Shown one piece after another: positions 1 through 64,000 of a stretch of DNA of 64,000 bases. The notes beneath the pieces were generated by a model. The model did not search any database and was not told the DNA's origin. It was given only the letters and a program-made list of their open reading frames with translations. Each line of letters begins with the position of its first letter. Positions within the stretch are counted from its first letter, which is position 1. The position numbers and the translations under genes were made by a program. The stretch is from Alphaproteobacteria bacterium (GTDB lineage Bacteria; Pseudomonadota; Alphaproteobacteria; Micavibrionales; UBA2020), in the NCBI GenBank assembly GCA_016794125.1, contig JAEUKT010000004.1, forward strand, positions 133,460 through 197,459, written 5' to 3'.

Positions 1-82
1 GCACCAAGGCCTGAAGGCCGTTCAGGTAAATACGGCCCGACTTCTCGGTATATTTGTCATTCAGCGTAACAGCATCGCGCAT
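1..82 (-). CDS. 5' end of a gene running off the window; N-terminus resembles the indolepyruvate ferredoxin oxidoreductase family (partial)
   Basis: Reverse-strand ATG at 82 gives MRDAVTLNDKYTEKSGRIYLNGLQALV..., with an in-frame stop upstream. Only 27 codons are visible; the family call is from memory of the conserved N-terminal DKYT...G.QALV motif. Confidence 0.35.
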   Translation of the reverse strand, partial: MRDAVTLNDKYTEKSGRIYLNGLQALV

Positions 83-338
83 GCCCTGTGACCCACCCCT
101 GTAGAACGATTCCGTATCAGCGTTAAAGTAGTATCGTATAGCGAGTCCGGCAACTTTATTTCAACAATTTTTTTCATAAATTAGTGAAGAATAATGTTAA
201 AAATCAAGGCTCTAGCGCAACTTTTTGTGCTGCAATGCACAAACGGCGCGGAATATAAGGCTTTTCACGGGCGCAAAGGCCGTGTTACAACCTCTCACGC
301 CAATAAGGCGCAACTTTTACAAAGAGATTCGGAAAGGG

Positions 339-554
339 GTGATTACCATCGTACAGGTCATCGTACGCGATAACAACGTCGATCAGGCACTGCGCGCATT
401 GAAGAAAAAGATGCAGCGTGAAGGACTGTTCCGCGAAATGAAACTGCGCCGCCACTATGAGAAGCCTTCTGTGAAGAAGGCGCGTGAGCGTTCTGAAGCA
501 GTCCGTCGCCACCGCAAACTTGAGCGCAAGCGCAAGGAAAGGGACGGCGAATAA
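339..554 (+). CDS. rpsU: 30S ribosomal protein S21
   Basis: [46 protein letters not shown]... is a typical S21. The track ORF (225) is over-extended; a GTG at 339 follows GGAAAGG. The exact start is uncertain (339-348). Confidence 0.9.
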
Positions 555-592
555 TCGTTATCGGATAATATCACCGCTAAGATATTGAGAAA

Positions 593-623
593 GGGGTCCG
601 CGCGTTATGCCGGACCCTTTTTG
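593..623 (+). terminator. Rho-independent terminator after rpsU
   Basis: Stem GGGTCCG / CGGACCC followed by TTTTT. Confidence 0.6.
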
Positions 624-640
624 CTGTCTGTCACAAGCGC

Positions 641-666
641 GTCATCCCCGCGCAGGCGGGGATGAC
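641..666. other. Perfect 11-bp-stem hairpin (GTCATCCCCGC-GCAG-GCGGGGATGAC) between rpsU and the first ankyrin gene
   Basis: Inverted repeat read directly. It lies 16 nt downstream of the minus-strand ankyrin stop and has no adjacent U-tract. Confidence 0.5.
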
Positions 667-681
667 GAAACATGGATGACA

Positions 682-1641
682 CTAGATTTTCAATTTAGCG
701 ATTTGCGATTGCCCCACGGGCTTGTCATCCATCACCGGCACTTGCCCGCCCGCTTTCTTCAGTTCATCAATCGCGCGCGCCAGTACGGCATCGCCGAGCG
801 TGTTGAAGCTTTCGGCCGCGCCCAGCGTTTCCAGCCCGGTTTTCAGGTTTTCCGAGATAATCAGTCGTTCGCGGGATTCGAAATTGAAAATCTCCGTGAT
901 CTTGCGGTTCAGAACGGGCATTTCCGCGATTTTCGCGATGGTGGTGATGTTCATCAGCGCCCATGTCTCGCCCGATGCTGCGGGCTTATTTTCATTCGCG
1001 GGCGGGGCAGCGGCGGCGGGCGCGGCGAGGTCGGCAGCAACCGGCGTGCCACGCACGGTTGTTTCGATGATCTTTTGCAGGCGCGGGTATTTTTCAGCGG
1101 CCAGCTTTGCGGGTGTCACATCATCCTTGCCCGGGATATCGGTGCGCGCGCCTGCCGTGATCAGGAATTCCAGCATCGCGCCGCAGTCGCTGGCGACGGC
1201 ATAATATGTCGCCGTGCGTTCATCCTTGGTATTGCGCACATCCAGCAGCACGCCTTTTTCCACGAGCGCCTTTGCGGCATCAAGGTCACCGTTATGCGCG
1301 GCCCAATGGATGGGATAGGTGTATGAATTGTTATGCGCGTTCACATCGGAACCCGCCGCAATCAGCAGCAGCGCCGCCGCCGATTTATCCTTGGTCAGCG
1401 CCAGCAGCAGCGCGGTGTTGCCGTCGGGGTCGGTCTGCGTCAGGTCGGGCTTGCGGGTGAGGAGGTATTTGATCGCTTCGGTCTGCCCCGCTTCGGATGC
1501 GAGCATCAGCGCGGTTTTGCCTTCGGGGTTTTTCATGTCGATGGGGTATGGCGTTCCCGTCTGCAATCCGTATTTAAGCTCATCAAGATCGCCGGATGTT
1601 GCGGCTGCAAAGAAGGTCTTCTTCGTGCTGATGAATGCCAT
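682..1641 (-). CDS. Ankyrin-repeat protein with Ala/Pro linker and conserved C-terminal TEIFNFESRER module (paralog 1)
   Basis: Repeated G.TALMLA/ G.TALLLA/ HWAAHNGDLD ankyrin motifs. The C-terminal ~75 aa are shared with the next two genes. Confidence 0.85.
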   Translation of the reverse strand: MAFISTKKTFFAAATSGDLDELKYGLQTGTPYPIDMKNPEGKTALMLASEAGQTEAIKYLLTRKPDLTQTDPDGNTALLLALTKDKSAAALLLIAAGSDVNAHNNSYTYPIHWAAHNGDLDAAKALVEKGVLLDVRNTKDERTATYYAVASDCGAMLEFLITAGARTDIPGKDDVTPAKLAAEKYPRLQKIIETTVRGTPVAADLAAPAAAAPPANENKPAASGETWALMNITTIAKIAEMPVLNRKITEIFNFESRERLIISENLKTGLETLGAAESFNTLGDAVLARAIDELKKAGGQVPVMDDKPVGQSQIAKLKI

Positions 1642-1746
1642 GTGGTAAGTCGTTTTCCCCGCGTTGTTTGAAGGTGTTGGGGAATTATCCCAACCGCGTG
1701 CAAAACGGTCAAGAGGTATTATGCTACCTCACTGTAATCATTGGAT

Positions 1747-1956
1747 TTAAACCTTGGCCACGCTCATTTTTTCAAGCAACGAGCCCATTTCTTTCAGTAA
1801 TCGAACGACACGTTCGCGGTCGCTCCCAATTCTTGTTTGGAACTCGAAAATATCGATTCCATTGCAAATTTCATTGAGCGCGGCGGTTAAAATTAAAAGT
1901 TCTTCGTGCGTCATAACCGTCTGCGACTGATCAGGCGCGATATTTACAATATTCAT
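1747..1956 (-). CDS. Small hypothetical protein (69 aa) inside the ankyrin array
   Basis: Only ORF in a lower-GC gap between ankyrin paralogs. Normal amino-acid composition, no recognisable motif. Confidence 0.45.
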   Translation of the reverse strand: MNIVNIAPDQSQTVMTHEELLILTAALNEICNGIDIFEFQTRIGSDRERVVRLLKEMGSLLEKMSVAKV

Positions 1957-1971
1957 GGCTCACCTAAATAA

Positions 1972-2922
1972 TTAAACGCGGAACGGCTTCGACGGACCGT
2001 TTTGCGAAGGATTGCCGCGCTTGCCGATCACATCGGATTCATTCGCTTCGCCGCCCAGCTTCACGAATTCGGCCAGCGCCTTGCGCAGCGCGGCTTCGGT
2101 GATCGCGTCGAAACTTTCGGGCGGCATCGTGGTTTCCACGCCGCTGCGCGTGTTTTCGTTGATGACGGTGCGCTCGCGGGATTCGAAATTGAAAATCTCG
2201 GTCAGGCGGCGGTTGATGTCGGGGATATCGCCGATATGCGTCACCTGATGCTCGCCCGTGCGCAGCCAGCGGTCGTTGCCGCTATAGGCGGGCGCTGCTG
2301 CTTCTGCGGCGGCGGGTTCGTTTTTCGCGACGGGGGTTTCAAGTATCTTTTGCAGATGCGCGCCCTTGGCGGTTGCGATATCCAGCTGTGTCTGGCCCTT
2401 TTTGTCGGGCATGTCGGTGCGCGCGCCGGATTGCAGCAGGAACTCCACAACATTCGCATGGCCCTGGATGACCGCCCAATGCAGCGGGGTGTAGCCGTTA
2501 TTGACGATCACGGTGTCAAGGTTCGCGCCATAGCTGACCAGCATTTTCACCATGTCGATATCGCCCTGATGCGCGGCGAAATGGAGCGGCGTGATGTAAT
2601 CCGCCGCATGGGCGTTTACGTCCGCGCCGCGCTTGATCAGAACCTGCGCCGCGTCGCGCTGCTTGTTGATCAGGGCAAGCGTCAGCGGCGTGTGGCCTTC
2701 CTTGTCCGGTGTATTGGCGTTGAGGCCGAATTTCAGCATAGTATTGAGGATCGCGTCATGGCCGAGCTTTGCGGCATGGGCGACGGCGGTCATACCCGCT
2801 TCGTCGCGCGCGTTCAAATCGACCTTGCGGCTATTGTAATAGTATTCCTTCACGTACCGCGTGACGGTTTTCTCGTCATTGTCCTTGACCGCCTGATGGA
2901 ACTTTTTGACGCTGTCGAACAT
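1972..2922 (-). CDS. Ankyrin-repeat protein with the conserved C-terminal TEIFNFESRER module (paralog 2)
   Basis: Ankyrin motifs (GMTAVAHAAKLGH, GHTPLTLALIN, TPLHFAAHQGDIDMV, YTPLHWAVIQGH); same C-terminal module. Confidence 0.85.
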   Translation of the reverse strand: MFDSVKKFHQAVKDNDEKTVTRYVKEYYYNSRKVDLNARDEAGMTAVAHAAKLGHDAILNTMLKFGLNANTPDKEGHTPLTLALINKQRDAAQVLIKRGADVNAHAADYITPLHFAAHQGDIDMVKMLVSYGANLDTVIVNNGYTPLHWAVIQGHANVVEFLLQSGARTDMPDKKGQTQLDIATAKGAHLQKILETPVAKNEPAAAEAAAPAYSGNDRWLRTGEHQVTHIGDIPDINRRLTEIFNFESRERTVINENTRSGVETTMPPESFDAITEAALRKALAEFVKLGGEANESDVIGKRGNPSQNGPSKPFRV

Positions 2923-2923
2923 G

Positions 2924-4039
2924 TTACGGCAGCCTCGCGGTTTTGTTCAGGTTGCGGCGCGTGATTTGCGTGTCATCGACCGTCCCGCCCAGATTGCGAT
3001 ACGCAGCGGCGGCCTTTTGCAGCGCCGCTTCCTCGATGGTATCGAAGCTTTGGGGGGCTGCCATGTTTTCCGCGCCGGTGCGCAGGTTTTCGGATATCAC
3101 GATGCGCTCGCGGCTCTCGAAATTGAAAATTTCGGTCAGTTTGCGCTCCAATGCGGGATAGATGCCGACCTGCGCTACTTTCGCGTCGCCCATGCGCAGC
3201 CATGTTTCGGTCGCGGCCTCCGCCGTTTCCGGCATGTCATAGCCGGGACGCACGGGTTTTTCGCGCTGCTCCAGCAGGTACGCGATGGCGTCGTTGTTGC
3301 GGTCACGCGCCAGCTGCAGCGCGGTCTGGCCGCGGTTGTTTTTAATATGCGCATCCGCGCCCTGTTCCAGCAGAAATTCAACCATCTGCATGCGGTTGTA
3401 ATAAACCGCCCATTGCAGCGGGGTATAGCCGTGCTGGCGGTCGCGTTCGTCGATCTCCAGCCCTTTTTCCAGCAGCAGCCTTGCGGTTTCCTCCGCGCCC
3501 TGCTGTGCGGCAAGGTGCAGCAGCCCGTGGCCGTCGGAATCCTGCAGGTCGGTTTTCGCGCCGGCCTCGATCAGTTTTTTGATGATGTCGGTGCGGCCAT
3601 AGCGCACGGCGTTCAGCAGCGGCTTGTCGCGGTCGGGATCGGCCTTCGCGGCCAGCAGGATATCGACCGCAACGCCGCTGGACCGCGCCGATGCCATCGA
3701 CAGCGCGGTCGATCCGCCATGCAGTTCGGCGTTCACATCCGCGTTGGCGGCAATCAGGCGGCGCAGGGTATCGATGCGCCCGCCCGAACTGGCGGCGACC
3801 GCCAGCGGGGTATAGCCGTGGTTGTTGTGACCCTCGATATCCGCGCCGGCGGCCAGCAGCGCGTCGATCACGGCGTTCTTGCCGTGCTTGACGGCGATAT
3901 GCAGGGCGTAATCGCCGTTACGGTCGGTCACCTTCAGGTATTCGCGCGCATGCTTGCTGGAGAGATAGCTCTGCAACGTCTCCATATCGCCGCGCGCGGC
4001 AGCCTTCAGGAATCCGTTATTGGTGTGCATCAGCGGCAT
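2924..4039 (-). CDS. Ankyrin-repeat protein with the conserved C-terminal TEIFNFESRER module (paralog 3, ~7 repeats)
   Basis: Ankyrin motifs (GDYALHIAVKHGK, GYTPLAVAASSG, GSTALSMA, GHGLLHLAAQQG, GYTPLQWAVYYN, GQTALQLA); same C-terminal module. Only 1 nt separates it from paralog 2. Confidence 0.85.
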   Translation of the reverse strand: MPLMHTNNGFLKAAARGDMETLQSYLSSKHAREYLKVTDRNGDYALHIAVKHGKNAVIDALLAAGADIEGHNNHGYTPLAVAASSGGRIDTLRRLIAANADVNAELHGGSTALSMASARSSGVAVDILLAAKADPDRDKPLLNAVRYGRTDIIKKLIEAGAKTDLQDSDGHGLLHLAAQQGAEETARLLLEKGLEIDERDRQHGYTPLQWAVYYNRMQMVEFLLEQGADAHIKNNRGQTALQLARDRNNDAIAYLLEQREKPVRPGYDMPETAEAATETWLRMGDAKVAQVGIYPALERKLTEIFNFESRERIVISENLRTGAENMAAPQSFDTIEEAALQKAAAAYRNLGGTVDDTQITRRNLNKTARLP

Positions 4040-4193
4040 CGCGGGTTTCGTTCCTTGGGGAATCTTGGAGTAGGGGAACTATAGAAAATAGGGATTACTA
4101 TGACAAGGCGGAATCGGTGTATTTTTGTCATAATAACACAGCGCGTGACAGGAATCCTGCGGCTCTCTATGCTGCAGCATCAGGCAGGGCAAA

Positions 4194-4793
4194 GTGGCGA
4201 CATATCAGGAAATTTTCGGGCTGGCGGCGTTCGCCATCGGGTTGTGGGGCACAGCGGTTTATATCGCGTCGATCTTCCGCGGCGAAACGCGGCCGCATGT
4301 CTATACGCATCTGGTCTGGGGGCTGGTCACGCTGATCGCTTTTCTGGGGCAGCTGGCCGACAAAGCGGGGCCGGGGGCATGGGCGCTCGGCATCACGGCA
4401 GCGGCCTGTTTGTTTCAGGCCGCACTCGCGCTGAAATGGGGCGAGAAAAACATCACGCGCGGTGACAAGCTGTCACTTGTCGCGGCTGTTGTTGCGGTCG
4501 TGCCGTGGGTGCTGACGGATGATCCGTTACTCTCCGTCGTGCTGGCCTCCATCATCAGCGGCGTCGCCTTCTTCCCGACCATCCGCAAATCATGGACAAA
4601 ACCGCGTGAAGAAAACCTGATCGCCTACATGATCGCGAATGTGAAACTCGGGCTGTCACTTGTCGCACTCACGAATTTCACGGTGACAACGCTGGTCTAT
4701 CCGGTGTCGTCGATCGTTATTAACACGGCGTTTGTGGTGTTATGTCTCTACCGCCGCGCGGCCATGGCGCGGTCGGCAGCGGTTGCGGCGTAA
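4194..4793 (+). CDS. Hypothetical polytopic membrane protein
   Basis: GTG start after AGGG. About six hydrophobic segments; no family recognised. Confidence 0.6.
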   Translation: MATYQEIFGLAAFAIGLWGTAVYIASIFRGETRPHVYTHLVWGLVTLIAFLGQLADKAGPGAWALGITAAACLFQAALALKWGEKNITRGDKLSLVAAVVAVVPWVLTDDPLLSVVLASIISGVAFFPTIRKSWTKPREENLIAYMIANVKLGLSLVALTNFTVTTLVYPVSSIVINTAFVVLCLYRRAAMARSAAVAA

Positions 4794-4798
4794 CCTTC

Positions 4799-6877
4799 TT
4801 ACAAGCAGAAATTCCCCAGCTTCGGTGCGGGGCCTTTGTTTTTGCTGATGGGTTCGGTCGCCTTCACGAGGAACTCGGCTGCTTTCGGGTCCACCTTGTC
4901 CAGCAGCGGCTTCAGCGTATTGCGGACTTCGGCGTGATAATCGTTCAGCCATTTCAGCTCTTCGGGCGTCAGCAGGGCAGGCTCGACAAGGTTAGTGTCG
5001 ATGGGCGCCATGGTGAGCGTCTTGAAGCCGAGCAGCTTCTTGCCGTCCGCATCCGTCTTGCCTGTGTCGATCACGGTCACAAGGTTTTCGATGCGGATGC
5101 CGTAAGCGCCTTCTTTGTAGAATCCGGGCTCGTTCGACACGATCATGCCGACTTCAAACGGCACGGTGGTGGAGCGCGGCGAAATGCCGGCGGGGCCTTC
5201 ATGCACGGACAAATAGCTGCCCACGCCATGGCCGGTGCCATGCGCGTAATCGAGGCCGACTTCCTTCAATGCCGCGCGTGCCTTGTCGTCCAGAACTTTT
5301 CCAACCGTGCCTTCGGGGAAGACGCTCATCGCGACCTGAATATGGCCCTTCAGCACGCGGGTATTGTGTTCTTTCATCTCCGCCGTCACGTTATCGACCG
5401 CGACAGTGCGGGTGATGTCGGTCGTGCCGTCGAGGTATTGCGCGCCGGAATCGACCAAGTAGATCGGCCCTGCCATCAGCGGCTTGTTGGTTTCGGGCGA
5501 TGAACGGTAATGCACAATCGCGCCGTTGCCGCCCGCGCCGGAAATGGTGTCAAAGCTGAGGCCGCGGAAGTTTTTGCCTTCCTCGCGGAAGGATTGCAGC
5601 AGGTCGGATGCCGTGAGTTCGTCGTATTTCGCCGCCTGTCCCTGACCGCAAATGCTGCTCAGGAAACGCGTGACCGCCACGCCGTCGCGGATATGCGCGT
5701 CAATCGTGCCCTGAATTTCCACCGCGTTCTTTTTCGCCTTCATCAGCTGGATCGGGCTTTTCTCGGCGATGCTCGCGCCGCCCGCCGTCTTGATGATGTC
5801 TTCAACCTTGGCGGGGGAGGAACCGGGATCGACCCAGACCTTTTTCCCCTGTTTCGCCAAGGTTTCGATGCCGCCCGCGAAATCTTCCAGCGGGTGCAGG
5901 CGCACATCGGCGCCGACCCAGGCCTTCGTTTCATCGGTCACCTTGCGGCTGTCGATATACCAGTCCACCGATCCGTCCTTATGCGCGATGGCATAGGAAA
6001 GGGCGAAGGGCGTGCAGGGCACGTCGCCGCCACGGATGTTGAGAAGCCATGCAATTTCTTCCGGCAGCGCGACCGCAATCGCATCCGCGCCCTTGGTTGC
6101 CAGCGTTTTCGCTAGATCGGCGCGTTTTTCATCCGACGCCTTGCCCGCAAATTGCAGCGGATGCGGCACGACGGGGGCGAGCGGTGCGGGCGGCTGGTCT
6201 TTCCATGCCGCGTCCAGCGGGTTGTCCTGCAGCAGCACCAGCGTGCCGCCGGCCTTTTCGACCGCGTCCTTGATGCGCTTCAAATCATTGGGCGTATGCA
6301 CCCAGGGATCAACGCCGAAGCGCGCGCCTGCGGGCAAATTCTTTTCAATCCATTCGACCGGCGACATGGTGGGGATGGGCAGCTGGTTTTCCGACACGTT
6401 GCAGATCTGGAACGATTTGTCGTCAACTTGAGCGCGCGATTGCAGCGTGTAGCGGCCATCGGTAAAGAAACCGGCCTTGTCGTTCAGCACCACCGCGTAA
6501 CCGGCGGAACCGGTGAATTCGGTGATCCATGCAAGGCGTTCGGCGCGCGCGGGCACATATTCGCCCTGAAATTCATCGGCGCGGGGAATGTAGAAACCAT
6601 CCACGCCGCGCTTCGCCATTTCGGCGCGCAGGTCGGCGAGTTTATCCTGCTTCACATTGTTCTGGTTCGCGGCGAGGTGTTCTTTGAGCGCGGCCAGCTG
6701 CTGCACGGTTTCGGCGTTGTCGTTCGTCGTGAACAGGCGCGCCCAGCGCTGCGGCTCGCCAAGGTCGGCGGGGGCGGCGTTGATGCCGCGGAGCGTTTCC
6801 TTCACTTCCTCGACCGTGCGTTTTTCGCCGGATGCGGAGAGGAGGGATTTCAGGTGCTCGTCGCCTTTGTAGCTCAT
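4799..6877 (-). CDS. pepP: Xaa-Pro aminopeptidase (M24B, aminopeptidase P family) with N-terminal extension
   Basis: RLAWITEFTGSAG, YLDGTTDITRT, HGTGHGVGSYLSVHEGP and SNEPGFY motifs. The ATGA overlap with the upstream gene supports the long start. Confidence 0.85.
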   Translation of the reverse strand: MSYKGDEHLKSLLSASGEKRTVEEVKETLRGINAAPADLGEPQRWARLFTTNDNAETVQQLAALKEHLAANQNNVKQDKLADLRAEMAKRGVDGFYIPRADEFQGEYVPARAERLAWITEFTGSAGYAVVLNDKAGFFTDGRYTLQSRAQVDDKSFQICNVSENQLPIPTMSPVEWIEKNLPAGARFGVDPWVHTPNDLKRIKDAVEKAGGTLVLLQDNPLDAAWKDQPPAPLAPVVPHPLQFAGKASDEKRADLAKTLATKGADAIAVALPEEIAWLLNIRGGDVPCTPFALSYAIAHKDGSVDWYIDSRKVTDETKAWVGADVRLHPLEDFAGGIETLAKQGKKVWVDPGSSPAKVEDIIKTAGGASIAEKSPIQLMKAKKNAVEIQGTIDAHIRDGVAVTRFLSSICGQGQAAKYDELTASDLLQSFREEGKNFRGLSFDTISGAGGNGAIVHYRSSPETNKPLMAGPIYLVDSGAQYLDGTTDITRTVAVDNVTAEMKEHNTRVLKGHIQVAMSVFPEGTVGKVLDDKARAALKEVGLDYAHGTGHGVGSYLSVHEGPAGISPRSTTVPFEVGMIVSNEPGFYKEGAYGIRIENLVTVIDTGKTDADGKKLLGFKTLTMAPIDTNLVEPALLTPEELKWLNDYHAEVRNTLKPLLDKVDPKAAEFLVKATEPISKNKGPAPKLGNFCL

Positions 6878-7785
6878 AGGGGCTTCTCCAGACTGAACCA
6901 GGTTATTTCATGCTTGTTGTGATATAAATGGATAGCATACGACCCCTCGATGTCAAGGAAGGGCTGGATGGCCTTGAAGTCGGTATCCCCTTGTAATTTA
7001 ATCGTAGTTACAAAGTTGCGCGCATATCCCGCTTCGCGCCAGTCATTCACCAGCCGCAGCAAACGGTCGGGGTAGCAGATAACATCGGAAAACAGCCAAT
7101 CGACCGGGCCGATATCCTTGGGCGCGATCGAAAACGCGCTTTGTTCGATATACTTCACGCGCGGCAGTTTCGCGATATTGGGGGCAAGCGGCGCTTTATC
7201 GACGCTGATGACATTCGCGCCAAGACTGTGCAGCACCCATGTCCAGCCGCCGGGGGCCGATCCGAAATCGATGCAGTTGTCGCCGTTTTTCGGCATCGCG
7301 CCGCAACGCGTCAGCGCCTCCCACAATTTCAGGTAGGCGCGGTTGGGCGGTTCGCCCTTGTCTTCGTCAAATTTATACGCGCCGTTCGGCACGGGTTCGG
7401 AACATGACGGCGACGCAAGGATCAGGTTTTCCTTCACCAGCGTCCACGATCCCAGCGGCGCGGTGATCAGCGGCTGGCCGAATTTCAGCGGCTTGCCGCC
7501 CACATGCGGCAGTTTTTCGGTAATGAGGCCGCTGCGGCGGTGATAATCGAAACCGTAATTCCACCAGTTGCGCTGCAGGCTTTTCAGTTTTTTTGCCGCG
7601 TCGCCGATGGAAGAAACTTCGATCCATTGCGGGTTCAGCCAGCTGTTTTCCGCCCAGATCACGCGCCGCGCGGGCTTTTTTGAAATGACAAGGCGTTCAT
7701 GCACATCATCCACATCATCGCCCAGTTCGGCCACCAATTCATGGACGAAACCTTCGGGCGCAAGATAGGCGGAAAAATCGCTCAT
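6874..7785 (-). CDS. rlmM: RlmM/FtsJ-like rRNA 2'-O-methyltransferase
   Basis: PNRAYLKLWEA and DFGSAPGGWTW (SAM-binding) motifs, as in RlmM. Shorter than E. coli RlmM. Confidence 0.65.
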   Translation of the reverse strand: MSDFSAYLAPEGFVHELVAELGDDVDDVHERLVISKKPARRVIWAENSWLNPQWIEVSSIGDAAKKLKSLQRNWWNYGFDYHRRSGLITEKLPHVGGKPLKFGQPLITAPLGSWTLVKENLILASPSCSEPVPNGAYKFDEDKGEPPNRAYLKLWEALTRCGAMPKNGDNCIDFGSAPGGWTWVLHSLGANVISVDKAPLAPNIAKLPRVKYIEQSAFSIAPKDIGPVDWLFSDVICYPDRLLRLVNDWREAGYARNFVTTIKLQGDTDFKAIQPFLDIEGSYAIHLYHNKHEITWFSLEKPL

Positions 7786-8345
7786 GATGCTTTCGGGCGC
7801 GGCAGGACGGATTTGCGCATCACGGTCGCGCTGTCGAATGCCTGCGCCGTGTCGTTGTCGTTCACCACGGCGTTGCGCGCGGCGTGGTTGATGATTTCCT
7901 GCTGGAATTTCACCAATGCGTCGGGGTCTTTTTTCAGGTCGTAATTGATGCTGCGCACCTTGCCGGAAATCGATCCTTCCTCCAGCTTCGCGTCGGGGCC
8001 GTTGAAGCGGATGTCGTAATTCGACAACCCGATGAGCAGAGCATTCTTGCCCTCGGATTTTGTCGCCAGCGCGAACAGGCGGTGGATGGGCCCGATGCGC
8101 AAGACGCCCGTGATCGGCACGGTGACGCTGGATGTGGCGAACAGGTCAAACGCCTGCTCCGATGAATCGCCGAAAACTTCCAGCGACACGTCGATGCCCG
8201 CGTCTTTCAATTCGCCAATCGCCGTGCTGATGTTTTGCAGCGCGACATCGAAGCCCGATTTTTCGCCATAGGCGGCGAATTCGCGTTTCGACGCGTTGAA
8301 TTCTTCGCTGATTTTTTCGCGGGGCAAACGCTTCATGGCATCCAT
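7782..8345 (-). CDS. Hypothetical protein
   Basis: ATGA overlap with rlmM. Start placed at MDAMKRL, because the longer track start would collide with the divergent pmm leader. Confidence 0.5.
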   Translation of the reverse strand: MDAMKRLPREKISEEFNASKREFAAYGEKSGFDVALQNISTAIGELKDAGIDVSLEVFGDSSEQAFDLFATSSVTVPITGVLRIGPIHRLFALATKSEGKNALLIGLSNYDIRFNGPDAKLEEGSISGKVRSINYDLKKDPDALVKFQQEIINHAARNAVVNDNDTAQAFDSATVMRKSVLPRPKAS

Positions 8346-8491
8346 TAGAATCCGGTTAAGGGTTTCACTATAATGAAATAATATACCTTGGCAATATGAA
8401 AACTGTAACCCTTGCGTTTGCTTGCCCGAAGGGGTGGGCTGGGATAAAACTAATGACACCTATTGCCTTATTAGTTTCCGGAATACTGACC

Positions 8492-9901
8492 ATGCAAACC
8501 GCCAAAAAAACCTTCGCCGCCAGCCATACCTTCGACAAAAGCATCCTGCGCGAATACGATATCCGCGGCACGGTGGGCAACACGCTGAAGGCGGATGATT
8601 GCTATTTCATCGGGCGCGGTTTCGGCACGATCCTGAAGCGCAAGGGCGGCAAGACGATTGCGGTCGGCTATGACGGCCGCGAAAGCTCCCCCGAATTCGC
8701 CGAAAATGCCATTCGCGGTTTGATGGATTGCGGCCTTTCGGTCGAGGCGATTGGCCTTGGCCCCACGCCGATGGCGTATTTCACGATGAAGTCGCGCGGT
8801 CTTGATGGCGCAATTCAGGTAACCGGCTCCCACAGCCCGCTCGCCTATAACGGCATCAAGATGACGTTCAAGGATCAGCCGTTCTTCGGCGCGGCCATTC
8901 AGGATCTGGGCAGGCTGGTTGCGGCGGGCGATTTTGAATCGGGGCAGGGATCTGTCGCCGAATTCGATATCAGGGACGAATATGTCGATCGCCTTGTGAA
9001 GGCCTATGACGGCCCGAAAGACCTGACCGTCGCATGGGACAACGGCAATGGCGCGGCGGGCGAGATCCTGCGCCGCCTTGTGAAAAAACTGCCCGGCAAG
9101 CATACGCTGATTTTTGACGAGATCGACGGCACCTTCCCCAACCACCACCCCGACCCGACGGTTGCGAAAAACCTCGTTGACCTGCAAAAACTGGTCAGGG
9201 ACGTAAAGGCCGATGTGGGTATCGGTTTCGACGGCGACGCGGACCGCATCGGCGCGGTAGATGCCGATGGCAGTATTTTGTGGGCGGATATGCTGATGGC
9301 GGTCTATGCGCAGGAAGTGTTGAAAACGCATCCCGGTGCCTATGTGATCGCCGATGTGAAATGCAGCCGCGTGCTGTTCGACGAAATCACGCGGCTTGGC
9401 GGCAAGCCCGTGATGTGGAGCACCGGCCATTCGCTGATCAAGCAGAAAATGCGCGAACTGAACGCGCCCTTGGCGGGGGAACTCGCGGGTCATATCTGCT
9501 TTGCCGATAAATATTACGGCTTCGACGATGCGATTTACGACGCGGTGCGTCTGCTGAACATCCTCAGCCATTCGGGCAAGTCGCTGTCGGCGCTGACCGC
9601 GCACCTGCCGAAAATGCAGAACACCCCCGAAATCCGTTTCCATGTTCCGGCAGAACGCAAATTCGATATCGCACCCGAAATCAAGGCGCGCCTGAAGGCC
9701 GAGGCCGCGCAGGGCGTGGAAATCAACGATATCGACGGCGTGCGCGTGACCACGCCCGACGGCTGGTGGCTGATGCGCCCGTCGAACACCGAAGACGCGC
9801 TGACCATCCGCGCCGAAGGATTTACCGCCGAAGGGCTGGAAAGGTTGAAAAACCAGCTGATCGGCCAGTTGAAACAAAGCGGCATCGGATCGCCGTTCTG
9901 A
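8492..9901 (+). CDS. Phosphomannomutase/phosphoglucomutase
   Basis: FDKSILREYDIRG, TGSHSPLAYNGIKM (active-site Ser), GFDGDADR and GELAGH motifs. Start trimmed to MQTAKK by comparison with typical N-termini. Confidence 0.9.
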   Translation: MQTAKKTFAASHTFDKSILREYDIRGTVGNTLKADDCYFIGRGFGTILKRKGGKTIAVGYDGRESSPEFAENAIRGLMDCGLSVEAIGLGPTPMAYFTMKSRGLDGAIQVTGSHSPLAYNGIKMTFKDQPFFGAAIQDLGRLVAAGDFESGQGSVAEFDIRDEYVDRLVKAYDGPKDLTVAWDNGNGAAGEILRRLVKKLPGKHTLIFDEIDGTFPNHHPDPTVAKNLVDLQKLVRDVKADVGIGFDGDADRIGAVDADGSILWADMLMAVYAQEVLKTHPGAYVIADVKCSRVLFDEITRLGGKPVMWSTGHSLIKQKMRELNAPLAGELAGHICFADKYYGFDDAIYDAVRLLNILSHSGKSLSALTAHLPKMQNTPEIRFHVPAERKFDIAPEIKARLKAEAAQGVEINDIDGVRVTTPDGWWLMRPSNTEDALTIRAEGFTAEGLERLKNQLIGQLKQSGIGSPF

Positions 9902-9927
9902 TTTTATTTTAAACGAAGGGGAATATC

Positions 9928-10569
9928 ATGGATGTCCTGCTGAGCCCGCGCGTGATGGAACTTGTCGCATCGCGCATCTGCCACGACCTGGTCAGCCCCG
10001 TGGGCGCGGTCAGCAACGGCGTAGAGCTGATGCAGGAACTGGGCGAGGACGCGGGCGAGGAGGCGATGAAGCTGATCGCGGACAGCGCGCTGCAGGCATC
10101 GATCCGCTTGAAAGCATTCCGCCTGTCTTACGGCGCGGCCGGCACCGATAAAAATATCGGGTTCAAGGATATCCGCGATGTGTTCAGCGATCTTTTGAAA
10201 TCCGGCCGCATCGCGGCGGAGTTCGAACCCGATCTGGGCGTGAAATTCTCCATGCCGCCGCGCGGGTTTTTCAAGGTGCTGCTGAACCTGTTGATCCTTG
10301 CCGAAGAATGCAACCACGGCGAAGGCAAAATCGCTGTTTCCGCGCTGGAGGGGAACAAGGGCGTGAAAGTCCTCGTCACCGGCAAAAACCCCGGCTTCCG
10401 CGAAGGCGCCGAAGCCGCGCTGCGCGGCGACACGAATGCCGATGACCTCGACCCGCGCTCCGTCCATGCCTATGTGACGGGAAAATTTGCAGCCGTGTTC
10501 GACCTGAAACTTTCCTGGACCTCGCAGGCGGATTTCGGTCGCGTGGAATTCCAGCTGCTCATTCCCTGA
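9928..10569 (+). CDS. chpT: Histidine phosphotransferase ChpT (CckA-ChpT-CtrA relay)
   Basis: LVASRICHDLVSPVGAVSNGVEL matches the ChpT phospho-His region. Size ~210 aa, good SD. Confidence 0.8.
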   Translation: MDVLLSPRVMELVASRICHDLVSPVGAVSNGVELMQELGEDAGEEAMKLIADSALQASIRLKAFRLSYGAAGTDKNIGFKDIRDVFSDLLKSGRIAAEFEPDLGVKFSMPPRGFFKVLLNLLILAEECNHGEGKIAVSALEGNKGVKVLVTGKNPGFREGAEAALRGDTNADDLDPRSVHAYVTGKFAAVFDLKLSWTSQADFGRVEFQLLIP

Positions 10570-10814
10570 CCTATCAAATCCTGCGCCGGTTAGTTCAACG
10601 CCGTCAAAGCCTTGTCATTCAGTAATTGCGTTTATCGCATTTTTATGTTACGGTAAAAATGATAATCGGTTATTGAACATGGTGAATAAAAGGTACTAAA
10701 AAAAGCGGGGGTTACCTGAATTCCGGCTTGAAAATCAATCAGATCGCCGTGTTTAATTGACATAATACACGCATCCAGTATAATAACCGGCATCATCAAA
10801 AAAGGCAAAACATC

Positions 10815-11342
10815 ATGGCGATCGGCGGCGGCGGGCAGGCGTATCTCTACGGCGAAGACCTTCTGAAAGAAGTGCAGAAGGCGCAGCCGCGCATGGACGA
10901 AGTGAAATGGCTGATCGAGCATGGCGACCTGACACAGACCGACAGCCAGAAACGCACGGCCTTTATGATCATCCTCGGCTGGGGCAACGACGATCTGGCT
11001 AAATTTGCGCTGAAGCATGGCGCGAAGCCAAACCAGAAAGGCCCCGGCGGAAACACGGCGGTGCATATGGTTGCGGCCAGCGGCAACGCGGCATTGCTGG
11101 GCGAGATGCTGTTAAATGCAAACGGCGATTTCACGCTGCGCAACGACGACGGCAAAACGCCCTATGACCTTGCGCAGGGCCGCTTCCCCGAGAATATCCT
11201 GCAGGCCATCCGCAACGAGTTCGATATACGCGACCCCGCATCGACGCTGAAGGATTTCCGCCGCCACATCGCCGAACGGGGTTTGCGCACGAAAGCCCCG
11301 ATCAAAGCCCCGCCGCGCGCGGTTTTCAGGGCAAAACCCTAA
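10815..11342 (+). CDS. Small ankyrin-repeat protein
   Basis: About 3 ankyrin repeats (RTAFMIILGWGNDDLAKFALKHGAKPN, GNTAVHMVAASGNAALL, GKTPYDLA). Confidence 0.75.
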   Translation: MAIGGGGQAYLYGEDLLKEVQKAQPRMDEVKWLIEHGDLTQTDSQKRTAFMIILGWGNDDLAKFALKHGAKPNQKGPGGNTAVHMVAASGNAALLGEMLLNANGDFTLRNDDGKTPYDLAQGRFPENILQAIRNEFDIRDPASTLKDFRRHIAERGLRTKAPIKAPPRAVFRAKP

Positions 11343-11425
11343 TTCCGCATACCGCCGTATGCGGCGCATAATCAAAACTTAATCGTTATCGTCCATCCTT
11401 GTAGCTGTGCAAGGAGAAGGCCGTC

Positions 11426-13480
11426 ATGGACGAGCTGATGCAGGAATTCCTGACCGACACAACGGAAAAGCTGGGCGCGCTTGACCTCGACCTTGTGCGC
11501 CTTGAAAAAAATCCGAACGACCTTGAACTCATCGGGCGCATCTTCCGCCTTGTGCATACCGTGAAGGGCAATTGCGGTTTTCTGGGGCTGCCGCGCCTTG
11601 AAAACGTGACACATCACGCCGAAAGCGTCCTCAGCCAGTACCGCGCCGGTACCGTGCAGGTCACGACGGATTCCGTGTCGCTGATTTTGCAAGCGCTCGA
11701 CCGTATCAAGGGCATCGTGGGCGGCATCGCGCAAACGGGCGTGGAACCGGCGGGCGACGACCGCGCCCTGATCGGCCTTTTGAACACGGAGGCGTCATCG
11801 CGCAAGCCGGTGCCGGAGGCCGTGAACGCCTTCAGCGCGGCGATGGATGATCTGTCCGCAAAATCCCTGCGCATCGGCGTCGATACACTGGAGGACATGA
11901 TGACGCTGATGGGCGAACTGGTGCTGGCGCGCAACCAGCTATTGCCCCATATGCGCGGCGAATTGCACCAGCCGCTGCAACGCCTCGATAAAACCGTATC
12001 GGCGCTCCAGCAAAGCATGCTGAAGGCGCGCATGCAGCCGGTTGGCAATTTATGGGGCAAGCTGCCCCGCCTTGTGCGCGACATGGCGATCGACCTTGGC
12101 AAGAAAATCCGGCTGGAAATGCAGGGCGGCGCGACCGAAATCGACCGGCAGGTGCTGGAACTGATCCGCGATCCGCTGACGCATCTGCTGCGCAACGCCG
12201 CGGGCCACGGCATCGAAAAACCGGCCGTGCGTGTCGCGAACGGCAAGCCGCCCGAAGGCGTGATTTTGCTGGCTGCGCGCCATGAAGGCGGGCAGGTGGT
12301 GATCGATGTGTCGGACGACGGGCGCGGCCTTGACGAAGCGGCGATCCTGAAAAAAGCCGTCGACACCGGGCTTGTGACCGCCGCACGCGCGCAGGCGCTA
12401 AGCCCGCCGCAGGTGCAGCAGCTGGTGTTCGCGCCGGGGTTCAGTACGGCTGCCGAAGTGACCGCCGTGTCGGGACGCGGGGTGGGCATGGATGTGGTGC
12501 GCGCCAATATCGAAAAAATCGGCGGCACGGTCGAGCTGTCATCCGTGCCTGGCAGGGGTGCTGTCGTCACGCTGCGCATTCCGCTCACGCTCGCCATCAT
12601 TCCCGCGCTGGTCGTGAAAACCGACGGGCAGCGATACGCCGTTCCGCGCAACGCCGTCCGCGAAGTGGTCGCGCTGAAACGCTGCGGCGTGCATAAAATC
12701 CGGCGTATCGACAGCGCAAAATTCCTCGACCTTCGCGGCCAGATGGTGCCGCTGTTGTCCCTGCAGGCCGTGTTCGGCACGGACGATCTGGCCGCCAAGG
12801 CGCTGAACCCCTATGCCGTGATCCTGTATGCGGGCGGCGGCGGGGTGTTCGGCATCATTTGCGACGGGATCGCCAATGACGAAGAAATCGTGGTAAAGCC
12901 GCTGTCGCCCGCATTGCAGCGCCTACGGCTTTTTTCCGGCAACGCAGTGCTGGGCGACGGCGGCGTGGTGCTGATCCTCGACCCTTCCGGCATCGTGCGT
13001 GAATCGAATATCGAACCCGCGCCCAAACAAGCCGACGACACGCCGGCAATCGCGGCGCGCCGGCATCCCGCGCTGCTGTTCCGCGCGGGCGCAGGCGCCG
13101 ACCGCGCCGTCGCGCTGGAATACCTGTCGCGCATCGAACGCATCGACATGACGACGGTGGAAAACGCAGGCGGCAGGCAGGTCATCCCTTATCATGACGG
13201 GCTGCTGCCGCTGATCGCCTATCCGGGCTGCGCCGCGCGGGGCAGGCGGCAGCCGGTCTTGGTGATCCGCGACGGCGACGCGCAGGCGGGTGTCATTTTC
13301 GACAGCGTGCTGGGCATGGTCGATGCGCTGCCCGATGTGGCGCTGAAACAGGAAACGGGATCGGGGTCGCTGGGCAGCGCGCTTGCCGGCGGCCATGCGG
13401 TCGAAGTGATGGACGCGCCGTGGCTGATACGCCGCGCGCAGGAAGGACTGCGGCATGACGATCCGGATATTGTCGTTTAA
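11426..13480 (+). CDS. cheA: Chemotaxis histidine kinase CheA
   Basis: Hpt (FRLVHTVKGNCGFLG), dimerisation domain, HATPase (DDGRGLD, GRGVGMDVV) and C-terminal CheW-like domain. Confidence 0.95.
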   Translation: MDELMQEFLTDTTEKLGALDLDLVRLEKNPNDLELIGRIFRLVHTVKGNCGFLGLPRLENVTHHAESVLSQYRAGTVQVTTDSVSLILQALDRIKGIVGGIAQTGVEPAGDDRALIGLLNTEASSRKPVPEAVNAFSAAMDDLSAKSLRIGVDTLEDMMTLMGELVLARNQLLPHMRGELHQPLQRLDKTVSALQQSMLKARMQPVGNLWGKLPRLVRDMAIDLGKKIRLEMQGGATEIDRQVLELIRDPLTHLLRNAAGHGIEKPAVRVANGKPPEGVILLAARHEGGQVVIDVSDDGRGLDEAAILKKAVDTGLVTAARAQALSPPQVQQLVFAPGFSTAAEVTAVSGRGVGMDVVRANIEKIGGTVELSSVPGRGAVVTLRIPLTLAIIPALVVKTDGQRYAVPRNAVREVVALKRCGVHKIRRIDSAKFLDLRGQMVPLLSLQAVFGTDDLAAKALNPYAVILYAGGGGVFGIICDGIANDEEIVVKPLSPALQRLRLFSGNAVLGDGGVVLILDPSGIVRESNIEPAPKQADDTPAIAARRHPALLFRAGAGADRAVALEYLSRIERIDMTTVENAGGRQVIPYHDGLLPLIAYPGCAARGRRQPVLVIRDGDAQAGVIFDSVLGMVDALPDVALKQETGSGSLGSALAGGHAVEVMDAPWLIRRAQEGLRHDDPDIVV

Positions 13481-13976
13481 GGTCGCAGGGCAGCTCTGCG
13501 GCATCGCCGTGCCGGAGGTGCATGACGTGATCCGCGGCGGCCAGCGCATCACACCCGTGCCGCGCGCGGCAGCTGCCATAATCGGCATCATGAACCTGCG
13601 CGGCCGCATCGCGCTTGCCGTCAGCCTGCGCCGCTATCTTGGGTTGACCGATACGGCTCGCACGGCCGATACGCGGGCGGAAATGTCGCTGGTCATCGAA
13701 AACGCCGGAAGCCTCTACTGCCTTGCGGTCGATAGCGTCGGCGAGGTATTGTCTTTCGAGGGAAAGGCCGGACCCGTGCCGCAGGTCCTTGACGCCCGCT
13801 GGCGCAAGGCGGTGTCGGGTGTCTGGCCCTGCGACGGCGCGTTGCTGGCGCAGCTGGATGTCAGGGGCATGATCGATGCGCTCTGCGCCGGGCCCGATGA
13901 ACAGACGCCCGCTGCGCCGGGCCAGATGAACGGATACCTGCGGGGAAATGATGAAAACGTGCCTTATCGTCGATGA
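13455..13976 (+). CDS. cheW: Chemotaxis coupling protein CheW
   Basis: LSFKVAGQLCGIAV...IIGIMNLRGRI is typical of CheW. Overlaps the cheA end. Confidence 0.9.
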   Translation: MTIRILSFKVAGQLCGIAVPEVHDVIRGGQRITPVPRAAAAIIGIMNLRGRIALAVSLRRYLGLTDTARTADTRAEMSLVIENAGSLYCLAVDSVGEVLSFEGKAGPVPQVLDARWRKAVSGVWPCDGALLAQLDVRGMIDALCAGPDEQTPAAPGQMNGYLRGNDENVPYRR

Positions 13977-14316
13977 CAGCAGCATTGTGCGCCGCCTTGC
14001 CAGCAAACTGCTGGAGGAAATCGGCTTTGAATGCACAGAGGCGGAAAACGGCCAGCTGGCGCTGGACGCCTGCAAGGTAAAAATGCCCGATGTCATGCTG
14101 CTCGACTGGAATATGCCCGTGATGAACGGTATCGATTGCATGAAAAACCTGCGCGCATTTCCGGGCGGCGATGACATCAAAATCATCTTCTGCAGCACCC
14201 ACGACGAAATGGGGCAGATCCAGGAGGCGTTGCAAGCGGGGGCGGACGAATACATCATGAAACCCTTCGACCGCGATATCCTGAAAACGAAATTCCGCCA
14301 GGTCGGCGTGTTGTAG
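13948..14316 (+). CDS. cheY: Chemotaxis response regulator CheY
   Basis: Single receiver domain: DDSS, MLLDWNMP, KP. Confidence 0.9.
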   Translation: MMKTCLIVDDSSIVRRLASKLLEEIGFECTEAENGQLALDACKVKMPDVMLLDWNMPVMNGIDCMKNLRAFPGGDDIKIIFCSTHDEMGQIQEALQAGADEYIMKPFDRDILKTKFRQVGVL

Positions 14317-14320
14317 CGCC

Positions 14321-15397
14321 ATGCCGGGGCCGGAAAAAAACATATCCGGTCCCGTGCGCGTGATGGTGGTCGATGATTCCAGCATCGTGCGCGGATTCCT
14401 GACCCGTTTCCTTGAAGAAGACCCCGGCATTAAAGTCACTGCCGCCGTGCCGAACGGGCAGGCGGCGCTGCAGGAACTGGCCGAGGCCGCGCCCGATGTG
14501 GTGATCCTCGACCTTGAAATGCCCGTGATGGACGGCATGACCGCGCTGCCGTTATTGCTCGCGGCGAAGCCGGCATTGCCGGTAATTGTTGCATCGACCA
14601 AGACGCGCGACAACGCGGCGCTCGCCCTGAAATGTCTTGCGCTGGGCGCGATCGACTGCCTTGGCAAGCCGAACGTACACGATTTGGCGGAAGGCAGCGC
14701 GTTCCGCGACGACCTGATCCGCCGCGTCAAGACGCTGGGCCGCCTGCGCCGCAAAACCGCATCTGCTGCGCCTTTTTTTTCGGATGCTTTGCAACCAAGG
14801 ATTGCCGGCAAGACGGCGGTGCGGCCGCAAGCGCTTGCCATCTGCGCCTCGACGGGCGGGCCGCAGGCGTTGTTGAAGGTGCTGGCGGGGTTGCGGCCGC
14901 TTTCTGTGCCGGTATTCGTCACGCAGCATATGCCGGCCGGTTTCACCGCGCAGCTGGCGGAAAACATCACGCAGGCGACAGGCCATGATTGCCGCGAAGC
15001 CGCCGATGGCGAGGCGGTCGTGGCGGGCCGTATCTATATCGCGCCCGGCAATTACCACATGACGGTTGCGGGGGCGGGCGACCGGCGCCGCATCGCGCTC
15101 GACCAGAACCCGCCCGAACATTTCTGCCGCCCCGCAGGCGATCCGATGCTGCGCAGTCTTGCGAAATCATATGGCGACAGGCTGCTGGCTGCGGTGCTGA
15201 CGGGCATGGGGACGGATACGGTCGCGGGCTGCCGCGCGGTGGCCGATGCCGGCGGCACGGTCGTGACGCAGGACGAAGCTTCCAGCGTCGTATGGGGCAT
15301 GCCGGGCGCTGTCGTGCAGGCCGGTTTGAGCGACGAAACGGTATCGCTCGACGATATGGCGGCGACGCTGCTGCGGCGGCTGAAGGTGCCGGCATGA
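14321..15397 (+). CDS. cheB: Protein-glutamate methylesterase CheB
   Basis: Receiver domain plus methylesterase domain (ICASTGGPQAL, GMGTD, VVWGMPG). Confidence 0.9.
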   Translation: MPGPEKNISGPVRVMVVDDSSIVRGFLTRFLEEDPGIKVTAAVPNGQAALQELAEAAPDVVILDLEMPVMDGMTALPLLLAAKPALPVIVASTKTRDNAALALKCLALGAIDCLGKPNVHDLAEGSAFRDDLIRRVKTLGRLRRKTASAAPFFSDALQPRIAGKTAVRPQALAICASTGGPQALLKVLAGLRPLSVPVFVTQHMPAGFTAQLAENITQATGHDCREAADGEAVVAGRIYIAPGNYHMTVAGAGDRRRIALDQNPPEHFCRPAGDPMLRSLAKSYGDRLLAAVLTGMGTDTVAGCRAVADAGGTVVTQDEASSVVWGMPGAVVQAGLSDETVSLDDMAATLLRRLKVPA

Positions 15398-15561
15398 ATT
15401 TGCACCCGCAGGATTTTTTGCTGTTCGCCGATCTGGTGCCCTATCACGCAGTCGGACGAATGCCGGGTGGTGAAACCGCAGATGCGCCACGCGGCGGCAT
15501 TTCGCCAGATGAACCTGCCGGACGGCGTGACAGGCAGGTATGCCCGCAGCGGCAGGCAATA
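15394..15561 (+). pseudogene. cheR: Decayed cheR (methyltransferase) remnant
   Basis: The ATG overlaps the cheB stop (ATGA) and encodes MNLHPQDFLLFADLV, like a CheR N-terminus. A second frame reads CRVVKPQMRHAAAFRQMNLPDG, like the mid-CheR Y.V...LR..V.F...NL motif. Only ~165 nt precede the terminator, against ~850 nt for an intact gene. Confidence 0.6.
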
Positions 15562-15595
15562 AAAAAACGGCTGCACGAATGCAGCCGTTCTTTTC
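15560..15595. terminator. Bidirectional rho-independent terminator (che operon / ctrA)
   Basis: A-run, stem ACGGCTGCA-CGAA-TGCAGCCGT, T-run. Confidence 0.8.
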
Positions 15596-15615
15596 GGGAA
15601 GAACCCTAAAACTTG

Positions 15616-16329
15616 TTACGCGTTCGCCGTTTCCTTGCCGGCGGTGGCGCCTGTCGGGTCGCGCAGCACATAGCCGCGTCCCCAGACGGTTTCGATGCAG
15701 CTGCCGCCTTCGGGCGTGATTTTCTCGATCTTCTTGCGCAGCTTGCAGATGAACACGTCGATGATTTTCACTTCCGGTTCGTCCATGCCGCCGTAAAGGT
15801 GGTTCAGGAACATTTCCTTGGTCAGCGTCGATCCCTTGCGGAGCGAGAGAAGCTCGATGATGCCGTATTCTTTCGAGGTGAGGTGCAGCTGCTTGCTGTC
15901 CACTTCCACCGTACGGGCATCAAGGTTGACCGTGATCGGGCCGGTCTTGATGACGCTTTGCGCATGGCCCTTGGAGCGGCGGACGATTGCCTGGATACGC
16001 GCCATCAGCTCGCGCTTGTCGAAAGGCTTGGTCAGGTAATCGTCTGCGCCGAAGCCGAGGCCTTTCAGTTTGCTGTCGAGTTCCGAAAGACCGGAGAGGA
16101 TCAGGATGGGCGTTTCAACCTTCGCCGCGCGCAGGCGCTTCAGGACTTCATAACCGTCAAGGTCGGGGAGCATCAGGTCGAGAATGATGATGTCGTATTC
16201 GTAGAGCTTGCCGATTTCAAGGCCGTCTTCGCCCATATCGGTCGCATCGACAACATATCCGTCCGACTTGAGCATCAGCTCAATGCTCTTGGCCGTGGAC
16301 TGGTCGTCTTCAATCAGCAGCACCCGCAT
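15616..16329 (-). CDS. ctrA: Cell-cycle response regulator CtrA
   Basis: Near-collinear with CtrA: MRVLLIEDD...SIELMLKS..., [46 protein letters not shown]. Confidence 0.95.
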
Positions 16330-16532
16330 CGCATTTCCCCTTAATGTTTGCTTAGTGGAGTTGAATCACTACTTAATCCTAGTAAACATTATATCACGAT
16401 CGTTAATAAAGGTTAAAAATAGTTCGGAAATTTTAACGGTTTTTCCGAATTTCCTATTAATATCAATGAGAAAAACATTTTCATTTTTCGTTAAAAAATA
16501 TGAGATAATCGTAAAAGAAGCGGGGGTTTCTC

Positions 16533-17909
16533 ATGGTTACGGGCCATCATTTCATCGAAAATCTGGGTGACAGCATCAACGAACTGGCGGATTACCAGCT
16601 GTTCGGGCGCGTCACGAAAATCCTCGGCATGCTGGTCGAGGTGGGCGGAGTCGAGCGCGAACTGGCGATCGGCGACCGCTGCAACCTGATGCCGCGCGGC
16701 GCAGACCCTATTCCTTGCGAAGTCGTCGGTTTCCGCGAGGGCCATGCGCTGGTGATGCCGTTCAAATCGCTCGACCGCGTCGGCCTTGGCTGCCGCGCGG
16801 AAGTGGCAACCGCGCAGCCTGCGCTGTTCCCCAGCAACGCATGGCTGGGCCGCGTCATCAACGCGTTCGGCGAACCCATCGACGGCAAAGGCCCGATCCT
16901 GGCGGGCGAAGACCACATGCTGCTGAAAAACAAACCGCCCGCAGCACACGACCGCAAACGCCTCGGCGAGAAACTCGACCTTGGCGTGCGCGCGATCAAC
17001 TGTTTCCTGTCCACCACGCGCGGGCAGCGGATGGGCATTTTCGCGGGCTCGGGTGTCGGTAAATCCGTCCTGATGTCGATGCTGGCGCGTTATACCGAAG
17101 CGGAGGTATCCGTCATCGGCCTGATCGGCGAACGCGGGCGCGAGGTGCAGGAATTCCTTGAAGACGATCTGGGTGCGGAAGGCCTGAAGCGCAGCGTCGT
17201 GATCGTCTCCACATCGGATGAATCGCCGCTGATGCGCCGTCAGGCGGCTTATAGCACCCTTGCCGTCGCCGAATATTTCCGCGATCAGGGCAAACAGGTG
17301 CTGTGCATGATGGACAGCGTGACGCGCTTTGCCATGGCGCAGCGCGAAATCGGCCTGTCGGCCGGCGAGCCGCCCACATCCAAGGGGTATCCGCCCACCA
17401 CATTCTCGGAACTCGCCAAACTGCTGGAACGCGCAGGTCCGGGCGTGAAGGGCAAGGGCGATATCACCGCCTTTTTCTCCGTCCTTGTCGAAGGCGACGA
17501 CCACAACGAGCCTATTTCCGATGCCGTACGCGGGATCATCGACGGCCACGTGGTGCTGGAACGCGCGATTGCCGATCGCGGGCGCTATCCTGCGATCAAT
17601 ATTTTACGCTCGATTTCACGCTCCATGCCGCGCTGCCTGACGCCGGAGCAGGCGGCATTGGTGGCGCGCGGGCGCGAAATCATGTCCACCTATGAAGACA
17701 TGCAGGAACTCATCCGCCTGGGCGCCTATCGCCGCGGGTCGGACCCCAAGGTCGATGAAGCGATCATGATCTATCCGAAGATCGAGGCGTTCCTGGCGCA
17801 AAAACCGCTTGAAAAGACTTCACTCGCCGATGGTTACAAGCAACTGGCGCAGGTGCTGGGCATGGCGCCCGCCGCCGCGAAACCCGCAGCGCCGCCGCCC
17901 AAGAAGTAA
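16533..17909 (+). CDS. fliI: Flagellar export ATPase FliI
   Basis: Walker A GSGVGKS, Walker B MMDSVTR, F1-ATPase-like fold motifs. Confidence 0.95.
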   Translation: MVTGHHFIENLGDSINELADYQLFGRVTKILGMLVEVGGVERELAIGDRCNLMPRGADPIPCEVVGFREGHALVMPFKSLDRVGLGCRAEVATAQPALFPSNAWLGRVINAFGEPIDGKGPILAGEDHMLLKNKPPAAHDRKRLGEKLDLGVRAINCFLSTTRGQRMGIFAGSGVGKSVLMSMLARYTEAEVSVIGLIGERGREVQEFLEDDLGAEGLKRSVVIVSTSDESPLMRRQAAYSTLAVAEYFRDQGKQVLCMMDSVTRFAMAQREIGLSAGEPPTSKGYPPTTFSELAKLLERAGPGVKGKGDITAFFSVLVEGDDHNEPISDAVRGIIDGHVVLERAIADRGRYPAINILRSISRSMPRCLTPEQAALVARGREIMSTYEDMQELIRLGAYRRGSDPKVDEAIMIYPKIEAFLAQKPLEKTSLADGYKQLAQVLGMAPAAAKPAAPPPKK

Positions 17910-17915
17910 TGACGC

Positions 17916-18341
17916 ATGGCCGACCTTTCCGTCCTGATCCGCCTGCATAAATACGAGCTTGACGAAAAACGCCGCGCGCTCAGCGAACTGCACGGGCAAA
18001 TGGCCGAAATGGAACGGAGAAGGCGTGAGCTGGAGCGCAGTTTCGAGGCCGAAAAAGAAGCCATTCGTTTAAATGGCGACGTCCATTTCACCTTCGCGCA
18101 ATACGCCGAAACCGTACGCCAGCAGCAGCGCGACATGATCGAGGAAGAACAGCAGCTGGAAAAGCATATCGAGAAGGCCAAAGAAGATTTGATGGAAACC
18201 TTCAGCGAGCTGAAAAAATACGAAATGACGCAGGAGGAACGCGCGCGGCTGGAGGCGGAGGAACAGGCCATCAAGGAAAGCCGCGAGATGGACGCGATCG
18301 GGCTTGAAGGGTTCCGCCGGAAAAGCGATGAGCAAAACTGA
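17916..18341 (+). CDS. fliJ: Flagellar export protein FliJ
   Basis: 141-aa charged coiled coil immediately after fliI. Confidence 0.75.
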   Translation: MADLSVLIRLHKYELDEKRRALSELHGQMAEMERRRRELERSFEAEKEAIRLNGDVHFTFAQYAETVRQQQRDMIEEEQQLEKHIEKAKEDLMETFSELKKYEMTQEERARLEAEEQAIKESREMDAIGLEGFRRKSDEQN

Positions 18342-18921
18342 CGATATCGCGCAGCGCCTGACCGATATGGCAGCCGCCGATTTGCGCAAGCGCGGCGAAC
18401 TGATTGCCGCAGGCACGCTGTTCGACGGATATCATCCCGACATGGAATCGCTGCATATCGCCAACGCAAAAGAACTGGATGAGATTATTGACGCTGTCGG
18501 CTGGCCGCATCGGGGTATCGCGGGCGTTGAGGGTGCGGAAGCCGCATGGCTGATCGCGCAGCACGCCGTCAGCCTGCCGGATTTCCAACGCAAGGTTCTG
18601 CGATTGCTGAAGGAAAACGCGGGCGATGTGCCGCCTGCGCAGATCGCCATGCTGGAAGACCGCATCCGCCGGTTTGAAGGAAAACCGCAACTCTACGGCA
18701 CGCAATTCGACTGGGACGACAACGGCCAGCTGTCGGCGGGCGTGATCGAGGACGAAGCGAATGTCGACCGCCGCCGCGCGAACGTCGGATTGAATTCGCT
18801 GAAAGAACGTACCGAAGAAATGCGCCGCCGCGCGGAAAACGAAGGCGACAAACCGCCCGCCGATATGGCGAAGCGGCGCAAAGATATGGATGCGTGGGCA
18901 AAGAAAGTCGGTTGGCGTTAA
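18328..18921 (+). CDS. Hypothetical protein
   Basis: ATG overlaps the fliJ stop (ATGAGCAAAACTGA). No family recognised. Confidence 0.55.
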   Translation: MSKTDDIAQRLTDMAAADLRKRGELIAAGTLFDGYHPDMESLHIANAKELDEIIDAVGWPHRGIAGVEGAEAAWLIAQHAVSLPDFQRKVLRLLKENAGDVPPAQIAMLEDRIRRFEGKPQLYGTQFDWDDNGQLSAGVIEDEANVDRRRANVGLNSLKERTEEMRRRAENEGDKPPADMAKRRKDMDAWAKKVGWR

Positions 18922-20861
18922 GCCGTCGTGCCCTGCTGGGGCGTGTCGATCGTCACCCATTTCTGCGCGCGGGTCTGGAAGCTGATGCCGCCTTCCATCT
19001 GCGCCTGCGCCAATCCCTTGGCGAAGCTGCCCATCAATTCGCGGCGCATCGATTCGGGCAGCGCGTCGGCGCTGCGCAAAATCAGGTCGAAGGTTTTCTT
19101 GCGCAGCAACCCGTCCAGCTGCATATCGCCCATGCGCGACAGATGCAGGTTGAGGATAAAACGCGTCGGCGGTGCGGCGCGGATATCGTCATTTTCTTCC
19201 GGCGTATCATCCTGTTGCTGGCGGCGGATATAGAATTGCATCTGGCCGATCTCGCCGTCATGCATCATCGGCATGGAAATCGCGCGCCATTCGCCGGATA
19301 CCGGTTCTTTCGACTGCGCCGAGATCTTGCCGAAATCGCCGGTCAAACGGTCGGCCAGCGCGGATTTTCCCGCCTGCCGCAGTGATTGCAGCGTGCCTTC
19401 GCCCAGCCAGCTTTCCACCGCGCCGCTGCGGAGCGCTGCAAGAAAGAACAATGCCGTCGGCACAAGTCGCGGCGTGGGGCTGGGGATGCTGTTCTGTATC
19501 GCCTGCGCAGTCTGTACGCTGATCGCGCCCAAGCTATCCATGGTTTCCTGCAATGCGGGCCATGTGGCGCTCCAGAGCGGTGTGAAGCCGCTGGGCGCGG
19601 GCGCCTGACGCAGCGCATCCATCTGGAACGTTGTCATCACCTGTTGCGGAGTCATCGGTGTCGGTTCAAACAATACTTGCGTGCCGACCGGCAGCGGGGC
19701 TGCGGTGCGGAGCAGGAAGCTCTGTCCGCCCGCGCGGATCGACGGCTGGCCGTTGGTGGTCACGAATTCAACCTCGCCCAGTATCTGCCCCTGTTGCGGC
19801 ACGGGCGGCGTTTCACCCTGCGGCGTGACGTTCACGATGCGCAGCTGGCTCATGCTGGGGATCAACCCCTGCAGGCCCTGCGGCATATCGGTTTTAATGC
19901 TGCCGCCCATGCGCGGCATCAGCGGCGCTGCTGCGCTGTTGCCGTTTTGCAGGCTTTCGATCAATGGCAGCAACCCCTTCAGCGCGCCAACGCCTGTGGG
20001 GGGCGGGGCATTGCCCGTGCCTTTGCCGGCGGGAACGGGCAGGGGCGGCATGTCGGTTTCCGGTGCGGCGGTTTGCGGCGCGGGCGTGGCAGAGGGCGGA
20101 TTTTGCGGCTGCGTTTGCGGCTGCGCAGGTGTTTGTGTTTGCGCGGGCGCCGGTGGTGGCAGCTGGATCATCTGCGACAGCTTCGCCGCCACTTCCGGCT
20201 TGGCAAGGTAAGTCAAAATCGCCTGTTGCTGCTCTGGCGGCAGTTTTTGCAAGGCGGCCAGTTTATCTGGCGCGGTTGCCAACTGCTGGATCACATCATT
20301 CGGTACGGGCAGGGGCTTGGGCAGCTGGCGCAGCATATCGGGTGTCAGTCGTTCCAGCACCGCGGCTGCGCGTTGCAGGGTGATATTCGCTTCAACAGGG
20401 CGCGACGGGGGCGCGGCATCATCCGTCAGCACCAGCGCGGTTACGATATCCCCGGGTTTCAGCGGCGGGGCGGACGGCGTTTTCACTGCGGCGGGCGCTG
20501 GCAGGTCGGCGTTTTCGGTTGCGGCGATCTTCTCGCGCAGCAATGCAATCTGCGCCCTTAATTTGCCATCCCTGCCGCGCGTCAGTTCGACCGTCACGGT
20601 TGCGTCCTTCGACATCGGCTTGTCGCTGTTCACCACAATCTCGCCGCGCGCGGTTGCGATGCGCGTTTCGCCCGTGTCGCGGTTTTGCGACACGACGCGC
20701 CCCTCCAGCTTCACAGGCGGGGTGCCGATATCGGCGGGGGCTTGTTTGACAGGCGCGGCTTCGTCCAGCAGGCGTTGTGTGCCTTGCGGTTTCGCAGTCG
20801 GCGTGGCGGCGTTCAGCACGTTCGCGGCGGGCGTTTTCGGCGGGATGGATGAATCGCTCAT
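18918..20861 (-). CDS. Proline-rich protein with a FliK-like C-terminal region (last gene of the fliF...flhG operon)
   Basis: Long P/A/Q-rich centre. The C-terminus RFILNLHLSRMGDMQLDGLLRKKTFDLILRSADALPESMRRELMGSFAKGL resembles the hook-length-control domain (L.L.P..LG.V.V.L....L...). Confidence 0.6.
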   Translation of the reverse strand: MSDSSIPPKTPAANVLNAATPTAKPQGTQRLLDEAAPVKQAPADIGTPPVKLEGRVVSQNRDTGETRIATARGEIVVNSDKPMSKDATVTVELTRGRDGKLRAQIALLREKIAATENADLPAPAAVKTPSAPPLKPGDIVTALVLTDDAAPPSRPVEANITLQRAAAVLERLTPDMLRQLPKPLPVPNDVIQQLATAPDKLAALQKLPPEQQQAILTYLAKPEVAAKLSQMIQLPPPAPAQTQTPAQPQTQPQNPPSATPAPQTAAPETDMPPLPVPAGKGTGNAPPPTGVGALKGLLPLIESLQNGNSAAAPLMPRMGGSIKTDMPQGLQGLIPSMSQLRIVNVTPQGETPPVPQQGQILGEVEFVTTNGQPSIRAGGQSFLLRTAAPLPVGTQVLFEPTPMTPQQVMTTFQMDALRQAPAPSGFTPLWSATWPALQETMDSLGAISVQTAQAIQNSIPSPTPRLVPTALFFLAALRSGAVESWLGEGTLQSLRQAGKSALADRLTGDFGKISAQSKEPVSGEWRAISMPMMHDGEIGQMQFYIRRQQQDDTPEENDDIRAAPPTRFILNLHLSRMGDMQLDGLLRKKTFDLILRSADALPESMRRELMGSFAKGLAQAQMEGGISFQTRAQKWVTIDTPQQGTTA

Positions 20862-20876
20862 GACCCCGCCCCTTCG

Positions 20877-21677
20877 CTAGGCGAGGATTTCGGCGACCAC
20901 GCGGTCGGCGATTTTTTCAAGGTCATGCGCCGTGTCGGTATTTGGGGATCGCACAAGGAACGGCGTTTGCGCGCGGATCGCCTCGCGCACGCGTTTGTCC
21001 TGCCGGATGATGCCCATCAGCGGCGGCGATATTTTCAGGAAGTTCTTCGCGGCCTTCAGGATCGTGCCATAGGTCGCTTCGCCTTCCTTTTCGCTGCCCG
21101 TCTGGTTGACGATCACTTTCAGGTTGTCGCCATGGCCTGCGGCGTGGCTGAGTTTAATAAAGGCATAAGCGTCGGTCAGCGCGGTCGGTTCATCGGTCGT
21201 GACGACAAAGGCCACATCGGCGGCGGCCGCCATAAACCGCACCGTGCGGTCGATGCCCGCGCCAAGGTCGATGATGATCGCATCATATTTCGGCAGCAGC
21301 CCGCGGATCTGCTCCATCAATTCCTGCAAACGCGGCAGCGCCATGGCGGAGAGCGAGCCATGACCCGAACGCCCTGCGATCACGTCAAACCCGCCTTCTT
21401 CATAGGGGGTGATGATTTGCGCGAGGGTTAAATTGCCCTCGATCACGTCGTTCAGGTCGCGTTTCGCCATCAATCCCAGCTGTACGTCGATATTTGCCAA
21501 TCCCAAATCGCCGTCGAACAGCAGCACCTTTTTCCCGCGCTGCGCCAGCGCGTGGCATAGCGTGATGGAAAACCATGTCTTGCCCACACCGCCCTTGCCG
21601 GAGGCCACGGCAAACAGTTTTTGCGCGGGCGCGTCGCCTGTGGTCTTGGCTGTCGGCTGTTTCGTTTTCGTTGTCAT
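20877..21677 (-). CDS. flhG: MinD/ParA-type flagellar number regulator FlhG (FleN/MotR)
   Basis: Deviant Walker A SGKGGVGKT; follows flhF with a 4-nt overlap. Confidence 0.85.
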   Translation of the reverse strand: MTTKTKQPTAKTTGDAPAQKLFAVASGKGGVGKTWFSITLCHALAQRGKKVLLFDGDLGLANIDVQLGLMAKRDLNDVIEGNLTLAQIITPYEEGGFDVIAGRSGHGSLSAMALPRLQELMEQIRGLLPKYDAIIIDLGAGIDRTVRFMAAAADVAFVVTTDEPTALTDAYAFIKLSHAAGHGDNLKVIVNQTGSEKEGEATYGTILKAAKNFLKISPPLMGIIRQDKRVREAIRAQTPFLVRSPNTDTAHDLEKIADRVVAEILA

Positions 21678-22660
21678 GGCTTGCCTTTCTTCGCCTTGCC
21701 TGTGGCCGGAACATGCGGCATCAGGAAATCGGCGAGAGTGTCGGGTGTGAGTGTCAGGATGCCGTTCGCCACATTGGGCGTATGGCTGGCGGCGCTGAAC
21801 ACAAGGCCGCCCTTGTCTGCCGCGCTGAGAATGCCGCCGATGCGGCGCGCGAAATCAAGGCGCGTGGGGATCAGGCGGCGCACTCCGATGATATCAAACG
21901 TCATCGCCATTTCCGCGCTTTCCTCCGCATCAAACCCTGCGGGCAGCACCAGCGCCGCGTCCATATCGGCGACGCCCATCAGCTTCAGCAGCGTTTTCAT
22001 CTCGGCGGGGTCGAACGGATTCAATCCGCCGGTGTCGATGATCACGGGGGAGGCGTTCTTGACCTTCGCCAGCGCCGCTGCCAGCGTCTTCGCGTCTTCC
22101 GCCTGATAGAGCGGCAGTTTCATGATGTCGAGGAAGGCGGAAAGCTGTTCGATGCCGCCCGCGCGCGCGATATCGGTCGTGATGATTGCGGGTTTCTGCC
22201 CTGCCATCACGGCGGCGGCCGCCATCTTCGCCGTCATCAGCGTCTTGCCCGCACCCGGCGGGCCGACAAGGATCAGCGGCTTAGTCGTTTTCTTCGCAGG
22301 CGTATCGAATTTGAATATTTTTCCCAGCGCGCCCGCCAGCATTTTCTTGGGCTCACGCGCCGGCAGCACCATCGCGGCAGCGACGATTTTTTCGCTGACA
22401 TTGCCCGGCACGCGGTGTTTCAGCAGCGCGTCGGTGATCATCTCGATCATTTCTTCTTCGTCATAGGGCTGCGAGTCGCGCGCGGTGTTGGCTTTGGGCT
22501 TCTGCGACGCGGGCAGTTCGTCCTGCTCCACCGCCGCCGTCACGCGGATCCAGCCGCCCGCTTCCTTGGTGCTGACGATGATGGCATCGTCGCCCAGCGC
22601 TTCCTTGATCTGGCGCATGGCGTCGGTCATCGTTTTGGCTTCGAAGGATTTAAGGCGCAT
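21674..22660 (-). CDS. flhF: SRP-type GTPase FlhF
   Basis: N-terminal MRLKSFEAKTMTDAMRQIKEALGDDAII and G1 motif GPPGAGKT. Confidence 0.85.
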   Translation of the reverse strand: MRLKSFEAKTMTDAMRQIKEALGDDAIIVSTKEAGGWIRVTAAVEQDELPASQKPKANTARDSQPYDEEEMIEMITDALLKHRVPGNVSEKIVAAAMVLPAREPKKMLAGALGKIFKFDTPAKKTTKPLILVGPPGAGKTLMTAKMAAAAVMAGQKPAIITTDIARAGGIEQLSAFLDIMKLPLYQAEDAKTLAAALAKVKNASPVIIDTGGLNPFDPAEMKTLLKLMGVADMDAALVLPAGFDAEESAEMAMTFDIIGVRRLIPTRLDFARRIGGILSAADKGGLVFSAASHTPNVANGILTLTPDTLADFLMPHVPATGKAKKGKP

Positions 22661-22672
22661 GGGCTGCTGCTA

Positions 22673-24757
22673 TCACGTTATTTGCGCGAAGGTGCGGATT
22701 TTCGCGCGCGGGTGGATTTCGTTCTGCGACATCACGATCGTTTGCGGGCGGAACCGTTCGATGATGGAGCGCACATAGGGGCGGATGCCGGGGCTGGTCA
22801 GCAGCACGGGGCTTTCGCCCTTCATCGCCATGTCTTCATATACCGTGCGCACAGATTGAATGAATTGCTGCAGGCGGGACGGCGCCATGGCGAGCTGTTT
22901 TTCCTCGCCCTGTCCTACCAGTGCTTCGGAGAAAGCCTGTTCCCATTCGCCGGACAATGTCACGAGCGGCAGGATGCCCGCATTGTTGCTGTTCTGGTCG
23001 CAGATCTGGCGGGCAAGGCGCGCGCGCACATGTTCGGTGATCATGGTGACGTTGCTGGTAAAGCCTGTCGCCTCCGCCACGCCTTCCAGAATGGTGGGCA
23101 GGTCGCGGATGGAGATGCGCTCGGAAACCAAGTTCTGCAATACGCGCTGCAGGCCGGTGACGGTGATTTTCGTCGGGATGACATCGGCGACCAGTTTCTG
23201 GTGCGTCTTGGGCAGTTCGTCCAGCAGCTTCTGCGTTTCGGCATAGGACAGCAGGTCGGGCATGTTGTCCTTGATGACTTCGGTGATATGCGTGGTCACG
23301 ACCGTTGCGGGATCGACGACGGTGTAGCCGCGGAAATGCGCTTCCTCGCGGTAATCGGGGCTGATCCACATGGCGGGCAGGCCAAAGGTGGGTTCGCGCG
23401 TCGCTTCGCCGGGGATTTCAATTTTATCGCCCGTCGGGTTCATGCAGAGCAGCATGTCGGGGCGGATATCGCCCTTGCCGGCCTCTATTTCCTTGATGCG
23501 CACGACGTATGAATTGGCGGGCAGCTGCAGGTTATCCTGGATACGCACGGAAGGCAGGATAAAGCCCATATCCTCCGCCAGCTGGCGGCGCAGGCCCTTG
23601 ATCTGGTCGGTCAGGCGGCCTTTTTCGGGGTTGTTCACAAGCGGCAGCAGGCCATAGCCGAGTTCGACGCGGATATTGTCGATCGCCAATGCTTTCGAAA
23701 TCGGTTCTTCCGCGACCGGCGCCTTGGCAATCGCCGCCTGTTCTTCGTTTGCTTTCGCCACGGCGGTTTTCTTGCGGGTTTCGAGCGTGTTGTAGGCGAA
23801 GACGCCCGCCGTTGCCGCCATCAGGAGGAAGGGCAGGGCGGGGATGCCGGGGATGACGGCCAGCACGCCCATCAACACGGCGCTCATGATCAGCGCCTGC
23901 GGGTAATTGCTGAGCTGCGAGAAAACGGCCTTTTCCGCCGAGCCGCTGACACCCGCCTTGGAGACGAGCATACCGGAGGCGATAGAGACGATCAGCGCGG
24001 GGATTTGCGTGACAAGGCCGTCGCCGATGGTCAGGTGGGTGTAGAAATGCGACGCGTCCTCGAAGCTCAGGTCTTTTTGCACCATGCCGATGACCATGCC
24101 GGCCACCACGTTGATGAAGACGATCAGCAGGCCCGCGATCGCGTCGCCGCGCACGAATTTGGCCGAGCCGTCCATCGCGCCGAAGAAGGTGCTTTCCTGC
24201 TCCAGTTGGGAGCGGCGGAAGCGCGCCTCTTTTTCGTCGATCATGCCGGCCGAAAGGTCGGCATCGATCGCCATCTGCTTGCCGGGCATCGCATCCAAAC
24301 TGAAACGCGCCGCGACTTCGGCGATGCGGCCCGCGCCCTTGGTGATGACGACGAAGTTGACGATCGTCAAAATCGCGAAGACGATGATACCGATGACGAA
24401 ATTGTCGCCCATGACGAAACTGCCGAAGGCCTCGATCACATGGCCGGCCGCGTCCTTGCCTTCATGGCCGTGCGCCAGAATTAATCGTGTGGAAGCAAGG
24501 TTGAGCGCAAGCCTTATCATGGTCGCGACCAGCAGGATGGTCGGGAACGACGACAGTTCCAGCGGTTTTTCGATAAATAGCACCGTCATCAGGATCAGGA
24601 CGGAGAAAGTGAGCGACAGCGCAAGGCAGGCATCCAGCAGCCAGGACGGCATCGGCAAAATCAGGACCGTCAGGATCGCGATAATGCCGAAGGCAAAGAT
24701 CACGTCGCTGCGAAGCCTGAAATTGCTGCGGAAACCTGTTGCGCCTGCCTCTGCCAT
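22673..24757 (-). CDS. flhA: Flagellar export gate protein FlhA
   Basis: Full-length FlhA: FPTILLVATMIRLALN, GAMDGSAKFVRGDA and cytoplasmic domain. Confidence 0.95.
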   Translation of the reverse strand: MAEAGATGFRSNFRLRSDVIFAFGIIAILTVLILPMPSWLLDACLALSLTFSVLILMTVLFIEKPLELSSFPTILLVATMIRLALNLASTRLILAHGHEGKDAAGHVIEAFGSFVMGDNFVIGIIVFAILTIVNFVVITKGAGRIAEVAARFSLDAMPGKQMAIDADLSAGMIDEKEARFRRSQLEQESTFFGAMDGSAKFVRGDAIAGLLIVFINVVAGMVIGMVQKDLSFEDASHFYTHLTIGDGLVTQIPALIVSIASGMLVSKAGVSGSAEKAVFSQLSNYPQALIMSAVLMGVLAVIPGIPALPFLLMAATAGVFAYNTLETRKKTAVAKANEEQAAIAKAPVAEEPISKALAIDNIRVELGYGLLPLVNNPEKGRLTDQIKGLRRQLAEDMGFILPSVRIQDNLQLPANSYVVRIKEIEAGKGDIRPDMLLCMNPTGDKIEIPGEATREPTFGLPAMWISPDYREEAHFRGYTVVDPATVVTTHITEVIKDNMPDLLSYAETQKLLDELPKTHQKLVADVIPTKITVTGLQRVLQNLVSERISIRDLPTILEGVAEATGFTSNVTMITEHVRARLARQICDQNSNNAGILPLVTLSGEWEQAFSEALVGQGEEKQLAMAPSRLQQFIQSVRTVYEDMAMKGESPVLLTSPGIRPYVRSIIERFRPQTIVMSQNEIHPRAKIRTFAQIT

Positions 24758-24760
24758 CTA

Positions 24761-26125
24761 TTATTTCCCGCCTTCCGCGACCGACAGGCCGGCATCGCCG
24801 TATTCTTTCAGCTTGTTGCGCAGCGTGCGGATCGAAATGCCGAGGATGTTGGCGGCATGGGTGCGGTTGCCCAGACAATGATCGAGCGTATTCAGGATCA
24901 GTTCGCGCTCCACATCGGCGACCGTGCGGCCGACAAGCGCGGGTTGCTCGCCCGATGCGGCGGGCGCGGCCGCTTTTTCGACGGCTTTCGCGGTGGCGGC
25001 GGCGGTTTGTGCGACGCTGGCGGCTTTTTGCCCGGCCAGCATGATGGCTGTCGCCTCGATCTCGGCTTCCTGCGACACCAGCACGGCGCGGTGCATGGTG
25101 TTTTCAAGCTCCCGCACGTTGCCCTGCCAATGGTGGGCGCGCAGTTTTTCGGTGGCGGCGGGCGACAGGCGCTTGTTCGGCAGCCCGTTCTGTTCGCTGT
25201 ATTTGGCGGCGAACATCGATGCCAGCGGCACGATATCGGCCGGGCGTTCGCGCAAGGGCGGCAGCGCGAGGTTGATGACGTTCAGGCGGAAATAAAGGTC
25301 TTCGCGGAATTTGCCTTCGCGCACGGTCTGTTCCATGTCGCGGTTGGAGGTTGCGATCAGGCGGATATCGACCTTGACGGGCGTATTGCCGCCGACGCGG
25401 TCGATGACGCGCTCCTGGATGGCGCGCAGCAGTTTCGCCTGCAGCGCGGGGTGCATTTCGCTCACTTCGTCGAGCAGCAGCGTGCCGCCGTTGGCTTCCT
25501 CGAACTTGCCCGTGCGGCGGGCGACGGCACCGGTGAATGCGCCCTTTTCATGGCCGAACAGTTCTGATTCCAGCAGGGATTCCGGGATGGCGGCGCAGTT
25601 GATGGAAATGAAGGGGCCGTTTGCGCGCTTGCTCTTCTGGTGGATGTAGCGCGACATCACCTCTTTACCCGTGCCGCTTTCGCCGGTGATGAGTATCGTG
25701 GCATCCGACGGCGCAACGCGGTCGGCGACCTGCAAAATCGCCTTCATACTGGCATCGCCTGCGATCATGGCGTTGCTTTCTTCCGTCACGGCCTGCAGCA
25801 CGGCCGCGATCAGTTCGGCATTCGGGGGCAGGGGGATGTATTCCTTCGCGCCCGCCTTGATCGCACGCACGGCGGTGGCGGCATCGGTGTTGATGCCGCA
25901 GGCAACCACGGGCACGACAAAACGTTCTTCCTTCAGGTGATCGATAAAGCCCGCGATATCCTGCTTCACATCGATCATGATAAGGTCCGCGCCGCGGCCG
26001 GAACGCAGTGCGCCCAGCGCCTGTTCCGCGTCTTCGGTATGCGTGACCTTGGCCCCGCGGCCGATGGCAATTTTGCCAGCCGTGCTGATTTGGCCGTTGA
26101 GGCTGCCGACGATCATCAGGCGCAT
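24761..26125 (-). CDS. flbD: Sigma-54-dependent flagellar activator FlbD
   Basis: N-terminus closely parallels Caulobacter FlbD (MRL.IVG.LNGQ.S...). AAA+ GESGTGKE, GAFTGA, C-terminal HTH. Confidence 0.9.
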   Translation of the reverse strand: MRLMIVGSLNGQISTAGKIAIGRGAKVTHTEDAEQALGALRSGRGADLIMIDVKQDIAGFIDHLKEERFVVPVVACGINTDAATAVRAIKAGAKEYIPLPPNAELIAAVLQAVTEESNAMIAGDASMKAILQVADRVAPSDATILITGESGTGKEVMSRYIHQKSKRANGPFISINCAAIPESLLESELFGHEKGAFTGAVARRTGKFEEANGGTLLLDEVSEMHPALQAKLLRAIQERVIDRVGGNTPVKVDIRLIATSNRDMEQTVREGKFREDLYFRLNVINLALPPLRERPADIVPLASMFAAKYSEQNGLPNKRLSPAATEKLRAHHWQGNVRELENTMHRAVLVSQEAEIEATAIMLAGQKAASVAQTAAATAKAVEKAAAPAASGEQPALVGRTVADVERELILNTLDHCLGNRTHAANILGISIRTLRNKLKEYGDAGLSVAEGGK

Positions 26126-26157
26126 CGTAAGGAGTATCCCTGCTTATCGGTTATATA

Positions 26158-26481
26158 TTAGGTAGGCGAGCGGTCGGATTTCACGATTTCGGTCATCGTG
26201 ACACCAAGGCGGTCTTCGACCACGATCACTTCGCCGCGCGCGACCAGGCGGTTGTTGACGTAGATGTCAATCGCCTCGCCGACCTTGCGGTCCAGTTCCA
26301 CGACCGCGCCGCGGCCCAGTTTCAGCAGCTGGCTGACCTGCATGGTCGATTTGCCCAGCACGGCGGAAATCTGCACGGGGATGTCGTAGATGGCGTCGAT
26401 ATCCTTTTTGCGGACTTCGGTCGTCACATGCTCTTGCAGGTCTTCGAATTCGACCTGCGGCTTGTTCGGTTCATTGGCCAT
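26158..26481 (-). CDS. fliN: Flagellar motor switch protein FliN
   Basis: SpoA domain: IPVQISAVLGKSTMQVSQLLKLGRGAVVELD...VARGEVVVV. Confidence 0.9.
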   Translation of the reverse strand: MANEPNKPQVEFEDLQEHVTTEVRKKDIDAIYDIPVQISAVLGKSTMQVSQLLKLGRGAVVELDRKVGEAIDIYVNNRLVARGEVIVVEDRLGVTMTEIVKSDRSPT

Positions 26482-26505
26482 TGTTCTCTCCGGTTGTTAA
26501 CTCGT

Positions 26506-27150
26506 TCAGTCTTTTATCGTCGATTGCATGCCGGCGATCGCTTTTGCGAACTCCGATTCAATTTGCGCGTAAAGGCGTTCGTACAGCCGCTCCGCCCCGC
26601 CGTCCGCCCATTCGACGCGCACGTCGGACGGGCTCATCGCGTCGTCGGACAGCAGGATGATTTTCCCCGCATATCCTTTGTCCATCGCCATTTTGTCGAT
26701 GCCTGCCTTCAGCGCTTCCATATGCGCGGTCGGGATGGTGATGGCGATGCGCGGCTCGTCGCGGCGGGCGTCGATCGCTTCGGTGATGACGCGTTCGATC
26801 TCGTCCATCGAATAACGCTCGGCGAATTGCGGGAGCAGTTTGTGGGTCACGCGCGCGGTCAGGCGCACGGTGGCCATCATTTTCTCGATCTCGCGCTTGT
26901 CTTCGGCCAAAATCAGGCGTTCCAGCAGCGTGATGATCTGGTGAAAACATTTCAGCGCGGTTTCTTCCTGCGCGGCGCGTGTTTCGCGGATGCCTTCCGC
27001 CTTGCCCTGCTGCTGCGCCTGCATCTTGGCGAGGATCAACTGTTCTTCGGAATAGACGGCGTTTTCCGGCAAGGAATTGTCCTTGTCGAAGTCGTTGGTG
27101 TCGAAGAGGAACTTCTTCACCTCGCCGTCATTTTTAGTAGATGAGCTCAT
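26506..27150 (-). CDS. fliH: FliH/FlbE-like flagellar assembly protein
   Basis: Sits between fliG and fliN. Start trimmed to the ATG overlapping the fliG stop. Charged N-terminus and FliH-like C-terminus. Confidence 0.65.
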
Positions 27151-28150
27151 CTTCATCCTTCGAGGTGACAATCGCAATTTCGCCGCGGTCCGCCAGATCT
27201 TTTGCCGTGGAAACGAGGCTCGCTTGCGCTTCCTCCACATCCTTCAGGCGCACGGGGCCCATGGCGCCCATGTCTTCTTTCATGATCTTGGCCGCGCGTT
27301 CCGACATGTTCGAGAAGAACAGGTCTTTCATCGCATCCGACGCGCCCTTGAGCGCGAGCGGCAGCATTTCCTTGTTGGCCGAGCGGATAACCGTCTGGAT
27401 TGCCGACGGATCAAGGCGGCCGAGATCTTCGAAGGTGAACATCAGGCTGCGGATTTTCTCGGCGGCGTCGGGGTTGCGCTCCTCCAGGTTCGTCATGAAC
27501 TTGGCTTCGGTTGCGCGCTCCAGGTTATTGAAAATCTCCGCCATAATCTCGTGACTGTCGCGGCGGCTGGTTTTCGCGAGGTTCATCATGAATTCGGTAC
27601 GGAGTGTCTTTTCGACGTCATCCAGCACTTCCTTCTGCACCGCCTCCATGCGCAGCATGCGCATCACGACTTCCATCGCAAAGCCTTCGGGCAACAGCGC
27701 AAGGGTGCGGGCGGAGTGTTCGGCGGTGATTTTCGACAGCACCACGGCGACGGTCTGCGGATATTCCTTTTGCAGGAAGTTCGCCAGAATGTCTTCGTTC
27801 ACGTTGGACAGTTTTTCCCACATGGTACGGCCGGCGGGGCCGCGGATTTCCTCCATGATGTTATCGACTTTATCCTTGCCCAGCACCTTTTGCAGCAGGC
27901 GTTCGGTTGAATCGAGCGAGCCGACGAGGGAGGAGGTGGAGGTGATGCTTTCCGCGAATTCGATGAACAGGCGCTCGATCACGCCCGCGCTGACCTTGCC
28001 GAGGTTCGACATGGTCTGCGACAGCACCAGGATTTCTTCCTCGTCCAGCGCCTCGAACACCTTGGACGTGTATTCTTCGCCCAGCGACAACAGCAGGATC
28101 GAGGCCTTTTCGGCCCCGCTCAGCGTGCGGTAATCTTCACGTACGCGCAT
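27134..28150 (-). CDS. fliG: Flagellar motor switch protein FliG
   Basis: [16 protein letters not shown]..., typical FliG middle and C-terminal domains. Confidence 0.95.
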
Positions 28151-28180
28151 TTAACGTGTCTCCCCCAAATCCCCTGGTTC

Positions 28181-29884
28181 TCAATTTTCCTGCGACATCC
28201 ACTGGCGAATGACCGAAACGGTTTCATTCGGGTGGTTGGTCACGAGGTCTGAAATTTTCTGCACCGACGAGGCCTTTACTTTTCCCTCGACCGACGACAT
28301 GTCGATCATGGATTCAAGCTCCGACGGGCCGCTGATCATGCCGGCTGTGCCGCCGGGGCCTGCCAGCTGCGCCTGTTGCGGGCCGCCGGCCAGCATCGGC
28401 GCATCGCCGCCGCCTTCGCCTGCCGTGCGCGGAGCGCGGGCAGCAGCCGCAAAATGTATCGCCAGCGGGCGCAGGACGAGCAGGATCACAAGGATCGCCA
28501 CAAGGCTGAGCGCCATTGTTTCCGCCATGCCGAGGATGTCGGATTTGGGGAAGCCGAAAATGGTGTCGTTGGCGACGGGCGAGGGGTCGAACATCTCGCT
28601 CTGCGCGAACTGCATGTTGACGACCTCGACCGTGTCGCCGCGGCTTTCGTCGTAACCGACCGCCGATTTGACGAGCGACGCGATCTTGGCGAGTTCATCC
28701 GCCGAGCGGGGCGTGTATTTCATCGGCGCAGCCCAGTCGGCGGGCGCATCTTTCGGTTTTTGCGCGGCGGTATCGGGCGCATAGCTGCCATCGACGAGGA
28801 CGGAGATGGAAAGCTTTTCAATCTCGCCGCCTTCGCGCACGAGCGTCTCCACCGTCTTGGTGATTTCGTAGTTCGTGGTTTCCTCGGTGCGGTTATTTTT
28901 TGAACCGGCCTGAGCGGCATTGCCGCCGTTCGGCAGGCCGGGCAGGTTGTTGGCGACTGTGACCGCGCCGTTGCCGTTCGACGAAGCGGAGGTGTCGGAA
29001 TTTTCTTCCGTCACGCTCTGTGTCGAGCGCACGACCTGGCCGTCGGGGTTATAGCTTTCGGAATTGCGGTTCAGCACGTCGAAATTCATCTTGGCGGTGA
29101 CGGCGGCGCGGACTTTTTCAAAGCCGACCACGCGGCCCACGATATCTTCGATCGACGCCTTGGTGCGGGTTTCATAGGTTTTGCGCATGTCGTCGGCGTT
29201 GCGGCTCAGGCTGTCGCGGCTTTGCTCGTCCTCGGCGCGGGCAAGCACGTTGCCGCTCTGGTCGACGACGGCGACGGAATTGGCCTTCAATTGCGGCACG
29301 GCGGCGGCCACTAGCTGGCGGATCGCCATGATCTGTTCGTTGCCGATATTGCCGGGGCTGCGCAGGTTCACGAAAACCGAAGCCGAAGCGGGCTGGCGGT
29401 CGCGGCTGAACAGTTCGCGCTGCGGCAGCACCAGCTGCACGCGGGCGGAGCGTACCTGGTCGATCATGCCGATGGTGCGGGCAAGCTCGCCCTCCAGCGC
29501 ACGCTTCGCCATGCTGTTTTGCTCGAAGCTCGTGACGCCGAACTTGCCTTTCTGGTCATACAACTCGTTGCCCATCGCGCCGTTGCGGGGCAGGCCTTCG
29601 GCCAGCAGCAGCATTTTGGCGCGGGCGATATCCTTGTGCGGAACCGAAATTTTGGTGCCGTCGTCGCTCAAGGCATACGGGATGCTGGAATTATCCAGCT
29701 TGGCGGAAATTTCCGTCGCGTCGGATATCGACAACCCGTTGTAAAGCGGGCTGAGCGAAGGGGCGCTTGAGCGTACGGCGATAAAGACGAAGAAGATGAT
29801 CAGGCCAAAGAAGGTGGCCAGCATCATGATCAGGCGTCCGGGACCCAAATTTTTCAGCGATTCCAGTAACGAATCCAAAGTCAT
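28181..29884 (-). CDS. fliF: Flagellar MS-ring protein FliF
   Basis: N-terminal TM segment, YscJ/FliF domain (LY.GLS..DA.EI...L), C-terminal TM segment. Confidence 0.95.
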   Translation of the reverse strand: MTLDSLLESLKNLGPGRLIMMLATFFGLIIFFVFIAVRSSAPSLSPLYNGLSISDATEISAKLDNSSIPYALSDDGTKISVPHKDIARAKMLLLAEGLPRNGAMGNELYDQKGKFGVTSFEQNSMAKRALEGELARTIGMIDQVRSARVQLVLPQRELFSRDRQPASASVFVNLRSPGNIGNEQIMAIRQLVAAAVPQLKANSVAVVDQSGNVLARAEDEQSRDSLSRNADDMRKTYETRTKASIEDIVGRVVGFEKVRAAVTAKMNFDVLNRNSESYNPDGQVVRSTQSVTEENSDTSASSNGNGAVTVANNLPGLPNGGNAAQAGSKNNRTEETTNYEITKTVETLVREGGEIEKLSISVLVDGSYAPDTAAQKPKDAPADWAAPMKYTPRSADELAKIASLVKSAVGYDESRGDTVEVVNMQFAQSEMFDPSPVANDTIFGFPKSDILGMAETMALSLVAILVILLVLRPLAIHFAAAARAPRTAGEGGGDAPMLAGGPQQAQLAGPGGTAGMISGPSELESMIDMSSVEGKVKASSVQKISDLVTNHPNETVSVIRQWMSQEN

Positions 29885-29988
29885 TCTCCCCTTGCTTTGA
29901 CGTCACTCAAAGAAGGGAGTCCGGGCGTTGATATATAGTAGAAAACCCGAAACCCCACTTCTCAACAGTAACCAATTTTTACCGACTA

Positions 29989-30001
29989 GGCAAATTTTGC
30001 C
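29989..30001. promoter_or_regulatory. 13-bp palindrome GGCAAATTTTGCC upstream of fliF (candidate FlbD/enhancer-type site)
   Basis: Perfect 6-bp arms. A near-identical copy, GGCAAATATTGCC, lies at 42007-42019 in the flgI/fliX intergenic region. Confidence 0.4.
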
Positions 30002-30214
30002 CGATAGTTTTCCCAAGTTTTTCAGCCGGTATGGCATAAATCCCCAATAATCAATTGATATATATTGCTTTTCTTCGTTTTAAATATGCAAGGATCATGC
30101 AAAATATCGTTTACTTACTTCATCTTAAACAAATTTCATTGATATCCCGATAATAAACGATTGGTTTTTAAGGGCATTTTAGCAAGAGGGTGGAGTAAAT
30201 AAATCGACTGAGGG

Positions 30215-30230
30215 TTAATAAAGTATTAAC
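30215..30230. promoter_or_regulatory. Perfect CtrA box TTAA-N7-TTAAC in the fliF / flaG divergent region
   Basis: TTAATAAAGTATTAAC read directly. A one-mismatch box (TTAAGGGCATTTTAGC) lies at 30168-30183 and a TAACCAT motif near 30258. Confidence 0.6.
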
Positions 30231-30362
30231 AAGTAAATACAGTATTAATGATTAAGTAACCATTTGAATGATTTGTATTTTTTACTTGCAATTATTGCGT
30301 GTTACTGTAAGATAAGAATTGTAGGAGTAGATTTTAAGCTCGTGCGATAGGAATCATAGGAT

Positions 30363-30806
30363 ATGATTGAATCTATTAGCACATTGTCGGTCCAAAGTTC
30401 CGTTCTGAGGTATCAACCTCAGAGCAATACGGATTCGGCACAAATTACTCCGGCCGTGAGCGCGCCGGAGCTCGGCACCTCGCGCATCCGTGTCGACAAC
30501 CTTCAGAATATCGCGATCCTGGAAGTCATCTCCGAAGAAGGCGATGTCATCCGCCAGTATCCGAGTGAATCGCAGATCAAGGCGTTCAAACGGGCCGAAA
30601 GTCTTATCCCGGCTTCCGATAATACTGCGCCGCAAATCACCGCCGACAAAGCCAAGCAGGCGAACGGCTTTGCCGTTTCCGCGCCGGATGAAGGCGGGAC
30701 GGCACCGGCGCCTCAAGCGCGCAGCTTCGCGGCACCGCAAACTTATGCGCCGTCCGGCAATGCAGGTGGCACGACATCTCAGCCAACGCAGAGCCTGATC
30801 GCCTGA
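30363..30806 (+). CDS. flaG: FlaG-family flagellar protein
   Basis: RIRVDNLQNIAILEVISEEGDVIRQYPSESQIKAF matches the FlaG core (...V.D..TGEVIRQIP.EE.L..). Confidence 0.65.
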   Translation: MIESISTLSVQSSVLRYQPQSNTDSAQITPAVSAPELGTSRIRVDNLQNIAILEVISEEGDVIRQYPSESQIKAFKRAESLIPASDNTAPQITADKAKQANGFAVSAPDEGGTAPAPQARSFAAPQTYAPSGNAGGTTSQPTQSLIA

Positions 30807-30826
30807 TTTTCCTTTGATATGTGGAT

Positions 30827-31285
30827 TTATGCTTCGCTGTCGATCGGCTTTGTATCGGCCTTGGACGGTTGCGCGTCGGGTTTCGCGCCCGCCGGTTTTT
30901 TCAGCACGCCGGCGGCGATGTTGCGGTTGATGTCGATCAGCGCCTGAATTTTGTCGGGATTGGTGTCAGCCAGCAGTTCCAGCGTCCGCTTGAAAATGAA
31001 CAGCGCCAGCGTTGCAATGTTGTTCTTGATTTCCTGGGGCAGGGGATGGTCGGGGTTCATCGTGTCGCTGACGAACACCTGCCAGAGCTTCTGGTTGTAT
31101 TCCAAAATCTCGCCGCGCTCCGCCACGCGCACGTTTTCGCCGCCGCGCAGGCGGTTGGCGAGGTCTTCCAGTTTCGACGCGGCCTTCAGCAGGATTTTGC
31201 CTTCAAGGGCGCGGGGGTCGTTCGCCGTCGCGGTCGCGCCATAGGCGTTGACGGCGGCACCGTAAGGGTTTTGCGGATTAGACAC
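30827..31285 (-). CDS. flaF: Flagellin synthesis regulator FlaF
   Basis: AYG...PRALEGKILLKAA..L, NQKLWQVF and PLPQEIKNNIATLALFIFKRT match the FlaF pattern. A GTG at 31285 overlaps the flbT stop; the alternative ATG is at 31306. Confidence 0.8.
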   Translation of the reverse strand: MSNPQNPYGAAVNAYGATATANDPRALEGKILLKAASKLEDLANRLRGGENVRVAERGEILEYNQKLWQVFVSDTMNPDHPLPQEIKNNIATLALFIFKRTLELLADTNPDKIQALIDINRNIAAGVLKKPAGAKPDAQPSKADTKPIDSEA

Positions 31286-31661
31286 TGGCCAGCAACTCCC
31301 GTTCATGTTCCATCAGGTTTCGCGCTTCTTTCATCGCCTTGTAATAGCGGTTGGCAAGAATGTGGTCGTTGATGACCATGAAGAAGGTGGCGGTGGACGG
31401 CGCGGCGTTCTGGATGTCCCGGATCTGCTGGAAATAAACCTCGTGCAGTTTTTCGGGCTCCGATGACAGGTACATCAGCTGGATGGTGAAATAGATGCGC
31501 TTGCAGGGGCTGTTCGCATCCGCCTCGCGCATGATGTCTTTCTCCCGCAGGATCGGAGATTCGCCTTCGATATGCAGGCGTGTACGGTTCGCGTCGTTGG
31601 TGATCAGCGCGCCGCCGATGATGATCCGTTCCTGGGGTTTTAAGTCGATGATGAGTGCCAC
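31278..31661 (-). CDS. flbT: Flagellin translational repressor FlbT
   Basis: MALIIDLKPQERIIIGGALITN...ILREKDIM is a typical FlbT N-terminus. Confidence 0.85.
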   Translation of the reverse strand: MALIIDLKPQERIIIGGALITNDANRTRLHIEGESPILREKDIMREADANSPCKRIYFTIQLMYLSSEPEKLHEVYFQQIRDIQNAAPSTATFFMVINDHILANRYYKAMKEARNLMEHERELLASV

Positions 31662-31731
31662 GAGTTTCTCTCCTTGGTCTTGATGAAGGGGGATTCTCCC
31701 GCCGTTTTTACAGTTACCATCTTGGCAGCAA

Positions 31732-31739
31732 ATGGTTAA
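31732..31739 (-). promoter_or_regulatory. TTAACCAT motif (alternative CtrA recognition octamer) ~70 nt upstream of flbT
   Basis: The reverse complement of ATGGTTAA reads TTAACCAT. It is a short motif, so the evidence is weak on its own. Confidence 0.3.
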
Positions 31740-31764
31740 TAAATCGTGTCTTTATCGCGCGCCG

Positions 31765-31800
31765 CAAAAAAGAACCGGCGGCTTTTTTAAGGCCGCCGGT
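31765..31800 (-). terminator. Rho-independent terminator after flagellin
   Basis: On the minus strand: ACCGGCGGCC-loop-GCCGCCGGT followed by TCTTTTTTG. Confidence 0.8.
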
Positions 31801-31828
31801 CTTTTTAAGCTTTTGTCTATCCTGACGA

Positions 31829-32656
31829 TTAACCGAACAGGCGGAGAACCGCTTGGTTCGACTGCGAAGCCAAGGACAGAGAGGTGATGCCAAGCTGCTG
31901 GGTCGTTTGCAGAGACAGCAGTTTCGCGCCTTCCTCGTTCTTGTCGGCGACGGTCAGTTTGTCAGAGCCTTCTTTCAGAACGTTGATCAGGTTCTGGGTG
32001 AAGTCCTGGCGGGTCTGGATGATGTTCAGGCTGGTACCGAACGAAGCGGCCGTGTTACGGACGGTCGTCAAGTCTGCAGCGATTGCATCCAGCGTAGCCT
32101 GGGTTGCGGTTGTATCAGCCCATGTACCGCCCGTTGCCGCGACGGTCAGGTCGTTACCAACAGTCAGGTCGGCACCGGTGATGTCGAGGGTGGAGTCGCC
32201 CGCTTCGTTGAAGGTCACCGACAGGGTCGATGCGCCGGCAACGAGGTTCGAGCCGCGATAGCCGGAGTCGCCAGCCAGGTCGTCGATCTGATTGAGGACT
32301 TCGTCAAAGCTGGCTGCCAGGGTGGTAACGTCAGCGGTCGGATCGGCGTTCAGCTGGTCCTGTGCTTCCTGGGCGATAGCTTGCGCCTGCTCGAGGAAGC
32401 TCGTGATCTGCTTGATACCTTCGTCAGCTGCTTTCAGCACCTGGATCGCCTGGCCCTGGCCGTCCAGGAGACGGTTCAGGTCATTCGCGCGGTTGGTCAG
32501 GGATTGCGAAGCGAAGAACGCGCTGGGGTTATCCAGAGCGCTGTTAACTTTCAAGCCCGTTGCAAGACGGAGCTGGGTAGAGTCGAGAAGTTTTTGGGTG
32601 CCCTGAAGGCTCAGGAGGTTCGAGCGAAGGGCGGCAGTGAGAGTAACGTCAGCCAT
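31829..32656 (-). CDS. Flagellin (short, ~275 aa, Caulobacter-type)
   Basis: The N-terminus LRSNLLSLQGTQKLLDSTQLRLATGLKVNSALDNPSAFF and the C-terminus QQLGITSLSLASQSNQAVLRLFG are canonical flagellin D0/D1 segments. Confidence 0.95.
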   Translation of the reverse strand: MADVTLTAALRSNLLSLQGTQKLLDSTQLRLATGLKVNSALDNPSAFFASQSLTNRANDLNRLLDGQGQAIQVLKAADEGIKQITSFLEQAQAIAQEAQDQLNADPTADVTTLAASFDEVLNQIDDLAGDSGYRGSNLVAGASTLSVTFNEAGDSTLDITGADLTVGNDLTVAATGGTWADTTATQATLDAIAADLTTVRNTAASFGTSLNIIQTRQDFTQNLINVLKEGSDKLTVADKNEEGAKLLSLQTTQQLGITSLSLASQSNQAVLRLFG

Positions 32657-32742
32657 GGCATGTTCCTTTTCTAGGTTGATGCATTTATGTATTAAGACCT
32701 CGGGATACTCCCTCAGCCATAAATCATCTTCTCATGGGGGTA

Positions 32743-32758
32743 GTTAACAAATGGTTTA
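32743..32758 (-). promoter_or_regulatory. CtrA-like box (TAAA-N7-TTAAC, one mismatch) ~90 nt upstream of flagellin
   Basis: The minus strand reads TAAACCATTTGTTAAC. Confidence 0.3.
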
Positions 32759-32822
32759 TCTCGCTTAAAATGTTGGATAAATTGTATGCAGCTGAAAATT
32801 CAGGGTAATTTGACGCTGTCAA

Positions 32823-34301
32823 CTATTGCAAGCCAAGTGCGTGGATAAGCGGTGCGAGGTGCGGCGTGTATGCACGGCCTTTTCCAACCGAATCTCCATA
32901 AAGCGGCTGCCTGACCTGACTGGCGCTGGCGGTTTTGACCTGCCGTTCGGTTTTGTGGAAGGAAAGGCAGGCGTCATTCCACGGCAGGCCGCAATATTCC
33001 AGCAGCTTGCGCGTCCCGGTTTCCTGATCCGCGATCATGGCTTCGTAATTGGCTGTGTAAATTTTTCCGGGGAACAGCTTTTCCCAATGCGCCATCAGTT
33101 TTTGATAGCTGCGCATATACCTGCCGATATCGCCAAGGTCGTGGGCCCAGGGCATCAACCTGTCCGAAAAATATGTCTGCCAGATCGACAGCCCGCAATC
33201 GAGCGGGTCGCGCGTGCAGTGGATAATTTTTGCGCATGGCAAGGCGCGCAGGATAACGCCGACCCACAGGTAATTGAAAAGCATTTTGTCGGTCACGCGC
33301 ATCGCCGCGCTGTGTGTGCGGGCCAGATATTTTTGCGCAATCGCATCAAGAGCGGCGGAATCAAGGCTGTCCATGAACGCGCGCCCGATCGTGGGCACGC
33401 CGGCGCCTGCGCTGCCGGGGGCTTCGGCATTCGCAAAAAACGGCATGCTGTCTTGCAGGAACGACGCTTCGCCGACCCCCTGCACATCGGGATGGCTGCA
33501 CAATATCTGGTCGATCAATGTGGAGCCGGAGCGGGGCAGGCCGACGATAAAAACCGGCTGTTCGCTGCTGCATGTGCCGGCGGTTGCGGCGTCTGACAGG
33601 CCGATAACGGTGTCTATGTAATGATCGAAGAGGGCGGCATCGTAACGCGATGTGCTTTTCCTGATTTTATGCGCCGCCGCGTAATGCGCGAAAGCGTGAT
33701 CGGTGTCGCCTGCCGTCATATATGCCTGCGCGAGCGTGTATTCCAGCACGGCCTGCTGCTGCGCGGGGAGCTTTGCGGCGTTTTTGTGCAGGCCCAGCAG
33801 CGCGGCGCGTTCGGGCGAGCCGGCGGCAAAATTTTTCAGTTGCCCCAGCCCGTGATAGGCTGCAATCAAATCCGGCTGTTTGCGGACCGCATCGGTAAAA
33901 CAGGCGATTGCCGGATCGCGCAATCCGGCCTCGCGATATAAAACACCCAGCCTGTTAAGGACGGGGGCGGCGGGATTGCAGTCGCGGGCGCGCCTTGCAA
34001 GCTCAAGCCCGGCATCCCGCGCGCCCGCATCCATGCGCAGCCGCGCAAGCGCCGTCAACGCGTTGGCGTTGCGCGGGTCGGCATTGATGACGGCTTCCAA
34101 CATTGTGGCTGCTTCGGCGGGCGATGCATGCATCAGCATCAGCCCAAGCTCCAGCAGCACGGCGGTATTATCGGGCTCCAGCTGCAGGAAAAGGCGGCAG
34201 GCCGTCTCCGCTTCCGCTTGGCGGCCTTGCTGCAGAAAACCGCGCGCGTTTTTCAGCGTCGCCGCCGCTTTTTTTGCATCTTTTTCGAGTTGCGCGCTCA
34301 A
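32823..34301 (-). CDS. TPR-repeat + sulfotransferase-domain protein (paralog B)
   Basis: N-terminal TPR repeats. GLPRSGSTLIDQILCSHP (PAPS 5'-phosphosulfate-binding loop) and a sulfotransferase C-terminal half. A likely TTG start overlaps the upstream stop (TTGA); the longer 580-aa track ORF overlaps paralog A. Confidence 0.75.
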   Translation of the reverse strand: MSAQLEKDAKKAAATLKNARGFLQQGRQAEAETACRLFLQLEPDNTAVLLELGLMLMHASPAEAATMLEAVINADPRNANALTALARLRMDAGARDAGLELARRARDCNPAAPVLNRLGVLYREAGLRDPAIACFTDAVRKQPDLIAAYHGLGQLKNFAAGSPERAALLGLHKNAAKLPAQQQAVLEYTLAQAYMTAGDTDHAFAHYAAAHKIRKSTSRYDAALFDHYIDTVIGLSDAATAGTCSSEQPVFIVGLPRSGSTLIDQILCSHPDVQGVGEASFLQDSMPFFANAEAPGSAGAGVPTIGRAFMDSLDSAALDAIAQKYLARTHSAAMRVTDKMLFNYLWVGVILRALPCAKIIHCTRDPLDCGLSIWQTYFSDRLMPWAHDLGDIGRYMRSYQKLMAHWEKLFPGKIYTANYEAMIADQETGTRKLLEYCGLPWNDACLSFHKTERQVKTASASQVRQPLYGDSVGKGRAYTPHLAPLIHALGLQ

Positions 34302-35818
34302 GCGCCTTCTTTCAGCGACTGCATGAGCGGCTGCAGATATTCTTCGTATTTTTTCCAGCGCGCGACGGAGCCTGTGTAAAGGCCCTGACGCACCTGTGCC
34401 GAGCTTGCGGTGATGACGGGGCGGTCGGTTTCGTGGAATTTCAGGCAGCGTTCGTCCCAGGGCAGGCCGCAGAATTCCAGCAGGCGGCGGGTTTCCGTTT
34501 CCTGCTGGGCGACCATCGTTTCGTAATTCGCCTCGAATATCTGGCCGGGGAACAGGCGGTTCCAATGCGACATCAATTTGGCATAGGCGCTGAAATACCT
34601 GCCCAGATCGCGCTGGTCGTATGCCCAGAAAAGGTCGGCATTGAACATCCGCTGCCAGATCGACAGGCCGATATCCATCGGGTCGCGCGTGCAGTGGATG
34701 ATTTTTGCATTCGGCAGCGCAAGGCGGATAATGCCGACAAGGAAGAAATTGAAAAGCATCTTGTCCGACAGCATGGCGCCTTCCCTGGCATAAGGGTCGG
34801 TCTGTTGCAGGTATTTTTTTGCGATCCCGTCCAGCATCTCGCCGGACAGGTTGTCGATCAGTTGCTTTGTGATCGTCGCCTCGGCCGCGGCGAACAGCTG
34901 CGGCACCTCTGCATTCGGATAGAAGGGCAGGCTGGTCTTCAGGAAGCTGACCTCGCCCATCGCGGCCATCTGCGGATGGCTTGAAAGAATCTGCTCCGTC
35001 AGCGTGGAGCCGGAGCGCGGCATGCCGACGATGAAAACCGGCCGCGCGGACGATACCGAGCCCGCACCTGAAAACTTCTGCACCAGTTCAGGTGTGAATA
35101 GCGCGATGATGGTGTCGATGTACTTTTCCACCATGTCGATCGTGATGTGCTTGTGCACAAGGCGCTGCAGGCGGTTGCCGGTGGCGTAATGGTCAAATGC
35201 TTCCGCCGCATGCCCCGTGTCCAGCATCGCTTTGCCAAGCGCGAATTCCAGCTTGATGCGCTGCGCATCGGGCAGGCCGCCGGCGCGGCCGCCCAGCGCG
35301 GTCAGGCTCTTGAAATCCGGATCTTCCTGCCTGAATTTCTTCATGGTCGAAAGGGTGTAGTATGCGTCGATGTTGCCGGGGTCTTGCGCAACCGCGCGCT
35401 CCGCCATCTGTGTGGCCGCGGGAATGTCTCCCGCCCTGCGCATGATGATCGAGGTGCGCAGCTGTATAAAAGGCGCGTTCGACATGCCGGCGGCGCGGAT
35501 CGCCAGTTCACGCGCCTCCGCCGTCGAGCCCAGTTCGAGGCAGACAGCGGCAAGCGCGGTCATCGCCTCCAGGTCATCGGGAGCGGTATGCAGCATGCGC
35601 CTAAAGCAGTATTCGGCATCGCTGTATTGCGCCAGCTGTCGGTGTATCTGGCCAAGATTATAAAGCGCGGGCAGCAGGTCCGGTGTATAGCCCAGCAGCA
35701 CCTGATAAGCGCGCATCGCTTCGGGGATTCGGCGTGCGTTGCGCAGGTCGTCCGCCGTTTTCAGCATTGCGCGGATGTCGGGGGTGGTGGTTTTGGTGGT
35801 TTTTGGTTTCTTTGCCAT
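34298..35818 (-). CDS. TPR-repeat + sulfotransferase-domain protein (paralog A)
   Basis: The MAKKPKTT start has an AGGAAGG SD. TPR repeats, then GMPRSGSTLTEQILSSHP. Collinear with paralog B. Confidence 0.8.
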   Translation of the reverse strand: MAKKPKTTKTTTPDIRAMLKTADDLRNARRIPEAMRAYQVLLGYTPDLLPALYNLGQIHRQLAQYSDAEYCFRRMLHTAPDDLEAMTALAAVCLELGSTAEARELAIRAAGMSNAPFIQLRTSIIMRRAGDIPAATQMAERAVAQDPGNIDAYYTLSTMKKFRQEDPDFKSLTALGGRAGGLPDAQRIKLEFALGKAMLDTGHAAEAFDHYATGNRLQRLVHKHITIDMVEKYIDTIIALFTPELVQKFSGAGSVSSARPVFIVGMPRSGSTLTEQILSSHPQMAAMGEVSFLKTSLPFYPNAEVPQLFAAAEATITKQLIDNLSGEMLDGIAKKYLQQTDPYAREGAMLSDKMLFNFFLVGIIRLALPNAKIIHCTRDPMDIGLSIWQRMFNADLFWAYDQRDLGRYFSAYAKLMSHWNRLFPGQIFEANYETMVAQQETETRRLLEFCGLPWDERCLKFHETDRPVITASSAQVRQGLYTGSVARWKKYEEYLQPLMQSLKEGA

Positions 35819-35885
35819 GGCTGCCGCCTTCCTGATGCGGATAGTCGGCCAGCCGTCAGGCGGAATCAAGTCCAAAAATGAAGCC

Positions 35886-35927
35886 AAAAAATCAGGGGCT
35901 CCCCGGCTTTCTGCCAGCGGAGCCCCC
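35886..35927 (-). terminator. Rho-independent terminator after flgE
   Basis: Minus strand: GGGGGCTCC...GGGGAGCCCC then TGATTTTTTGG. A second hairpin (CCTTCCCC/GGGGAAGG) lies just upstream. Confidence 0.7.
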
Positions 35928-35970
35928 GTGCCTTCCCCCTTGTCGGAAGGGGAAGGGTATTATTCCTTTA

Positions 35971-37548
35971 TTATCTCAGTTGCAGCAGTTCGGCCGTCAT
36001 CTGGTCTGCGGTCGTGATGACCTTGGTGTTGGCCGAATAGGCGCGCTGCGTGACGATCATTTTGGAGAATTCATCCGCGAGATCGACGTTGGACTGTTCC
36101 AGCGCGCCGCCTTCGATATAGCCCGCGCCGCCGGTGTTCGCTGCCACCACATCCGGATCACCCGATGTGTCGGACACGCGGAACACGGTGCCGGTCAGCG
36201 CCGACAGGCCGTCGGGGTTGATGAAGTTGGCGATGCCCAGCTGATAGATCTCGCGCGACAGGCCGTTCGAGAATTGCGCGCTGACGATGCCGTCGCGGCT
36301 GACGGAGACGCCCGTGCGGTAGCCGACCGGAGAGCCGTTCTGGTCGGACTGCGCGGTATAGGCGCCGGTTTGCTGCGTCAGCCCTGCGATATCCAGGTTG
36401 AACGCGGCCGAGGTGCCGGCGGGCGTGGTCCACGATACGGGGCCAAGCGCCAGGTTGACCTGGCCGCCGGTGACGGGCGCGTTCAGCGTGCCGTCGCTGT
36501 TGAAGTTGATGGACTGGCCGGTCGGCAGCAGGTCGCCTGTTGCGGTCGTGACCTGGATATCCCACCAGCCGTTGGGGTTTTCGGTGACCGGTGCTGCGCC
36601 CGCGACGGGTGTCGCCGAAGTCGTGACCGTGGTGCCCGCGGGAACGCCCAGCGTGTTGAGCGCAAGCGGCGTGCCGGAACCGTCGGTCAGCGTCACTTCC
36701 GACAGCGCGACTTCGTTCTGGATCACGAGGAAGCCGTTGCTGTCCAGCTGTGCGTTGATGCCGGGAACCGCGTTCAGGTCGGTCAACAATTTGTTGACGT
36801 CGCCATCGAGGTTGATGGTGGTGGCGCCGAAGCCCGCATCGACGTCGAAGCTGTCGGTGCCGGGAACGAAGTTGCCCGATTGCGCGCGCAGATCGACGTT
36901 GCCGGTGACGGTGCCCGCGGTCGGCGCATGTTTCTTGAAATTAACCGTGATGGTGCGGGGGTTGCCGCCGTCGTCATAAATCGTGATATCGCGGCTGAAG
37001 TCCGACGTATTCGTGCTTACGGCCTGCGCCGCGTTCAGGTTGGCATCCAGCGACACCTGGGTCGTCATCTGCGAAATGCCGCCGCCGGTCAGGTTGACGG
37101 GGACGAGCGTGCTGAGGCTTGCGCCGCCGACGATCGCGCCGTTCTGGTCAAGCGGCCAGCCCTGCAGGATGAAGCCGCCAGTGTTGCGCAGGTTGCCATC
37201 GACATCTTCGCTGAACGAGCCCGCGCGGGTGTAAAGGCGCTCGGCGCCCGCCGCCGTACCGTTCTGCACGACGAAGAAGCCGTTGCCCGACATTGCGAGA
37301 TCGGTGGAGGAGGAGCTTTGCTGCAAGATGCCCTGCAGGCTGACGCGCTGGTTCTGCGTCGCCTTGACGGAACCCGGCGTGTATAGGGTGGAACGGCCAC
37401 TGGTGGTGACGAGGTCGGAGAAAGAAGCGTCGCTGCGTTTGTAGCCGACGGTGCTGACGTTGGCGATGTTGTTCGAGATCATGCCCAGAGATTGGCTCTG
37501 CGCGGTGAGGCCCGAAACGGCGGTGAAGAGTGATCCGAAAACGCTCAT
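35971..37548 (-). CDS. flgE: Flagellar hook protein FlgE
   Basis: MSVFGSLFTAVSGLTAQSQSLGMISNNIANVSTVGYK N-terminus and YSANTKVITTADQMTAELLQLR C-terminus. AGGAG SD before the trimmed start. Confidence 0.95.
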   Translation of the reverse strand: MSVFGSLFTAVSGLTAQSQSLGMISNNIANVSTVGYKRSDASFSDLVTTSGRSTLYTPGSVKATQNQRVSLQGILQQSSSSTDLAMSGNGFFVVQNGTAAGAERLYTRAGSFSEDVDGNLRNTGGFILQGWPLDQNGAIVGGASLSTLVPVNLTGGGISQMTTQVSLDANLNAAQAVSTNTSDFSRDITIYDDGGNPRTITVNFKKHAPTAGTVTGNVDLRAQSGNFVPGTDSFDVDAGFGATTINLDGDVNKLLTDLNAVPGINAQLDSNGFLVIQNEVALSEVTLTDGSGTPLALNTLGVPAGTTVTTSATPVAGAAPVTENPNGWWDIQVTTATGDLLPTGQSINFNSDGTLNAPVTGGQVNLALGPVSWTTPAGTSAAFNLDIAGLTQQTGAYTAQSDQNGSPVGYRTGVSVSRDGIVSAQFSNGLSREIYQLGIANFINPDGLSALTGTVFRVSDTSGDPDVVAANTGGAGYIEGGALEQSNVDLADEFSKMIVTQRAYSANTKVITTADQMTAELLQLR

Positions 37549-37618
37549 GGTAGTCTCCTTTTTTCTGTTTCTGCCGGAAGATTTTTCCGGCGGTGAATTA
37601 AAATCCTGCTGCGGTCCT

Positions 37619-37634
37619 TGCAACCGCCGTGCCA
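37619..37634 (-). promoter_or_regulatory. Sigma-54 promoter of flgE (TGGCACGGCGGTTGCA)
   Basis: Perfect TGGCAC-N5-TTGCA on the minus strand, 4 nt after the flgD stop and ~70 nt before the flgE ATG. Confidence 0.8.
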
Positions 37635-37637
37635 GTT

Positions 37638-38315
37638 TTAGATCGAAGCCTCGGCAATTTTGCGCACATCGGTCAACGGAACCTTCACGCCGTTGACGTT
37701 CAGCACAAGCGTGCCGTCATCAGCGGATTCAAGGCTCGTGACGCGTCCCGGCACATATGTCGTGACGTTCAGCGATGTGGTGGTTGCGTTGCCCGCGCTT
37801 ACCTTCAATGTATATGTGCCTGCGGGGGCCATGTTGCCGCTGCTGTTTTTGCCGTCCCACACGAAGTCGTGCGTCCCGGCAGTTTTTTCTGCGTCCTGCG
37901 AATAAACGGTGTTGCCGTCTTCATCGAGGATGCTGATCGTGCCGCTGGTCGCAGCTTCGGGCAGCGTGTAGGACATCGATGCGCCCTTGACGCCGTCGGT
38001 GGTAAAGGTGTCGCCCGCAACCTCGACATCCTTGCCGATGAAGCTGACGCCAAGCGCCGTCATGTTCAATGTCTGCATCGCCAGCAACTGGTTCAGTGTG
38101 TCGTTGCCGCGCAATTGCTGCTCGACTTGGCTGAACTGCACCAGCTGGTTGGTGAACTGCGCCGTGTCCATGGGGGACAGCGGGTCCTGGTTCTGCAGCT
38201 GCGTCGTCAGCATCTGCAGGAAGTCGTCGAAGTTCTGGTTCAGCTGCGTCGATGCGGTCGCGTTCTTTGTCGCGTTTGTCTGGACCTGTGTCGATGTCGT
38301 GTTGACTGCTGTCAT
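37638..38315 (-). CDS. flgD: Hook capping/assembly protein FlgD
   Basis: FLQMLTTQLQNQDPLSPMDTAQFTNQLVQFSQVEQ is the canonical FlgD motif. Confidence 0.95.
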   Translation of the reverse strand: MTAVNTTSTQVQTNATKNATASTQLNQNFDDFLQMLTTQLQNQDPLSPMDTAQFTNQLVQFSQVEQQLRGNDTLNQLLAMQTLNMTALGVSFIGKDVEVAGDTFTTDGVKGASMSYTLPEAATSGTISILDEDGNTVYSQDAEKTAGTHDFVWDGKNSSGNMAPAGTYTLKVSAGNATTTSLNVTTYVPGRVTSLESADDGTLVLNVNGVKVPLTDVRKIAEASI

Positions 38316-38333
38316 TTTTTATCTCCTGAAACC

Positions 38334-39731
38334 CTATACCATTATATTTATTCCGACCTGGCTGATGGAACCCATCGCCACGGCGGAAATGTTTGCCTGC
38401 ACGCCTGCCGCCAGCGTGATGTCGTCGTCGGCATTGCCCGCTGCGGCGCGGCTGCCGTTATTATTGTATGCGGATTGCGTGCCCTGATCGCGCTGCTGGC
38501 GCAGGTCAAAGCTGAGTGCGTTGCCGTCCAACTGGATGCCGGACTGCTCCAGCATTTTTTGCAGCTGCGCGGAATCTTTTTGCAGGATGGCCAGCGTCTC
38601 GGGCTTGTCGGCCACCAGATGCGCCTTCATGGTGCCGTCTTTCGAGAATTTCAGGCGCACTTCCAGCTGGCCCATATCGGCCGGGTGCAACTGCATGCGG
38701 AAGGTGTCGACCTGCGTCTGCGCGTTGCGGTGGATCTGCAGCGCGATCATTTGCGTGGTCTGCGTGCTGGACGCGGAATTCATATAGTTGACGAAACTGC
38801 CGGGCGTGCCCGATGCCGTTTGTGTCGCTGCGGTGCCGGCGGTCATGCCCTGCATATTCGCGCCGTTCTGCGAGAAGCCAGATTGGCCGCCAAAGCCTTC
38901 CGCGCCGCTATCCTGCGACGCAAAGGAATTGACGAGGGCGAGGTTCGTGGCGGGCGCTTGCGCCTGCGCCTGCTGTGATTTGGGGGCGGCCTGCTGCGTA
39001 TCCTGCGGCAGCGGCGCCTGTTGGGGGGCGGGCGAATCCTTCGCCGCCTGGGGAGAGTATGGGCTTTCGGCCTTGTGCGCGGGCTGGTACTTGCCCGGTT
39101 CCTGTGCAGCGGCTGCGGTCTTGACCGGCGCATCTGTGTCTGCCGGTGCGTCTGTTCCCAGCGGCATCATCAGCGCGGTTTGCTGTTCGGGTTGCAGCTG
39201 CGGCGACAGCTGATCGGCCAGCTTCACCAGCAGGCGTTCGATCGACGCGTCGTCAAGGCCCATGCCCTGCATCATATCAATCGCGTCTTTACGGAATTGT
39301 TCGATATCGGGCGTGCCTTGGTCTGTCGTATTCTGCGCGAACAGGTCCTGCAGCTTCACCAGCGTTTCGTCGTCGGCCGCGTCGTTCTGCAGCATGACGG
39401 AAAGGTTGGCCGACAGGTTGACGGGCAGGGAAGGTTTCGCCTCGACAGGCATTTCCAAAAGCGCGGTCAGGTTTTTCAGCAACTGGTCGTCGCTGGCGGG
39501 GGCGGATGCCTGCAGCTTTTCCAGGATGGCGGTTTTTTCGGCGGGCGCTTTTTGGTCGAGCTGGGCAAGTTTTGCCTGCAGTTTTTGCGTGCCGTTCAGC
39601 TGCGACAGCTTGGCGTTCAGCGCCTTCATGAAGGCTTGCGCATCTTCGGCAGACATGGAATTCGCGCGCGGAGCTTGGGTTTTCGCGCTTCCCTGTGCCT
39701 GTATCGCAATGATGTTGTTCAGCTGATCCAC
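38334..39731 (-). CDS. fliK: Hook-length control protein FliK
   Basis: P/Q/A-rich centre. C-terminal domain FRMQLHPADMGQLEVRLKFSKDGTMKAHLVADKPETLAILQKDSAQLQKMLEQSGI. GTG start. Confidence 0.85.
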   Translation of the reverse strand: MDQLNNIIAIQAQGSAKTQAPRANSMSAEDAQAFMKALNAKLSQLNGTQKLQAKLAQLDQKAPAEKTAILEKLQASAPASDDQLLKNLTALLEMPVEAKPSLPVNLSANLSVMLQNDAADDETLVKLQDLFAQNTTDQGTPDIEQFRKDAIDMMQGMGLDDASIERLLVKLADQLSPQLQPEQQTALMMPLGTDAPADTDAPVKTAAAAQEPGKYQPAHKAESPYSPQAAKDSPAPQQAPLPQDTQQAAPKSQQAQAQAPATNLALVNSFASQDSGAEGFGGQSGFSQNGANMQGMTAGTAATQTASGTPGSFVNYMNSASSTQTTQMIALQIHRNAQTQVDTFRMQLHPADMGQLEVRLKFSKDGTMKAHLVADKPETLAILQKDSAQLQKMLEQSGIQLDGNALSFDLRQQRDQGTQSAYNNNGSRAAAGNADDDITLAAGVQANISAVAMGSISQVGINIMV

Positions 39732-39763
39732 GGTTTACTCGCGTTGTTATCCGTATCTATCCT

Positions 39764-39779
39764 TGCACGTGCCGTGCCA
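39764..39779 (-). promoter_or_regulatory. Sigma-54 promoter of fliK (TGGCACGGCACGTGCA)
   Basis: TGGCAC-N5-GTGCA on the minus strand, one mismatch to consensus, ~33 nt upstream of the fliK start. Confidence 0.7.
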
Positions 39780-39834
39780 GTTTTTGCTGCGCGGAAAATT
39801 TCGGGAAATTGTTTTTATGCGCAAAGACGCGGAC

Positions 39835-39869
39835 ACCAAAATGGGCCGCCTGTGGGAAGCAGGCGGCCC
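39835..39869 (-). terminator. Terminator after the flbY-like gene
   Basis: Minus strand: GGGCCGCCTG-loop-CAGGCGGCCC followed by ATTTTGG. Confidence 0.6.
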
Positions 39870-39899
39870 GCTTTGGGAGGGAGAGAGGTAGTTTGTCAG

Positions 39900-40391
39900 T
39901 TAGAGATTTTTATCCACGGAGAGGGAAAGCGTGGATGTCTTGTAGGCTTGCGCATGTCCTTTCGCTGAATAGTTGGTTTGTTTGTCGTCGACCACGGCCT
40001 TTCTGGCCGCATCGAGGATTTTGTTGACGAGTCGGCCCGCGCTTGCCTTCGCGGTTTCGAGGGCCGTCAGGTTCTCCTGAAGGATGTGGGTGAAGCCCGT
40101 GCGGGATTTCACCAGTTTTTCGCGCAGCGGCATTTCCAGCGTTGCCACTTCCGCCTTGCGCTCTGCCAGGCCGGTCACCAGTCTTTGGTATTCATTGGCC
40201 AGGTTTTTCTTGGCGGTTTGCAGGCGGTCGACGGTCTTGAAATCGGATTTGCGCAGGGCGGTGGTTTCTTCCGCCAGCAGCTGGCCAAAGGTGTCGAGGA
40301 TCTTCATGACGGCCTGCACATCGTTGCGCAGGTTACCGTTGGCAGGTTTCGCGGCGGTCTTGGTCAAAGTGTTCGTTCCCATGGTTATCAC
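39900..40391 (-). CDS. Flagellar protein of unknown role (FlbY/FlgN-like by position)
   Basis: 163-aa helical protein third in a flgI - rod-binding protein - X operon, as in the Caulobacter flgI-cheL-flbY arrangement recalled from memory. No sequence motif recognised. Confidence 0.5.
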   Translation of the reverse strand: MITMGTNTLTKTAAKPANGNLRNDVQAVMKILDTFGQLLAEETTALRKSDFKTVDRLQTAKKNLANEYQRLVTGLAERKAEVATLEMPLREKLVKSRTGFTHILQENLTALETAKASAGRLVNKILDAARKAVVDDKQTNYSAKGHAQAYKTSTLSLSVDKNL

Positions 40392-40720
40392 CCCTTTTGC
40401 TGTTGTTCTTGTATCTGAAGCATCATCTTCTTCATTTCCGTAGCAATTCCCGTGCCAGTTCCGGCGGCCATCGCTTTGCCATATTCCTGCGTCAACAGAC
40501 TGCGGAACATCTTTTCGCCGTTGCCGCCGCCGAACATGGGGTCGTCGCCCACGCCTTCGAACATGATCGTTGTCATCTCGCCCAGGAACATGGCCTCGAA
40601 TTCCTGCGCGCTTTTCTCGATCTTGGCATCGGACTTGGCATGGGTGGGCTGGGCAATTTGTGCCTGCCGCGCCTGGTGCATCGCGATATCGGCGGAAGCG
40701 GGAAGGGGCATGGTGCTCAT
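40388..40720 (-). CDS. flgJ: Rod-binding protein (FlgJ N-terminal domain / CheL-like)
   Basis: KSAQEFEAMFLGEMTTIMFEG...EKMFRSLLTQEYGKAM matches the rod-binding domain. No muramidase domain. Confidence 0.8.
   Translation of the reverse strand: MSTMPLPASADIAMHQARQAQIAQPTHAKSDAKIEKSAQEFEAMFLGEMTTIMFEGVGDDPMFGGGNGEKMFRSLLTQEYGKAMAAGTGTGIATEMKKMMLQIQEQQQKG
40442..40457 (-). promoter_or_regulatory. Internal sigma-54 promoter (TGGCACGGGAATTGCT) ahead of the flbY-like gene
   Basis: Perfect TGGCAC-N5-TTGCT on the minus strand inside the 3' end of the flgJ-like gene, ~50 nt before the next start. Confidence 0.65.
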
Positions 40721-41874
40721 TACATCACCTCGATTTCGGCTTGCAGCGCGCCTGCGGCCTTGATGGACTGCAGGATCGTGATGATGTCGCGCGGGCCGAC
40801 GCCAAGGGCGTTCAGGCTGGCGACAAGGGTCTGCAGGCTGACGCCTGTTTGCAGTACGGTGATCTTTTTGTCTTCGTCCTTATCGACCTGCATTTCCGTG
40901 CGCGGCACCACCACGGTTTCGCCTTCTTGTGCGAATGCGTTGGGCTGCGATACCTGCGGGGTTTCGGTGATGCGGATCGTCAGGTTGCCCTGCGCCAGCG
41001 CCACGGTCGAGATGCGGACATCCTTGCCCATTACGATCACGCCGGAACGCTCATCAATCACGACGCGGGCCATCTGGTCGGGCGACACGCGCAGCTGTTC
41101 GATATCGGTGATAAGGTTGACGATGCCCGCGTTATAGCCGGGGGGAACATTCAGCGTCACGGAAGCCGCGTTATCCGCCGATGCCGCGTTGAATTTCAGG
41201 TGGCCGTTGATGGCGGATGCCACGCGGCGCGCGGTCGTGAAATCGGGGTTGCGCAGCGCAAGGCGCGTGGTGGTCATGCCGGCCAGCGTGAAGGGGATTT
41301 CACGCTCCACGATCGCGCCCGCCGCAATGCGGCCGCCGGTCGGGATGTTCTGCGTCACCGAAGCGCTGTCGCCTTTGGCCGAGAAACCGGCGATGGCAAC
41401 CGGGCCTTGCGCGACGGCATACACTTGGGAGTCAGCGCCCAGCAGCGGGGTCACCAGCAGCGTGCCGCCCTGCAGGCTTTTCGCGTCGCCGAGCGCGGAG
41501 ATAGAAACGTCGATGCGCGCGCCCTGGTTGGTGAAGGGGGGCAGCGTGCCCGTCACCATCACGGCCGCGATGTTTTTGGTGTTCAGCTTTTCATCGCGCA
41601 CGTTAACGCCAAGGCGTTCCAGCATGCCGATCAGCGATTGCTGGGTGAAGGGCGAGTTGTTCAGGCTGTCGCCCGTGCCGTTCAGGCCGACGACAAGGCC
41701 GTAGCCGACCAGCATGTTGTCGCGCACGCCTTCGATTTCGACGATGTCCTTGATGCGGGTGGTGCCTGCTGTGCCGGCTGTCATCGGGGCGGCTTTTGTC
41801 TTCTGTGCAATTGCAGCTGCCGGCAGCGCCGTTGCAAGCATCGCAGTGATAACCAGTTTGATAAATGTATTCAT
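40720..41874 (-). CDS. flgI: Flagellar P-ring protein FlgI
   Basis: Signal peptide MNTFIKLVITAMLATALPAAAIA, then RIKDIVEIEGVRDNMLVGYGLVVGLNGTGD. Confidence 0.95.
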   Translation of the reverse strand: MNTFIKLVITAMLATALPAAAIAQKTKAAPMTAGTAGTTRIKDIVEIEGVRDNMLVGYGLVVGLNGTGDSLNNSPFTQQSLIGMLERLGVNVRDEKLNTKNIAAVMVTGTLPPFTNQGARIDVSISALGDAKSLQGGTLLVTPLLGADSQVYAVAQGPVAIAGFSAKGDSASVTQNIPTGGRIAAGAIVEREIPFTLAGMTTTRLALRNPDFTTARRVASAINGHLKFNAASADNAASVTLNVPPGYNAGIVNLITDIEQLRVSPDQMARVVIDERSGVIVMGKDVRISTVALAQGNLTIRITETPQVSQPNAFAQEGETVVVPRTEMQVDKDEDKKITVLQTGVSLQTLVASLNALGVGPRDIITILQSIKAAGALQAEIEVM

Positions 41875-41917
41875 GACAGACCCATCCCAGATCATATGTT
41901 TTCCCGATGAAACACGA

Positions 41918-41933
41918 TGCGAGGACTGTGCCA
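41918..41933 (-). promoter_or_regulatory. Sigma-54 promoter of flgI (TGGCACAGTCCTCGCA)
   Basis: TGGCAC-N5-TCGCA on the minus strand, one mismatch, ~45 nt before the flgI ATG at 41874. Confidence 0.65.
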
Positions 41934-42006
41934 GTCATAAAATTAAGCTATTTCAGTATTTTAGGTTTGTAACAACAGGGCAATAAACGCCGAAACGGCC
42001 AGACAG

Positions 42007-42019
42007 GGCAAATATTGCC
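42007..42019. promoter_or_regulatory. 13-bp palindrome GGCAAATATTGCC in the flgI/fliX divergent region
   Basis: 12 of 13 nt identical to the fliF-upstream palindrome. It lies ~75 nt upstream of the flgI -24 element and ~40 nt upstream of the fliX ATG. Confidence 0.4.
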
Positions 42020-42059
42020 GACTGGTATCGGGCCGCCAACCCGCATATAGTAGGTATTC

Positions 42060-42494
42060 ATGAAAGTCGAAGGACCCGGAAAATCATCAGGCGCCAAGGG
42101 CGTTTCCAAGACCGGCGCCAAACAAGGCGCGGGTGGATCGTCGTTTAGCGGCATGATCGATTCAGCCGGGGAAACCGAAGAACAAAAGCCCGTCAGCGGC
42201 GCAATGTCCGTCGGCCAGCTGGATGCCCTGCTGTCGTTGCAGGAAAGCGGCGGCGGAACGTCTGAAGAGGCACGGAAACGCGCCAAACAGCGCGCATCGT
42301 TGCTGCTGGATCATCTGGATCAGGTGCGTCTGGGCATCCTGCAGGGCGGCATCCCGGTTGCTGCGCTGCAACAACTGACAAACATCGTCGGCCAGCACCG
42401 CGAAAAAATCATGGATCCGCGTCTGGCGGAGGTGCTGGACGATATCGACCTGCGCGTGCAGGTCGAACTGGCCAAACACAGCATGAACCGCTGA
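42060..42494 (+). CDS. fliX: Flagellar assembly regulator FliX
   Basis: 144 aa, MKVEGPGKSSG... N-terminus. Divergent from flgI exactly as in Caulobacter; conserved C-terminal LDDIDLRVQVELAK. Confidence 0.8.
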   Translation: MKVEGPGKSSGAKGVSKTGAKQGAGGSSFSGMIDSAGETEEQKPVSGAMSVGQLDALLSLQESGGGTSEEARKRAKQRASLLLDHLDQVRLGILQGGIPVAALQQLTNIVGQHREKIMDPRLAEVLDDIDLRVQVELAKHSMNR

Positions 42495-42610
42495 TTTTTG
42501 TCCTTTTTCAATAAAAATCCGGCAATTCAATGGAATCCGAATGCGGTATTGTGCATTGGGGCGTGGATGTTTATAATTTAAAGATACACAAAATCCCTAA
42601 GGTAACCGCC

Positions 42611-43054
42611 ATGACCGCACAACCCGAAGCCTCCCCGACCATCCTGCCGCCGGATTACAAGCCGACCGAAAAAGAGAAATTCATGAATCCGGTCATGCTG
42701 GAATATTTCCGCCAGAAGCTGCTGAGCTGGCGGGCGGAACTGCTGGAGGAATCCACGGAAACCATCAAGGAAATGCAGGAAGACAATCTGCAGAAGCCCG
42801 ACATCGCCGACCGCGCTTCCGCCGAGACGGATCACGCGCTGGAACTGCGCACGCGCGACCGCGAGCGCAAGCTGATCTCGAAAATCAACAGCGCGCTCGA
42901 GAAGATCGAGGACGCGTCCTACGGCTATTGCGAGGAAACGGGCGAGCCGATCTCTGTCGCGCGCCTTGAAGCGCGACCGATCGCGACCCTGTCGCTTGAA
43001 GCGCAGGAACGCCACGAACGCAAGGAACGCACGCAGCGCGACATGCGTGAATAA
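42611..43054 (+). CDS. dksA: RNA polymerase-binding regulator DksA (Cys4 zinc finger largely lost)
   Basis: DIADRASAETDHALELRTRDRERKLI (coiled-coil tip DxxDxA) and YGYCEETGEPISVARLEARP. Start trimmed to MTAQPE. Confidence 0.9.
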   Translation: MTAQPEASPTILPPDYKPTEKEKFMNPVMLEYFRQKLLSWRAELLEESTETIKEMQEDNLQKPDIADRASAETDHALELRTRDRERKLISKINSALEKIEDASYGYCEETGEPISVARLEARPIATLSLEAQERHERKERTQRDMRE

Positions 43055-43076
43055 GCGTCAAACGAATGCAGAAAAA

Positions 43077-43105
43077 AGCCCCCGCGAAACCGGGGGCTTT
43101 TTTTA
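43077..43105 (+). terminator. Rho-independent terminator after dksA
   Basis: GCCCCCG-CGAAAC-CGGGGGC followed by TTTTTTT. Confidence 0.85.
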
Positions 43106-43586
43106 TGTGAGAACGCCCGTTCCGAGTCGCAATCGAGTCGCGATTTTTTCGGTCAATTTTCTGCGGCAGAGCGGGCGGGCGCGATAAAAAAACTTTCTCG
43201 TGCGTGTGATAAATATTTTGGAAAATAACCGCGCATCGTTTTGCGACTTAACTGCTTGCGTTTCAAAGCCTGAATAGGAAAAACGCGCTAATGCTTATCG
43301 TTGTTGAGTTTCTTTGCGTAATCGTGAAGGAGATTTCAAGTTTATGTGAAAATATGATTTTCATAAACTATGCTTTTCGCCCGATCCGATATGCTTCATA
43401 CGCGTTTCTTGAAATTAAAATGCTGCCGTGCAGCGCATCTTTTTTCGACTCTTTCGTTTTTTCATCTTGTCGGTTTCATAAAAACTGATACCGTTCTCAT
43501 TGTTAAAAAAACGCTCCACAAACTGCGACAAAAAACCTCCGTCACAAGCAAGACGGGCATGGATCTCTTTTGAACGCGGTGGCCAA

Positions 43587-43602
43587 TTAACGAAACTTTA
43601 AC
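43587..43602 (+). promoter_or_regulatory. Perfect CtrA box TTAACGAAACTTTAAC 19 nt upstream of the vWA-protein ATG
   Basis: TTAA-N7-TTAAC read directly at the 3' edge of a ~480-bp AT-rich spacer. Confidence 0.6.
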
Positions 43603-43620
43603 TGTTACGGGTTTAAATAC

Positions 43621-46600
43621 ATGGCTGCGCCCTCTGACCGTAGAAAGATCGAGAGCATTTTGCGCGAACCGCTGACGCGGCATCGCCTGATGCTGAACTC
43701 GAAGCTGCGCGCCGCTCAAGCAGACGAAAACCCCACGCCTTTCACCTTTGAAGACCTCAAGGCCTTCATGGGCGCGATCCGCAGCGCCGACCCCAACTAT
43801 CAAAAAGAAACGCTGAACGCGCTCGAGGCCGTCGCAACAGGCAAGGCACCGCAGGAGCCGCGCTTCGATACGCCCGAAACACAATTGATCTGGGGCGCCT
43901 CGCTTGCTTACCTCTCGGCAAACCCCGACCAGATGAAAACCTGGCTGAAGCCGCCAGCCGAAGGCGTGGCGCTTCCCCAGACGGAACTGTGGAAACAGGT
44001 TTCCACCACCGATTACGCCTACGGCGAATTGCTCAGCCACGCCCACCACATCCGCGAAGCACTGCGCGACAAGGACACGAAATACGGCTGGGGCGAACCC
44101 GGCACCGGTTTCACGTTCGACCGCTCCAAGAACCTGATCAACGTCGATTTCATGCAGTCGATGATCGTGGGCTTTGAACATGCCCGCGCCGATGTGTATC
44201 GTGAAATCGGCCACTCGCTGCTCTCGGTCACCTATCCGAAGCGGATGAAGGAAGTTTTCAAGGAAATGCAGCCGCTGATGAAAAAATCGCGGCTGGCGCA
44301 GGCGAAGAAGGGCCCCAAGCTCAAGCCTGACGAATACAAAAAACTGACGATGCTGTCGACCGAATGGCAGCTGCGCCACATGCTGTTCTCGGCCGCTGAA
44401 GAAAACGTCGCCAACCGCTTTGTGTCCAATATGGGCTCGCAGCTGCTGCAGGATTTCGGCGTGTCGCTCAACAACACCGCCGTCACGCATCGCGGCGTCG
44501 GCCTGACGCGCCTGCCCAACGACGGCATGTCCGAAGAACTGAAACGCTATATGAACCTATGCAACACGGTTCAGCTCAGCTTCTTCGCCAACAACGCGCT
44601 GTTCGACAATACCGAAGCCGGCTGGGCGAAGGTCGGCATCGACCCGAACCTTGTCCGCAAAACATCGACGCTGGCGGCGCGCCCTGCTGGCCAAAAAGAC
44701 GACACCGACGGCATCAGCCATCCCGATTTCCAGCACCTGCGCGAGTTGGCGGGCGGTCCGAAAGGCCTCGAGAATTTGCAGCCCAAGCAGCACGAACGTC
44801 TGTTCGGCTGGGCGAACCTGCGCAACCGCGTTGAACGCGCCGATGCCGACCGCAAGGAAATCATCGAAGAAATCTGGCGCGATTACGCCGAAGACCTGAT
44901 TCAGAAAATCCTGAAGATGGCCAATGACCAGATCGATGAAAATCTGGACAAGGCGCAAAAGGATCCGAAGAACCAGAAAGACAAAAAACAGGACGGCAAG
45001 GACCTCGACCAGGATCAGGACGGCGACGATCAGGATGGCGACGACGGCCAGGATGGTCAGGACGGACAAGACGGTCAGGACGGGCAAGAAGGCCAAGGCC
45101 AGGGTAAAGGCAAGGGCAAAGGTAAAGGCAAGGGCAAGCCCCAAAAAGGCAAAAAGGATCGCGGCAAGCCGCAAGGCGAGCAGGACGATGCTGATTCCGA
45201 TGACGCAGACGGCGACGACGCCGATGGTCAGGAAGGCAAAGACGGCCAGAAAAAAGACGGCAAAGATAAAGACGGCAAAAAAGGCGATAAAAAAGGCGAC
45301 AAGAAAGAAAAAGGCAAAAAAGGCGAGAAGGGCGAAGACGGCGAGGAGCAGGACGGCGACGGCGAAGATGGCGAAGGCCAGGACGCTGACGGCGAAGAGC
45401 AAGACGGCGACAAGCAGGGCAAGCAAAAAGGCAAAGGCAAAGAAGGCAAGCTCGGCCAGGACGACGAAGACACCGTTCCCGTCGAAGGCGCCGGCGACCA
45501 GCCCGCCCCCAAAGGCTCGACCGAACTGCCCAGCGACGAACTGGACCCGAACGGCGAAGGCAAGGATGCCGACGGCGAGGACGGCGACGGCCAGGACGCT
45601 GATGGCGAAGATGCCGATGGAGAAGACGCTGACGGCGAGGATGCCGACGGCGAAGACGGCATGACCGCTGATGACCTCGAAAAAGAGCTCGAGAAACGTA
45701 AACAAAAAGGCCAGGACGGCGAAGACGGACAAGATGGCCAGGACGGCCAGGATGGCGACGGCAAGGGCAAACCCGGCAAAGGCAAACCCGGCAAGGACGG
45801 CAAACCGTCCAAGCAGGCGGGCCATGGCGACGGCAAATCGCTCGAAGAACTCGCCAAGCTGGATTGGACCGACTACCAGAAACGCATCGCGGAACTGGCG
45901 GGTCCCATCACGCGCGTGCGCAAATTGTTCAAGGATGTTCAGGAACGCCAGCTGCAGCGCAAGCGCGCGGTGTCGTCGTCGCTCGAAATCCTGCCGGAAA
46001 ACGGCGAGGTGAAGGACCGCTTCAACGTCGAGGCGCACCGCAACCTGACCATCAAGCGCAAGACCGGCGATGTCGAAGAAAACGACCTGAAACGCTTCCA
46101 TAGCGACCAAGTGAAGATGGTGCCGACCGAAGTCGATATCGTCATCATGATCGACGGATCGGGCTCGATGAACGGCACGGCGCTCAACTCCGCGCTGCAG
46201 GCGGCCGCGATCATGTTCGAAGCCGCATCCGGCAAAGACATGAAGATGAACGTCTATGTCGGCATGTGGGGCGATGCAAACCCGCCCATGCTGATTACGC
46301 CGGGTGCCGACCGCGTCGAAATCGGCAAGCAGATGGCGCGCGCGCAAAAGGGCCTGAATTCCGGCACCGACCTCGCGCCCGCGATCAAGAAGGTCGCGAA
46401 AACCATCGGCGAACAGCGCGGCAAGAGCGGCACGCTGTCGGGCTTCACGCATGTCCTGATCATATCGGACGGCGACATGTTCGACCCGGCGCCGTCGGTC
46501 GAGCGCATCATGACCATGTTCGAATACTCGGACAAAGTCACGTTCGACACGGCGATTATCGGCCGTCCGGGCACGAGCATGGAAACGATGGCCAGGAAGA

Positions 46601-46788
46601 TCAAAGGCCACAAGAACTACCAGGACGTGGGGGTTACGCTTGGTAGCAATCCCAACGAAATCCCGATGGCTATCGTCGGGCTACTACTTGAAAAAGTGAA
46701 GAAGGTCGGCAGCTTTGTCGCCATTCCGAACAGTCAAAAACGCCGGGCCATGAATAGGGCTCATAACAAAATGGATAGGAAGCCATGA
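43621..46788 (+). CDS. Large uncharacterised protein: ~430-aa N-domain, ~300-aa polyampholyte spacer, C-terminal vWA domain with a complete MIDAS
   Basis: vWA signature VDIVIMIDGSGSMNG (DxSxS) ... NSGTDLAPA ... VLIISDGDMFD. The low-complexity D/G/Q/E and K/G blocks are plain by eye. Normal coding composition, unlike its antisense ORFs. Confidence 0.85.
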   Translation: MAAPSDRRKIESILREPLTRHRLMLNSKLRAAQADENPTPFTFEDLKAFMGAIRSADPNYQKETLNALEAVATGKAPQEPRFDTPETQLIWGASLAYLSANPDQMKTWLKPPAEGVALPQTELWKQVSTTDYAYGELLSHAHHIREALRDKDTKYGWGEPGTGFTFDRSKNLINVDFMQSMIVGFEHARADVYREIGHSLLSVTYPKRMKEVFKEMQPLMKKSRLAQAKKGPKLKPDEYKKLTMLSTEWQLRHMLFSAAEENVANRFVSNMGSQLLQDFGVSLNNTAVTHRGVGLTRLPNDGMSEELKRYMNLCNTVQLSFFANNALFDNTEAGWAKVGIDPNLVRKTSTLAARPAGQKDDTDGISHPDFQHLRELAGGPKGLENLQPKQHERLFGWANLRNRVERADADRKEIIEEIWRDYAEDLIQKILKMANDQIDENLDKAQKDPKNQKDKKQDGKDLDQDQDGDDQDGDDGQDGQDGQDGQDGQEGQGQGKGKGKGKGKGKPQKGKKDRGKPQGEQDDADSDDADGDDADGQEGKDGQKKDGKDKDGKKGDKKGDKKEKGKKGEKGEDGEEQDGDGEDGEGQDADGEEQDGDKQGKQKGKGKEGKLGQDDEDTVPVEGAGDQPAPKGSTELPSDELDPNGEGKDADGEDGDGQDADGEDADGEDADGEDADGEDGMTADDLEKELEKRKQKGQDGEDGQDGQDGQDGDGKGKPGKGKPGKDGKPSKQAGHGDGKSLEELAKLDWTDYQKRIAELAGPITRVRKLFKDVQERQLQRKRAVSSSLEILPENGEVKDRFNVEAHRNLTIKRKTGDVEENDLKRFHSDQVKMVPTEVDIVIMIDGSGSMNGTALNSALQAAAIMFEAASGKDMKMNVYVGMWGDANPPMLITPGADRVEIGKQMARAQKGLNSGTDLAPAIKKVAKTIGEQRGKSGTLSGFTHVLIISDGDMFDPAPSVERIMTMFEYSDKVTFDTAIIGRPGTSMETMARKIKGHKNYQDVGVTLGSNPNEIPMAIVGLLLEKVKKVGSFVAIPNSQKRRAMNRAHNKMDRKP
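44955..45840 (+). repeat. Coding short-tandem-repeat tract (DGQ, KG, GEDAD, GKGKP units)
   Basis: Repeat blocks: 45044-45090 (GAYGGNCAR)n; 45103-45138 (GGYAAR)n; 45568-45660, 15-nt period; 45709-45810. Confidence 0.85.
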
Positions 46789-49421
46789 AAAACAACAAGA
46801 CCTCGCCGCTGAAGACGCCGCTGAAAGACCTCTCGCCTGAGGATCTGAAGTCTCTCGAGAAGCCCCTTGGCACCTCCGACCGCCCCTACCCGATGTGGGG
46901 TTCGCAGCGCGTCGAGCATAACGGCCGTGCCGATCTCGAGCAGGTTTTGTCCGTCATCGCCGACGACACCTATCCGATGAAAGTTTTCTCGGACCGTCCC
47001 TATAAAGAAGTCATCGCCATGGCGTATGCGGACATGCCCGTCCCGTCCATGCTGCCGCTGTTCTTCGACGGTCTGGAACGCCGCAAGCCGGCCTCCACCA
47101 ACCGCACGCAGATGATGATCGGCGATCCCGGTGCCGGTAAATCCTTCCTGGGCGCGCTGCAAGGCCGCCTGCGTTCGCGCGACCCGATCGAAGTCCTCGA
47201 TTGCGGCGGCAAGAACATGCGCGAATTGCTGTTCGAAATGGTTCTCGATTTCGGCGCGGGCGACGCACTGCCGAAAGCGATCGACAAACGCCTGCAGGCA
47301 GGCGCGCTCGAGCCTATGTCTGTTGCGCTGCTGAAAGGCCTGCCCTCCGAAGTCGTCAGCCTGAACGCTGACGGCCAGGTCGCATCGATCGACTGGAACG
47401 GCCTGAAAACGGTCGGCACCGACAAAGTTGAATCCGCGTTCGAAGTCCTGAAAAAAGTCTCGAAAATCGAAGGCCTCGACAACGCCGGCGGCAACGCGCT
47501 CGGCATGAACTCGCAATACGGCCCGCTGATCCGCAAATTCATGGCCGGCGAAGAAATCGTCCTCGACGAGTACAACAAATCGCGCGAAGGCACCGACGAC
47601 AACCTGCAAACCGTCTGGCAGTTCTGCATCGGCGAATTGAAGGAATGCACGGTCGAAAACCCGCTGAAGAACAAAGACGCTTCGGCAGGCCCCTCCGAAT
47701 TCACCTTCCGCCGCGAAGACATGAAGCCCGGCTTCTTCGTCACCCTCACCGGTAACAAAAAAGAAGACGGCGTCACCACGCGCTCGCTCAACAAATCGGT
47801 CTATTCGCGCCTGTCGCCCCAGACGCTGCCCGATCCCGACATTATCGACTGGCAGCACCGTATCTGCCAGATGATGGTCGGCCTGCCCGTTTCCACGCTC
47901 TATACCGCGTTCAAGGAACAGGCAGATAAAGATCCCGATGCGTTCGGCGAATGGCTGATGTGGCTCCGCAAGACGAAAGCGGAAACCGAAGGCGGCCAGA
48001 TCCCCGAGCTGCAGGAAACGCTGCTGAAAAACTGGAAAAACGTCGTCAACTCGTCGGAAAAACTCGCGAAGTTCTACGACAAGTGGCAGCAAATGACGGA
48101 TTCCGAGAAGATCACCTCGAACGGCCATGCCGACCTCGTGGAAGAAGTTGACGATGAATACTCGAAGAAAGAGGGCATCGACTTCCGCAAGATCAAGCAG
48201 CACCTGGAAGAGGCGATTCCAATCCGCCCCCGCATGCAGAAAGAAGACGCACCCCGCCCCATGAGCATGGGCAACTGGGACAAGGCGCCGAAGCTGTCCG
48301 AACCGGTCGAGGAAAACCCCTCGCTCAATTTCGGCACGCGCCTGACCGAGTTCCTGGAGCGCATGGTGTACGAGAAATCGGGCGCCGTCGGCAAAAACAA
48401 GCTCTACATGAAGCTGCAAAAAGGCATGCAGGAATTCGCGCTGCGCGACATCACCCTGCAGGAAGCCGCGCGCTCCAAGCAGCGTTCGGTGGAAGAAGAC
48501 CTGAACATCTCCGCGTTCAATGACCGCGACCTGTCCAAACAGGCGATCATGGCGCGCAAAGTGTTCTGCGACTTCTTGCGCCAGACCAACCCGGAAATCA
48601 CGGCGACCAACGATGAAATCGTCACGCCGAAGAAATTCCTGGATGCGCTGACCTATGTCTCGCAAAAAGACAACGCGCCGACCAACGAACTGTTCGTCGC
48701 CAACCGCGATCCGGAGACCGTGTTTGCCGGCCACCCGCTCGCAGGCGCGATCATCAAGGACACGGCCGTCTATGCGCTGCAGAACAAGGACCTCGACTTC
48801 ACGCTGAAGGACCTCGTGCATCACGACGATTTCATGGCATCGCTCGCCATGCCGACCGTCGGCGCGAAAAACCTCTCGGCTGTCTGGGAACAGAACATCC
48901 GCCCGCTGACCAAGGGCGCCGCGAATGACAGCGCCGCACCTGCTGCGGCTCCGGCATCCTCGGGTTCCATCCTCGACCATGACGAGGCGCTGTTCATCGC
49001 CGAAGGCAAGTCGGACAAGAAGATCGCGACGACGTCCGTCCAGGTTCTTTACTCCGACGAACAGGGCGAGCGCCCCGTGACGATCCATATCGTCCGCAAC
49101 GAAGCGCGCAACAAGACGCTGGTGGTGTCCGAAAAGGCGCCGTCCAAGCTGCTGTCCGCGTTCAAGGAAGCGGGCGTGATCCATGTGGACCGCCATGACG
49201 CAAACGCCGAGGCGAAAGTCGATGCGGCGATCACGGAACTGACCCGCGGCATGCAGCCGTCGATCAAGGACCGACTGGTCGACGCGTTCAAGTATCGCAA
49301 CGACGTGGATGTCGAGCACCTGAAAGGCAAGACGCCCACGCTGCCGCAACTCCTGACCGACGATAAGGTGGACATGATGTACGCCAAATTCGTGGTCAAG
49401 AAAAACGCGGTCGGCCTGTAA
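46785..49421 (+). CDS. Large AAA+ ATPase (MoxR/AAA_5-like core) with a ~550-aa uncharacterised C-terminal extension
   Basis: ATGA overlap with the upstream gene. Walker A MIGDPGAGKSFL, Walker B EEIVLDEYNKS, sensor-1-like FFVTLTGN, Arg-rich TTRSLNKSVYSRL. Confidence 0.85.
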   Translation: MKNNKTSPLKTPLKDLSPEDLKSLEKPLGTSDRPYPMWGSQRVEHNGRADLEQVLSVIADDTYPMKVFSDRPYKEVIAMAYADMPVPSMLPLFFDGLERRKPASTNRTQMMIGDPGAGKSFLGALQGRLRSRDPIEVLDCGGKNMRELLFEMVLDFGAGDALPKAIDKRLQAGALEPMSVALLKGLPSEVVSLNADGQVASIDWNGLKTVGTDKVESAFEVLKKVSKIEGLDNAGGNALGMNSQYGPLIRKFMAGEEIVLDEYNKSREGTDDNLQTVWQFCIGELKECTVENPLKNKDASAGPSEFTFRREDMKPGFFVTLTGNKKEDGVTTRSLNKSVYSRLSPQTLPDPDIIDWQHRICQMMVGLPVSTLYTAFKEQADKDPDAFGEWLMWLRKTKAETEGGQIPELQETLLKNWKNVVNSSEKLAKFYDKWQQMTDSEKITSNGHADLVEEVDDEYSKKEGIDFRKIKQHLEEAIPIRPRMQKEDAPRPMSMGNWDKAPKLSEPVEENPSLNFGTRLTEFLERMVYEKSGAVGKNKLYMKLQKGMQEFALRDITLQEAARSKQRSVEEDLNISAFNDRDLSKQAIMARKVFCDFLRQTNPEITATNDEIVTPKKFLDALTYVSQKDNAPTNELFVANRDPETVFAGHPLAGAIIKDTAVYALQNKDLDFTLKDLVHHDDFMASLAMPTVGAKNLSAVWEQNIRPLTKGAANDSAAPAAAPASSGSILDHDEALFIAEGKSDKKIATTSVQVLYSDEQGERPVTIHIVRNEARNKTLVVSEKAPSKLLSAFKEAGVIHVDRHDANAEAKVDAAITELTRGMQPSIKDRLVDAFKYRNDVDVEHLKGKTPTLPQLLTDDKVDMMYAKFVVKKNAVGL

Positions 49422-49430
49422 GACCAGGTC

Positions 49431-49778
49431 ATGAGCGTTCCGGCCAACGAGAGGCATGTAATGTCGACGGGATTGATGGAAGAAGTGGCGGCCGCGGTCG
49501 CCCAGCAAAAAGCGATGGAGCGTGGACCTGTGTTCCTGCCCCATGGCAGCCGCCTCTTCCATGTCCCCTCGGGCTGGGAAGCCAATATGATAAAGCACGA
49601 CAAGGCTGTCACGTCGTGCGAGACGCTTCTGGAGCTGGAGGCGGGCCTTCAAAACCCTGACGTCAAGGTGATGTTCATTCCATTGAACGCGCTGATGACG
49701 GAACAGGACATTGAAAAGGTCTGCCACCGGAACGGAGTAACCAAAACTCTCTACAAAGAGATCAAGGGGACGATATGA
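49431..49778 (+). CDS. Small hypothetical protein (105-115 aa)
   Basis: Lies 9 nt after the AAA+ stop, and its own stop overlaps the next ATG (ATGA). The better SD (GAGAGG) precedes the second ATG at 49461. Confidence 0.6.
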   Translation: MSVPANERHVMSTGLMEEVAAAVAQQKAMERGPVFLPHGSRLFHVPSGWEANMIKHDKAVTSCETLLELEAGLQNPDVKVMFIPLNALMTEQDIEKVCHRNGVTKTLYKEIKGTI

Positions 49779-51274
49779 GCGGTGGACGTTATATCAAGCA
49801 GGCCATCATTGCGGCGCTGGTTGAACATCCCGAACAGGAAAAATACAAGACGCGCGCGTTTTCGGGCGAAAACCTGACCGCGATGATGGAGGCTATTGCC
49901 GAACAGGGCAACAAGCTGACCAAGGCGGATTTCCTGACACCGGATGACGAAGGCAAATACATCGTCGATACCCCCGGCTTCTGGAAGAATTTCGACAAGG
50001 TGCGCGACATCGTCGCGAAATCCGGCGAAAAATTCGTCATGGAAGACTTTACCAAATACCTCGACCGCAACGAGACGCGCAACCTGCTGGATTCCGCGCG
50101 CGAACATGGCGGCCTTGGCAAAATTTTCGCCGTTGAAACCTTCAATGGCCGCTACGACGAAATGGAGCGCCTCTGGTACAAGGTTCCCGTGCCGTCGCGC
50201 CGCGACCTGTTCAAGAACGACGGGTTGCTCGATCCGTCGCTGAAGCGCAGCATGCTGGCCGCCGAAGGCCGCGTGATGCCCGAAGACAACCTTGCCAAAG
50301 CCGGCCTGACGCCTGCCGACCTGCGTAACGCGTTTCAGGAACGCGGCAATTACGAAGAAGTCACGCGCAAGCTTTCCGCCGTCGGCGATTACCTGCGCAA
50401 AGATTATCTTCTGCTACCCGACAGCTCCGGCGACACCGTGTTTTACTACCAAGGCGCGTGGGACAAGTTCGATGATATCTCCCGCAACCTCAAGGCGCAT
50501 GGCGAAAAATTCGAAACCGCCGATTTCGTGCGTCAGGTCGGATTTGTCTCCAACATCCTCACCCGCGCATCGGAGCGCAAGGCGCTCTACCGCGTGTTCA
50601 ATGCCGAGCATTGGGAAGGCCGTCTGGCCGATATGCAGGATCTGTGGGGTCAGGTGAAAGAAGGCTGGAAAACGGCCTCCATGACCTCCAAGGACTTCGA
50701 TACGTCCTATGCCGAAGCGGAAAGCAAAACTTACGCGAAGAACGTCAACTTCGCGGCGCTCTCCGGCAAGGCTGACCTGATGAAACCGCTCGAGCCGAAT
50801 GGCCCCGCCATCCTGCCGCTCGGCCTCAAGGCGTTCTGGGATAATTTCGCAACCGCGCAGGCATCGCTGGGCAATGATAATCTCACCGTTTCCGACCTGC
50901 GCCAGACCAGCGGCTATATGGGCGCATCGGTGCTGATGGGCGCGGTGAAATTCGGCCATTTCGACAAGGTTGTCGATATCTCGCGCAAATCCGGCGAACC
51001 TCTGACGCTCGACGATTTCCTGTCGAAAGACCGCCACGGCAATTCGCTGCTGAACATTCTGGCGGAGCGCAACCAGCTCAGCCAAGTCTTCACGCCCGAT
51101 CTGTGGGCCGGCCGCGTCGATGACATGAAAACGCTCTGGACGCATGTGCGTATCAACGACCGCAGCCAAGTCGATATCGCGCAGGCCGAAGTCGCCGCAA
51201 AACAGGCGACGCTGAAACTGCAGGCAAAAGACCGCTTCAAGCTCGGCGGCAAAAAGCCCGGCTTTGGCATGTAA
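49775..51274 (+). CDS. Uncharacterised 499-aa protein built from internal repeats
   Basis: Three copies of SGE.[FL]...DF-(~10-16 aa)-[IL]L...[SE]...L..[IV]F....[FW].GR.D[DE]M..LW..V (aa 83-136, 242-294, 406-457), each preceded by a [FW]W.NF/ W.KF element. Confidence 0.8.
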   Translation: MSGGRYIKQAIIAALVEHPEQEKYKTRAFSGENLTAMMEAIAEQGNKLTKADFLTPDDEGKYIVDTPGFWKNFDKVRDIVAKSGEKFVMEDFTKYLDRNETRNLLDSAREHGGLGKIFAVETFNGRYDEMERLWYKVPVPSRRDLFKNDGLLDPSLKRSMLAAEGRVMPEDNLAKAGLTPADLRNAFQERGNYEEVTRKLSAVGDYLRKDYLLLPDSSGDTVFYYQGAWDKFDDISRNLKAHGEKFETADFVRQVGFVSNILTRASERKALYRVFNAEHWEGRLADMQDLWGQVKEGWKTASMTSKDFDTSYAEAESKTYAKNVNFAALSGKADLMKPLEPNGPAILPLGLKAFWDNFATAQASLGNDNLTVSDLRQTSGYMGASVLMGAVKFGHFDKVVDISRKSGEPLTLDDFLSKDRHGNSLLNILAERNQLSQVFTPDLWAGRVDDMKTLWTHVRINDRSQVDIAQAEVAAKQATLKLQAKDRFKLGGKKPGFGM

Positions 51275-51305
51275 CAAATTTCAGGGGATATGCCTCTTTG
51301 ATTGG

Positions 51306-51338
51306 AAAAGCCGGAACCGCAGGGTTCCGGCTTTTTTC
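51306..51338. terminator. Bidirectional terminator between the four-gene operon and cysQ
   Basis: AAGCCGGAACC-GCAG-GGTTCCGGCTT followed by TTTTT. Confidence 0.8.
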
Positions 51339-51339
51339 T

Positions 51340-52191
51340 TTATTTGGGCGTTTGGGGCTTCGCGCCGTTGTCATTCTGCATCTTCGCCACCTGCCTTGGG
51401 CTGATTGAAATAACGGGCGGTACCTGAAAATCGGGCGCGTCGTAGCGGATTTCCTGTCCGTCCACACCTGTGACTTTGCCGCCGGCGGCTTCGACGATCG
51501 CATGGCCGGGGGCGACGTCCCACCATTTGGTGCGGCCTTCGCGTTTTAACGGATAGATAACGGAGGCATCGGCGGAATTTTCCGCGACCTGCATCGCGCG
51601 TAAAACGCCAGGAGTGCTGTCGATGCGCGCGGCATCGCCGAACTGCTGCGACAGGTAGCCTTTGACGGGCAGCATGTCTGTGCTGCTTTCATTCATCAGT
51701 ACGCGTATATCATCGGTTTTGACGTTATCTGCCTGCAATTTGTGGCGCACGCCGTTAGCATCGATCTTTTCCGCCGTGCCGGGGCCTGCTGCGATATACA
51801 TCAGGTCAAAGGCGGGATGGTAAATCGCGCCCAGCACAGGCTTGCCATCCACGACCAGCGATATGGCGACGACGAATGCGCCGGTGTGGTTCACGAATTC
51901 TTTTGTGCCGTCGATGGGATCGACCGTCCAGAACGTGCCCTTGCTGACATCGGGAATATCGCCGCGCTCGAAGGCTTCTTCGGAAACAATCGGGATACCG
52001 GGTGTCAGCGCGGCCAGCGCGGGCAGGATGATTTCTTCCGCGCATTTATCGGCATTCGTGACGGGGCTGCCGTCTTTCTTGATTTCAAGTTTGGGGTCTT
52101 TTTCGCCGTTATAATACTTCATGATCTCGGCCCCGGCGGCGCGGGCGATCATTTCGACGTCTGGCAGCAGTTTTTTGGGATCTAATGCCAT
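51340..52191 (-). CDS. cysQ: 3'(2'),5'-bisphosphate nucleotidase CysQ (inositol monophosphatase family)
   Basis: SPVTNADKCAE, IPIVSEE and WTVDPIDGTKEF motifs. Confidence 0.8.
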   Translation of the reverse strand: MALDPKKLLPDVEMIARAAGAEIMKYYNGEKDPKLEIKKDGSPVTNADKCAEEIILPALAALTPGIPIVSEEAFERGDIPDVSKGTFWTVDPIDGTKEFVNHTGAFVVAISLVVDGKPVLGAIYHPAFDLMYIAAGPGTAEKIDANGVRHKLQADNVKTDDIRVLMNESSTDMLPVKGYLSQQFGDAARIDSTPGVLRAMQVAENSADASVIYPLKREGRTKWWDVAPGHAIVEAAGGKVTGVDGQEIRYDAPDFQVPPVISISPRQVAKMQNDNGAKPQTPK

Positions 52192-52370
52192 GAGGCGTAT
52201 TATATTTCCATATACTTAAAGAATGGTCAATTTCCAATAATTTTCAAAACAGCCACCAGTTTCAATTATTTAGCCAGCCATATTGACCTCTGGCATGAGG
52301 ACTCATATTCTATGGTTATTACCAAAATAAAAAAACACCAAGATCATCGAAGCACAGGGATTTCCCGCAC

Positions 52371-52586
52371 ATGAAAGCTGTTCTGAAACCGGCGCTGGAG
52401 AATCTGGACAAGGCGTTGCAGCGTCTCGAGACCGCCGTTGAAAAGCAATTCGTCCAGGCCAAAAAAACCAAAGAGGAGCCGATGCTGGCCCTCGACCGCA
52501 ATGAACGCGAAGTGAACAAGAAAATCGCCGCGCGCCTCGACCAGACGATCAACCGTCTGGAAACGCTGCTGATGGAGGAAGCGTAA
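52371..52586 (+). CDS. zauP: Small coiled-coil protein upstream of zapA (DUF4164/ZauP-like)
   Basis: 71-aa charged coiled coil whose stop lies 1 nt before the zapA ATG. The position matches the alphaproteobacterial zauP-zapA pair recalled from memory. Confidence 0.55.
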   Translation: MKAVLKPALENLDKALQRLETAVEKQFVQAKKTKEEPMLALDRNEREVNKKIAARLDQTINRLETLLMEEA

Positions 52587-52587
52587 C

Positions 52588-52923
52588 ATGGCTGAAGTGA
52601 ACATCACGCTCAACGGGCGCGCCTACGAAATCGCCTGCGATCCCGGCCAGGAAGGCCGCATCGTTGACCTTGCCGCCTATATCGACCAGCGCGTGCAGAA
52701 AATCGCGCGCTCCGGCGGCGCGTACAACGACTCCCACCTGCTGGCGCTTGTCGCGCTGGTGCTGGCGGACGAGCTGTTCGAGGCGCGCGAGCAAGCGGCC
52801 GGCGCACCCGCCGCCGCCAAAGCGCCCGCAGCGTCGAAAGAAGACGAAGCCGCGCTTGCCAAACTGCTGGAGAACCTGTCGAAACGTATCGACGGTATTG
52901 CCCAACGGGTGCAAGCGGCCTAG
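52588..52923 (+). CDS. zapA: Cell division protein ZapA
   Basis: VNITLNGRAYEIACDPGQEGRIVDLAAYIDQRV is a typical ZapA N-domain. Confidence 0.85.
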   Translation: MAEVNITLNGRAYEIACDPGQEGRIVDLAAYIDQRVQKIARSGGAYNDSHLLALVALVLADELFEAREQAAGAPAAAKAPAASKEDEAALAKLLENLSKRIDGIAQRVQAA

Positions 52924-52926
52924 ATT

Positions 52927-53097
52927 AAGGGCGGAAGGGGCTATGGCGTGCGTAAGACAGCACTGTCCCAGAGGCCGATGCAAATCGCTAGGGGACTGCC
53001 TCTGCCCGCGCTCCGGTGCGGTTATGCGGTTCCCACCTGTAACCCAGGGCCTAGCGGATACCCCCCGTCGACGGCGTTTCACGGCTCCTTCCACCTT
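52927..53097 (+). ncRNA. ssrS: 6S RNA (SsrS), boundaries approximate
   Basis: Conserved zapA - ssrS - 5-FCL ligase synteny. A ~170-nt non-coding gap whose ends pair as a long closing stem (AAGG.GGAAGGGGC with GGCTCCTTCC.CCTT). Confidence 0.6.
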
Positions 53098-53121
53098 CAT
53101 TTCTAACCGGAGCGCCAAGGC

Positions 53122-53706
53122 GTGCTGAGCAAAGACACCCTGCGGCAGAAAGCCTTCCAGAAACGCCTGACCGTGCCGCCCGCCTATCAGGAAGAGGCGG
53201 CGCAGAAGTTCAAGGACAACTTCCTCGCACACATCGCCCTGCCGCCCAAGGGCTCGGTCATTTCCGCCTATATGCCGTTCAACGCCGAACTGAACGTGAA
53301 ACCGCTGATGACGCATCTGCTGGATGACGGCTATATCATCGTGATCCCGCATGTTGTGAACAACGACCGCAGCCTTGATTTCCGCACCTGGACGCCCAAG
53401 ATGCCCGTCTATCGCAACCTGCACGGCATCGAGGAAGCCGACCTGCGCCATTCGCAGGTCTATCTGCCCGACCTGATGATCGTGCCGCTGATCGCATTCG
53501 ATGTGAAGGGCAACCGCATGGGCTATGGCTCGGGGCAGTTCGACCGCACCTTCGCGCATTTGCAGGATGTGCGCAAAGAATTCACCGCCATCGGCGTCGC
53601 CTATGAAAGCCAGCGCGAAGACGAAGTGCCGGTCGATGTCCATGACTATCCCCTGCACAAGATCGTGACGGAGCTGAACGTCTATAACTGCCGGGAGGCC
53701 GAATAA
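53122..53706 (+). CDS. 5-formyltetrahydrofolate cyclo-ligase
   Basis: VPLIAFDVKGNRMGYGSGQFDR motif. GTG start; position after ssrS. Confidence 0.85.
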   Translation: MLSKDTLRQKAFQKRLTVPPAYQEEAAQKFKDNFLAHIALPPKGSVISAYMPFNAELNVKPLMTHLLDDGYIIVIPHVVNNDRSLDFRTWTPKMPVYRNLHGIEEADLRHSQVYLPDLMIVPLIAFDVKGNRMGYGSGQFDRTFAHLQDVRKEFTAIGVAYESQREDEVPVDVHDYPLHKIVTELNVYNCREAE

Positions 53707-54524
53707 TGAAAATCCTTTTCCTCGGCGATATTGTCGGCCGCAACGCGCGCGATGCGGCGATTGCGCAACTGCCGGAGCTGCGCCAGAAATACAAGCTTGA
53801 TGTCATTATCGTGAACGTCGAAAACGCGGCGCATGGCTTTGGCGTGACGGCGCAGATCTGCGATGATTTTTACAAGGCCGGCGCCGATTGCCTGACGACC
53901 GGCAACCATGTCTGGGACCAGCGTGAAATCCTCGCCTATATCGACCGCGATCCGAAATTGCTGCGTCCGCTGAACTATCCCGAAGGCACGCCCGGCAAGG
54001 GGTTTTATATCCTGACCACACCGCGCGGTGAAAAGGTGCTGGTGGCCAACATGATGGCGCGGCTTTACATGGACGCGCTCGACGACCCTTTCGCGGCGGC
54101 GAACAAGCTGTGCAGCCTGCACCGCCTTGGCAAGGATGTGCAGGCGATATTCATCGATTTCCACGGCGAAGCGTCGTCGGAGAAAATGGCGATGGGCAAT
54201 TACCTGGACGGCCGCGCGTCCTTCGTCGTTGGCACGCATACCCATGTGCCGTCCGGCGATGCGCGCATTTTGCCCAAGGGCACGGGTTACATGACCGATG
54301 CCGGCATGTGCGGCGCGTATGACAGCGTGATCGGTATGGATACGCAGCTGGCCGTGAACCGTTTCGTCCGGAAAACGCCGGGCGAAAAACTCTACCCTGC
54401 CGACGGCCCCGTGACGCTGTGCGGGCTGGTGGCGACGATTGATTCAAAAACAGGCTTGTGCAGCAAGGTCGAACCGCTCAGAATTGGCGGTAGCCTGCAA
54501 CAGGCATTGCCGGAGGTGGCGTGA
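53706..54524 (+). CDS. ymdB: YmdB-family metallophosphoesterase
   Basis: MKILFLGDIVGR, NVENAAHGFG, TTGNHVWD, DFHGEASSEK and GTHTHV motifs. Confidence 0.85.
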   Translation: MKILFLGDIVGRNARDAAIAQLPELRQKYKLDVIIVNVENAAHGFGVTAQICDDFYKAGADCLTTGNHVWDQREILAYIDRDPKLLRPLNYPEGTPGKGFYILTTPRGEKVLVANMMARLYMDALDDPFAAANKLCSLHRLGKDVQAIFIDFHGEASSEKMAMGNYLDGRASFVVGTHTHVPSGDARILPKGTGYMTDAGMCGAYDSVIGMDTQLAVNRFVRKTPGEKLYPADGPVTLCGLVATIDSKTGLCSKVEPLRIGGSLQQALPEVA

Positions 54525-55054
54525 TGATGGATTTTTTAGAAGATTTGAACTGGAAAAGGGCGATATCGATCGCGCTTGTGCTGGGCACGATGCTGGCCGG
54601 TTTTCTCAGCACGCAAGTCATGTCGAAGGAAGACGCGTCCATGGCCTATAGCGGCAAGCTGCCGGTCGAACAGGTGACGGTGGAATTGCAGGGCGGCGGC
54701 GTGCATGGCTTTGCGCTCGAAGTCGTCTCGCAACCCGTCGATATCCAGATGGGCCTGATGTTCCGCGAGAAAATGGGCAAGGATCAGGGCATGCTATTCG
54801 AAATGGGTCCGCCGCAGCTGACATCGTTCTGGATGAAAAATACGCTGATCCCGCTCGACATGCTGTTCATCGCCGAAGACGGCACGATCATCAATATCCA
54901 CCAGAACGCCGAACCCCATTCGCTCACCCCCATCCCCTCCAACGGGGCGGTGACGGGCGTGATCGAACTGAACGGTGGGCGCACCAAGGAGCTGAATATC
55001 AAGGTCGGTGACCGCGTCCTGCACCCTTATTTCAAGCAAACTGTTAAGAAATAA
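54521..55054 (+). CDS. DUF192-domain protein with N-terminal TM/signal segment
   Basis: GMLF......SFWMKNTLIPLDMLFI...G.I..I is a typical DUF192 core. Confidence 0.8.
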   Translation: MMMDFLEDLNWKRAISIALVLGTMLAGFLSTQVMSKEDASMAYSGKLPVEQVTVELQGGGVHGFALEVVSQPVDIQMGLMFREKMGKDQGMLFEMGPPQLTSFWMKNTLIPLDMLFIAEDGTIINIHQNAEPHSLTPIPSNGAVTGVIELNGGRTKELNIKVGDRVLHPYFKQTVKK

Positions 55055-55143
55055 GGGATTTTCAGGTGTCTGACGGGCTCCGCACGCTGCCAGAGCATTG
55101 ATTTCCGTCTTTATTCACGATATAACCATGGCGGAACAACCGG

Positions 55144-55220
55144 CGGAGTGTAGCGCAGTCCGGTAGCGCGCCTGTTTTGGGAGCAGGATGTCGGGGGTTC
55201 GAATCCCTCCACTCCGACCA
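55144..55220 (+). tRNA. tRNA-Pro (anticodon UGG)
   Basis: Cloverleaf folded by hand: acceptor CGGAGTG/CACTCCG, anticodon loop TTTGGGA, T-loop TTCGAAT, encoded CCA. Confidence 0.9.
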
Positions 55221-55245
55221 CTTTTTCTGAAGACGGAAGGCCAAA

Positions 55246-55548
55246 ATGAAAGCCCGCATTTTCAAGCCAGCGAAAAACGCCATGCAATCCGGCCGCGGCA
55301 ATGCCGCTCAATGGCTGCTGGAATACGAACTGGAAACCGCGCGCCGCCCCGAACCGCTGATGGGCTGGACGGCATCGGGCGACACGCTGAATTCCGTGCG
55401 CATGAAATTCGACAGCAAGGAAGCCGCCATCGCCTTCGCCGAAAACAAGGGCCTCGATTTCACCGTCACCGAAGAACACCTGCGCAAAACCACTCCGCGC
55501 ACCTATCTCGACAACTTCAAATACCGCCCGTTCGAGGAAGAGAAGTAG
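55246..55548 (+). CDS. NDUFS4-like protein (ETC complex I subunit conserved region)
   Basis: ARIFKPAKNAMQSGRGN...W.LE...........PLMGWT.S.D is the characteristic alphaproteobacterial NDUFS4 homolog pattern. Confidence 0.85.
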   Translation: MKARIFKPAKNAMQSGRGNAAQWLLEYELETARRPEPLMGWTASGDTLNSVRMKFDSKEAAIAFAENKGLDFTVTEEHLRKTTPRTYLDNFKYRPFEEEK

Positions 55549-55646
55549 TTTTTCTCCCCTAACTCACTGATTCTAAAGGCCTAGGCGGAATCCGCTTAAT
55601 GCTTTCCCTATTCCTGTGCTAAAATATCCAAATACCAGAGGGGCAT

Positions 55647-55853
55647 ATGCGGCATATCACGATCCAGATCGAATACCTGCCTGAAAATGTGTATCTCGCG
55701 ACCAGCGAGGACCTGCCCGGCTTTAACGTGGAAGCCGAGGACCGCGAGGAAATTTTCAAGCTCTCGCAAACCCTTGCCATCGACTTTTTGAAGCTGGACG
55801 GCGAGGTTGCCCCCGGCGAAGAAATCACGATCGACTTCGAGGTGAAGGAATGA
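55647..55853 (+). CDS. hicB: HicB-like antitoxin (UPF0150 fold, no DNA-binding extension)
   Basis: 68 aa, YLATSEDLPGFNVEAEDREEI pattern. 4-nt overlap with the following hicA-like gene. Confidence 0.6.
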   Translation: MRHITIQIEYLPENVYLATSEDLPGFNVEAEDREEIFKLSQTLAIDFLKLDGEVAPGEEITIDFEVKE

Positions 55854-56278
55854 GCACTGGCGTTCCCCGCGACTACAACAAGGTTGTGAAGGCCGCGAAA
55901 GAGCTGGGCTATGCATACAGCCACTCCACAGGCGGTCATGATTTTTACGTGCATGACAATCCCGACAAATCCATCGGCCAGTCCAAAAAGCTGACCATAC
56001 CGACCGAGATCAAGGGCGTCGGCACGCTGCGCAGCATCCTGAAGGATATGGGCTATTTCGAGGCCAACGGCCTTGATCATGCCGGTCACCCCAAATCCCA
56101 AAAACGCGATGTGGAGGCTGAACTGGCCGCCGCAGAGCGCAAAAGCGAAACCAAGTTCCTGACCGATACCCGCGAATGGAAAAAAGAAATGAAACGCCAT
56201 TACCGCGGCATCGTGCCCGACCATCCGGGCGAAGCGCCGCAGCGCGCCGCCGTCACAATCAGCGCCCCCAAGCCCTGA
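55850..56278 (+). CDS. hicA: HicA-like toxin with a ~75-aa charged C-terminal extension
   Basis: VVKAAKELGYAYSHSTGGHDFYVH ... IKGVGTLRSILKDMGY matches the HicA core (G.....GSH......GTL..IL...G). Confidence 0.6.
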   Translation: MSTGVPRDYNKVVKAAKELGYAYSHSTGGHDFYVHDNPDKSIGQSKKLTIPTEIKGVGTLRSILKDMGYFEANGLDHAGHPKSQKRDVEAELAAAERKSETKFLTDTREWKKEMKRHYRGIVPDHPGEAPQRAAVTISAPKP

Positions 56279-56330
56279 AACGCGGAATTTAGGCAAGTTT
56301 GCCAGAATGGCCAAAATAGGCTAAAACAAG

Positions 56331-56412
<82 letters not shown>

Positions 56413-56423
56413 TTTTGGTCAAA

Positions 56424-56885
56424 ATGAAAAAATTATTTGAAAATCTTGTATCCCGGACAGCCTTTCTGGAGAGGCAGAGCGCCCGCCACAGGCTGCCAAA
56501 CTGGCTGAGCCTTTTACTGCCGGTTGTTTTTCTGGGCGTCGCTTTTTCTATTGCCGCGGCATTGGTCGTGTATGCATCAAAGGCATATCGCCATTTTCAT
56601 CCGGAATTGCCCGAACTTCTTGCATCGTCAGGACCGGTCACTTTGGCGCAGGGGCTTATACTTTTTTCATCCCTCTTGATCGGCGTTACCTTGAGCGTGC
56701 CGGTATCTAATATTGTTCTTTGGTTGATACTGCCTGTCCGACGGATTCTCGACGAGAATGCAAAAGGTTTGCCGGGCGCTTCTTTTAAAGAGGGAATGAA
56801 GGCGGGAATGAAAGCTTTGATATTCGTCGCCTTGCCTTGTGTTGTCGTACTTTTGCTGGGGATATGGTCGCCCTGGCTATCCTGA
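56424..56885 (+). CDS. Hypothetical membrane protein (4 TM segments), lower GC than its surroundings
   Basis: Start trimmed to MKKLFENL because the track ORF begins inside the tRNA. Hydrophobic segments are obvious. Confidence 0.55.
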   Translation: MKKLFENLVSRTAFLERQSARHRLPNWLSLLLPVVFLGVAFSIAAALVVYASKAYRHFHPELPELLASSGPVTLAQGLILFSSLLIGVTLSVPVSNIVLWLILPVRRILDENAKGLPGASFKEGMKAGMKALIFVALPCVVVLLLGIWSPWLS

Positions 56886-56913
56886 GAAACTGCAAACGTC
56901 GCTCTCTGGTATC

Positions 56914-57888
56914 TTAGCTCTTTACCCGTATCGTTCCGACTTCGGTGCCGCGCCAGTTTTTCTGGACGGGCAGGGCGGTTGCGCGCGCGGCATCCAGCAC
57001 GGTGGCATCGGTAAGCGCGTGCTTCTCCAGAATAGCGAACAGTCCCGCCTGCGCCGCGCGGATATGGCCGTCTTCGGCTTTCAGCGCGATCACGGTGTCG
57101 TGCCCGGGGATGACGCAGGCATAAACGCCTTCGCCGCCGATTTTGCACATGAGTTTTCCGCCGGCCGCCTTCATCAACACCGTATCAAGGCGGCCTGTGC
57201 CGCCCACCAGTTCGGGGTGTTCGACCATCGCCTGATATAAATGGCGGCAGGCCGTGCCGCGCGCGATGCCAAGGCTGTCGGGGTTCATGAAACGCGCAAA
57301 GCCCGTTGCCAGCGCCGAAAGCGGCATGATCGGGTTCGGCGCGGAGCAGCCATCGATGCCGCAGGTCGCGCGCGTCACGGTCACGCCGCATATTTCGCCC
57401 ACCGTCATCATGATTTTATGCTGCGCGGGGTGGTTGAATTCGGTGTAGCCCGCATGATCCTGCTTCATGTGCCTGCACAACGTCAGCATGCCGGTGTGCT
57501 TGCCGGAGCAGTTGTTCGATAAAATCGTCGCGGGCGAGCAAGATGACGCATAGGGCGCATGTGCGCCGCATTCCAAAGCGTTTTCATCAAGCCCGATGCG
57601 CGCCAGCCAGTTTGCGGCGGTCAGCACATGGTTTTGCTCGCCGGAGTGCGATGCGCAGGCCAGCGCAATTTCGGCGTTCGACAGGTTATATTCGGCGGCA
57701 GCACCCGTTTCCATCAGCGCGATCGCCTGCAGCGGCTTCAGGGATGAACGAGGGAATGTCGCGCGGCCGGCATCGCCATAAGCGGCCTTGACCTTGCCTG
57801 CACCGTCCATCAACACGGCATGAATTTCGTGACGGCTTTCCACGGCGGGGCCGCGCCACAGCTCGACGGTCAGGGATTGCGCCGTCAT
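56914..57888 (-). CDS. Asparaginase-II family (PF06089-type) L-asparaginase
   Basis: RGP.VESRH..H......G......GD.....PRSS.KP.QA and ASHSGE motifs. Confidence 0.8.
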   Translation of the reverse strand: MTAQSLTVELWRGPAVESRHEIHAVLMDGAGKVKAAYGDAGRATFPRSSLKPLQAIALMETGAAAEYNLSNAEIALACASHSGEQNHVLTAANWLARIGLDENALECGAHAPYASSCSPATILSNNCSGKHTGMLTLCRHMKQDHAGYTEFNHPAQHKIMMTVGEICGVTVTRATCGIDGCSAPNPIMPLSALATGFARFMNPDSLGIARGTACRHLYQAMVEHPELVGGTGRLDTVLMKAAGGKLMCKIGGEGVYACVIPGHDTVIALKAEDGHIRAAQAGLFAILEKHALTDATVLDAARATALPVQKNWRGTEVGTIRVKS

Positions 57889-57889
57889 G

Positions 57890-58603
57890 TTACTGGCTGG
57901 ATTTTCTGGTGTACATTTCCGGCGTCGGGCAGCGCATCAGCTGCTGGCGGGTTTTCAGTTCCTCGTCATAGGCGACCATTTTCTGGCGCATCGCCAGCTG
58001 GGCCTGTTTCAATTCTTCGGAATAGCGCACATGGTCTGCGACGGTCTTTGCCTGCTGCGCCTTCAGTTCTTCGTCATAGGCGACCATTTTCTGGCGCATC
58101 GCCAGCTGTTCTTCCTTCAGCTGCGCGCCATAGGCTTCGATTTTCTGGCGGTTTTCCAGCCAGCCGCGCTGCAGTTCGGCGGTATAGGGATTGGTGCGCT
58201 GCGCTTCCTGCCCGGCCTTGAACCCGCCGCAGCTTTCCTGCTGTCCGGTGGGCGTTACGGGCGCACTCATGCGGTTCGCAAGGTCGCGGTCAACCGCCTT
58301 GGCGATTTCCGAGATGGCGGAATTAGGCGACATGTTGCCAAGGTTGGTGTCGATCTTGCTTTCATCGGGCGCAGGCGGGGGCAGGGCGGCCGCGGATTCC
58401 TGCGGCGTTGCCACCGGTGCCTCGACAGGAATATCGACAGGCGTTTCCTGCCCTGCGGCCTTATACATTTCCTGCGCGGCGGCGGCGGCGGGATCGGTTT
58501 TTTTGCAGTCACCCTTCACGCAGGACATATCGGGCTTGGCAGCCATGGCGGTCGCCGGAATGGCCAGCGCAAGCGCGGCAAGGACGGGAAGGGCGTATTT
58601 CAT
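57890..58603 (-). CDS. Secreted coiled-coil protein with a duplicated EEQLAMRQKMVAYDEELK segment
   Basis: Signal peptide MKYALPVLAALALAIPATAMA. A ~40-nt exact DNA duplication lies at ~57962-58002 and ~58072-58112. Confidence 0.65.
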   Translation of the reverse strand: MKYALPVLAALALAIPATAMAAKPDMSCVKGDCKKTDPAAAAAQEMYKAAGQETPVDIPVEAPVATPQESAAALPPPAPDESKIDTNLGNMSPNSAISEIAKAVDRDLANRMSAPVTPTGQQESCGGFKAGQEAQRTNPYTAELQRGWLENRQKIEAYGAQLKEEQLAMRQKMVAYDEELKAQQAKTVADHVRYSEELKQAQLAMRQKMVAYDEELKTRQQLMRCPTPEMYTRKSSQ

Positions 58604-58684
58604 GGCGGCCTCTGACTGAATCATAATGACTAATCATTATACCCCCAAAGCCGGGGATTTGGCAAAAAACGGCTATACGTTAAA

Positions 58685-59881
58685 TCAGAGCCGTTTGCGG
58701 ACGGAGGGTTTCAGGCAGTTCAGGCCCAGAAAATCGACCTCGTCATCGCGCAGCGACGACTGGCCGCCGAAATGCTCGATATTCCAGCCAATCGCCGCAA
58801 GGTTCAGCCGCCCGCGCAGCTCCGCGTCATGCACCGCCATGTCCAGCAGCATGCGCTGGTACACGACGTTGCCGCCGTGATGCGTATCCACGAATTCGCA
58901 TTCCTGTGTGCCGGGCGGGCCACCCGCGTGATAATCGAAAAACGGAATAACACGTTCGGCTGCAAGTTTGGCCAGCCGCTGGCGCAATTCGGCCACGTAT
59001 TTGTAACCTTTCGTCTTCTCCATCTCGCGATACACACGCTCGGCAATCGGCGGCATGAACATCACGACATGGATTTTCTTTTCTTTCAGCAGGTCAAGCA
59101 GGCCGAGGAATTTTTTGAATTGCACTTCCGACACAATGTCGCCATGCGCATATTTCTTTTCGCTCTTCTGCACCTTGGCAAGGTTGGTACGAAACTGGAA
59201 ATCTTCCGGCGGGCGGGCGCCGGTGACGGTGGAGGTGTAATAATGCGCGCCCGCGACATCGAAACCATCCTGCTGCGTAATGCCGGAAATGCCGATATCT
59301 GGCGACGTGCCGCCGATGATCGTCATCACCTGCGATGGTGTCACGCGCCCGGTCGCCAGCCAGTTGAGGGGCTGGAAAAGGTCGTTCGCAGAAATGCCGC
59401 TGTCGGCGGGGCTGCGATTGATGGCGCGGTTTTCCGCCTGCGGATGAAACCACCAGAAATCGACGCCCAAAATCACCAGTTTCGGCACATGGGTTTTAAA
59501 CGACGTTTCCGCAACCTCGATCACTTCTTCAAGGTCGCTGAGGCTGCCCATGTTGACGAAAGGCCTGGCGAAATCCTGCTGGCGGAAACCCAGCACGCGC
59601 GACGATCCCAGCGTGATGATATCGGGCTTGCGCAGGTCATACAGGCGCTGCTTGTAATAAAACCCGCGCATTAATACGGCGGAGCCATAGATGCCGCCGG
59701 TTTTTTGCTGCTTTTCGATGATGGCATCCAGCGGCAGGTATTCGCCCGATCGCAGCAACAGCAGCGTCGCAAAGCCGAAATAAAGCGCGCAAACCAGCAG
59801 AGGCGCGATCAGGCCGAGGTAAAACTTCCGCAAGTTCTTACGCTCAGAACTGGAAGTAGAGGAAGACCTGGCTGGGCTCAT
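58685..59881 (-). CDS. Putative periplasmic partner of the MBOAT acyltransferase (DltD/AlgJ-like)
   Basis: N-terminal TM segment and an LGSSRV motif, like the DltD GSS. Immediately downstream of, and overlapping, the MBOAT gene. The family call is tentative. Confidence 0.5.
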   Translation of the reverse strand: MSPARSSSTSSSERKNLRKFYLGLIAPLLVCALYFGFATLLLLRSGEYLPLDAIIEKQQKTGGIYGSAVLMRGFYYKQRLYDLRKPDIITLGSSRVLGFRQQDFARPFVNMGSLSDLEEVIEVAETSFKTHVPKLVILGVDFWWFHPQAENRAINRSPADSGISANDLFQPLNWLATGRVTPSQVMTIIGGTSPDIGISGITQQDGFDVAGAHYYTSTVTGARPPEDFQFRTNLAKVQKSEKKYAHGDIVSEVQFKKFLGLLDLLKEKKIHVVMFMPPIAERVYREMEKTKGYKYVAELRQRLAKLAAERVIPFFDYHAGGPPGTQECEFVDTHHGGNVVYQRMLLDMAVHDAELRGRLNLAAIGWNIEHFGGQSSLRDDEVDFLGLNCLKPSVRKRL

Positions 59882-61349
59882 AAATAACCTTTGCGATGCA
59901 GATGCTCAAAACGATGCCGCCGATGATGCCGGTGGCAAGGGCAGGGCGCCACAAAAGCGCGCGCCCGGCGATATTTTGCGACAGGGCAAGCCCGCGCGTG
60001 CTGCCGATGCAGGGGCGCCCCTTGCGCATGATTTCGATGGTGTTAGGCAGCGCCCAGCAGATGATGAAGCAGAGCGGCAGCAGGATCAGCACGAAATTCG
60101 CATCCGGTGCATCGAATGTCGCGCGCAACACGGCCGTGCGCGAGATAAGCGCGGAAAGCCCCTGTCCGTGCAGGCTGGCAACGTCGGCCAGCGATTTCAC
60201 CATCGATATTGCCGTATGCATGTCGGCTGCGCGGAAGAATATCCACGCGACCATGACGCACAGGAATGTCAGCACGCGGGCGGCATAGGGATGGATGCTG
60301 AACAGCCCCGCCTTTTGCCACCAATGATTGATGCCCAGGAAAATGCCGTGCAAGCCGCCCCAGATCAGGAACGTCCAGTTCGCACCGTGCCAGAAACCGC
60401 CTAGCAGCATGGTGATCAACAGGTTCACATAGCGGCGCGTGCTGCCTTTGCGGTTGCCGCCCAGGGGAATATACAGGTAATCGCGCAGGAAACGCGACAG
60501 GGTCATGTGCCAGCGCCGCCAGAAATCGATAATGTTGCCGGATTTATACGGCGAGAAAAAATTGACCGGCAGGCGCACATTGAACATTTTCCCAAGGCCC
60601 AGCGCCATGTCGGAATAGCCCGAAAAATCGAAATAGATCTGGAAGGTGTAGCAAAGCGCAGCTGTCCATGCCTCGATGATATGCAGTTCCCGCGTTTCCG
60701 CCAGCTTGAACAGCGGGTTCACGTATGCGTCGAGCGTATCGGCGATCATGACTTTCTTGAACAACCCGATCGACAGCAGCGTCAGGCCGACCGCGAAATT
60801 GCTGCCGCTGAACGGCTGTGGGCGTGCGAATTGGGGCATCATTTCCTTGTGATGCACGATCGGCCCTGCGATCAGCTGCGGGAAAAACGTGATGAACAGA
60901 CCGAAATTGATCAGGCTCTGGTTCGGTGATGCCAGCTTGCGGTAGCAATCGACAAGGAAGGCGATTTTTTGAAACGTGAAGAATGAAATGCCCAGCGGCA
61001 GGATGATGCTGGGGATGATGAAATCTGCGCCCGTCAGCTGGTTCGCCGTCGCCACCAGCAGGCCGGTATATTTATAGTATCCCAGCACGACCAGATTGGC
61101 GGCGATGCCGACGATCAACGCCTTCTTGTCCTGCTTCATCAGCAGGTAGCGGCCCAGATAAAAATTGAACAGCATGGATGCAAGGATCAGCGTCACATAG
61201 ACCGGATTCCACCAGCCATAGAAAAACAAGGATGCCAGGAACAGCCAGCATTGCGACGGCACCTTGCCCATGTAGCGCAACACAAGGAAATATCCCGCCA
61301 GCGCGACAGGCAGAAACACGAACAGGAATGCGGCGGAATTGAACAGCAT
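59844..61349 (-). CDS. MBOAT-family O-acyltransferase (AlgI/DltB-like)
   Basis: MLFNSAAFLFVFLPV start, multi-TM, conserved WRRWHMTLSRFLRDYLYIPLGGNR (catalytic His region). Confidence 0.9.
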   Translation of the reverse strand: MLFNSAAFLFVFLPVALAGYFLVLRYMGKVPSQCWLFLASLFFYGWWNPVYVTLILASMLFNFYLGRYLLMKQDKKALIVGIAANLVVLGYYKYTGLLVATANQLTGADFIIPSIILPLGISFFTFQKIAFLVDCYRKLASPNQSLINFGLFITFFPQLIAGPIVHHKEMMPQFARPQPFSGSNFAVGLTLLSIGLFKKVMIADTLDAYVNPLFKLAETRELHIIEAWTAALCYTFQIYFDFSGYSDMALGLGKMFNVRLPVNFFSPYKSGNIIDFWRRWHMTLSRFLRDYLYIPLGGNRKGSTRRYVNLLITMLLGGFWHGANWTFLIWGGLHGIFLGINHWWQKAGLFSIHPYAARVLTFLCVMVAWIFFRAADMHTAISMVKSLADVASLHGQGLSALISRTAVLRATFDAPDANFVLILLPLCFIICWALPNTIEIMRKGRPCIGSTRGLALSQNIAGRALLWRPALATGIIGGIVLSICIAKVIYEPSQVFLYFQF

Positions 61350-61489
61350 GGGCGTGGTTTTCCCATGAATTCAGGGGATTGTCAATGTTGCCATAATGTT
61401 AGATGGCGGGTTTTACCATTGCTTAACACTGGCATGGGAAACTGGTGTCAGCGCCGCATCCGGCGCTGTTCCAAGGGTATTTCACTTTC

Positions 61490-63700
61490 ATGCTTTTCCG
61501 CATACTGACGCAGCGGTGGATACAGGTTTTGCTGTTGCTCCTGCTGCTGGCGGGTGCGCTGGTGCTGCGGTTCAAGGATCCGCGCGCGGTCGAACAGCTG
61601 CGCAACATGATATTCGATCACTACAACAACGCCCTGCCGCGCAAGGCCGGCAACCAGGTCGTCATCATTGACATTGACGAGGAATCGCTGCGCCGTCATG
61701 GGCAATGGCCGTGGCCGAGACAGCTGATGGGTGATATCCCTGTCGCGCTGGCGGAAATGGGCGCGTTATCGACGGCGTTCGACGTGGTCTTTGCCGAACC
61801 CGACCGCACGTCGCCCGCCGTGATGGCAAACAACCTGCCCGCCACGCCTGAGCTGAAACCAGTCGTCGATGCGCTGCGCGCGCTGCCCGACAACGATGCT
61901 GTCTTCGCCGAAAAAATATCACGCGCCGGAAATGTGGTGATGGGTTTCGTGGCGGGCGAACCGGTCGCGGGGCGCGATCCGGCGTTGAAAGCGTCGCTGA
62001 TGACAAAAGGCGGCAATCCCGCCGATTTCGTGACTTCCGTGCATGGATTTACCACGCCGCTGCCTGTGCTGTCGGATGTGGCCGCGGGCTCGGGCGGTTT
62101 CATGGTGCTGCCCGGCAAGGACGGCGTGATCCGCCGCGTGCCGATGTTGATGGCCACGCATAAGGAAGGTACGCGGGATGTTTATCCGTCACTGGCGCTG
62201 GAGGCCGTGCGTGTCGCTACTATGCGGCCTTTCTTCAGGATATTGACCGATGAAAAACTCGGCATTCAGGAATTATCGACGGGCGAATACAAGGTGCCCG
62301 TCGATGAACATGGTAATCTGTGGGTTTATTACACCGGCCATCGCAAAGAAATTTATATCCCCGCCTGGAAGGTGCTGGCGCGGCAGGTCGATCCTGCGTT
62401 GATCAAGGATAAAATCGCTTTTGTCGGCACATCCGCGCCCGGGCTGCTCGACCTGCGCGCCTCGCCGCTCGACCGCGTGCTGCCCGGGGTGGAGGTGCAT
62501 GCGGAAATCGCCGAGCAGATATTGAATAACCAATACCTGATGCGCCCTAACTGGCTGGAAGGTGCCGAGCTTCTGACGATTACGGGTATCGGCATCTTTA
62601 TCATCTTCCTGTCGCCGTTCATCGGCACCGGCGCGCTGGCGCTGTTTTGCGGGGTGCTGGGGACGGGCGGATATTTCGGGGGGCTTTACGCGTACCAAAA
62701 TTACGGGCTGCTTCTCGATCCCGTCTATCCGATGCTTTCGATTACCGTGATATTTATCGTGTCGTCCATCCTGACGAATTTGCGGTCGGAGGCTGAGAAG
62801 CGCGCGATCCGCGATGCCTTCGGGCATTACATCTCGCCCGAATTGCTGGAGGAGCTGACTGAAGACCCGACCAAGCTTAAGCTGGGCGGGGAGGTCCGCG
62901 AATTGTCGGTCATGTTCACGGATATCCGCAACTTCACGACCATCTCCGAAAGCATGGAGCCGGGCGAGCTAATCCGCATGATGAACGACTTCCTGACCCC
63001 CATGACATCGGCGGTGCTGGAAAACCGCGGAACGGTCGATAAATATATGGGCGACGCCATGATGACCTTTTGGAACGCGCCCGTCGATGATCCGCATCAC
63101 GCGATGAATGCCTGCAAAGCGGCGTTGGAAATGGTGTCGGCGCTGAAACCCGTCAACGACATGCTGCAGGCGCGCGCGGTTGCCGCGGGGCGCGTGTTTC
63201 ATGAACTGAAGGCCGGCATCGGCATCAACAGCGGCCGCGCATCGGTGGGCAATATGGGCTCGAAACAGCGCTTTGCCTATTCCGCGCTGGGCGACACCGT
63301 CAACCTTGCATCCCGTATGGAGGGGCAAACCAAGGCCTATGGTGTTTCGGTGATGATTTCCGATGAAACGCGGCGGCAGGCGGGCGAATTCGCGGTGCTG
63401 GAGCTTGACCTGTTGACCGTCAAGGGCAGGAGCGAGCCGGAGCGCGTCTTCGCGCTGCTGGGATCGCCGGAGGAAGCAAAGGGCGCGGCCTTCCGCGACC
63501 TGCGCCTGAAACATAACGACATGCTGGCCGCCTATCGCGCCCGCAACTGGGATGCGGCAGACGATATGTGCGCAGCATGCAAATCGCTGCGCCCCGACAT
63601 GGCCGGATTTTACCAGCTTTACCAAACGCGCATTGCGGCATATCGCGTCAATCCGCCGCCCGCAGGCTGGGACGGCGTTTATGTCGCCAAGGACAAATGA
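61490..63700 (+). CDS. CHASE2 sensor - class III adenylate/guanylate cyclase
   Basis: Periplasmic CHASE2 region and TM cluster, then ELSVMFTDIRNFTTISE ... DKYMGDAMMTFWNAP ... GIGINSGRASVGNMGS. Start trimmed to MLFRIL. Confidence 0.85.
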   Translation: MLFRILTQRWIQVLLLLLLLAGALVLRFKDPRAVEQLRNMIFDHYNNALPRKAGNQVVIIDIDEESLRRHGQWPWPRQLMGDIPVALAEMGALSTAFDVVFAEPDRTSPAVMANNLPATPELKPVVDALRALPDNDAVFAEKISRAGNVVMGFVAGEPVAGRDPALKASLMTKGGNPADFVTSVHGFTTPLPVLSDVAAGSGGFMVLPGKDGVIRRVPMLMATHKEGTRDVYPSLALEAVRVATMRPFFRILTDEKLGIQELSTGEYKVPVDEHGNLWVYYTGHRKEIYIPAWKVLARQVDPALIKDKIAFVGTSAPGLLDLRASPLDRVLPGVEVHAEIAEQILNNQYLMRPNWLEGAELLTITGIGIFIIFLSPFIGTGALALFCGVLGTGGYFGGLYAYQNYGLLLDPVYPMLSITVIFIVSSILTNLRSEAEKRAIRDAFGHYISPELLEELTEDPTKLKLGGEVRELSVMFTDIRNFTTISESMEPGELIRMMNDFLTPMTSAVLENRGTVDKYMGDAMMTFWNAPVDDPHHAMNACKAALEMVSALKPVNDMLQARAVAAGRVFHELKAGIGINSGRASVGNMGSKQRFAYSALGDTVNLASRMEGQTKAYGVSVMISDETRRQAGEFAVLELDLLTVKGRSEPERVFALLGSPEEAKGAAFRDLRLKHNDMLAAYRARNWDAADDMCAACKSLRPDMAGFYQLYQTRIAAYRVNPPPAGWDGVYVAKDK

Positions 63701-63701
63701 T

Positions 63702-64000
63702 CTAGAAGCTGGGCGGCTGCCATTCCTGCAGGAATTTCGTCGCATCGTCGATAGGCAGAGGCTTGGAGAAGAAGAAACCCTGCACCCATTCAACGCCAAG
63801 CTCGCGCACGATCCGCGCCTCGCTTGCCGTTTCCACGCCTTCCGCGATGATTTTCATGTTCAATCCGCGTGCAAGGCCGATGATGGATTTCACCAATACA
63901 AGGCTTGCCGGATGCGTCGTCATAGCGCGGATAAAGCTCTGGTCGATCTTGAGCGTGTCGATCGGGAAGAAGTGCAGGTAGGACAGGGAGCTGTAACCCG
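63702..64000 (-). CDS. EAL-domain (c-di-GMP phosphodiesterase) protein, C-terminal part only
   Basis: SLSYLHFFPIDTLKIDQSFI ... KIIAEGVET ... GVEWVQGFFFSKP. The gene continues beyond the window. Confidence 0.8.
   Translation of the reverse strand, partial: GYSSLSYLHFFPIDTLKIDQSFIRAMTTHPASLVLVKSIIGLARGLNMKIIAEGVETASEARIVRELGVEWVQGFFFSKPLPIDDATKFLQEWQPPSF

Follow-up and report, generated by a model that had tools for sequence, protein, structure and literature searches.

Tandem ankyrin-repeat paralogues sharing a C-terminal module without recognised relatives at a housekeeping locus of a Micavibrio-related alphaproteobacterium

Three consecutive minus-strand genes, here called A, B and C, occupy one end of the 64,000-nucleotide stretch of DNA that was analysed (the window), between pepP and the convergent gene rpsU, the true start of which is probably internal to the open reading frame listed (Table 1). 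Their open reading frames agree exactly with those of the original prediction. Gene A is the first of the A-B pair, with 1 nt between the stop of A and the start of B, and a low-GC insertion carrying a small open reading frame, ORF69, lies between B and C. The promoter-like sequence upstream of gene C is kept in four related loci (L001, L003, L004 and L007) according to the junction alignment, and the one upstream of gene A comes from the consensus scan only.

Table 1. Features of the ankyrin-repeat array and its flanks (positions in the window).
Feature	Position	Strand	Basis or remarks
rpsU (ribosomal protein S21)	225..554	+	conserved convergent array flank; Ribosomal_S21 match
Gene C, 319 aa	682..1641	-	~5-6 ankyrin repeats + Ala/Pro linker + module with tail
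Gene C module + tail (aa 224-319)	685..972	-	core at 865-897
Promoter-like site TTGACC-17-GATAAT	1684..1712	-	upstream of gene C; consensus scan
Low-GC insertion	1738..1971	.	42% GC; alignment breakpoints, junction sequences, GC/GC3
ORF69, 69 aa	1747..1956	-	AGGTGAG ribosome-binding site
Gene B, 316 aa	1972..2922	-	ORF and full-length AlphaFold2 model
Gene B module + tail (aa 216-316)	1975..2277	-	core at 2170-2202
Gene A, 371 aa	2924..4039	-	ORF; ~8 ankyrin repeats + linker + C-terminal module + basic tail
Gene A module + tail (aa 277-371)	2927..3211	-	TEIFNFESRER core at 3104-3136
Promoter-like site TTGTCA-17-TATAGT	4078..4106	-	upstream of gene A; consensus scan only
pepP (Xaa-Pro aminopeptidase, M24)	4799..6877	-	conserved array flank; Pfam annotation in L039

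The three proteins share one layout. Pfam placed ankyrin repeats in their N-terminal parts only, with Ank_2 E-values of 5.5e-24, 6e-32 and 1.5e-65, above the gathering thresholds, so that all are ankyrin-repeat proteins; the strongest of these values belongs to gene A, which matched the module HMM at 9e-38. The module sequences quoted in the original prediction were all found, along with the TEIFNFESRER core and the conserved Trp that ends the linker. A count of five to seven repeats had been given, and this holds for the proteins of 316 and 319 aa (about five to six) but not for the 371-aa protein, which has about eight. In gene B, an N-terminal helical cap and five ankyrin repeats (aa 1-195), seen as paired helices in the full-length model, are followed by a disordered linker (about aa 200-215), the module (aa 216-300) and the basic tail.

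An array of this kind might arise as an assembly duplication artefact or consist of decaying pseudogenes. This explanation was ruled out and its probability is practically negligible: overall identity among the three proteins is just 31-36%; five other related MAGs carry the array in synteny, with nucleotide identities of 77-87%; identical proteins in identical order recur in Logan assemblies made independently from two runs; and every copy is intact and under purifying selection. Beyond these close relatives, the site between pepP and rpsU carries one to five copies of the module gene across deep relatives, the arrangement pepP-[1-5 copies]-rpsU-POR being common even to members that are only about 26-29% identical, and this argues for an old family that has been passed on vertically. 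In 13 of 21 genomes, the module genes have a pepP-family gene as a neighbour. The arrays examined are otherwise flanked by housekeeping genes or genes of unknown function, their sole conserved neighbourhood is this housekeeping synteny, and secretion, toxin or mobile genes are absent from their flanks. The three genes sit at a vertically inherited housekeeping locus and not on an island.

The original prediction had called the C-terminal module unrecognised, and this stood up to all family libraries searched: no sequence match was found in Pfam, NCBIfam, PADLOC, PHROG or the PDB, and the PADLOC matches of the proteins (PDC-M72A, Ankyrin and MzaA) cover ankyrin repeats only. When 62 diverse modules were compared with Pfam, no weak match recurred (14 families, all singletons). 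AlphaFold2 predicted a confident fold for the module of about 85 aa, which follows a disordered Ala/Pro linker: the model of the gene B module alone (pLDDT 91.6) has strands at residues 2-8, 11-18, 23-30, 35-42 and 48-50 and a helix at 61-73, that is, a five-strand meander sheet packed against one helix; an acidic turn then leads into the basic tail, which is about 14 aa long. The full-length gene B model has a pLDDT of 91.5, with values below 55 in the linker, and the tail reaches 57-80 in the models. The folded core is acidic (mean net charge -1.9, median pI 5.4). The tail carries a net positive charge in 96% of the members, averaging +2.8 to +3.0. These models support the view that the module is an undescribed autonomous domain.

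A relation to WXG100/ESAT-6-like proteins, which are helical hairpins of about 100 aa, was suggested by a marginal match to the SAG1039 profile (E 0.012) and rejected, because the aligned region consists of predicted strands (pLDDT about 98) and is incompatible with such a structure. The module might also be a beta4-alpha unit of the PUR, Whirly or PC4 type that binds nucleic acids or dimerises, which would make the proteins ankyrin-coupled regulators of DNA or RNA. The order of four strands and a helix agrees with this, the tail is basic, and PUR-alpha repeats were among the best Foldseek matches (8chv_B, E 0.087, TM 0.35). However, no neighbour in the PDB or BFVD reached E <= 0.001 or TM 0.5, sequence similarity is absent and the core is acidic, so that neither a significant superposition nor the basic sheet of these folds was found; we regard this reading as very improbable.

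The ankyrin parts were said to have diverged more than the modules, and they have: among the three paralogues, the former are 26-34% identical and the latter 43-57%. Conservation of the block at the DNA level had been reported as well. The 14-mer TCGAAATTGAAAAT does occur exactly three times, at 878, 2183 and 3117 (0.02 expected by chance). However, it is the reverse complement of the codons for E-I-F-N-F-E, and the adjacent codons vary synonymously, so that conservation of the DNA motif reflects conservation of the amino acids. Gene conversion was rejected as its source, since codon choice for EIFNFE explains the 14-mer.

A comparison of dN/dS between the two regions, which the original prediction had suggested, revealed a constrained module and one fast-evolving ankyrin stack. 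Across orthologues, the dN/dS of the module is 0.07-0.4. For gene A, orthologues of which are present in L001, L003, L004 and L007, it is 0.07-0.12 in the module versus 0.25-0.78 in the ankyrin part, with 0.47-0.78 in the stack in three of the four orthologue pairs; accordingly, the stacks of these orthologues are 51-59% identical and the modules 84-88%. Genes B and C have conserved ankyrin stacks (dN/dS 0.09-0.19), and therefore not every paralogue is diversifying. The module is thus under strong purifying selection, and at least one ankyrin stack, that of gene A, is evolving fast. The conserved polar residues of the module (T26, N30, R34, E35, R36, N42 and E48) exceed what the fold alone needs. 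As a separate observation, dS was low in the module of gene B.

The combination of a shared module with variable ankyrin stacks, first seen in these three genes, holds across a large family. An exhaustive HMMER search yielded 585 module clusters at 50% identity; word-index searches with two module profiles returned four matches each, and these counts are not taken as a sign of rarity because that search is much less sensitive than HMMER. The family is found in uncultured Micavibrio-related Alphaproteobacteria, in hundreds of variants, and module copies were absent from the viral contigs and plasmids searched. The module is always C-terminal, with a median of 2.5 residues beyond the HMM envelope. 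Ankyrin repeats accompany it in 131 of 148 representatives and 61 of 68 genome copies, and no other partner recurs; the stacks vary from about two to 11 repeats and the module is the constant part. Tandem arrays of diverged paralogues are common: one MAG has at least 13 copies, and arrays at other loci comprise at least 10 genes. At the locus of the window's array, the related L005 has gene C as its sole copy. In the literature, no paper was found that connects Micavibrio or Micavibrionales to the module family, and ankyrin is unmentioned in the supplements on M. aeruginosavorus ARL-13.

The original prediction had noted that bacterial ankyrin expansions often mark secreted effectors and had suggested that the module could serve in targeting, secretion or docking. 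The effector idea gained no support: all 135 full-length members lack signal peptides and transmembrane segments, no genes for secretion, toxins or mobility were seen beside the arrays, and the three genes lie at a housekeeping locus. Bacterial proteins with eukaryotic-like ankyrin repeats recall the Dot/Icm effectors of Legionella and Coxiella, and T4SS_Ank families were indeed the top NCBIfam matches; however, their scores (20-96 bits versus curated cut-offs of 300-1400, with 72-96 bits as the best for the Dot/Icm equivalogs NF0430xx versus cut-offs of at least 500-600) are far too low and the alignments cover generic repeats only, so that the array proteins fall outside these families.

An alternative form of export has to be considered, in which the folded C-terminal domain and the basic tail form a bipartite signal read by a contact-dependent secretion system, much as the Bartonella Bep proteins carry a BID domain with a cationic tail and T4SS effectors of Xanthomonadales carry the XVIPCD, and the ankyrin stacks of the translocated effectors bind proteins of the prey or host. 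In the BID proteins and in the XVIPCD proteins of Xanthomonas and Stenotrophomonas, too, a conserved domain of about 100 aa lies at the extreme C-terminus with a flexible charged tail after it, and the positively charged tail of the module, invariably at the extreme C-terminus, resembles this arrangement. The lack of an N-terminal signal implies that any export must be non-Sec. The expansion of paralogues and the fast-evolving stack of gene A would also fit, since ankyrin expansions are typical of effector repertoires. On the other hand, neither Pfam nor NCBIfam gave a match between the module and BID, XVIPCD or any known signal domain; BID and XVIPCD effectors carry diverse enzymes N-terminally, whereas here all are ankyrin binders, with no paired immunity genes; a tightly folded beta domain is atypical of T1SS signals; and the locus is a vertically inherited housekeeping one. 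No secretion-system gene was found near the arrays examined and, in particular, no T4SS genes were seen within the 64-kb window and the 16-kb loci. The cultured relative M. aeruginosavorus ARL-13 is reported to have T1SS, T2SS, Sec and Tat but neither T3SS nor T4SS (PMC3189940). We therefore consider translocation of these proteins unlikely. Still less probable is the bolder version, in which the beta-rich domain and cationic tail would be the signal for an undescribed contact-dependent delivery by which Micavibrio-like epibionts inject dozens of ankyrin binders into their prey or host; if true, the module would be a secretion-signal domain of a new type, and the ankyrin binders would be the first such effector repertoire directed at bacterial prey.

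ORF69 raises a different possibility. The gap that contains it is indeed of lower GC, with 42% as compared to 59-63% in the three genes, but the open reading frame cannot be called an orphan in the sense first given to it, because it has 41 homologues. Related small proteins occupy the position of the immunity gene after one family of CdiA-CT toxins in Enterobacterales, where a CdiA-CT toxin is directly upstream in every case. The homologue begins 3-8 nt past the end of this toxin CT family in Pantoea, in Lelliottia and in a JGI metagenome, a spacing like that of CDI immunity genes, and in Serratia and Rahnella a toxin remnant is present. No cognate CdiA-CT toxin was found in the window or in the relatives and, because the window lacks a toxin, ORF69 is a putative orphan copy of an immunity-like gene. 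The insertion is confined to the genome of the window and its closest relatives; the orthologous arrays of L001, L003, L004 and L007 lack it and have a hairpin-containing spacer between B and C instead. The module itself was considered as the toxin partner of ORF69 and rejected, as the upstream CdiA-CT domains are dissimilar to the module and to proteins A, B and C; the absence of ORF69 from the orthologous arrays counters this pairing as well.

An immunity-type gene within the array is, however, a point in favour of the proposal that the arrays are polyimmunity loci, in which the ankyrin stacks are Imm-Ank-type binders that neutralise toxins of competitors or prey and the module positions them or passes the toxin on. 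Ankyrin repeats are a recognised immunity class found in tandem polyimmunity loci (PMC3482391), and an ankyrin protein serves self-protection in Bdellovibrio (PMC4686830). The Imm-Ank loci (Zhang et al. 2012) and Bdellovibrio Bd3460 share with the present family ankyrin binders that lack signal peptides and tandem diverged paralogues, and a cytoplasmic location is predicted for the proteins studied here. Several points speak against the proposal: no toxin gene adjoins any array examined; descent from one ancestral copy at a housekeeping locus counts against an origin as a cassette; and the association of ORF69 with the array may be due to chance, because the insertion is limited to the closest relatives. 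Moreover, the module is an extra conserved C-terminal domain, and we know of no such domain in known immunity proteins. We consider this explanation quite improbable. ORF69 is a small lead in its own right: it may be an orphan immunity gene gained by horizontal transfer, in a bacterium that has to remain attached to other bacteria.

Our preferred reading, held tentatively and with somewhat less than an even chance of being correct, is that genes A, B and C are long-established tandem paralogues belonging to a lineage-specific two-domain family of adaptors that dock through the module. It would imply that: the array grew as copies were duplicated repeatedly at an ancestral site between pepP and rpsU; the constant C-terminal domain is the docking module, with its most conserved feature, the polar beta3-beta4 hairpin (T-x-I-F-N-F-x-S-R-E-R ... 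E-N-L), binding one partner common to the paralogues; and the ankyrin stacks recruit differing clients, which would make the family an interchangeable set of adaptors. The proteins would reside in the cytoplasm, a location suggested solely by the lack of Sec/Tat signals and of secretion genes nearby; a C-terminal export signal would also be compatible with the basic tail and with a module that is found at the C-terminus without exception.

Comparable designs exist elsewhere. Ank-PRANC (F-box-like) proteins occur in poxviruses, Wolbachia, Orientia and Rickettsia, and Ank-SOCS-box (ASB) proteins in eukaryotes; like the present family, they are multigene families that pair variable ankyrin stacks with a single constant C-terminal module, and this module attaches them to a common machine, as is proposed here. 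However, PRANC, F-box and SOCS-box modules are short helical elements with ubiquitin ligases as their docking targets, whereas the module described here is of about 85 aa, beta-rich and without similarity to them in sequence or fold; no PRANC/F-box match to Pfam was obtained among the 62 diverse modules even at E <= 1. The bacteria that carry the module family are not known to have a ubiquitin system.

In poxviruses, Rickettsiales and eukaryotes, constant C-terminal modules tell which machine an ankyrin family plugs into. The same design is found here in a little-studied and probably predatory alphaproteobacterial lineage, the predatory lifestyle of the source organism being one that we infer from MAG labels. 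The domain merits a family definition, which would connect hundreds of proteins annotated as "ankyrin repeat protein" or "hypothetical protein". Finding the partner of the module would uncover an adaptor hub or an export signal, new in either case, among bacteria feeding on other bacteria.

The six-frame ORF list contains three consecutive minus-strand ankyrin-repeat genes, A, B and C, of the sizes and within the span originally predicted, which have a common C-terminal module and are flanked by pepP and rpsU. The A stop and the B start are separated by 1 nt. Ankyrin repeats, located within the N-terminal two-thirds of the proteins, were their sole Pfam matches; the C-terminal ~95 residues gave no Pfam match, scanned either alone or inside the whole proteins, so the module is indeed unrecognised. 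In NCBIfam, Legionella Ank effectors and MzaA are matched only through generic repeats, far under the curated cut-offs. Overall identity among the three proteins is 31-36%, and a Trp and the block TEIFNFESRER are invariant in all of them. As had been claimed, the conservation shows in the DNA too: the 14-mer TCGAAATTGAAAAT, representing the EIFNFE codons on the minus strand, occurs exactly 3 times in the window (878, 2183 and 3117) versus 0.02 expected by chance, and the adjoining codons show synonymous differences, so that the match reflects conservation of the amino acids. A 199-aa hydrophobic protein, without a match in Pfam or PADLOC, is encoded between pepP and the array and is kept in the closest relatives (L039 and L041).

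Features of the window and their coordinates
Feature	Position	Strand	Remark
rpsU	225-554		flank of array
Gene C	682-1641	minus	319 aa
Low-GC insertion	1738-1971		contains ORF69
ORF69	1747-1956	minus	69 aa, between B and C
Gene B	1972-2922	minus	316 aa
Gene A	2924-4039	minus	371 aa
Hydrophobic protein	4194-4793	plus	199 aa
pepP	4799-6877		flank of array
CheA	11426-13480	plus
Long ORF	18918-20861	minus	500-990 aa, no Pfam match
FlhA	22673-24757	minus
FliF	28181-29884	minus
Long ORF	35878-37386	plus	500-990 aa, no Pfam match
Long ORF	46761-49727	minus	500-990 aa, no Pfam match; overlaps next, so one of the two is spurious
Long ORF	46785-49421	plus	500-990 aa, no Pfam match
6S RNA	52935-53091	plus	Rfam, 51.9 bits
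tRNA-Pro(TGG)	55144-55220	plus
tRNA-Arg(TCT)	56336-56412	plus
CHASE2-adenylate/guanylate cyclase	61445-63700	plus

The array is not a duplication artefact of assembly, a possibility that had been raised with the original prediction. Together with its pepP and rpsU flanks, it is kept at 77-87% nucleotide identity in five other MAGs (loci L001, L002, L003, L004 and L007), and two sequencing runs, assembled independently in Logan, contain proteins identical to B with gene order unchanged. All array copies are intact, and orthologue comparisons indicate purifying selection on the array genes.

Word-index searches found only four relatives of the module. An exhaustive HMMER search with the module alone, run against 1.84 billion representatives, gave 585 clusters at E <= 1e-3, of which 238 also reached E <= 1e-10. 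Its partners are almost solely ankyrin repeats (131 of 148 representatives and 61 of 68 genome-locus copies), no other recurring partner being found in either set. About 2 to 11 repeats make up the N-terminal part, and the median distance from the end of the module to the C-terminus is 2.5 residues (152 retrieved proteins). The named cluster members are all metagenomic and are annotated “ankyrin repeat protein” or “hypothetical protein”. A pattern scan (one genome per species) yielded 38 loci in 21 MAGs, a lower bound on the distribution because the pattern was strict. These MAGs are labeled Alphaproteobacteria, Micavibrio, Rhodospirillaceae or “Bdellovibrionales”, the last since NCBI taxonomy places Micavibrio there. 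No copies were found in viral contigs or plasmids. Copy number is high, with at least 13 module genes in one MAG (within the loci covered) and six array genes in a row at locus L008. In the most extreme array seen, on a JGI 3300047160 contig, at least 10 ankyrin genes of ~200 aa follow one another with 8-nt stop/start overlaps, the module being confirmed for one product (P0113) only. Another locus (L048:422-2332, minus) carries three tandem genes whose divergent module matches only HMM positions ~21-94 and has no first, Trp-containing beta hairpin, hinting at a wider superfamily. The family is large and restricted to one lineage; its C-terminal domain, constant, autonomous and not described before, is joined to variable ankyrin stacks.

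An AlphaFold2 model of the module, based on a 62-sequence alignment (pLDDT 91.6, pTM 0.78), confidently predicts four long antiparallel strands plus a short fifth (2-8, 11-18, 23-30, 35-42 and 48-50), a helix (61-73) and a short helix (80-84), followed by a low-confidence tail. In the full-length B model (pLDDT 91.5, pTM 0.70), the ankyrin stack (1-195) and the module (216-300) are separated by a linker (~200-215) with pLDDT below 55, and because of this the module is predicted to be an autonomous, flexibly tethered domain. Foldseek found no structural neighbour in the PDB and BFVD at E <= 0.001 (TM-scores <= 0.48); the weak matches were generic meander sheets (DPP4 propeller blades, the monellin sheet, PUR-alpha repeats and the DnaK substrate-binding domain). 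The fold is modeled with confidence and is apparently novel. A deep sequence profile gave only a marginal match in the PDB, to a helical WXG100-like protein (E 0.012), and this relationship was ruled out as it conflicts with the predicted strands. That the module is a PUR/PC4-like nucleic-acid-binding unit seems very improbable, given these poor structural scores and its acidic core (mean charge -1.9, median pI 5.4).

The most conserved module positions are W4, A13, L25, T26, I28, F29, N30, F31, R34, E35, R36, I39, N42, L43, E48, F56, A67, G75 and G76. Many of these residues are polar and lie on or around the beta3-beta4 hairpin, a putative binding surface. An acidic “ADEDxV” turn follows the core, and then a ~14-residue tail with a mean charge of about +3 (positive in 96% of members). 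The expectation that ankyrin parts have diverged more than the module holds across paralogues (26-34% versus 43-57% identity) and for gene A, where the stack is 51-59% identical and the module 84-88% in three of four orthologue pairs. Ankyrin dN/dS in these three pairs is 0.47-0.78, and module dN/dS between orthologues is 0.07-0.4. The contrast is absent for B and C, however, whose stacks are conserved between orthologues (dN/dS 0.09-0.19). “Variable ankyrin, constant module” therefore describes the family as a whole and gene A, though some orthologue sets depart from it. In gene B, dS of the module (1975-2277; 74 codons) is 0.10-0.33, two- to five-fold lower than in its ankyrin part (0.56-0.69), which is not seen in A or C; gene conversion, nucleotide-level constraint or small-sample noise are possible reasons.

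Across the family, pepP is the commonest neighbour of module genes (13/21 genomes). Two distant members (P0148 and P0152, ~26-29% identical to the window proteins) occupy the same pepP-[Ank-module]-rpsU-POR/DUF6537 site, where the copy number is one in L049 and L005, three in the window and five in L050. We conclude that the family has long resided at this ancestral chromosomal site, with vertical inheritance, and grew from there by repeated tandem duplication. The 2.6-kb contig L005 (DASPMW010000127.1), placed in a bin named “Patescibacteria group bacterium”, has pepP-Ank-rpsU synteny and 69-86% nucleotide identity to the window, its single array gene being a C orthologue; the binning is probably wrong and the contig alphaproteobacterial. 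Other arrays are flanked by housekeeping genes or unknowns (FtsJ-like methyltransferase, PGM, ABC transporter, GST, FAA hydrolase), and these flanks yielded no genes for secretion, toxins or mobility.

The suggestion that these proteins are secreted effectors gained no support from the loci and sequences examined: array flanks showed no secretion genes, and an N-terminal hydrophobic signal or TM segment is absent from all 135 full-length members. In the main rival to the docking reading given below, the module plus its cationic tail would be a C-terminal export signal, as are BID or XVIPCD in T4SS effectors; the C-terminal position, the tail charge and the family expansions would fit. We regard this as unlikely, however, in view of the absence of nearby secretion genes, the housekeeping locus and the reported absence of T3SS and T4SS from M. 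aeruginosavorus ARL-13 (PMC3189940). Among the window ORFs sampled, no dedicated T3SS, T4SS or T6SS was found; the flagellar and chemotaxis genes FlhA, FliF and CheA are those of a motile, chemotactic organism, as expected of a Micavibrio-like bacterium.

The lower-GC gap noticed within the array is an insertion that L001, L003, L004 and L007 lack in their orthologous arrays. Its GC content is 42% (GC3 49%) versus 59-63% (71-79%) in the ankyrin genes. When the B-C spacers were compared (L001:7187-7328, L003:7194-7334 and L007:7180-7322 versus window 1642-1971), those of the relatives had an inverted repeat (CTGAAAAC-N-GTTTTCAG, absent from L004), which looks like a candidate terminator for the A-B pair and whose place the insertion takes in the window. 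The promoter-like TTGACC-17-GATAAT element that follows, upstream of C, is conserved in the window and all four relatives. ORF69, preceded by an AGGTGAG ribosome-binding site, is not the orphan it was called, since it has 41 homologues, including proteins in CdiA-CT immunity position. Three (P0159-P0161) are 81-88% identical and on other metagenomic contigs, the P0159 gene lying likewise directly after B on two contigs; others, 43-55% identical, are from Pantoea, Rahnella, Cedecea, Lelliottia, Serratia and Ewingella. The Pantoea ananatis homologue begins 3 nt past a PT-VENN CdiA-CT, which belongs either to a complete CdiA of 3742 aa or to orphan CT fragments. A CT of this toxin family is likewise encoded just upstream of the homologue in Lelliottia (70% identity) and in a JGI metagenome, and Serratia/Rahnella keep a remnant of it. 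By genomic criteria, these homologues are a putative immunity gene family for this toxin. As no cognate CdiA-CT toxin was found in the window and related loci, ORF69 itself is, judged from sequence, a horizontally acquired orphan immunity-like gene in an alphaproteobacterium. This insertion, together with the precedents of Imm-Ank and polyimmunity loci (PMC3482391) and Bdellovibrio Bd3460 (PMC4686830), might suggest that the whole array serves immunity, but no toxins adjoin the arrays, and we consider this quite improbable.

The function we infer for the family, tentatively, is that the constant domain would dock all paralogues onto one common partner while the ankyrin stacks would bring different clients; on present evidence we would place this activity in the cytoplasm. 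The finding itself is real and goes somewhat beyond the reach of the original prediction: the domain family is new, it has hundreds of members, and its arrays are striking.

What the first reader, a model, noticed from the sequence alone, without database searches (positions are those of the whole stretch)
43587..51338. Uncharacterised four-gene operon: giant MIDAS/vWA protein, giant AAA+ ATPase, small protein and repeat protein
Seen in sequence: four same-strand ORFs are packed as one unit. There are ATGA overlaps at 46785-46788 and 49775-49778 and a 9-nt gap at 49422-49430. The unit is bounded 5' by a ~480-bp AT-rich spacer with a perfect CtrA box and 3' by a strong hairpin terminator. Gene A (1055 aa) ends in a vWA domain with a complete MIDAS (DGSGS, SGT, SDGD), preceded by a ~300-aa acidic/basic low-complexity spacer and a ~430-aa N-domain with no motif I recognise. 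Gene B (878 aa) has one AAA+ core (GDPGAGKS, IVLDEYN, TLTGN) of the MoxR/AAA_5 type. It also carries ~115 aa N-terminal and ~550 aa C-terminal sequence that I cannot assign. Genes C (~105 aa) and D (499 aa, internal repeats) are also unassignable. Established knowledge: MoxR-type AAA+ and vWA pairs act as two-component remodelling or metal-insertion chaperones (CbbQ/CbbO, NorQ/NorD, CoxD/CoxE, CobS/CobT, BchI/BchD). They also form the core of the vWA-MoxR-VMAP conflict systems. An acidic spacer before a MIDAS domain is the hallmark of CobT, BchD and eukaryotic midasin. Inference: this looks like a strongly expanded member of that logic, with both partners about 1.5-3x the usual size and two extra dedicated genes that could be client or adaptor. 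It sits at the edge of the flagellar/cell-cycle regulon rather than beside any obvious client such as Rubisco, NOR or cobalamin/chlorophyll genes. I cannot name its function.
Basis: partly seen in the sequence, partly recalled or inferred. Interest (0 to 1): 0.8.

Follow-up and report, generated by a model that had tools for sequence, protein, structure and literature searches.

The report
Uncharacterised giant AAA+–MIDAS protein machine
A four-gene operon kept intact across a group of uncultured, Micavibrio-like alphaproteobacteria encodes an oversized ATP-driven motor, a partner with a metal-dependent gripper domain and a disabled protease domain, a small subunit and an ankyrin-like repeat protein. 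It belongs to a known class of protein-remodelling machines but to no described family, and its client is unknown.

Summary
Four same-strand ORFs (A 1055 aa, B 878, C 115 or 105, D 499) are packed with ATGA overlaps. They are preceded by an AT-rich spacer with a perfect CtrA box and followed by a strong terminator.

- **A** has an intact vWA/MIDAS domain.
- **B** is an AAA+ ATPase with invariant Walker A, Walker B and sensor-1 motifs. Its predicted fold resembles NorQ, CbbQ, Mdn1, dynein and HslU.
- No curated model (Pfam, NCBIfam, PADLOC, PHROGs) recognises B, C, D or the N-domain of A.

New findings:
- B's family has 295 clusters at 50% identity, almost all about 850-1000 aa.
- A-B-C is a fixed triad in every sampled locus. 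A fourth gene, often ankyrin or ankyrin-like, commonly follows.
- A's N-domain carries HExxH in distant relatives. In the window's clade it reads REIGH, so it looks like a dead zincin-type peptidase.
- The 230-320-aa acidic spacer is specific to this clade.
- D is three internal repeats with an ankyrin-like signature.
- In the window's clade the operon sits in fixed synteny (flgI-fliX-dksA | A-D | inositol monophosphatase). Distant copies sometimes lie beside integrases, restriction or TIR genes.

Verdict: a new variant of the MoxR-vWA remodelling kind, with client unknown.

The parts
43066..43106 (+). Hairpin terminator after dksA. It marks the 5' boundary of the unit.
   Evidence: Read (aaaaaagcccccgcgaaaccgggggcttttttt). 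The scan lists the minus-strand version at 43085-43068.
43107..43620 (.). AT-rich intergenic spacer and promoter region of the operon.
   Evidence: GC is 0.44-0.45. In most syntenic relatives a CobD/CbiB-family gene occupies this position, and no remnant is detectable here.
43587..43601 (+). CtrA-box-like site TTAACGAAACTTTAA, 20 nt upstream of the A start codon.
   Evidence: Two perfect sites occur in the window against 0.14 expected. A perfect box lies 33-43 nt upstream of A in L001, L002, L003, L005, L006, L010, L011 and L018. It lies at other distances in L021-24 and L031, and is absent in L007, L025, L027, L033 and L034.
43621..46788 (+). Gene A, 1055 aa. It consists of a zincin-like (degenerate) N-domain, a polyampholyte spacer and a vWA/MIDAS domain.
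43621..44955 (+). A N-domain (aa 1-445). It is mostly helical, with a three-strand sheet followed by the 'active-site' helix.
   Evidence: The AF2 model has pLDDT 90.6 and pTM 0.87. There is no significant global PDB match. The only low-rmsd local hits are the minigluzincins jannalysin, selecase and abylysin.
44200..44214 (+). Degenerate zincin motif R194-E-I-G-H198, at the position of HExxH.
   Evidence: Relatives outside the clade read HEIGH, HEIAH, HELAH or HELGH. In-clade sequences read R/G at the first His and a variable residue at the second.
44956..45834 (+). Low-complexity D/E/G/Q/K spacer (aa 446-738), net charge -44, encoded by in-frame short tandem repeats.
   Evidence: Composition and length are given: 228-320 aa within the clade, 86-169 aa outside it. 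DNA tandem repeats have periods of 9, 15, 18, 30 and 45.
45472..45531 (+). Conserved linear motif inside the spacer, TVPVEGAGDQPAP...ELP (aa 618-637).
   Evidence: The motif is conserved through the clade while the surrounding spacer is not.
46132..46650 (+). vWA domain with MIDAS (DGSGS at 46153-46167, T916, D950).
   Evidence: Pfam VWA_2 scores 36 bits against a cut-off of 27. The MIDAS residues are invariant or nearly so. hhalign to E. coli ViaA vWA gives probability 68.5%, E 4.6e-5.
46785..49421 (+). Gene B, 878 aa. It consists of an N-terminal beta domain, an AAA+ core with a roughly 100-aa insertion between Walker A and B, a lid, and a roughly 430-aa C-terminal extension of unassigned fold.
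   Evidence: The AF2 model has pLDDT 85.5 and pTM 0.77. Foldseek matches HslU, Mdn1, NorQ, CbbQ and dynein.
47121..47144 (+). Walker A GDPGAGKS (aa 113-120).
   Evidence: G118 and K119 are invariant in 50 relatives down to 22% identity.
47556..47576 (+). Walker B IVLDEYN (aa 258-264).
   Evidence: D261 and E262 are at least 90% conserved.
47748..47756 (+). Sensor-1 TGN (aa 322-324), followed by the conserved stretch TTRSLNKSVYSRL.
   Evidence: N324 and R342 are invariant.
49431..49778 (+). Gene C, 115 aa (or 105 aa from the ATG at 49461). It is the small third subunit that always follows B.
   Evidence: A gene of about 91-112 aa follows B, directly or after one intervening gene, in all 10 distant loci sampled and in the syntenic loci. 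It has no family or PDB match.
49775..51274 (+). Gene D, 499 aa. It contains three internal repeats of about 110 aa (aa 31-138, 190-295, 352-466) that are ankyrin-like.
   Evidence: hhalign between the repeats gives probability 98.8-99.4%. Repeat 3 against an ankyrin consensus gives probability 90.7%. There are 93 full-length homologs.
51304..51337 (+). Intrinsic terminator closing the operon. It also serves the convergent inositol-monophosphatase gene.
   Evidence: The stem has 15 pairs and is followed by a T-run.

Best explanation
The operon encodes a dedicated, ATP-driven protein-remodelling machine of the MoxR-AAA+/vWA-MIDAS kind, in a previously undescribed architecture.

- **B** is the motor. 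It is presumed to form a ring, like other MoxR-type ATPases, and carries three extra domains.
- **A** is the co-factor. Its C-terminal vWA domain docks on or in the ring, and its MIDAS site grips an acidic residue of a client.
- **A's N-terminal module** is zincin-shaped. It is a probable metallopeptidase in distant relatives but has lost its zinc-binding histidines here, so it now acts only as a peptide- or protein-binding module.
- **The spacer** of about 290 aa is disordered and acidic/basic. It tethers the two ends of A and carries one conserved short motif that probably contacts B.
- **C** is an obligatory small third subunit.
- **D** is an ankyrin-like repeat protein that acts as adaptor or client.

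In this Micavibrio-like lineage the module is a fixed, vertically inherited chromosomal operon. It is probably switched on by CtrA together with class II flagellar genes, that is, in the motile or cell-cycle-specific phase.

Shown: gene content, motif conservation, folds, synteny and conservation of the CtrA box. Inferred: ring formation, docking, which protein is the client, and CtrA control.
For: - **Motor:** B has invariant Walker A, Walker B, sensor-1 and arginine positions over a family of 295 clusters at 50% identity.
- **Fold of B:** the AF2 model (pLDDT 85.5) matches NorQ, CbbQ, Mdn1, dynein and HslU and phage MoxR-like ATPases.
- **Profile link:** distant family members P0292 and P0266 pass the Pfam AAA_5 cut-off.
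- **vWA/MIDAS:** A's vWA passes the Pfam cut-off and its MIDAS residues are conserved.
- **Zincin module:** HExxH sits on the helix after a three-strand sheet in relatives outside the clade and is degenerate inside it. Local fold hits are to minigluzincins.
- **Triad:** A, B and C are found in all 10 distant loci sampled, contiguous in A-B-C order in 7 of them. A fourth ankyrin-type gene is frequent.
- **Synteny:** the A-B-C-D order and the flanking genes are conserved in 21 loci down to about 50% B identity.
- **CtrA box:** it is conserved upstream of A in several sublineages. The only other perfect box in the window lies upstream of fliF.
- **Mechanistic frame:** the NorQ/NorD work shows a hexamer, a vWA plug with a finger in the pore, and client carboxylates (PMC9976466).
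Against: - No client is identified, and no neighbouring gene suggests one.
- Pfam AAA_5 does not detect the window's B. hhalign of the B profile against E. coli RavA aligns only the P-loop.
- Foldseek E-values are modest, 5e-4 to 1e-2, with TM-scores of 0.45-0.55 on the target side.
- The zincin assignment rests on a motif plus local, non-significant fold hits (E 2.5-5).
- The CtrA box is absent from some syntenic relatives. No expression or binding data exist.
- Ring formation and A-B-C-D contacts were not modelled.
Confidence: 0.55

Rival explanations
1. The operon is a biological-conflict (anti-phage or abortive-infection) module. The AAA+/vWA pair would gate a tethered metallopeptidase effector, with the repeat proteins (ankyrin, pentapeptide, LRR) acting as sensors or decoys.
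For: - Distant family members keep HExxH.
- One copy sits beside Eco57I-type restriction and TIR/ThsB-like genes (L017).
- One sits between phage-tail genes and an integrase (L012).
- Others lie near a resolvase (L014) or a transposase HTH gene.
- One assembly carries two paralogous copies (L013 and L015).
- The fourth-gene slot varies: D-type repeats, ankyrin, or a weak LRR match.
- The logic parallels the vWA-MoxR ternary conflict systems (PMC7159879).
Against: - For the window's copy, synteny is fixed and inheritance looks vertical across the clade.
- Its divergence is similar to neighbouring non-mobile genes. At the depth where B is 42-51% identical, FliX is 43-49% and the inositol monophosphatase 40%.
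- The peptidase motif is lost.
- There are no PADLOC hits and no relatives in IMG/VR viral contigs.
- The vWA is C-terminal, not N-terminal as in VMAP systems.
- Three or four of the distant loci have plain housekeeping flanks.
Confidence: 0.15
2. The operon is a metal-cofactor insertion or chelatase-type chaperone analogous to CobS/CobT, BchI/BchD or NorQ/NorD. It would serve a metalloenzyme encoded elsewhere.
For: - The AAA+ plus acidic-linker-vWA layout resembles CobS/CobT and BchI/BchD (established knowledge).
- One source annotates an A homolog as 'Mg-chelatase subunit ChlD'.
- In most syntenic relatives a CobD/CbiB-family gene lies directly upstream of A.
Against: - There are no profile hits to CobT, CobT_C, CobS_N, Mg-chelatase or NorD families, even at E up to 1.
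- The CobD-like gene is absent from the window and from all distant loci. Where it is present, the CtrA-box promoter region separates it from A.
- The acidic linker is clade-specific.
- No CobN or BchH-like large subunit, and no metalloenzyme client, is seen in any locus.
Confidence: 0.1
3. The operon is a flagellum- or polarity-specific assembly or disassembly factor that belongs functionally to the adjacent flagellar regulon.
For: - It lies next to fliX-dksA and a large flagellar cluster.
- It shares a perfect CtrA box with the fliF upstream region.
- This adjacency is kept across the clade.
Against: - The whole region is syntenic, including the non-flagellar genes dksA, inositol monophosphatase and ymdB, so adjacency alone is weak evidence.
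- Distant family members are never next to flagellar genes.
- The gene table of M. aeruginosavorus ARL-13 shows the flgH, dksA, fliX, flgI arrangement without giant genes beside dksA (PMC3189940 supplement).
Confidence: 0.12

Closest known systems
NorQ/NorD and CbbQ/CbbO (MoxR AAA+ with a vWA partner)
   Same: The system is two-component, with an AAA+ motor and a vWA/MIDAS protein encoded side by side. B's model finds NorQ and CbbQ chains with Foldseek probability 1.00. The MIDAS site is intact. The mechanism expected is a ring, a vWA plug and capture of a client carboxylate (PMC9976466).
   Different: B is about three times larger, with an N-terminal beta domain, a roughly 100-aa insertion between Walker A and B, and a roughly 430-aa C-terminal extension. 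A has a zincin-like N-domain in place of the NorD or CbbO N-domains. There is an obligatory small third gene and an ankyrin-like fourth gene. No client gene lies nearby, and there is no profile-level similarity.
RavA/ViaA of E. coli
   Same: It is a MoxR ATPase with an extra domain plus a vWA partner in one operon. A's vWA aligns to ViaA's vWA (probability 68.5%).
   Different: The B profile aligns to RavA only at the P-loop. The gene order is reversed (vWA first). There is no LARA-like domain evidence, and genes C and D have no counterpart.
CobS/CobT and BchI/BchD chelatase subunits
   Same: An AAA+ protein pairs with a protein that has an N-domain, an acidic low-complexity linker and a C-terminal vWA/MIDAS domain.
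   Different: There are no hits to the CobT, CobT_C, CobS_N or Mg-chelatase models. A's N-domain is zincin-like, not AAA-like. The linker is a clade-specific expansion. No large chelatase subunit is present.
Midasin (Rea1/Mdn1)
   Same: It has an AAA+ ring, a long D/E-rich unstructured linker and a terminal MIDAS domain. Mdn1 is among B's Foldseek matches (6or5, E 1e-3).
   Different: Midasin is one polypeptide with six AAA modules. Here there is one AAA module per chain, and the MIDAS protein is a separate chain. No UBL-type client has been identified. The resemblance is analogy, not membership.
vWA-MoxR ternary conflict systems (VMAP, iSTAND, FtsH, beta-propeller types; Kaur et al. 2020, PMC7159879)
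   Same: There is a vWA-MoxR core plus a conserved third component and variable extra proteins. Peptidase domains are among the attached modules. Some distant copies lie in mobile or defence contexts.
   Different: In those systems the vWA is N-terminal with C-terminal effectors. Here the vWA is C-terminal. The third component is a roughly 100-aa protein, not a VMAP or iSTAND. PADLOC gives no hits. The window's copy is a fixed core-genome operon.
COG3864/DUF2201-type proteins (putative metallopeptidase N-domain plus vWA-like domain, usually next to a MoxR gene). Recalled from my own knowledge, not tested against a reference sequence.
   Same: The domain order is the same (zincin-like, then vWA), as is the pairing with a MoxR-type ATPase.
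   Different: The Pfam scan lists no match of A or its distant homologs to DUF2201 or DUF2201_N models, even at E up to 1. A is two to three times longer.

Membership tests
AAA+ ATPase, MoxR/AAA_5 (helix-2-insert clade) | Walker A GxxGxGK[ST], Walker B hhhDE, sensor-1 Asn and conserved arginines | tested here: met
   The motifs GDPGxGKS, DEYNKS and TGN are present. G118, K119, N324 and R342 are invariant, and D261 and E262 at least 90% conserved, over 50 relatives down to 22% identity.
AAA+ ATPase, MoxR/AAA_5 (helix-2-insert clade) | Match to the Pfam AAA_5 profile above the curated cut-off | tested here: inconclusive
   The window's B has no AAA_5 hit even at E up to 1. Family members P0292 (25.2 bits) and P0266 (24.9 bits) pass the 22-bit cut-off. 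hhalign against RavA aligns the P-loop only.
AAA+ ATPase, MoxR/AAA_5 (helix-2-insert clade) | Fold similarity to solved MoxR-clade ATPases | tested here: met
   Foldseek against the PDB finds NorQ (9qh4, 9qh7, 9qh8), CbbQ (6l1q), Mdn1 (6or5) and dynein, with probability 0.93-1.00, E 1e-3 to 1e-2 and target TM-score 0.42-0.55 for NorQ and CbbQ. HslU also matches.
AAA+ ATPase, MoxR/AAA_5 (helix-2-insert clade) | Helix-2 insert and pre-sensor-1 beta-hairpin | tested here: inconclusive
   The secondary structure of the AF2 model shows a roughly 100-aa insertion between strand 136-139 and the Walker B strand 257-261. It also shows a strand pair (287-291 and 305-309) before the sensor-1 strand 318-324. 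Coordinates could not be inspected, so the topology is inferred.
AAA+ ATPase, MoxR/AAA_5 (helix-2-insert clade) | Hexameric ring and ATP hydrolysis | not testable with these tools
   This needs biochemistry or multimer modelling.
vWA domain with MIDAS | Profile match above the cut-off | tested here: met
   Pfam VWA_2 scores 36 bits against a cut-off of 27, over aa 840-951.
vWA domain with MIDAS | DxSxS ... T ... D metal-coordinating residues conserved in orthologs | tested here: met
   D845, S847, S849 and D950 are invariant and T916 is at least 90% conserved in 29 sequences, including three at 26-29% identity.
CobT/CobS (aerobic cobaltochelatase) or BchD/BchI | Profile matches to the CobT, CobT_C, CobS_N or Mg-chelatase families | tested here: not met
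   Pfam gives none at E up to 1, and NCBIfam gives nothing.
CobT/CobS (aerobic cobaltochelatase) or BchD/BchI | Large substrate-binding subunit (CobN or BchH) or pathway genes in the neighbourhood | tested here: not met
   None is seen in the window or in 30 or more related loci. Only a CobD/CbiB-family gene occurs in some relatives, and it is absent here.
vWA-MoxR-VMAP ternary conflict system | N-terminal vWA with C-terminal effector domains | tested here: not met
   The vWA is at the C-terminus of A and the zincin-like module is N-terminal.
vWA-MoxR-VMAP ternary conflict system | VMAP-C-containing third protein | not testable with these tools
   No VMAP-C model is available. C is only about 100 aa and has no hit in Pfam or PADLOC.
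Zincin/gluzincin metallopeptidase (A N-domain) | HExxH zinc-binding and catalytic motif | tested here: not met
   The window reads R194-E-I-G-H198. All in-clade sequences lack the first His. Nine relatives outside the clade have HExxH. The window protein is therefore filed as a pseudo-peptidase, not a peptidase.
Zincin/gluzincin metallopeptidase (A N-domain) | Zincin core fold (sheet, active-site helix, Glu helix) | tested here: inconclusive
   In the AF2 model, strands 154-176 are followed by helix 185-201. Foldseek local hits are to jannalysin 4jix (rmsd 2.5 over 66 columns, probability 0.89), selecase 4qhi and abylysin 4jiu, with E-values of only 2.5-5. E248 is invariant and E260 at least 90% conserved on the following long helix.
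Ankyrin-repeat proteins (D) | Profile match to Ank models | tested here: inconclusive
   Pfam gives no Ank hit for the window's D. hhalign of repeat 3 against a consensus ankyrin, written from memory, gives probability 90.7%, E 1.3e-6. The L012 homolog of D has a sub-threshold Ank_2 hit (E 2.3e-5). Genes in the same slot are weakly Ank in L041 and bona fide Ank in L017 (E 5e-43).
Known anti-phage defence systems | Match to any PADLOC-DB v2 model | tested here: not met
   A, B and C have no hit. D has only a chance-level hit at E 0.012.

The most novel reading that the evidence does not exclude
The family began as a mobile conflict module in which an AAA+ motor and a MIDAS gripper control a tethered metallopeptidase, aided by ankyrin-type sensor or adaptor proteins. 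In one order-level lineage of Micavibrio-like, presumably predatory, alphaproteobacteria it was domesticated. The protease was inactivated, and the tether was expanded into a roughly 300-aa polyampholyte, giving a split-chain analogue of midasin's D/E-rich linker plus MIDAS. The operon was fixed in the core genome under CtrA control. There it would remodel or extract a specific protein complex at a defined point of the motile or attack-phase cell cycle.
Probability: 0.2. Interest if true: 0.8.

Novelty: new variant of a known kind. Interest (0 to 1): 0.6.

Why it matters
MoxR-vWA pairs are widespread, yet only a handful have known clients: Rubisco, nitric oxide reductase, CO dehydrogenase and chelatases.

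Here is a sizeable family, 295 clusters at 50% identity, that no curated library recognises and that has a fixed four-part architecture. The same scaffold occurs in two states. In one it carries a probable active metallopeptidase and sits in mobile or defence-like contexts. In the other the peptidase is dead, the tether is hugely expanded, and the operon is a core-genome unit with a conserved CtrA box.

That contrast makes two things testable: how AAA+/MIDAS machines are re-purposed, and what a lineage of uncultured Micavibrio-like bacteria does with one at a specific cell-cycle stage.

The recurrent link to ankyrin-type repeat proteins is also unusual for bacterial MoxR systems. It gives a concrete handle for finding the client.

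Tried and rejected
**Searches that found nothing**
- Pfam, NCBIfam, PADLOC and PHROGs scans of all four proteins returned only the vWA of A.
- Sequence and profile searches of PDB chains for A, B, the A N-domain, C and D gave nothing significant.
- A scan of IMG/VR viral contigs with the B alignment found no relatives.
- A broader 50-sequence alignment was too divergent to derive search patterns.
- Literature searches found no description of this architecture. The terms tried were vWA-MoxR/VMAP, Micavibrio with vWA and AAA, DUF2201 with MoxR, and MoxR with vWA, metallopeptidase and ankyrin.

**Comparisons that were weak or negative**
- hhalign of the B profile against E. coli RavA aligned only the P-loop.
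- Foldseek of the B model against BFVD returned only generic MoxR/dynein-type phage ATPases and nothing for the C-terminal half.
- Foldseek of the A N-domain gave no significant global match.
- D is not homologous to the fourth gene of L014.
- tblastn found no remnant of the CobD-like gene in the window's spacer.

**Interpretations considered and rejected**
- CobT/CobS orthology.
[quoted passage not shown] **Not achieved**
- A firm taxonomic placement. Only labels on related MAGs are available: 'Micavibrio sp.', 'Bdellovibrionales bacterium' and 'Alphaproteobacteria bacterium'.

Full report
**1. What is there**

The ORF scan gives four same-strand ORFs:
- A, 43621-46788 (1055 aa)
- B, 46785-49421 (878 aa)
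- C, 49431-49778 (115 aa)
- D, 49775-51274 (499 aa)

The A/B and C/D junctions are ATGA overlaps, and a 9-nt gap separates B from C. C may instead start at the ATG at 49461, which has a GAGAGG upstream. That gives 105 aa, the length typical of its orthologs.

Upstream, the dksA stop (43054) and its hairpin terminator are followed by about 510 bp of 44-45% GC DNA. A perfect TTAA-N7-TTAA site (TTAACGAAACTTTAA, 43587-43601) ends 20 nt before the A start codon. Only two such sites occur in the 64-kb window, against 0.14 expected. Downstream, a 15-pair hairpin with a T-run (51304-51337) closes the unit in front of a convergent inositol-monophosphatase gene.

The neighbourhood is as follows:
- Upstream: a flagellar cluster with a sigma-54 activator, fliG, fliF, flaF, flagellin, flgE-like, fliK, flgN and flgI, then fliX and dksA.
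- Downstream: the inositol monophosphatase, 6S RNA, ymdB and a DUF192 gene.

**2. The individual proteins**

*Protein A.* The only curated-model hit is the vWA domain (VWA_2, 36 bits, aa 840-951). NCBIfam, PADLOC and PHROGs give nothing for any of the four proteins. The MIDAS residues D845, S847, S849 and D950 are invariant and T916 is at least 90% conserved across 29 homologs, three of which are only 26-29% identical. The vWA aligns to E. coli ViaA's vWA (hhalign probability 68.5%).

*Protein B.* The motifs GDPGxGKS, DEYNKS, TGN and TTRSLNKSVYSRL are invariant or nearly so. G118, K119, N324 and R342 stay invariant in a 50-sequence alignment reaching 22% identity. An AlphaFold2 model built from 81 homologs is confident (pLDDT 85.5, pTM 0.77). 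Its secondary structure shows five parts:
- an N-terminal beta domain;
- an AAA+ alpha/beta core with a roughly 100-aa insertion between the second strand and the Walker B strand;
- a strand pair before sensor 1;
- a helical lid;
- a roughly 430-aa C-terminal extension.

Foldseek against the PDB returns only AAA+ proteins. These are HslU, which has an insertion at a comparable place, then Mdn1, NorQ, CbbQ and dynein. E-values run from 5e-4 to 1e-2, with probability 0.9-1.0. NorQ and CbbQ give target TM-scores of 0.42-0.55. BFVD returns phage MoxR/dynein-type ATPases.

Pfam AAA_5 does not see the window's B. It does pass its cut-off on two distant family members. hhalign of the B profile against RavA aligns only the P-loop. 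So B is an AAA+ ATPase of MoxR-like fold that lies far outside the sequence space of the described MoxR subfamilies.

**3. The N-domain of A is a decayed zincin**

The alignment with distant homologs and a wider table show what is there. Outside the window's clade, the helix following a small beta-sheet reads HEIGH, HEIAH, HELAH or HELGH in nine sequences: L012, L013, L014, L016, L017, L038, L040, L041 and P0173. There are two single-residue variants, HQIAH and QEMAH.

Inside the clade the first histidine is always replaced (R, once G). The second is variable (H, Y, R, Q, L, K, F, A, E). The window reads R194-E-I-G-H198. On the next long helix, E248 is invariant and E260 at least 90% conserved, in an AE(E/N)N motif. 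That is where gluzincins place their third zinc ligand, according to established knowledge of the fold.

The AF2 model of aa 1-445 is very confident (pLDDT 90.6, pTM 0.87). It places strands 154-176 directly before helix 185-201. Foldseek finds no significant global match. The only low-rmsd local hits are the minimal gluzincins:
- jannalysin 4jix (rmsd 2.5 over 66 columns, probability 0.89);
- selecase 4qhi;
- abylysin 4jiu.

I therefore read the N-domain as a novel helical domain built around a zincin core. It is probably catalytic in distant relatives and a pseudo-peptidase in the window's clade. This is motif plus weak fold evidence, not proof.

**4. The spacer**

Residues 446-738 are D/E/G/Q/K-rich: 96 acidic and 52 basic residues, net charge -44. 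They are encoded by in-frame tandem DNA repeats of period 9 to 45. Within the clade the spacer is 228-320 aa and always net acidic. In P0173, L012, L013 and L014 it is 86-169 aa. It is therefore a clade-specific expansion rather than a family hallmark.

One island inside it, (T/K)VPVEG(A/M)GDMP...E.P (aa 618-637), is conserved while its surroundings are not. I infer a docking motif, possibly for B.

**5. C and D**

C has no detectable relatives in any library. It is weakly conserved, with only G39 and W49 near-invariant over 20 sequences. Even so, a gene of about 91-112 aa follows B, directly or after one intervening gene, in every locus examined.

D has 93 full-length homologs of 43-99% identity. 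It consists of three units of about 110 aa that are clearly homologous to one another (hhalign probability 98.8-99.4%). The third unit matches a consensus ankyrin repeat, which I wrote from memory (probability 90.7%, E 1.3e-6).

The D homolog in L012 shares the F-P-x-x-W-x-G-R-x-D-M-x-x-L-W repeat signature. It also has sub-threshold Pfam Ank hits.

**6. How wide is the family, and is the unit conserved?**

B has 223 word-indexed homologs. Nearly all of the 120 listed are full length, every one that carries a name is called 'hypothetical protein', and none has a Pfam domain. An exhaustive profile search of 1.84 billion representatives finds 295 clusters at E up to 1e-3, of which 177 are at E up to 1e-30. 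Nearly all are 850-1000 aa.

In 21 loci from genomes and metagenomes the order A-B-C-D is intact. These have B identity down to about 50%. One more locus at 42% has A split into two ORFs and C below the BLAST threshold. The flanks are the same wherever the contig reaches them: fliK-flgN-flgI on one strand, fliX-dksA before A, and the inositol monophosphatase, ymdB and DUF192 after D.

At the deepest level the identities to the window are as follows:

| Protein | Identity |
|---|---|
| DksA | 80-82% |
| FlgI | 72-77% |
| YmdB | 56-60% |
| FliX | 43-49% |
| IMPase | 40% |
| B | 42-51% |
| A | 42-50% |
| C | 37-38% |
| D | 36-42% |

These are ordinary rates for non-core proteins. They are not the signature of rapid diversification.

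Related MAGs are labelled 'Alphaproteobacteria bacterium', 'Micavibrio sp.' or 'Bdellovibrionales bacterium'. NCBI files Micavibrio under Bdellovibrionales. The clade is therefore Micavibrio-like, which is inference from labels only. The window's B and D are MBL8713779.1 and MBL8713781.1.

The published gene table of M. aeruginosavorus ARL-13 shows flgH, two small ORFs, dksA, fliX and flgI, without giant genes beside dksA (PMC3189940 supplement). The type species therefore lacks the operon at least at that position.

**7. Distant copies**

Ten loci of distant B relatives (22-31% identity) were fetched. All encode the A, B and C proteins:
- Seven have A-B-C contiguous.
- One has A as a fragment followed by B and C (L015).
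- One is ordered B, a 204-aa gene, C, then A, after an array of ankyrin genes (L016).
- One is ordered A, Ank, pentapeptide repeat, Ank, B, C, Ank (L017).

The gene after C varies:
- D-type or weakly Ank in L012 and L041;
- bona fide ankyrin in L017 (E 5e-43);
- a non-homologous protein with a weak LRR match in L014;
- absent in L013 and L039.

The contexts are mixed:
- L012 lies between phage-tail/GTA-like genes and an integrase.
- L017 follows Eco57I-type restriction and TIR/ThsB-like genes.
- L014 is near a resolvase and a terminase fragment.
- The locus is near a transposase HTH gene.
- L013, L015 and L039 have housekeeping flanks.
- L013 and L015 come from the same assembly, so there may be two paralogous copies. 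The caveat is that it is a MAG.

No relatives were found in IMG/VR viral contigs.

**8. The CtrA box**

A perfect box lies 33-43 nt upstream of the A start in L001, L002, L003, L005, L006, L010, L011 and L018. This holds even where the surrounding DNA has diverged (TTAACGACTGTTTAAC in L005, TTAACCAAGTGTTAAC in L006). A perfect box is also present at 135-183 nt in L021-24 and L031. None is present in L007, L025, L027, L033 or L034.

In L005 the box lies between an upstream CobD/CbiB-family gene and A, so it belongs to A's promoter region. The window's only other perfect box (30215-30229) lies in the intergenic region upstream of fliF. By established knowledge, fliF is the classic CtrA-dependent class II flagellar operon in Caulobacter.

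CtrA control of the operon is therefore plausible for the window's sublineage, but it has not been demonstrated.

**9. Interpretation**

The best-supported reading is a dedicated AAA+/MIDAS remodelling machine of the MoxR-vWA kind with a new architecture. In this reading:
- B is the motor.
- A's vWA is the ring-docking, client-gripping element, following the NorQ/NorD model of a vWA plug with a finger in the pore and client carboxylates (PMC9976466).
- A's dead zincin module is a second binding site on a long flexible tether.
- C is an obligatory small subunit.
- D is an ankyrin-like adaptor or client.

The wider family looks like a conflict-type module in some genomes: it has an intact peptidase, variable repeat proteins, and mobile or defence neighbours. 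This parallels the logic of the vWA-MoxR ternary systems (PMC7159879), but with a different domain order and a different third component.

For the window's copy, four things argue for a domesticated, lineage-specific housekeeping or cell-cycle role rather than active defence:
- fixed synteny;
- ordinary evolutionary rate;
- loss of the catalytic motif;
- the conserved CtrA box.

A chelatase-type or metal-insertion role is not supported. There are no profile matches, no large subunit and no client gene. The CobD-like neighbour seen in relatives is absent here and in all distant loci.

**10. Verdict**

It can now be sharpened to a conserved A-B-C(-Ank) system, a pseudo-zincin on A, a clade-specific tether, an ankyrin-like D, and a family of about 300 clusters unknown to curated libraries. 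It is a new variant of a known kind of system. The client and the biological role remain unknown, and I could not assign folds to B's C-terminal half, to C or to D.

Noticed in passing
window 52935-53091 (+): A 6S/SsrS RNA gene (Rfam RF00013, 51.9 bits against a gathering score of 46.4). The 369-aa ORF at 52549-53658 on the opposite strand overlaps it, has no Pfam hit and is probably spurious.
   Followed up: partly
window 30215-30229: This is the only other perfect TTAA-N7-TTAA (CtrA-box) site in the window. It lies in the intergenic region upstream of fliF (28181-29884, minus strand), which is followed by fliG and a sigma-54 activator (24761-26125). This is consistent with a CtrA-dependent class II flagellar promoter.
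   Followed up: partly
L005 5672-6613; L021 3563-4555; L025 3353-4354; L030 1785-2753; L031 3339-4376; L032 3509-4525; L034 3509-4513; L036 2434-3441: In most syntenic relatives a CobD/CbiB-family membrane-protein gene (Pfam PF03186, 76-100 bits in the three that were scanned) lies between dksA and gene A. It is missing from the window and its closest relatives, where the AT-rich spacer lies. tblastn finds no remnant.
   Followed up: yes
window 32823-34565 and 34298-35887 (minus strand): Two adjacent TPR-plus-sulfotransferase genes lie next to the flagellin gene (31829-32656, minus strand). They may modify flagellin or a glycan.
   Followed up: no
L036 3659-5125 / 5118-7877 and L037 439-1905 / 1898-4882: In the most divergent syntenic relatives, gene A is split into two ORFs, the N-domain and the spacer plus vWA. 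This is either a real split or a frameshift in the low-complexity region.
   Followed up: no
L016 1-9563: At least seven ankyrin-repeat genes in an array lie immediately upstream of a distant B homolog. There the gene order is B, a 204-aa gene, C, then A.
   Followed up: partly
L017 1-4665: An Eco57I-type restriction/modification gene, a DUF5131 gene and a TIR (ThsB-like) gene lie directly upstream of a distant A-Ank-pentapeptide-Ank-B-C-Ank cassette. The setting looks like a defence island.
   Followed up: partly
window 55144-55220 and 56336-56412: tRNA-Pro(TGG) and tRNA-Arg(TCT) flank a 231-aa ORF (55619-56314, minus strand) that has no Pfam hit.
   Followed up: no
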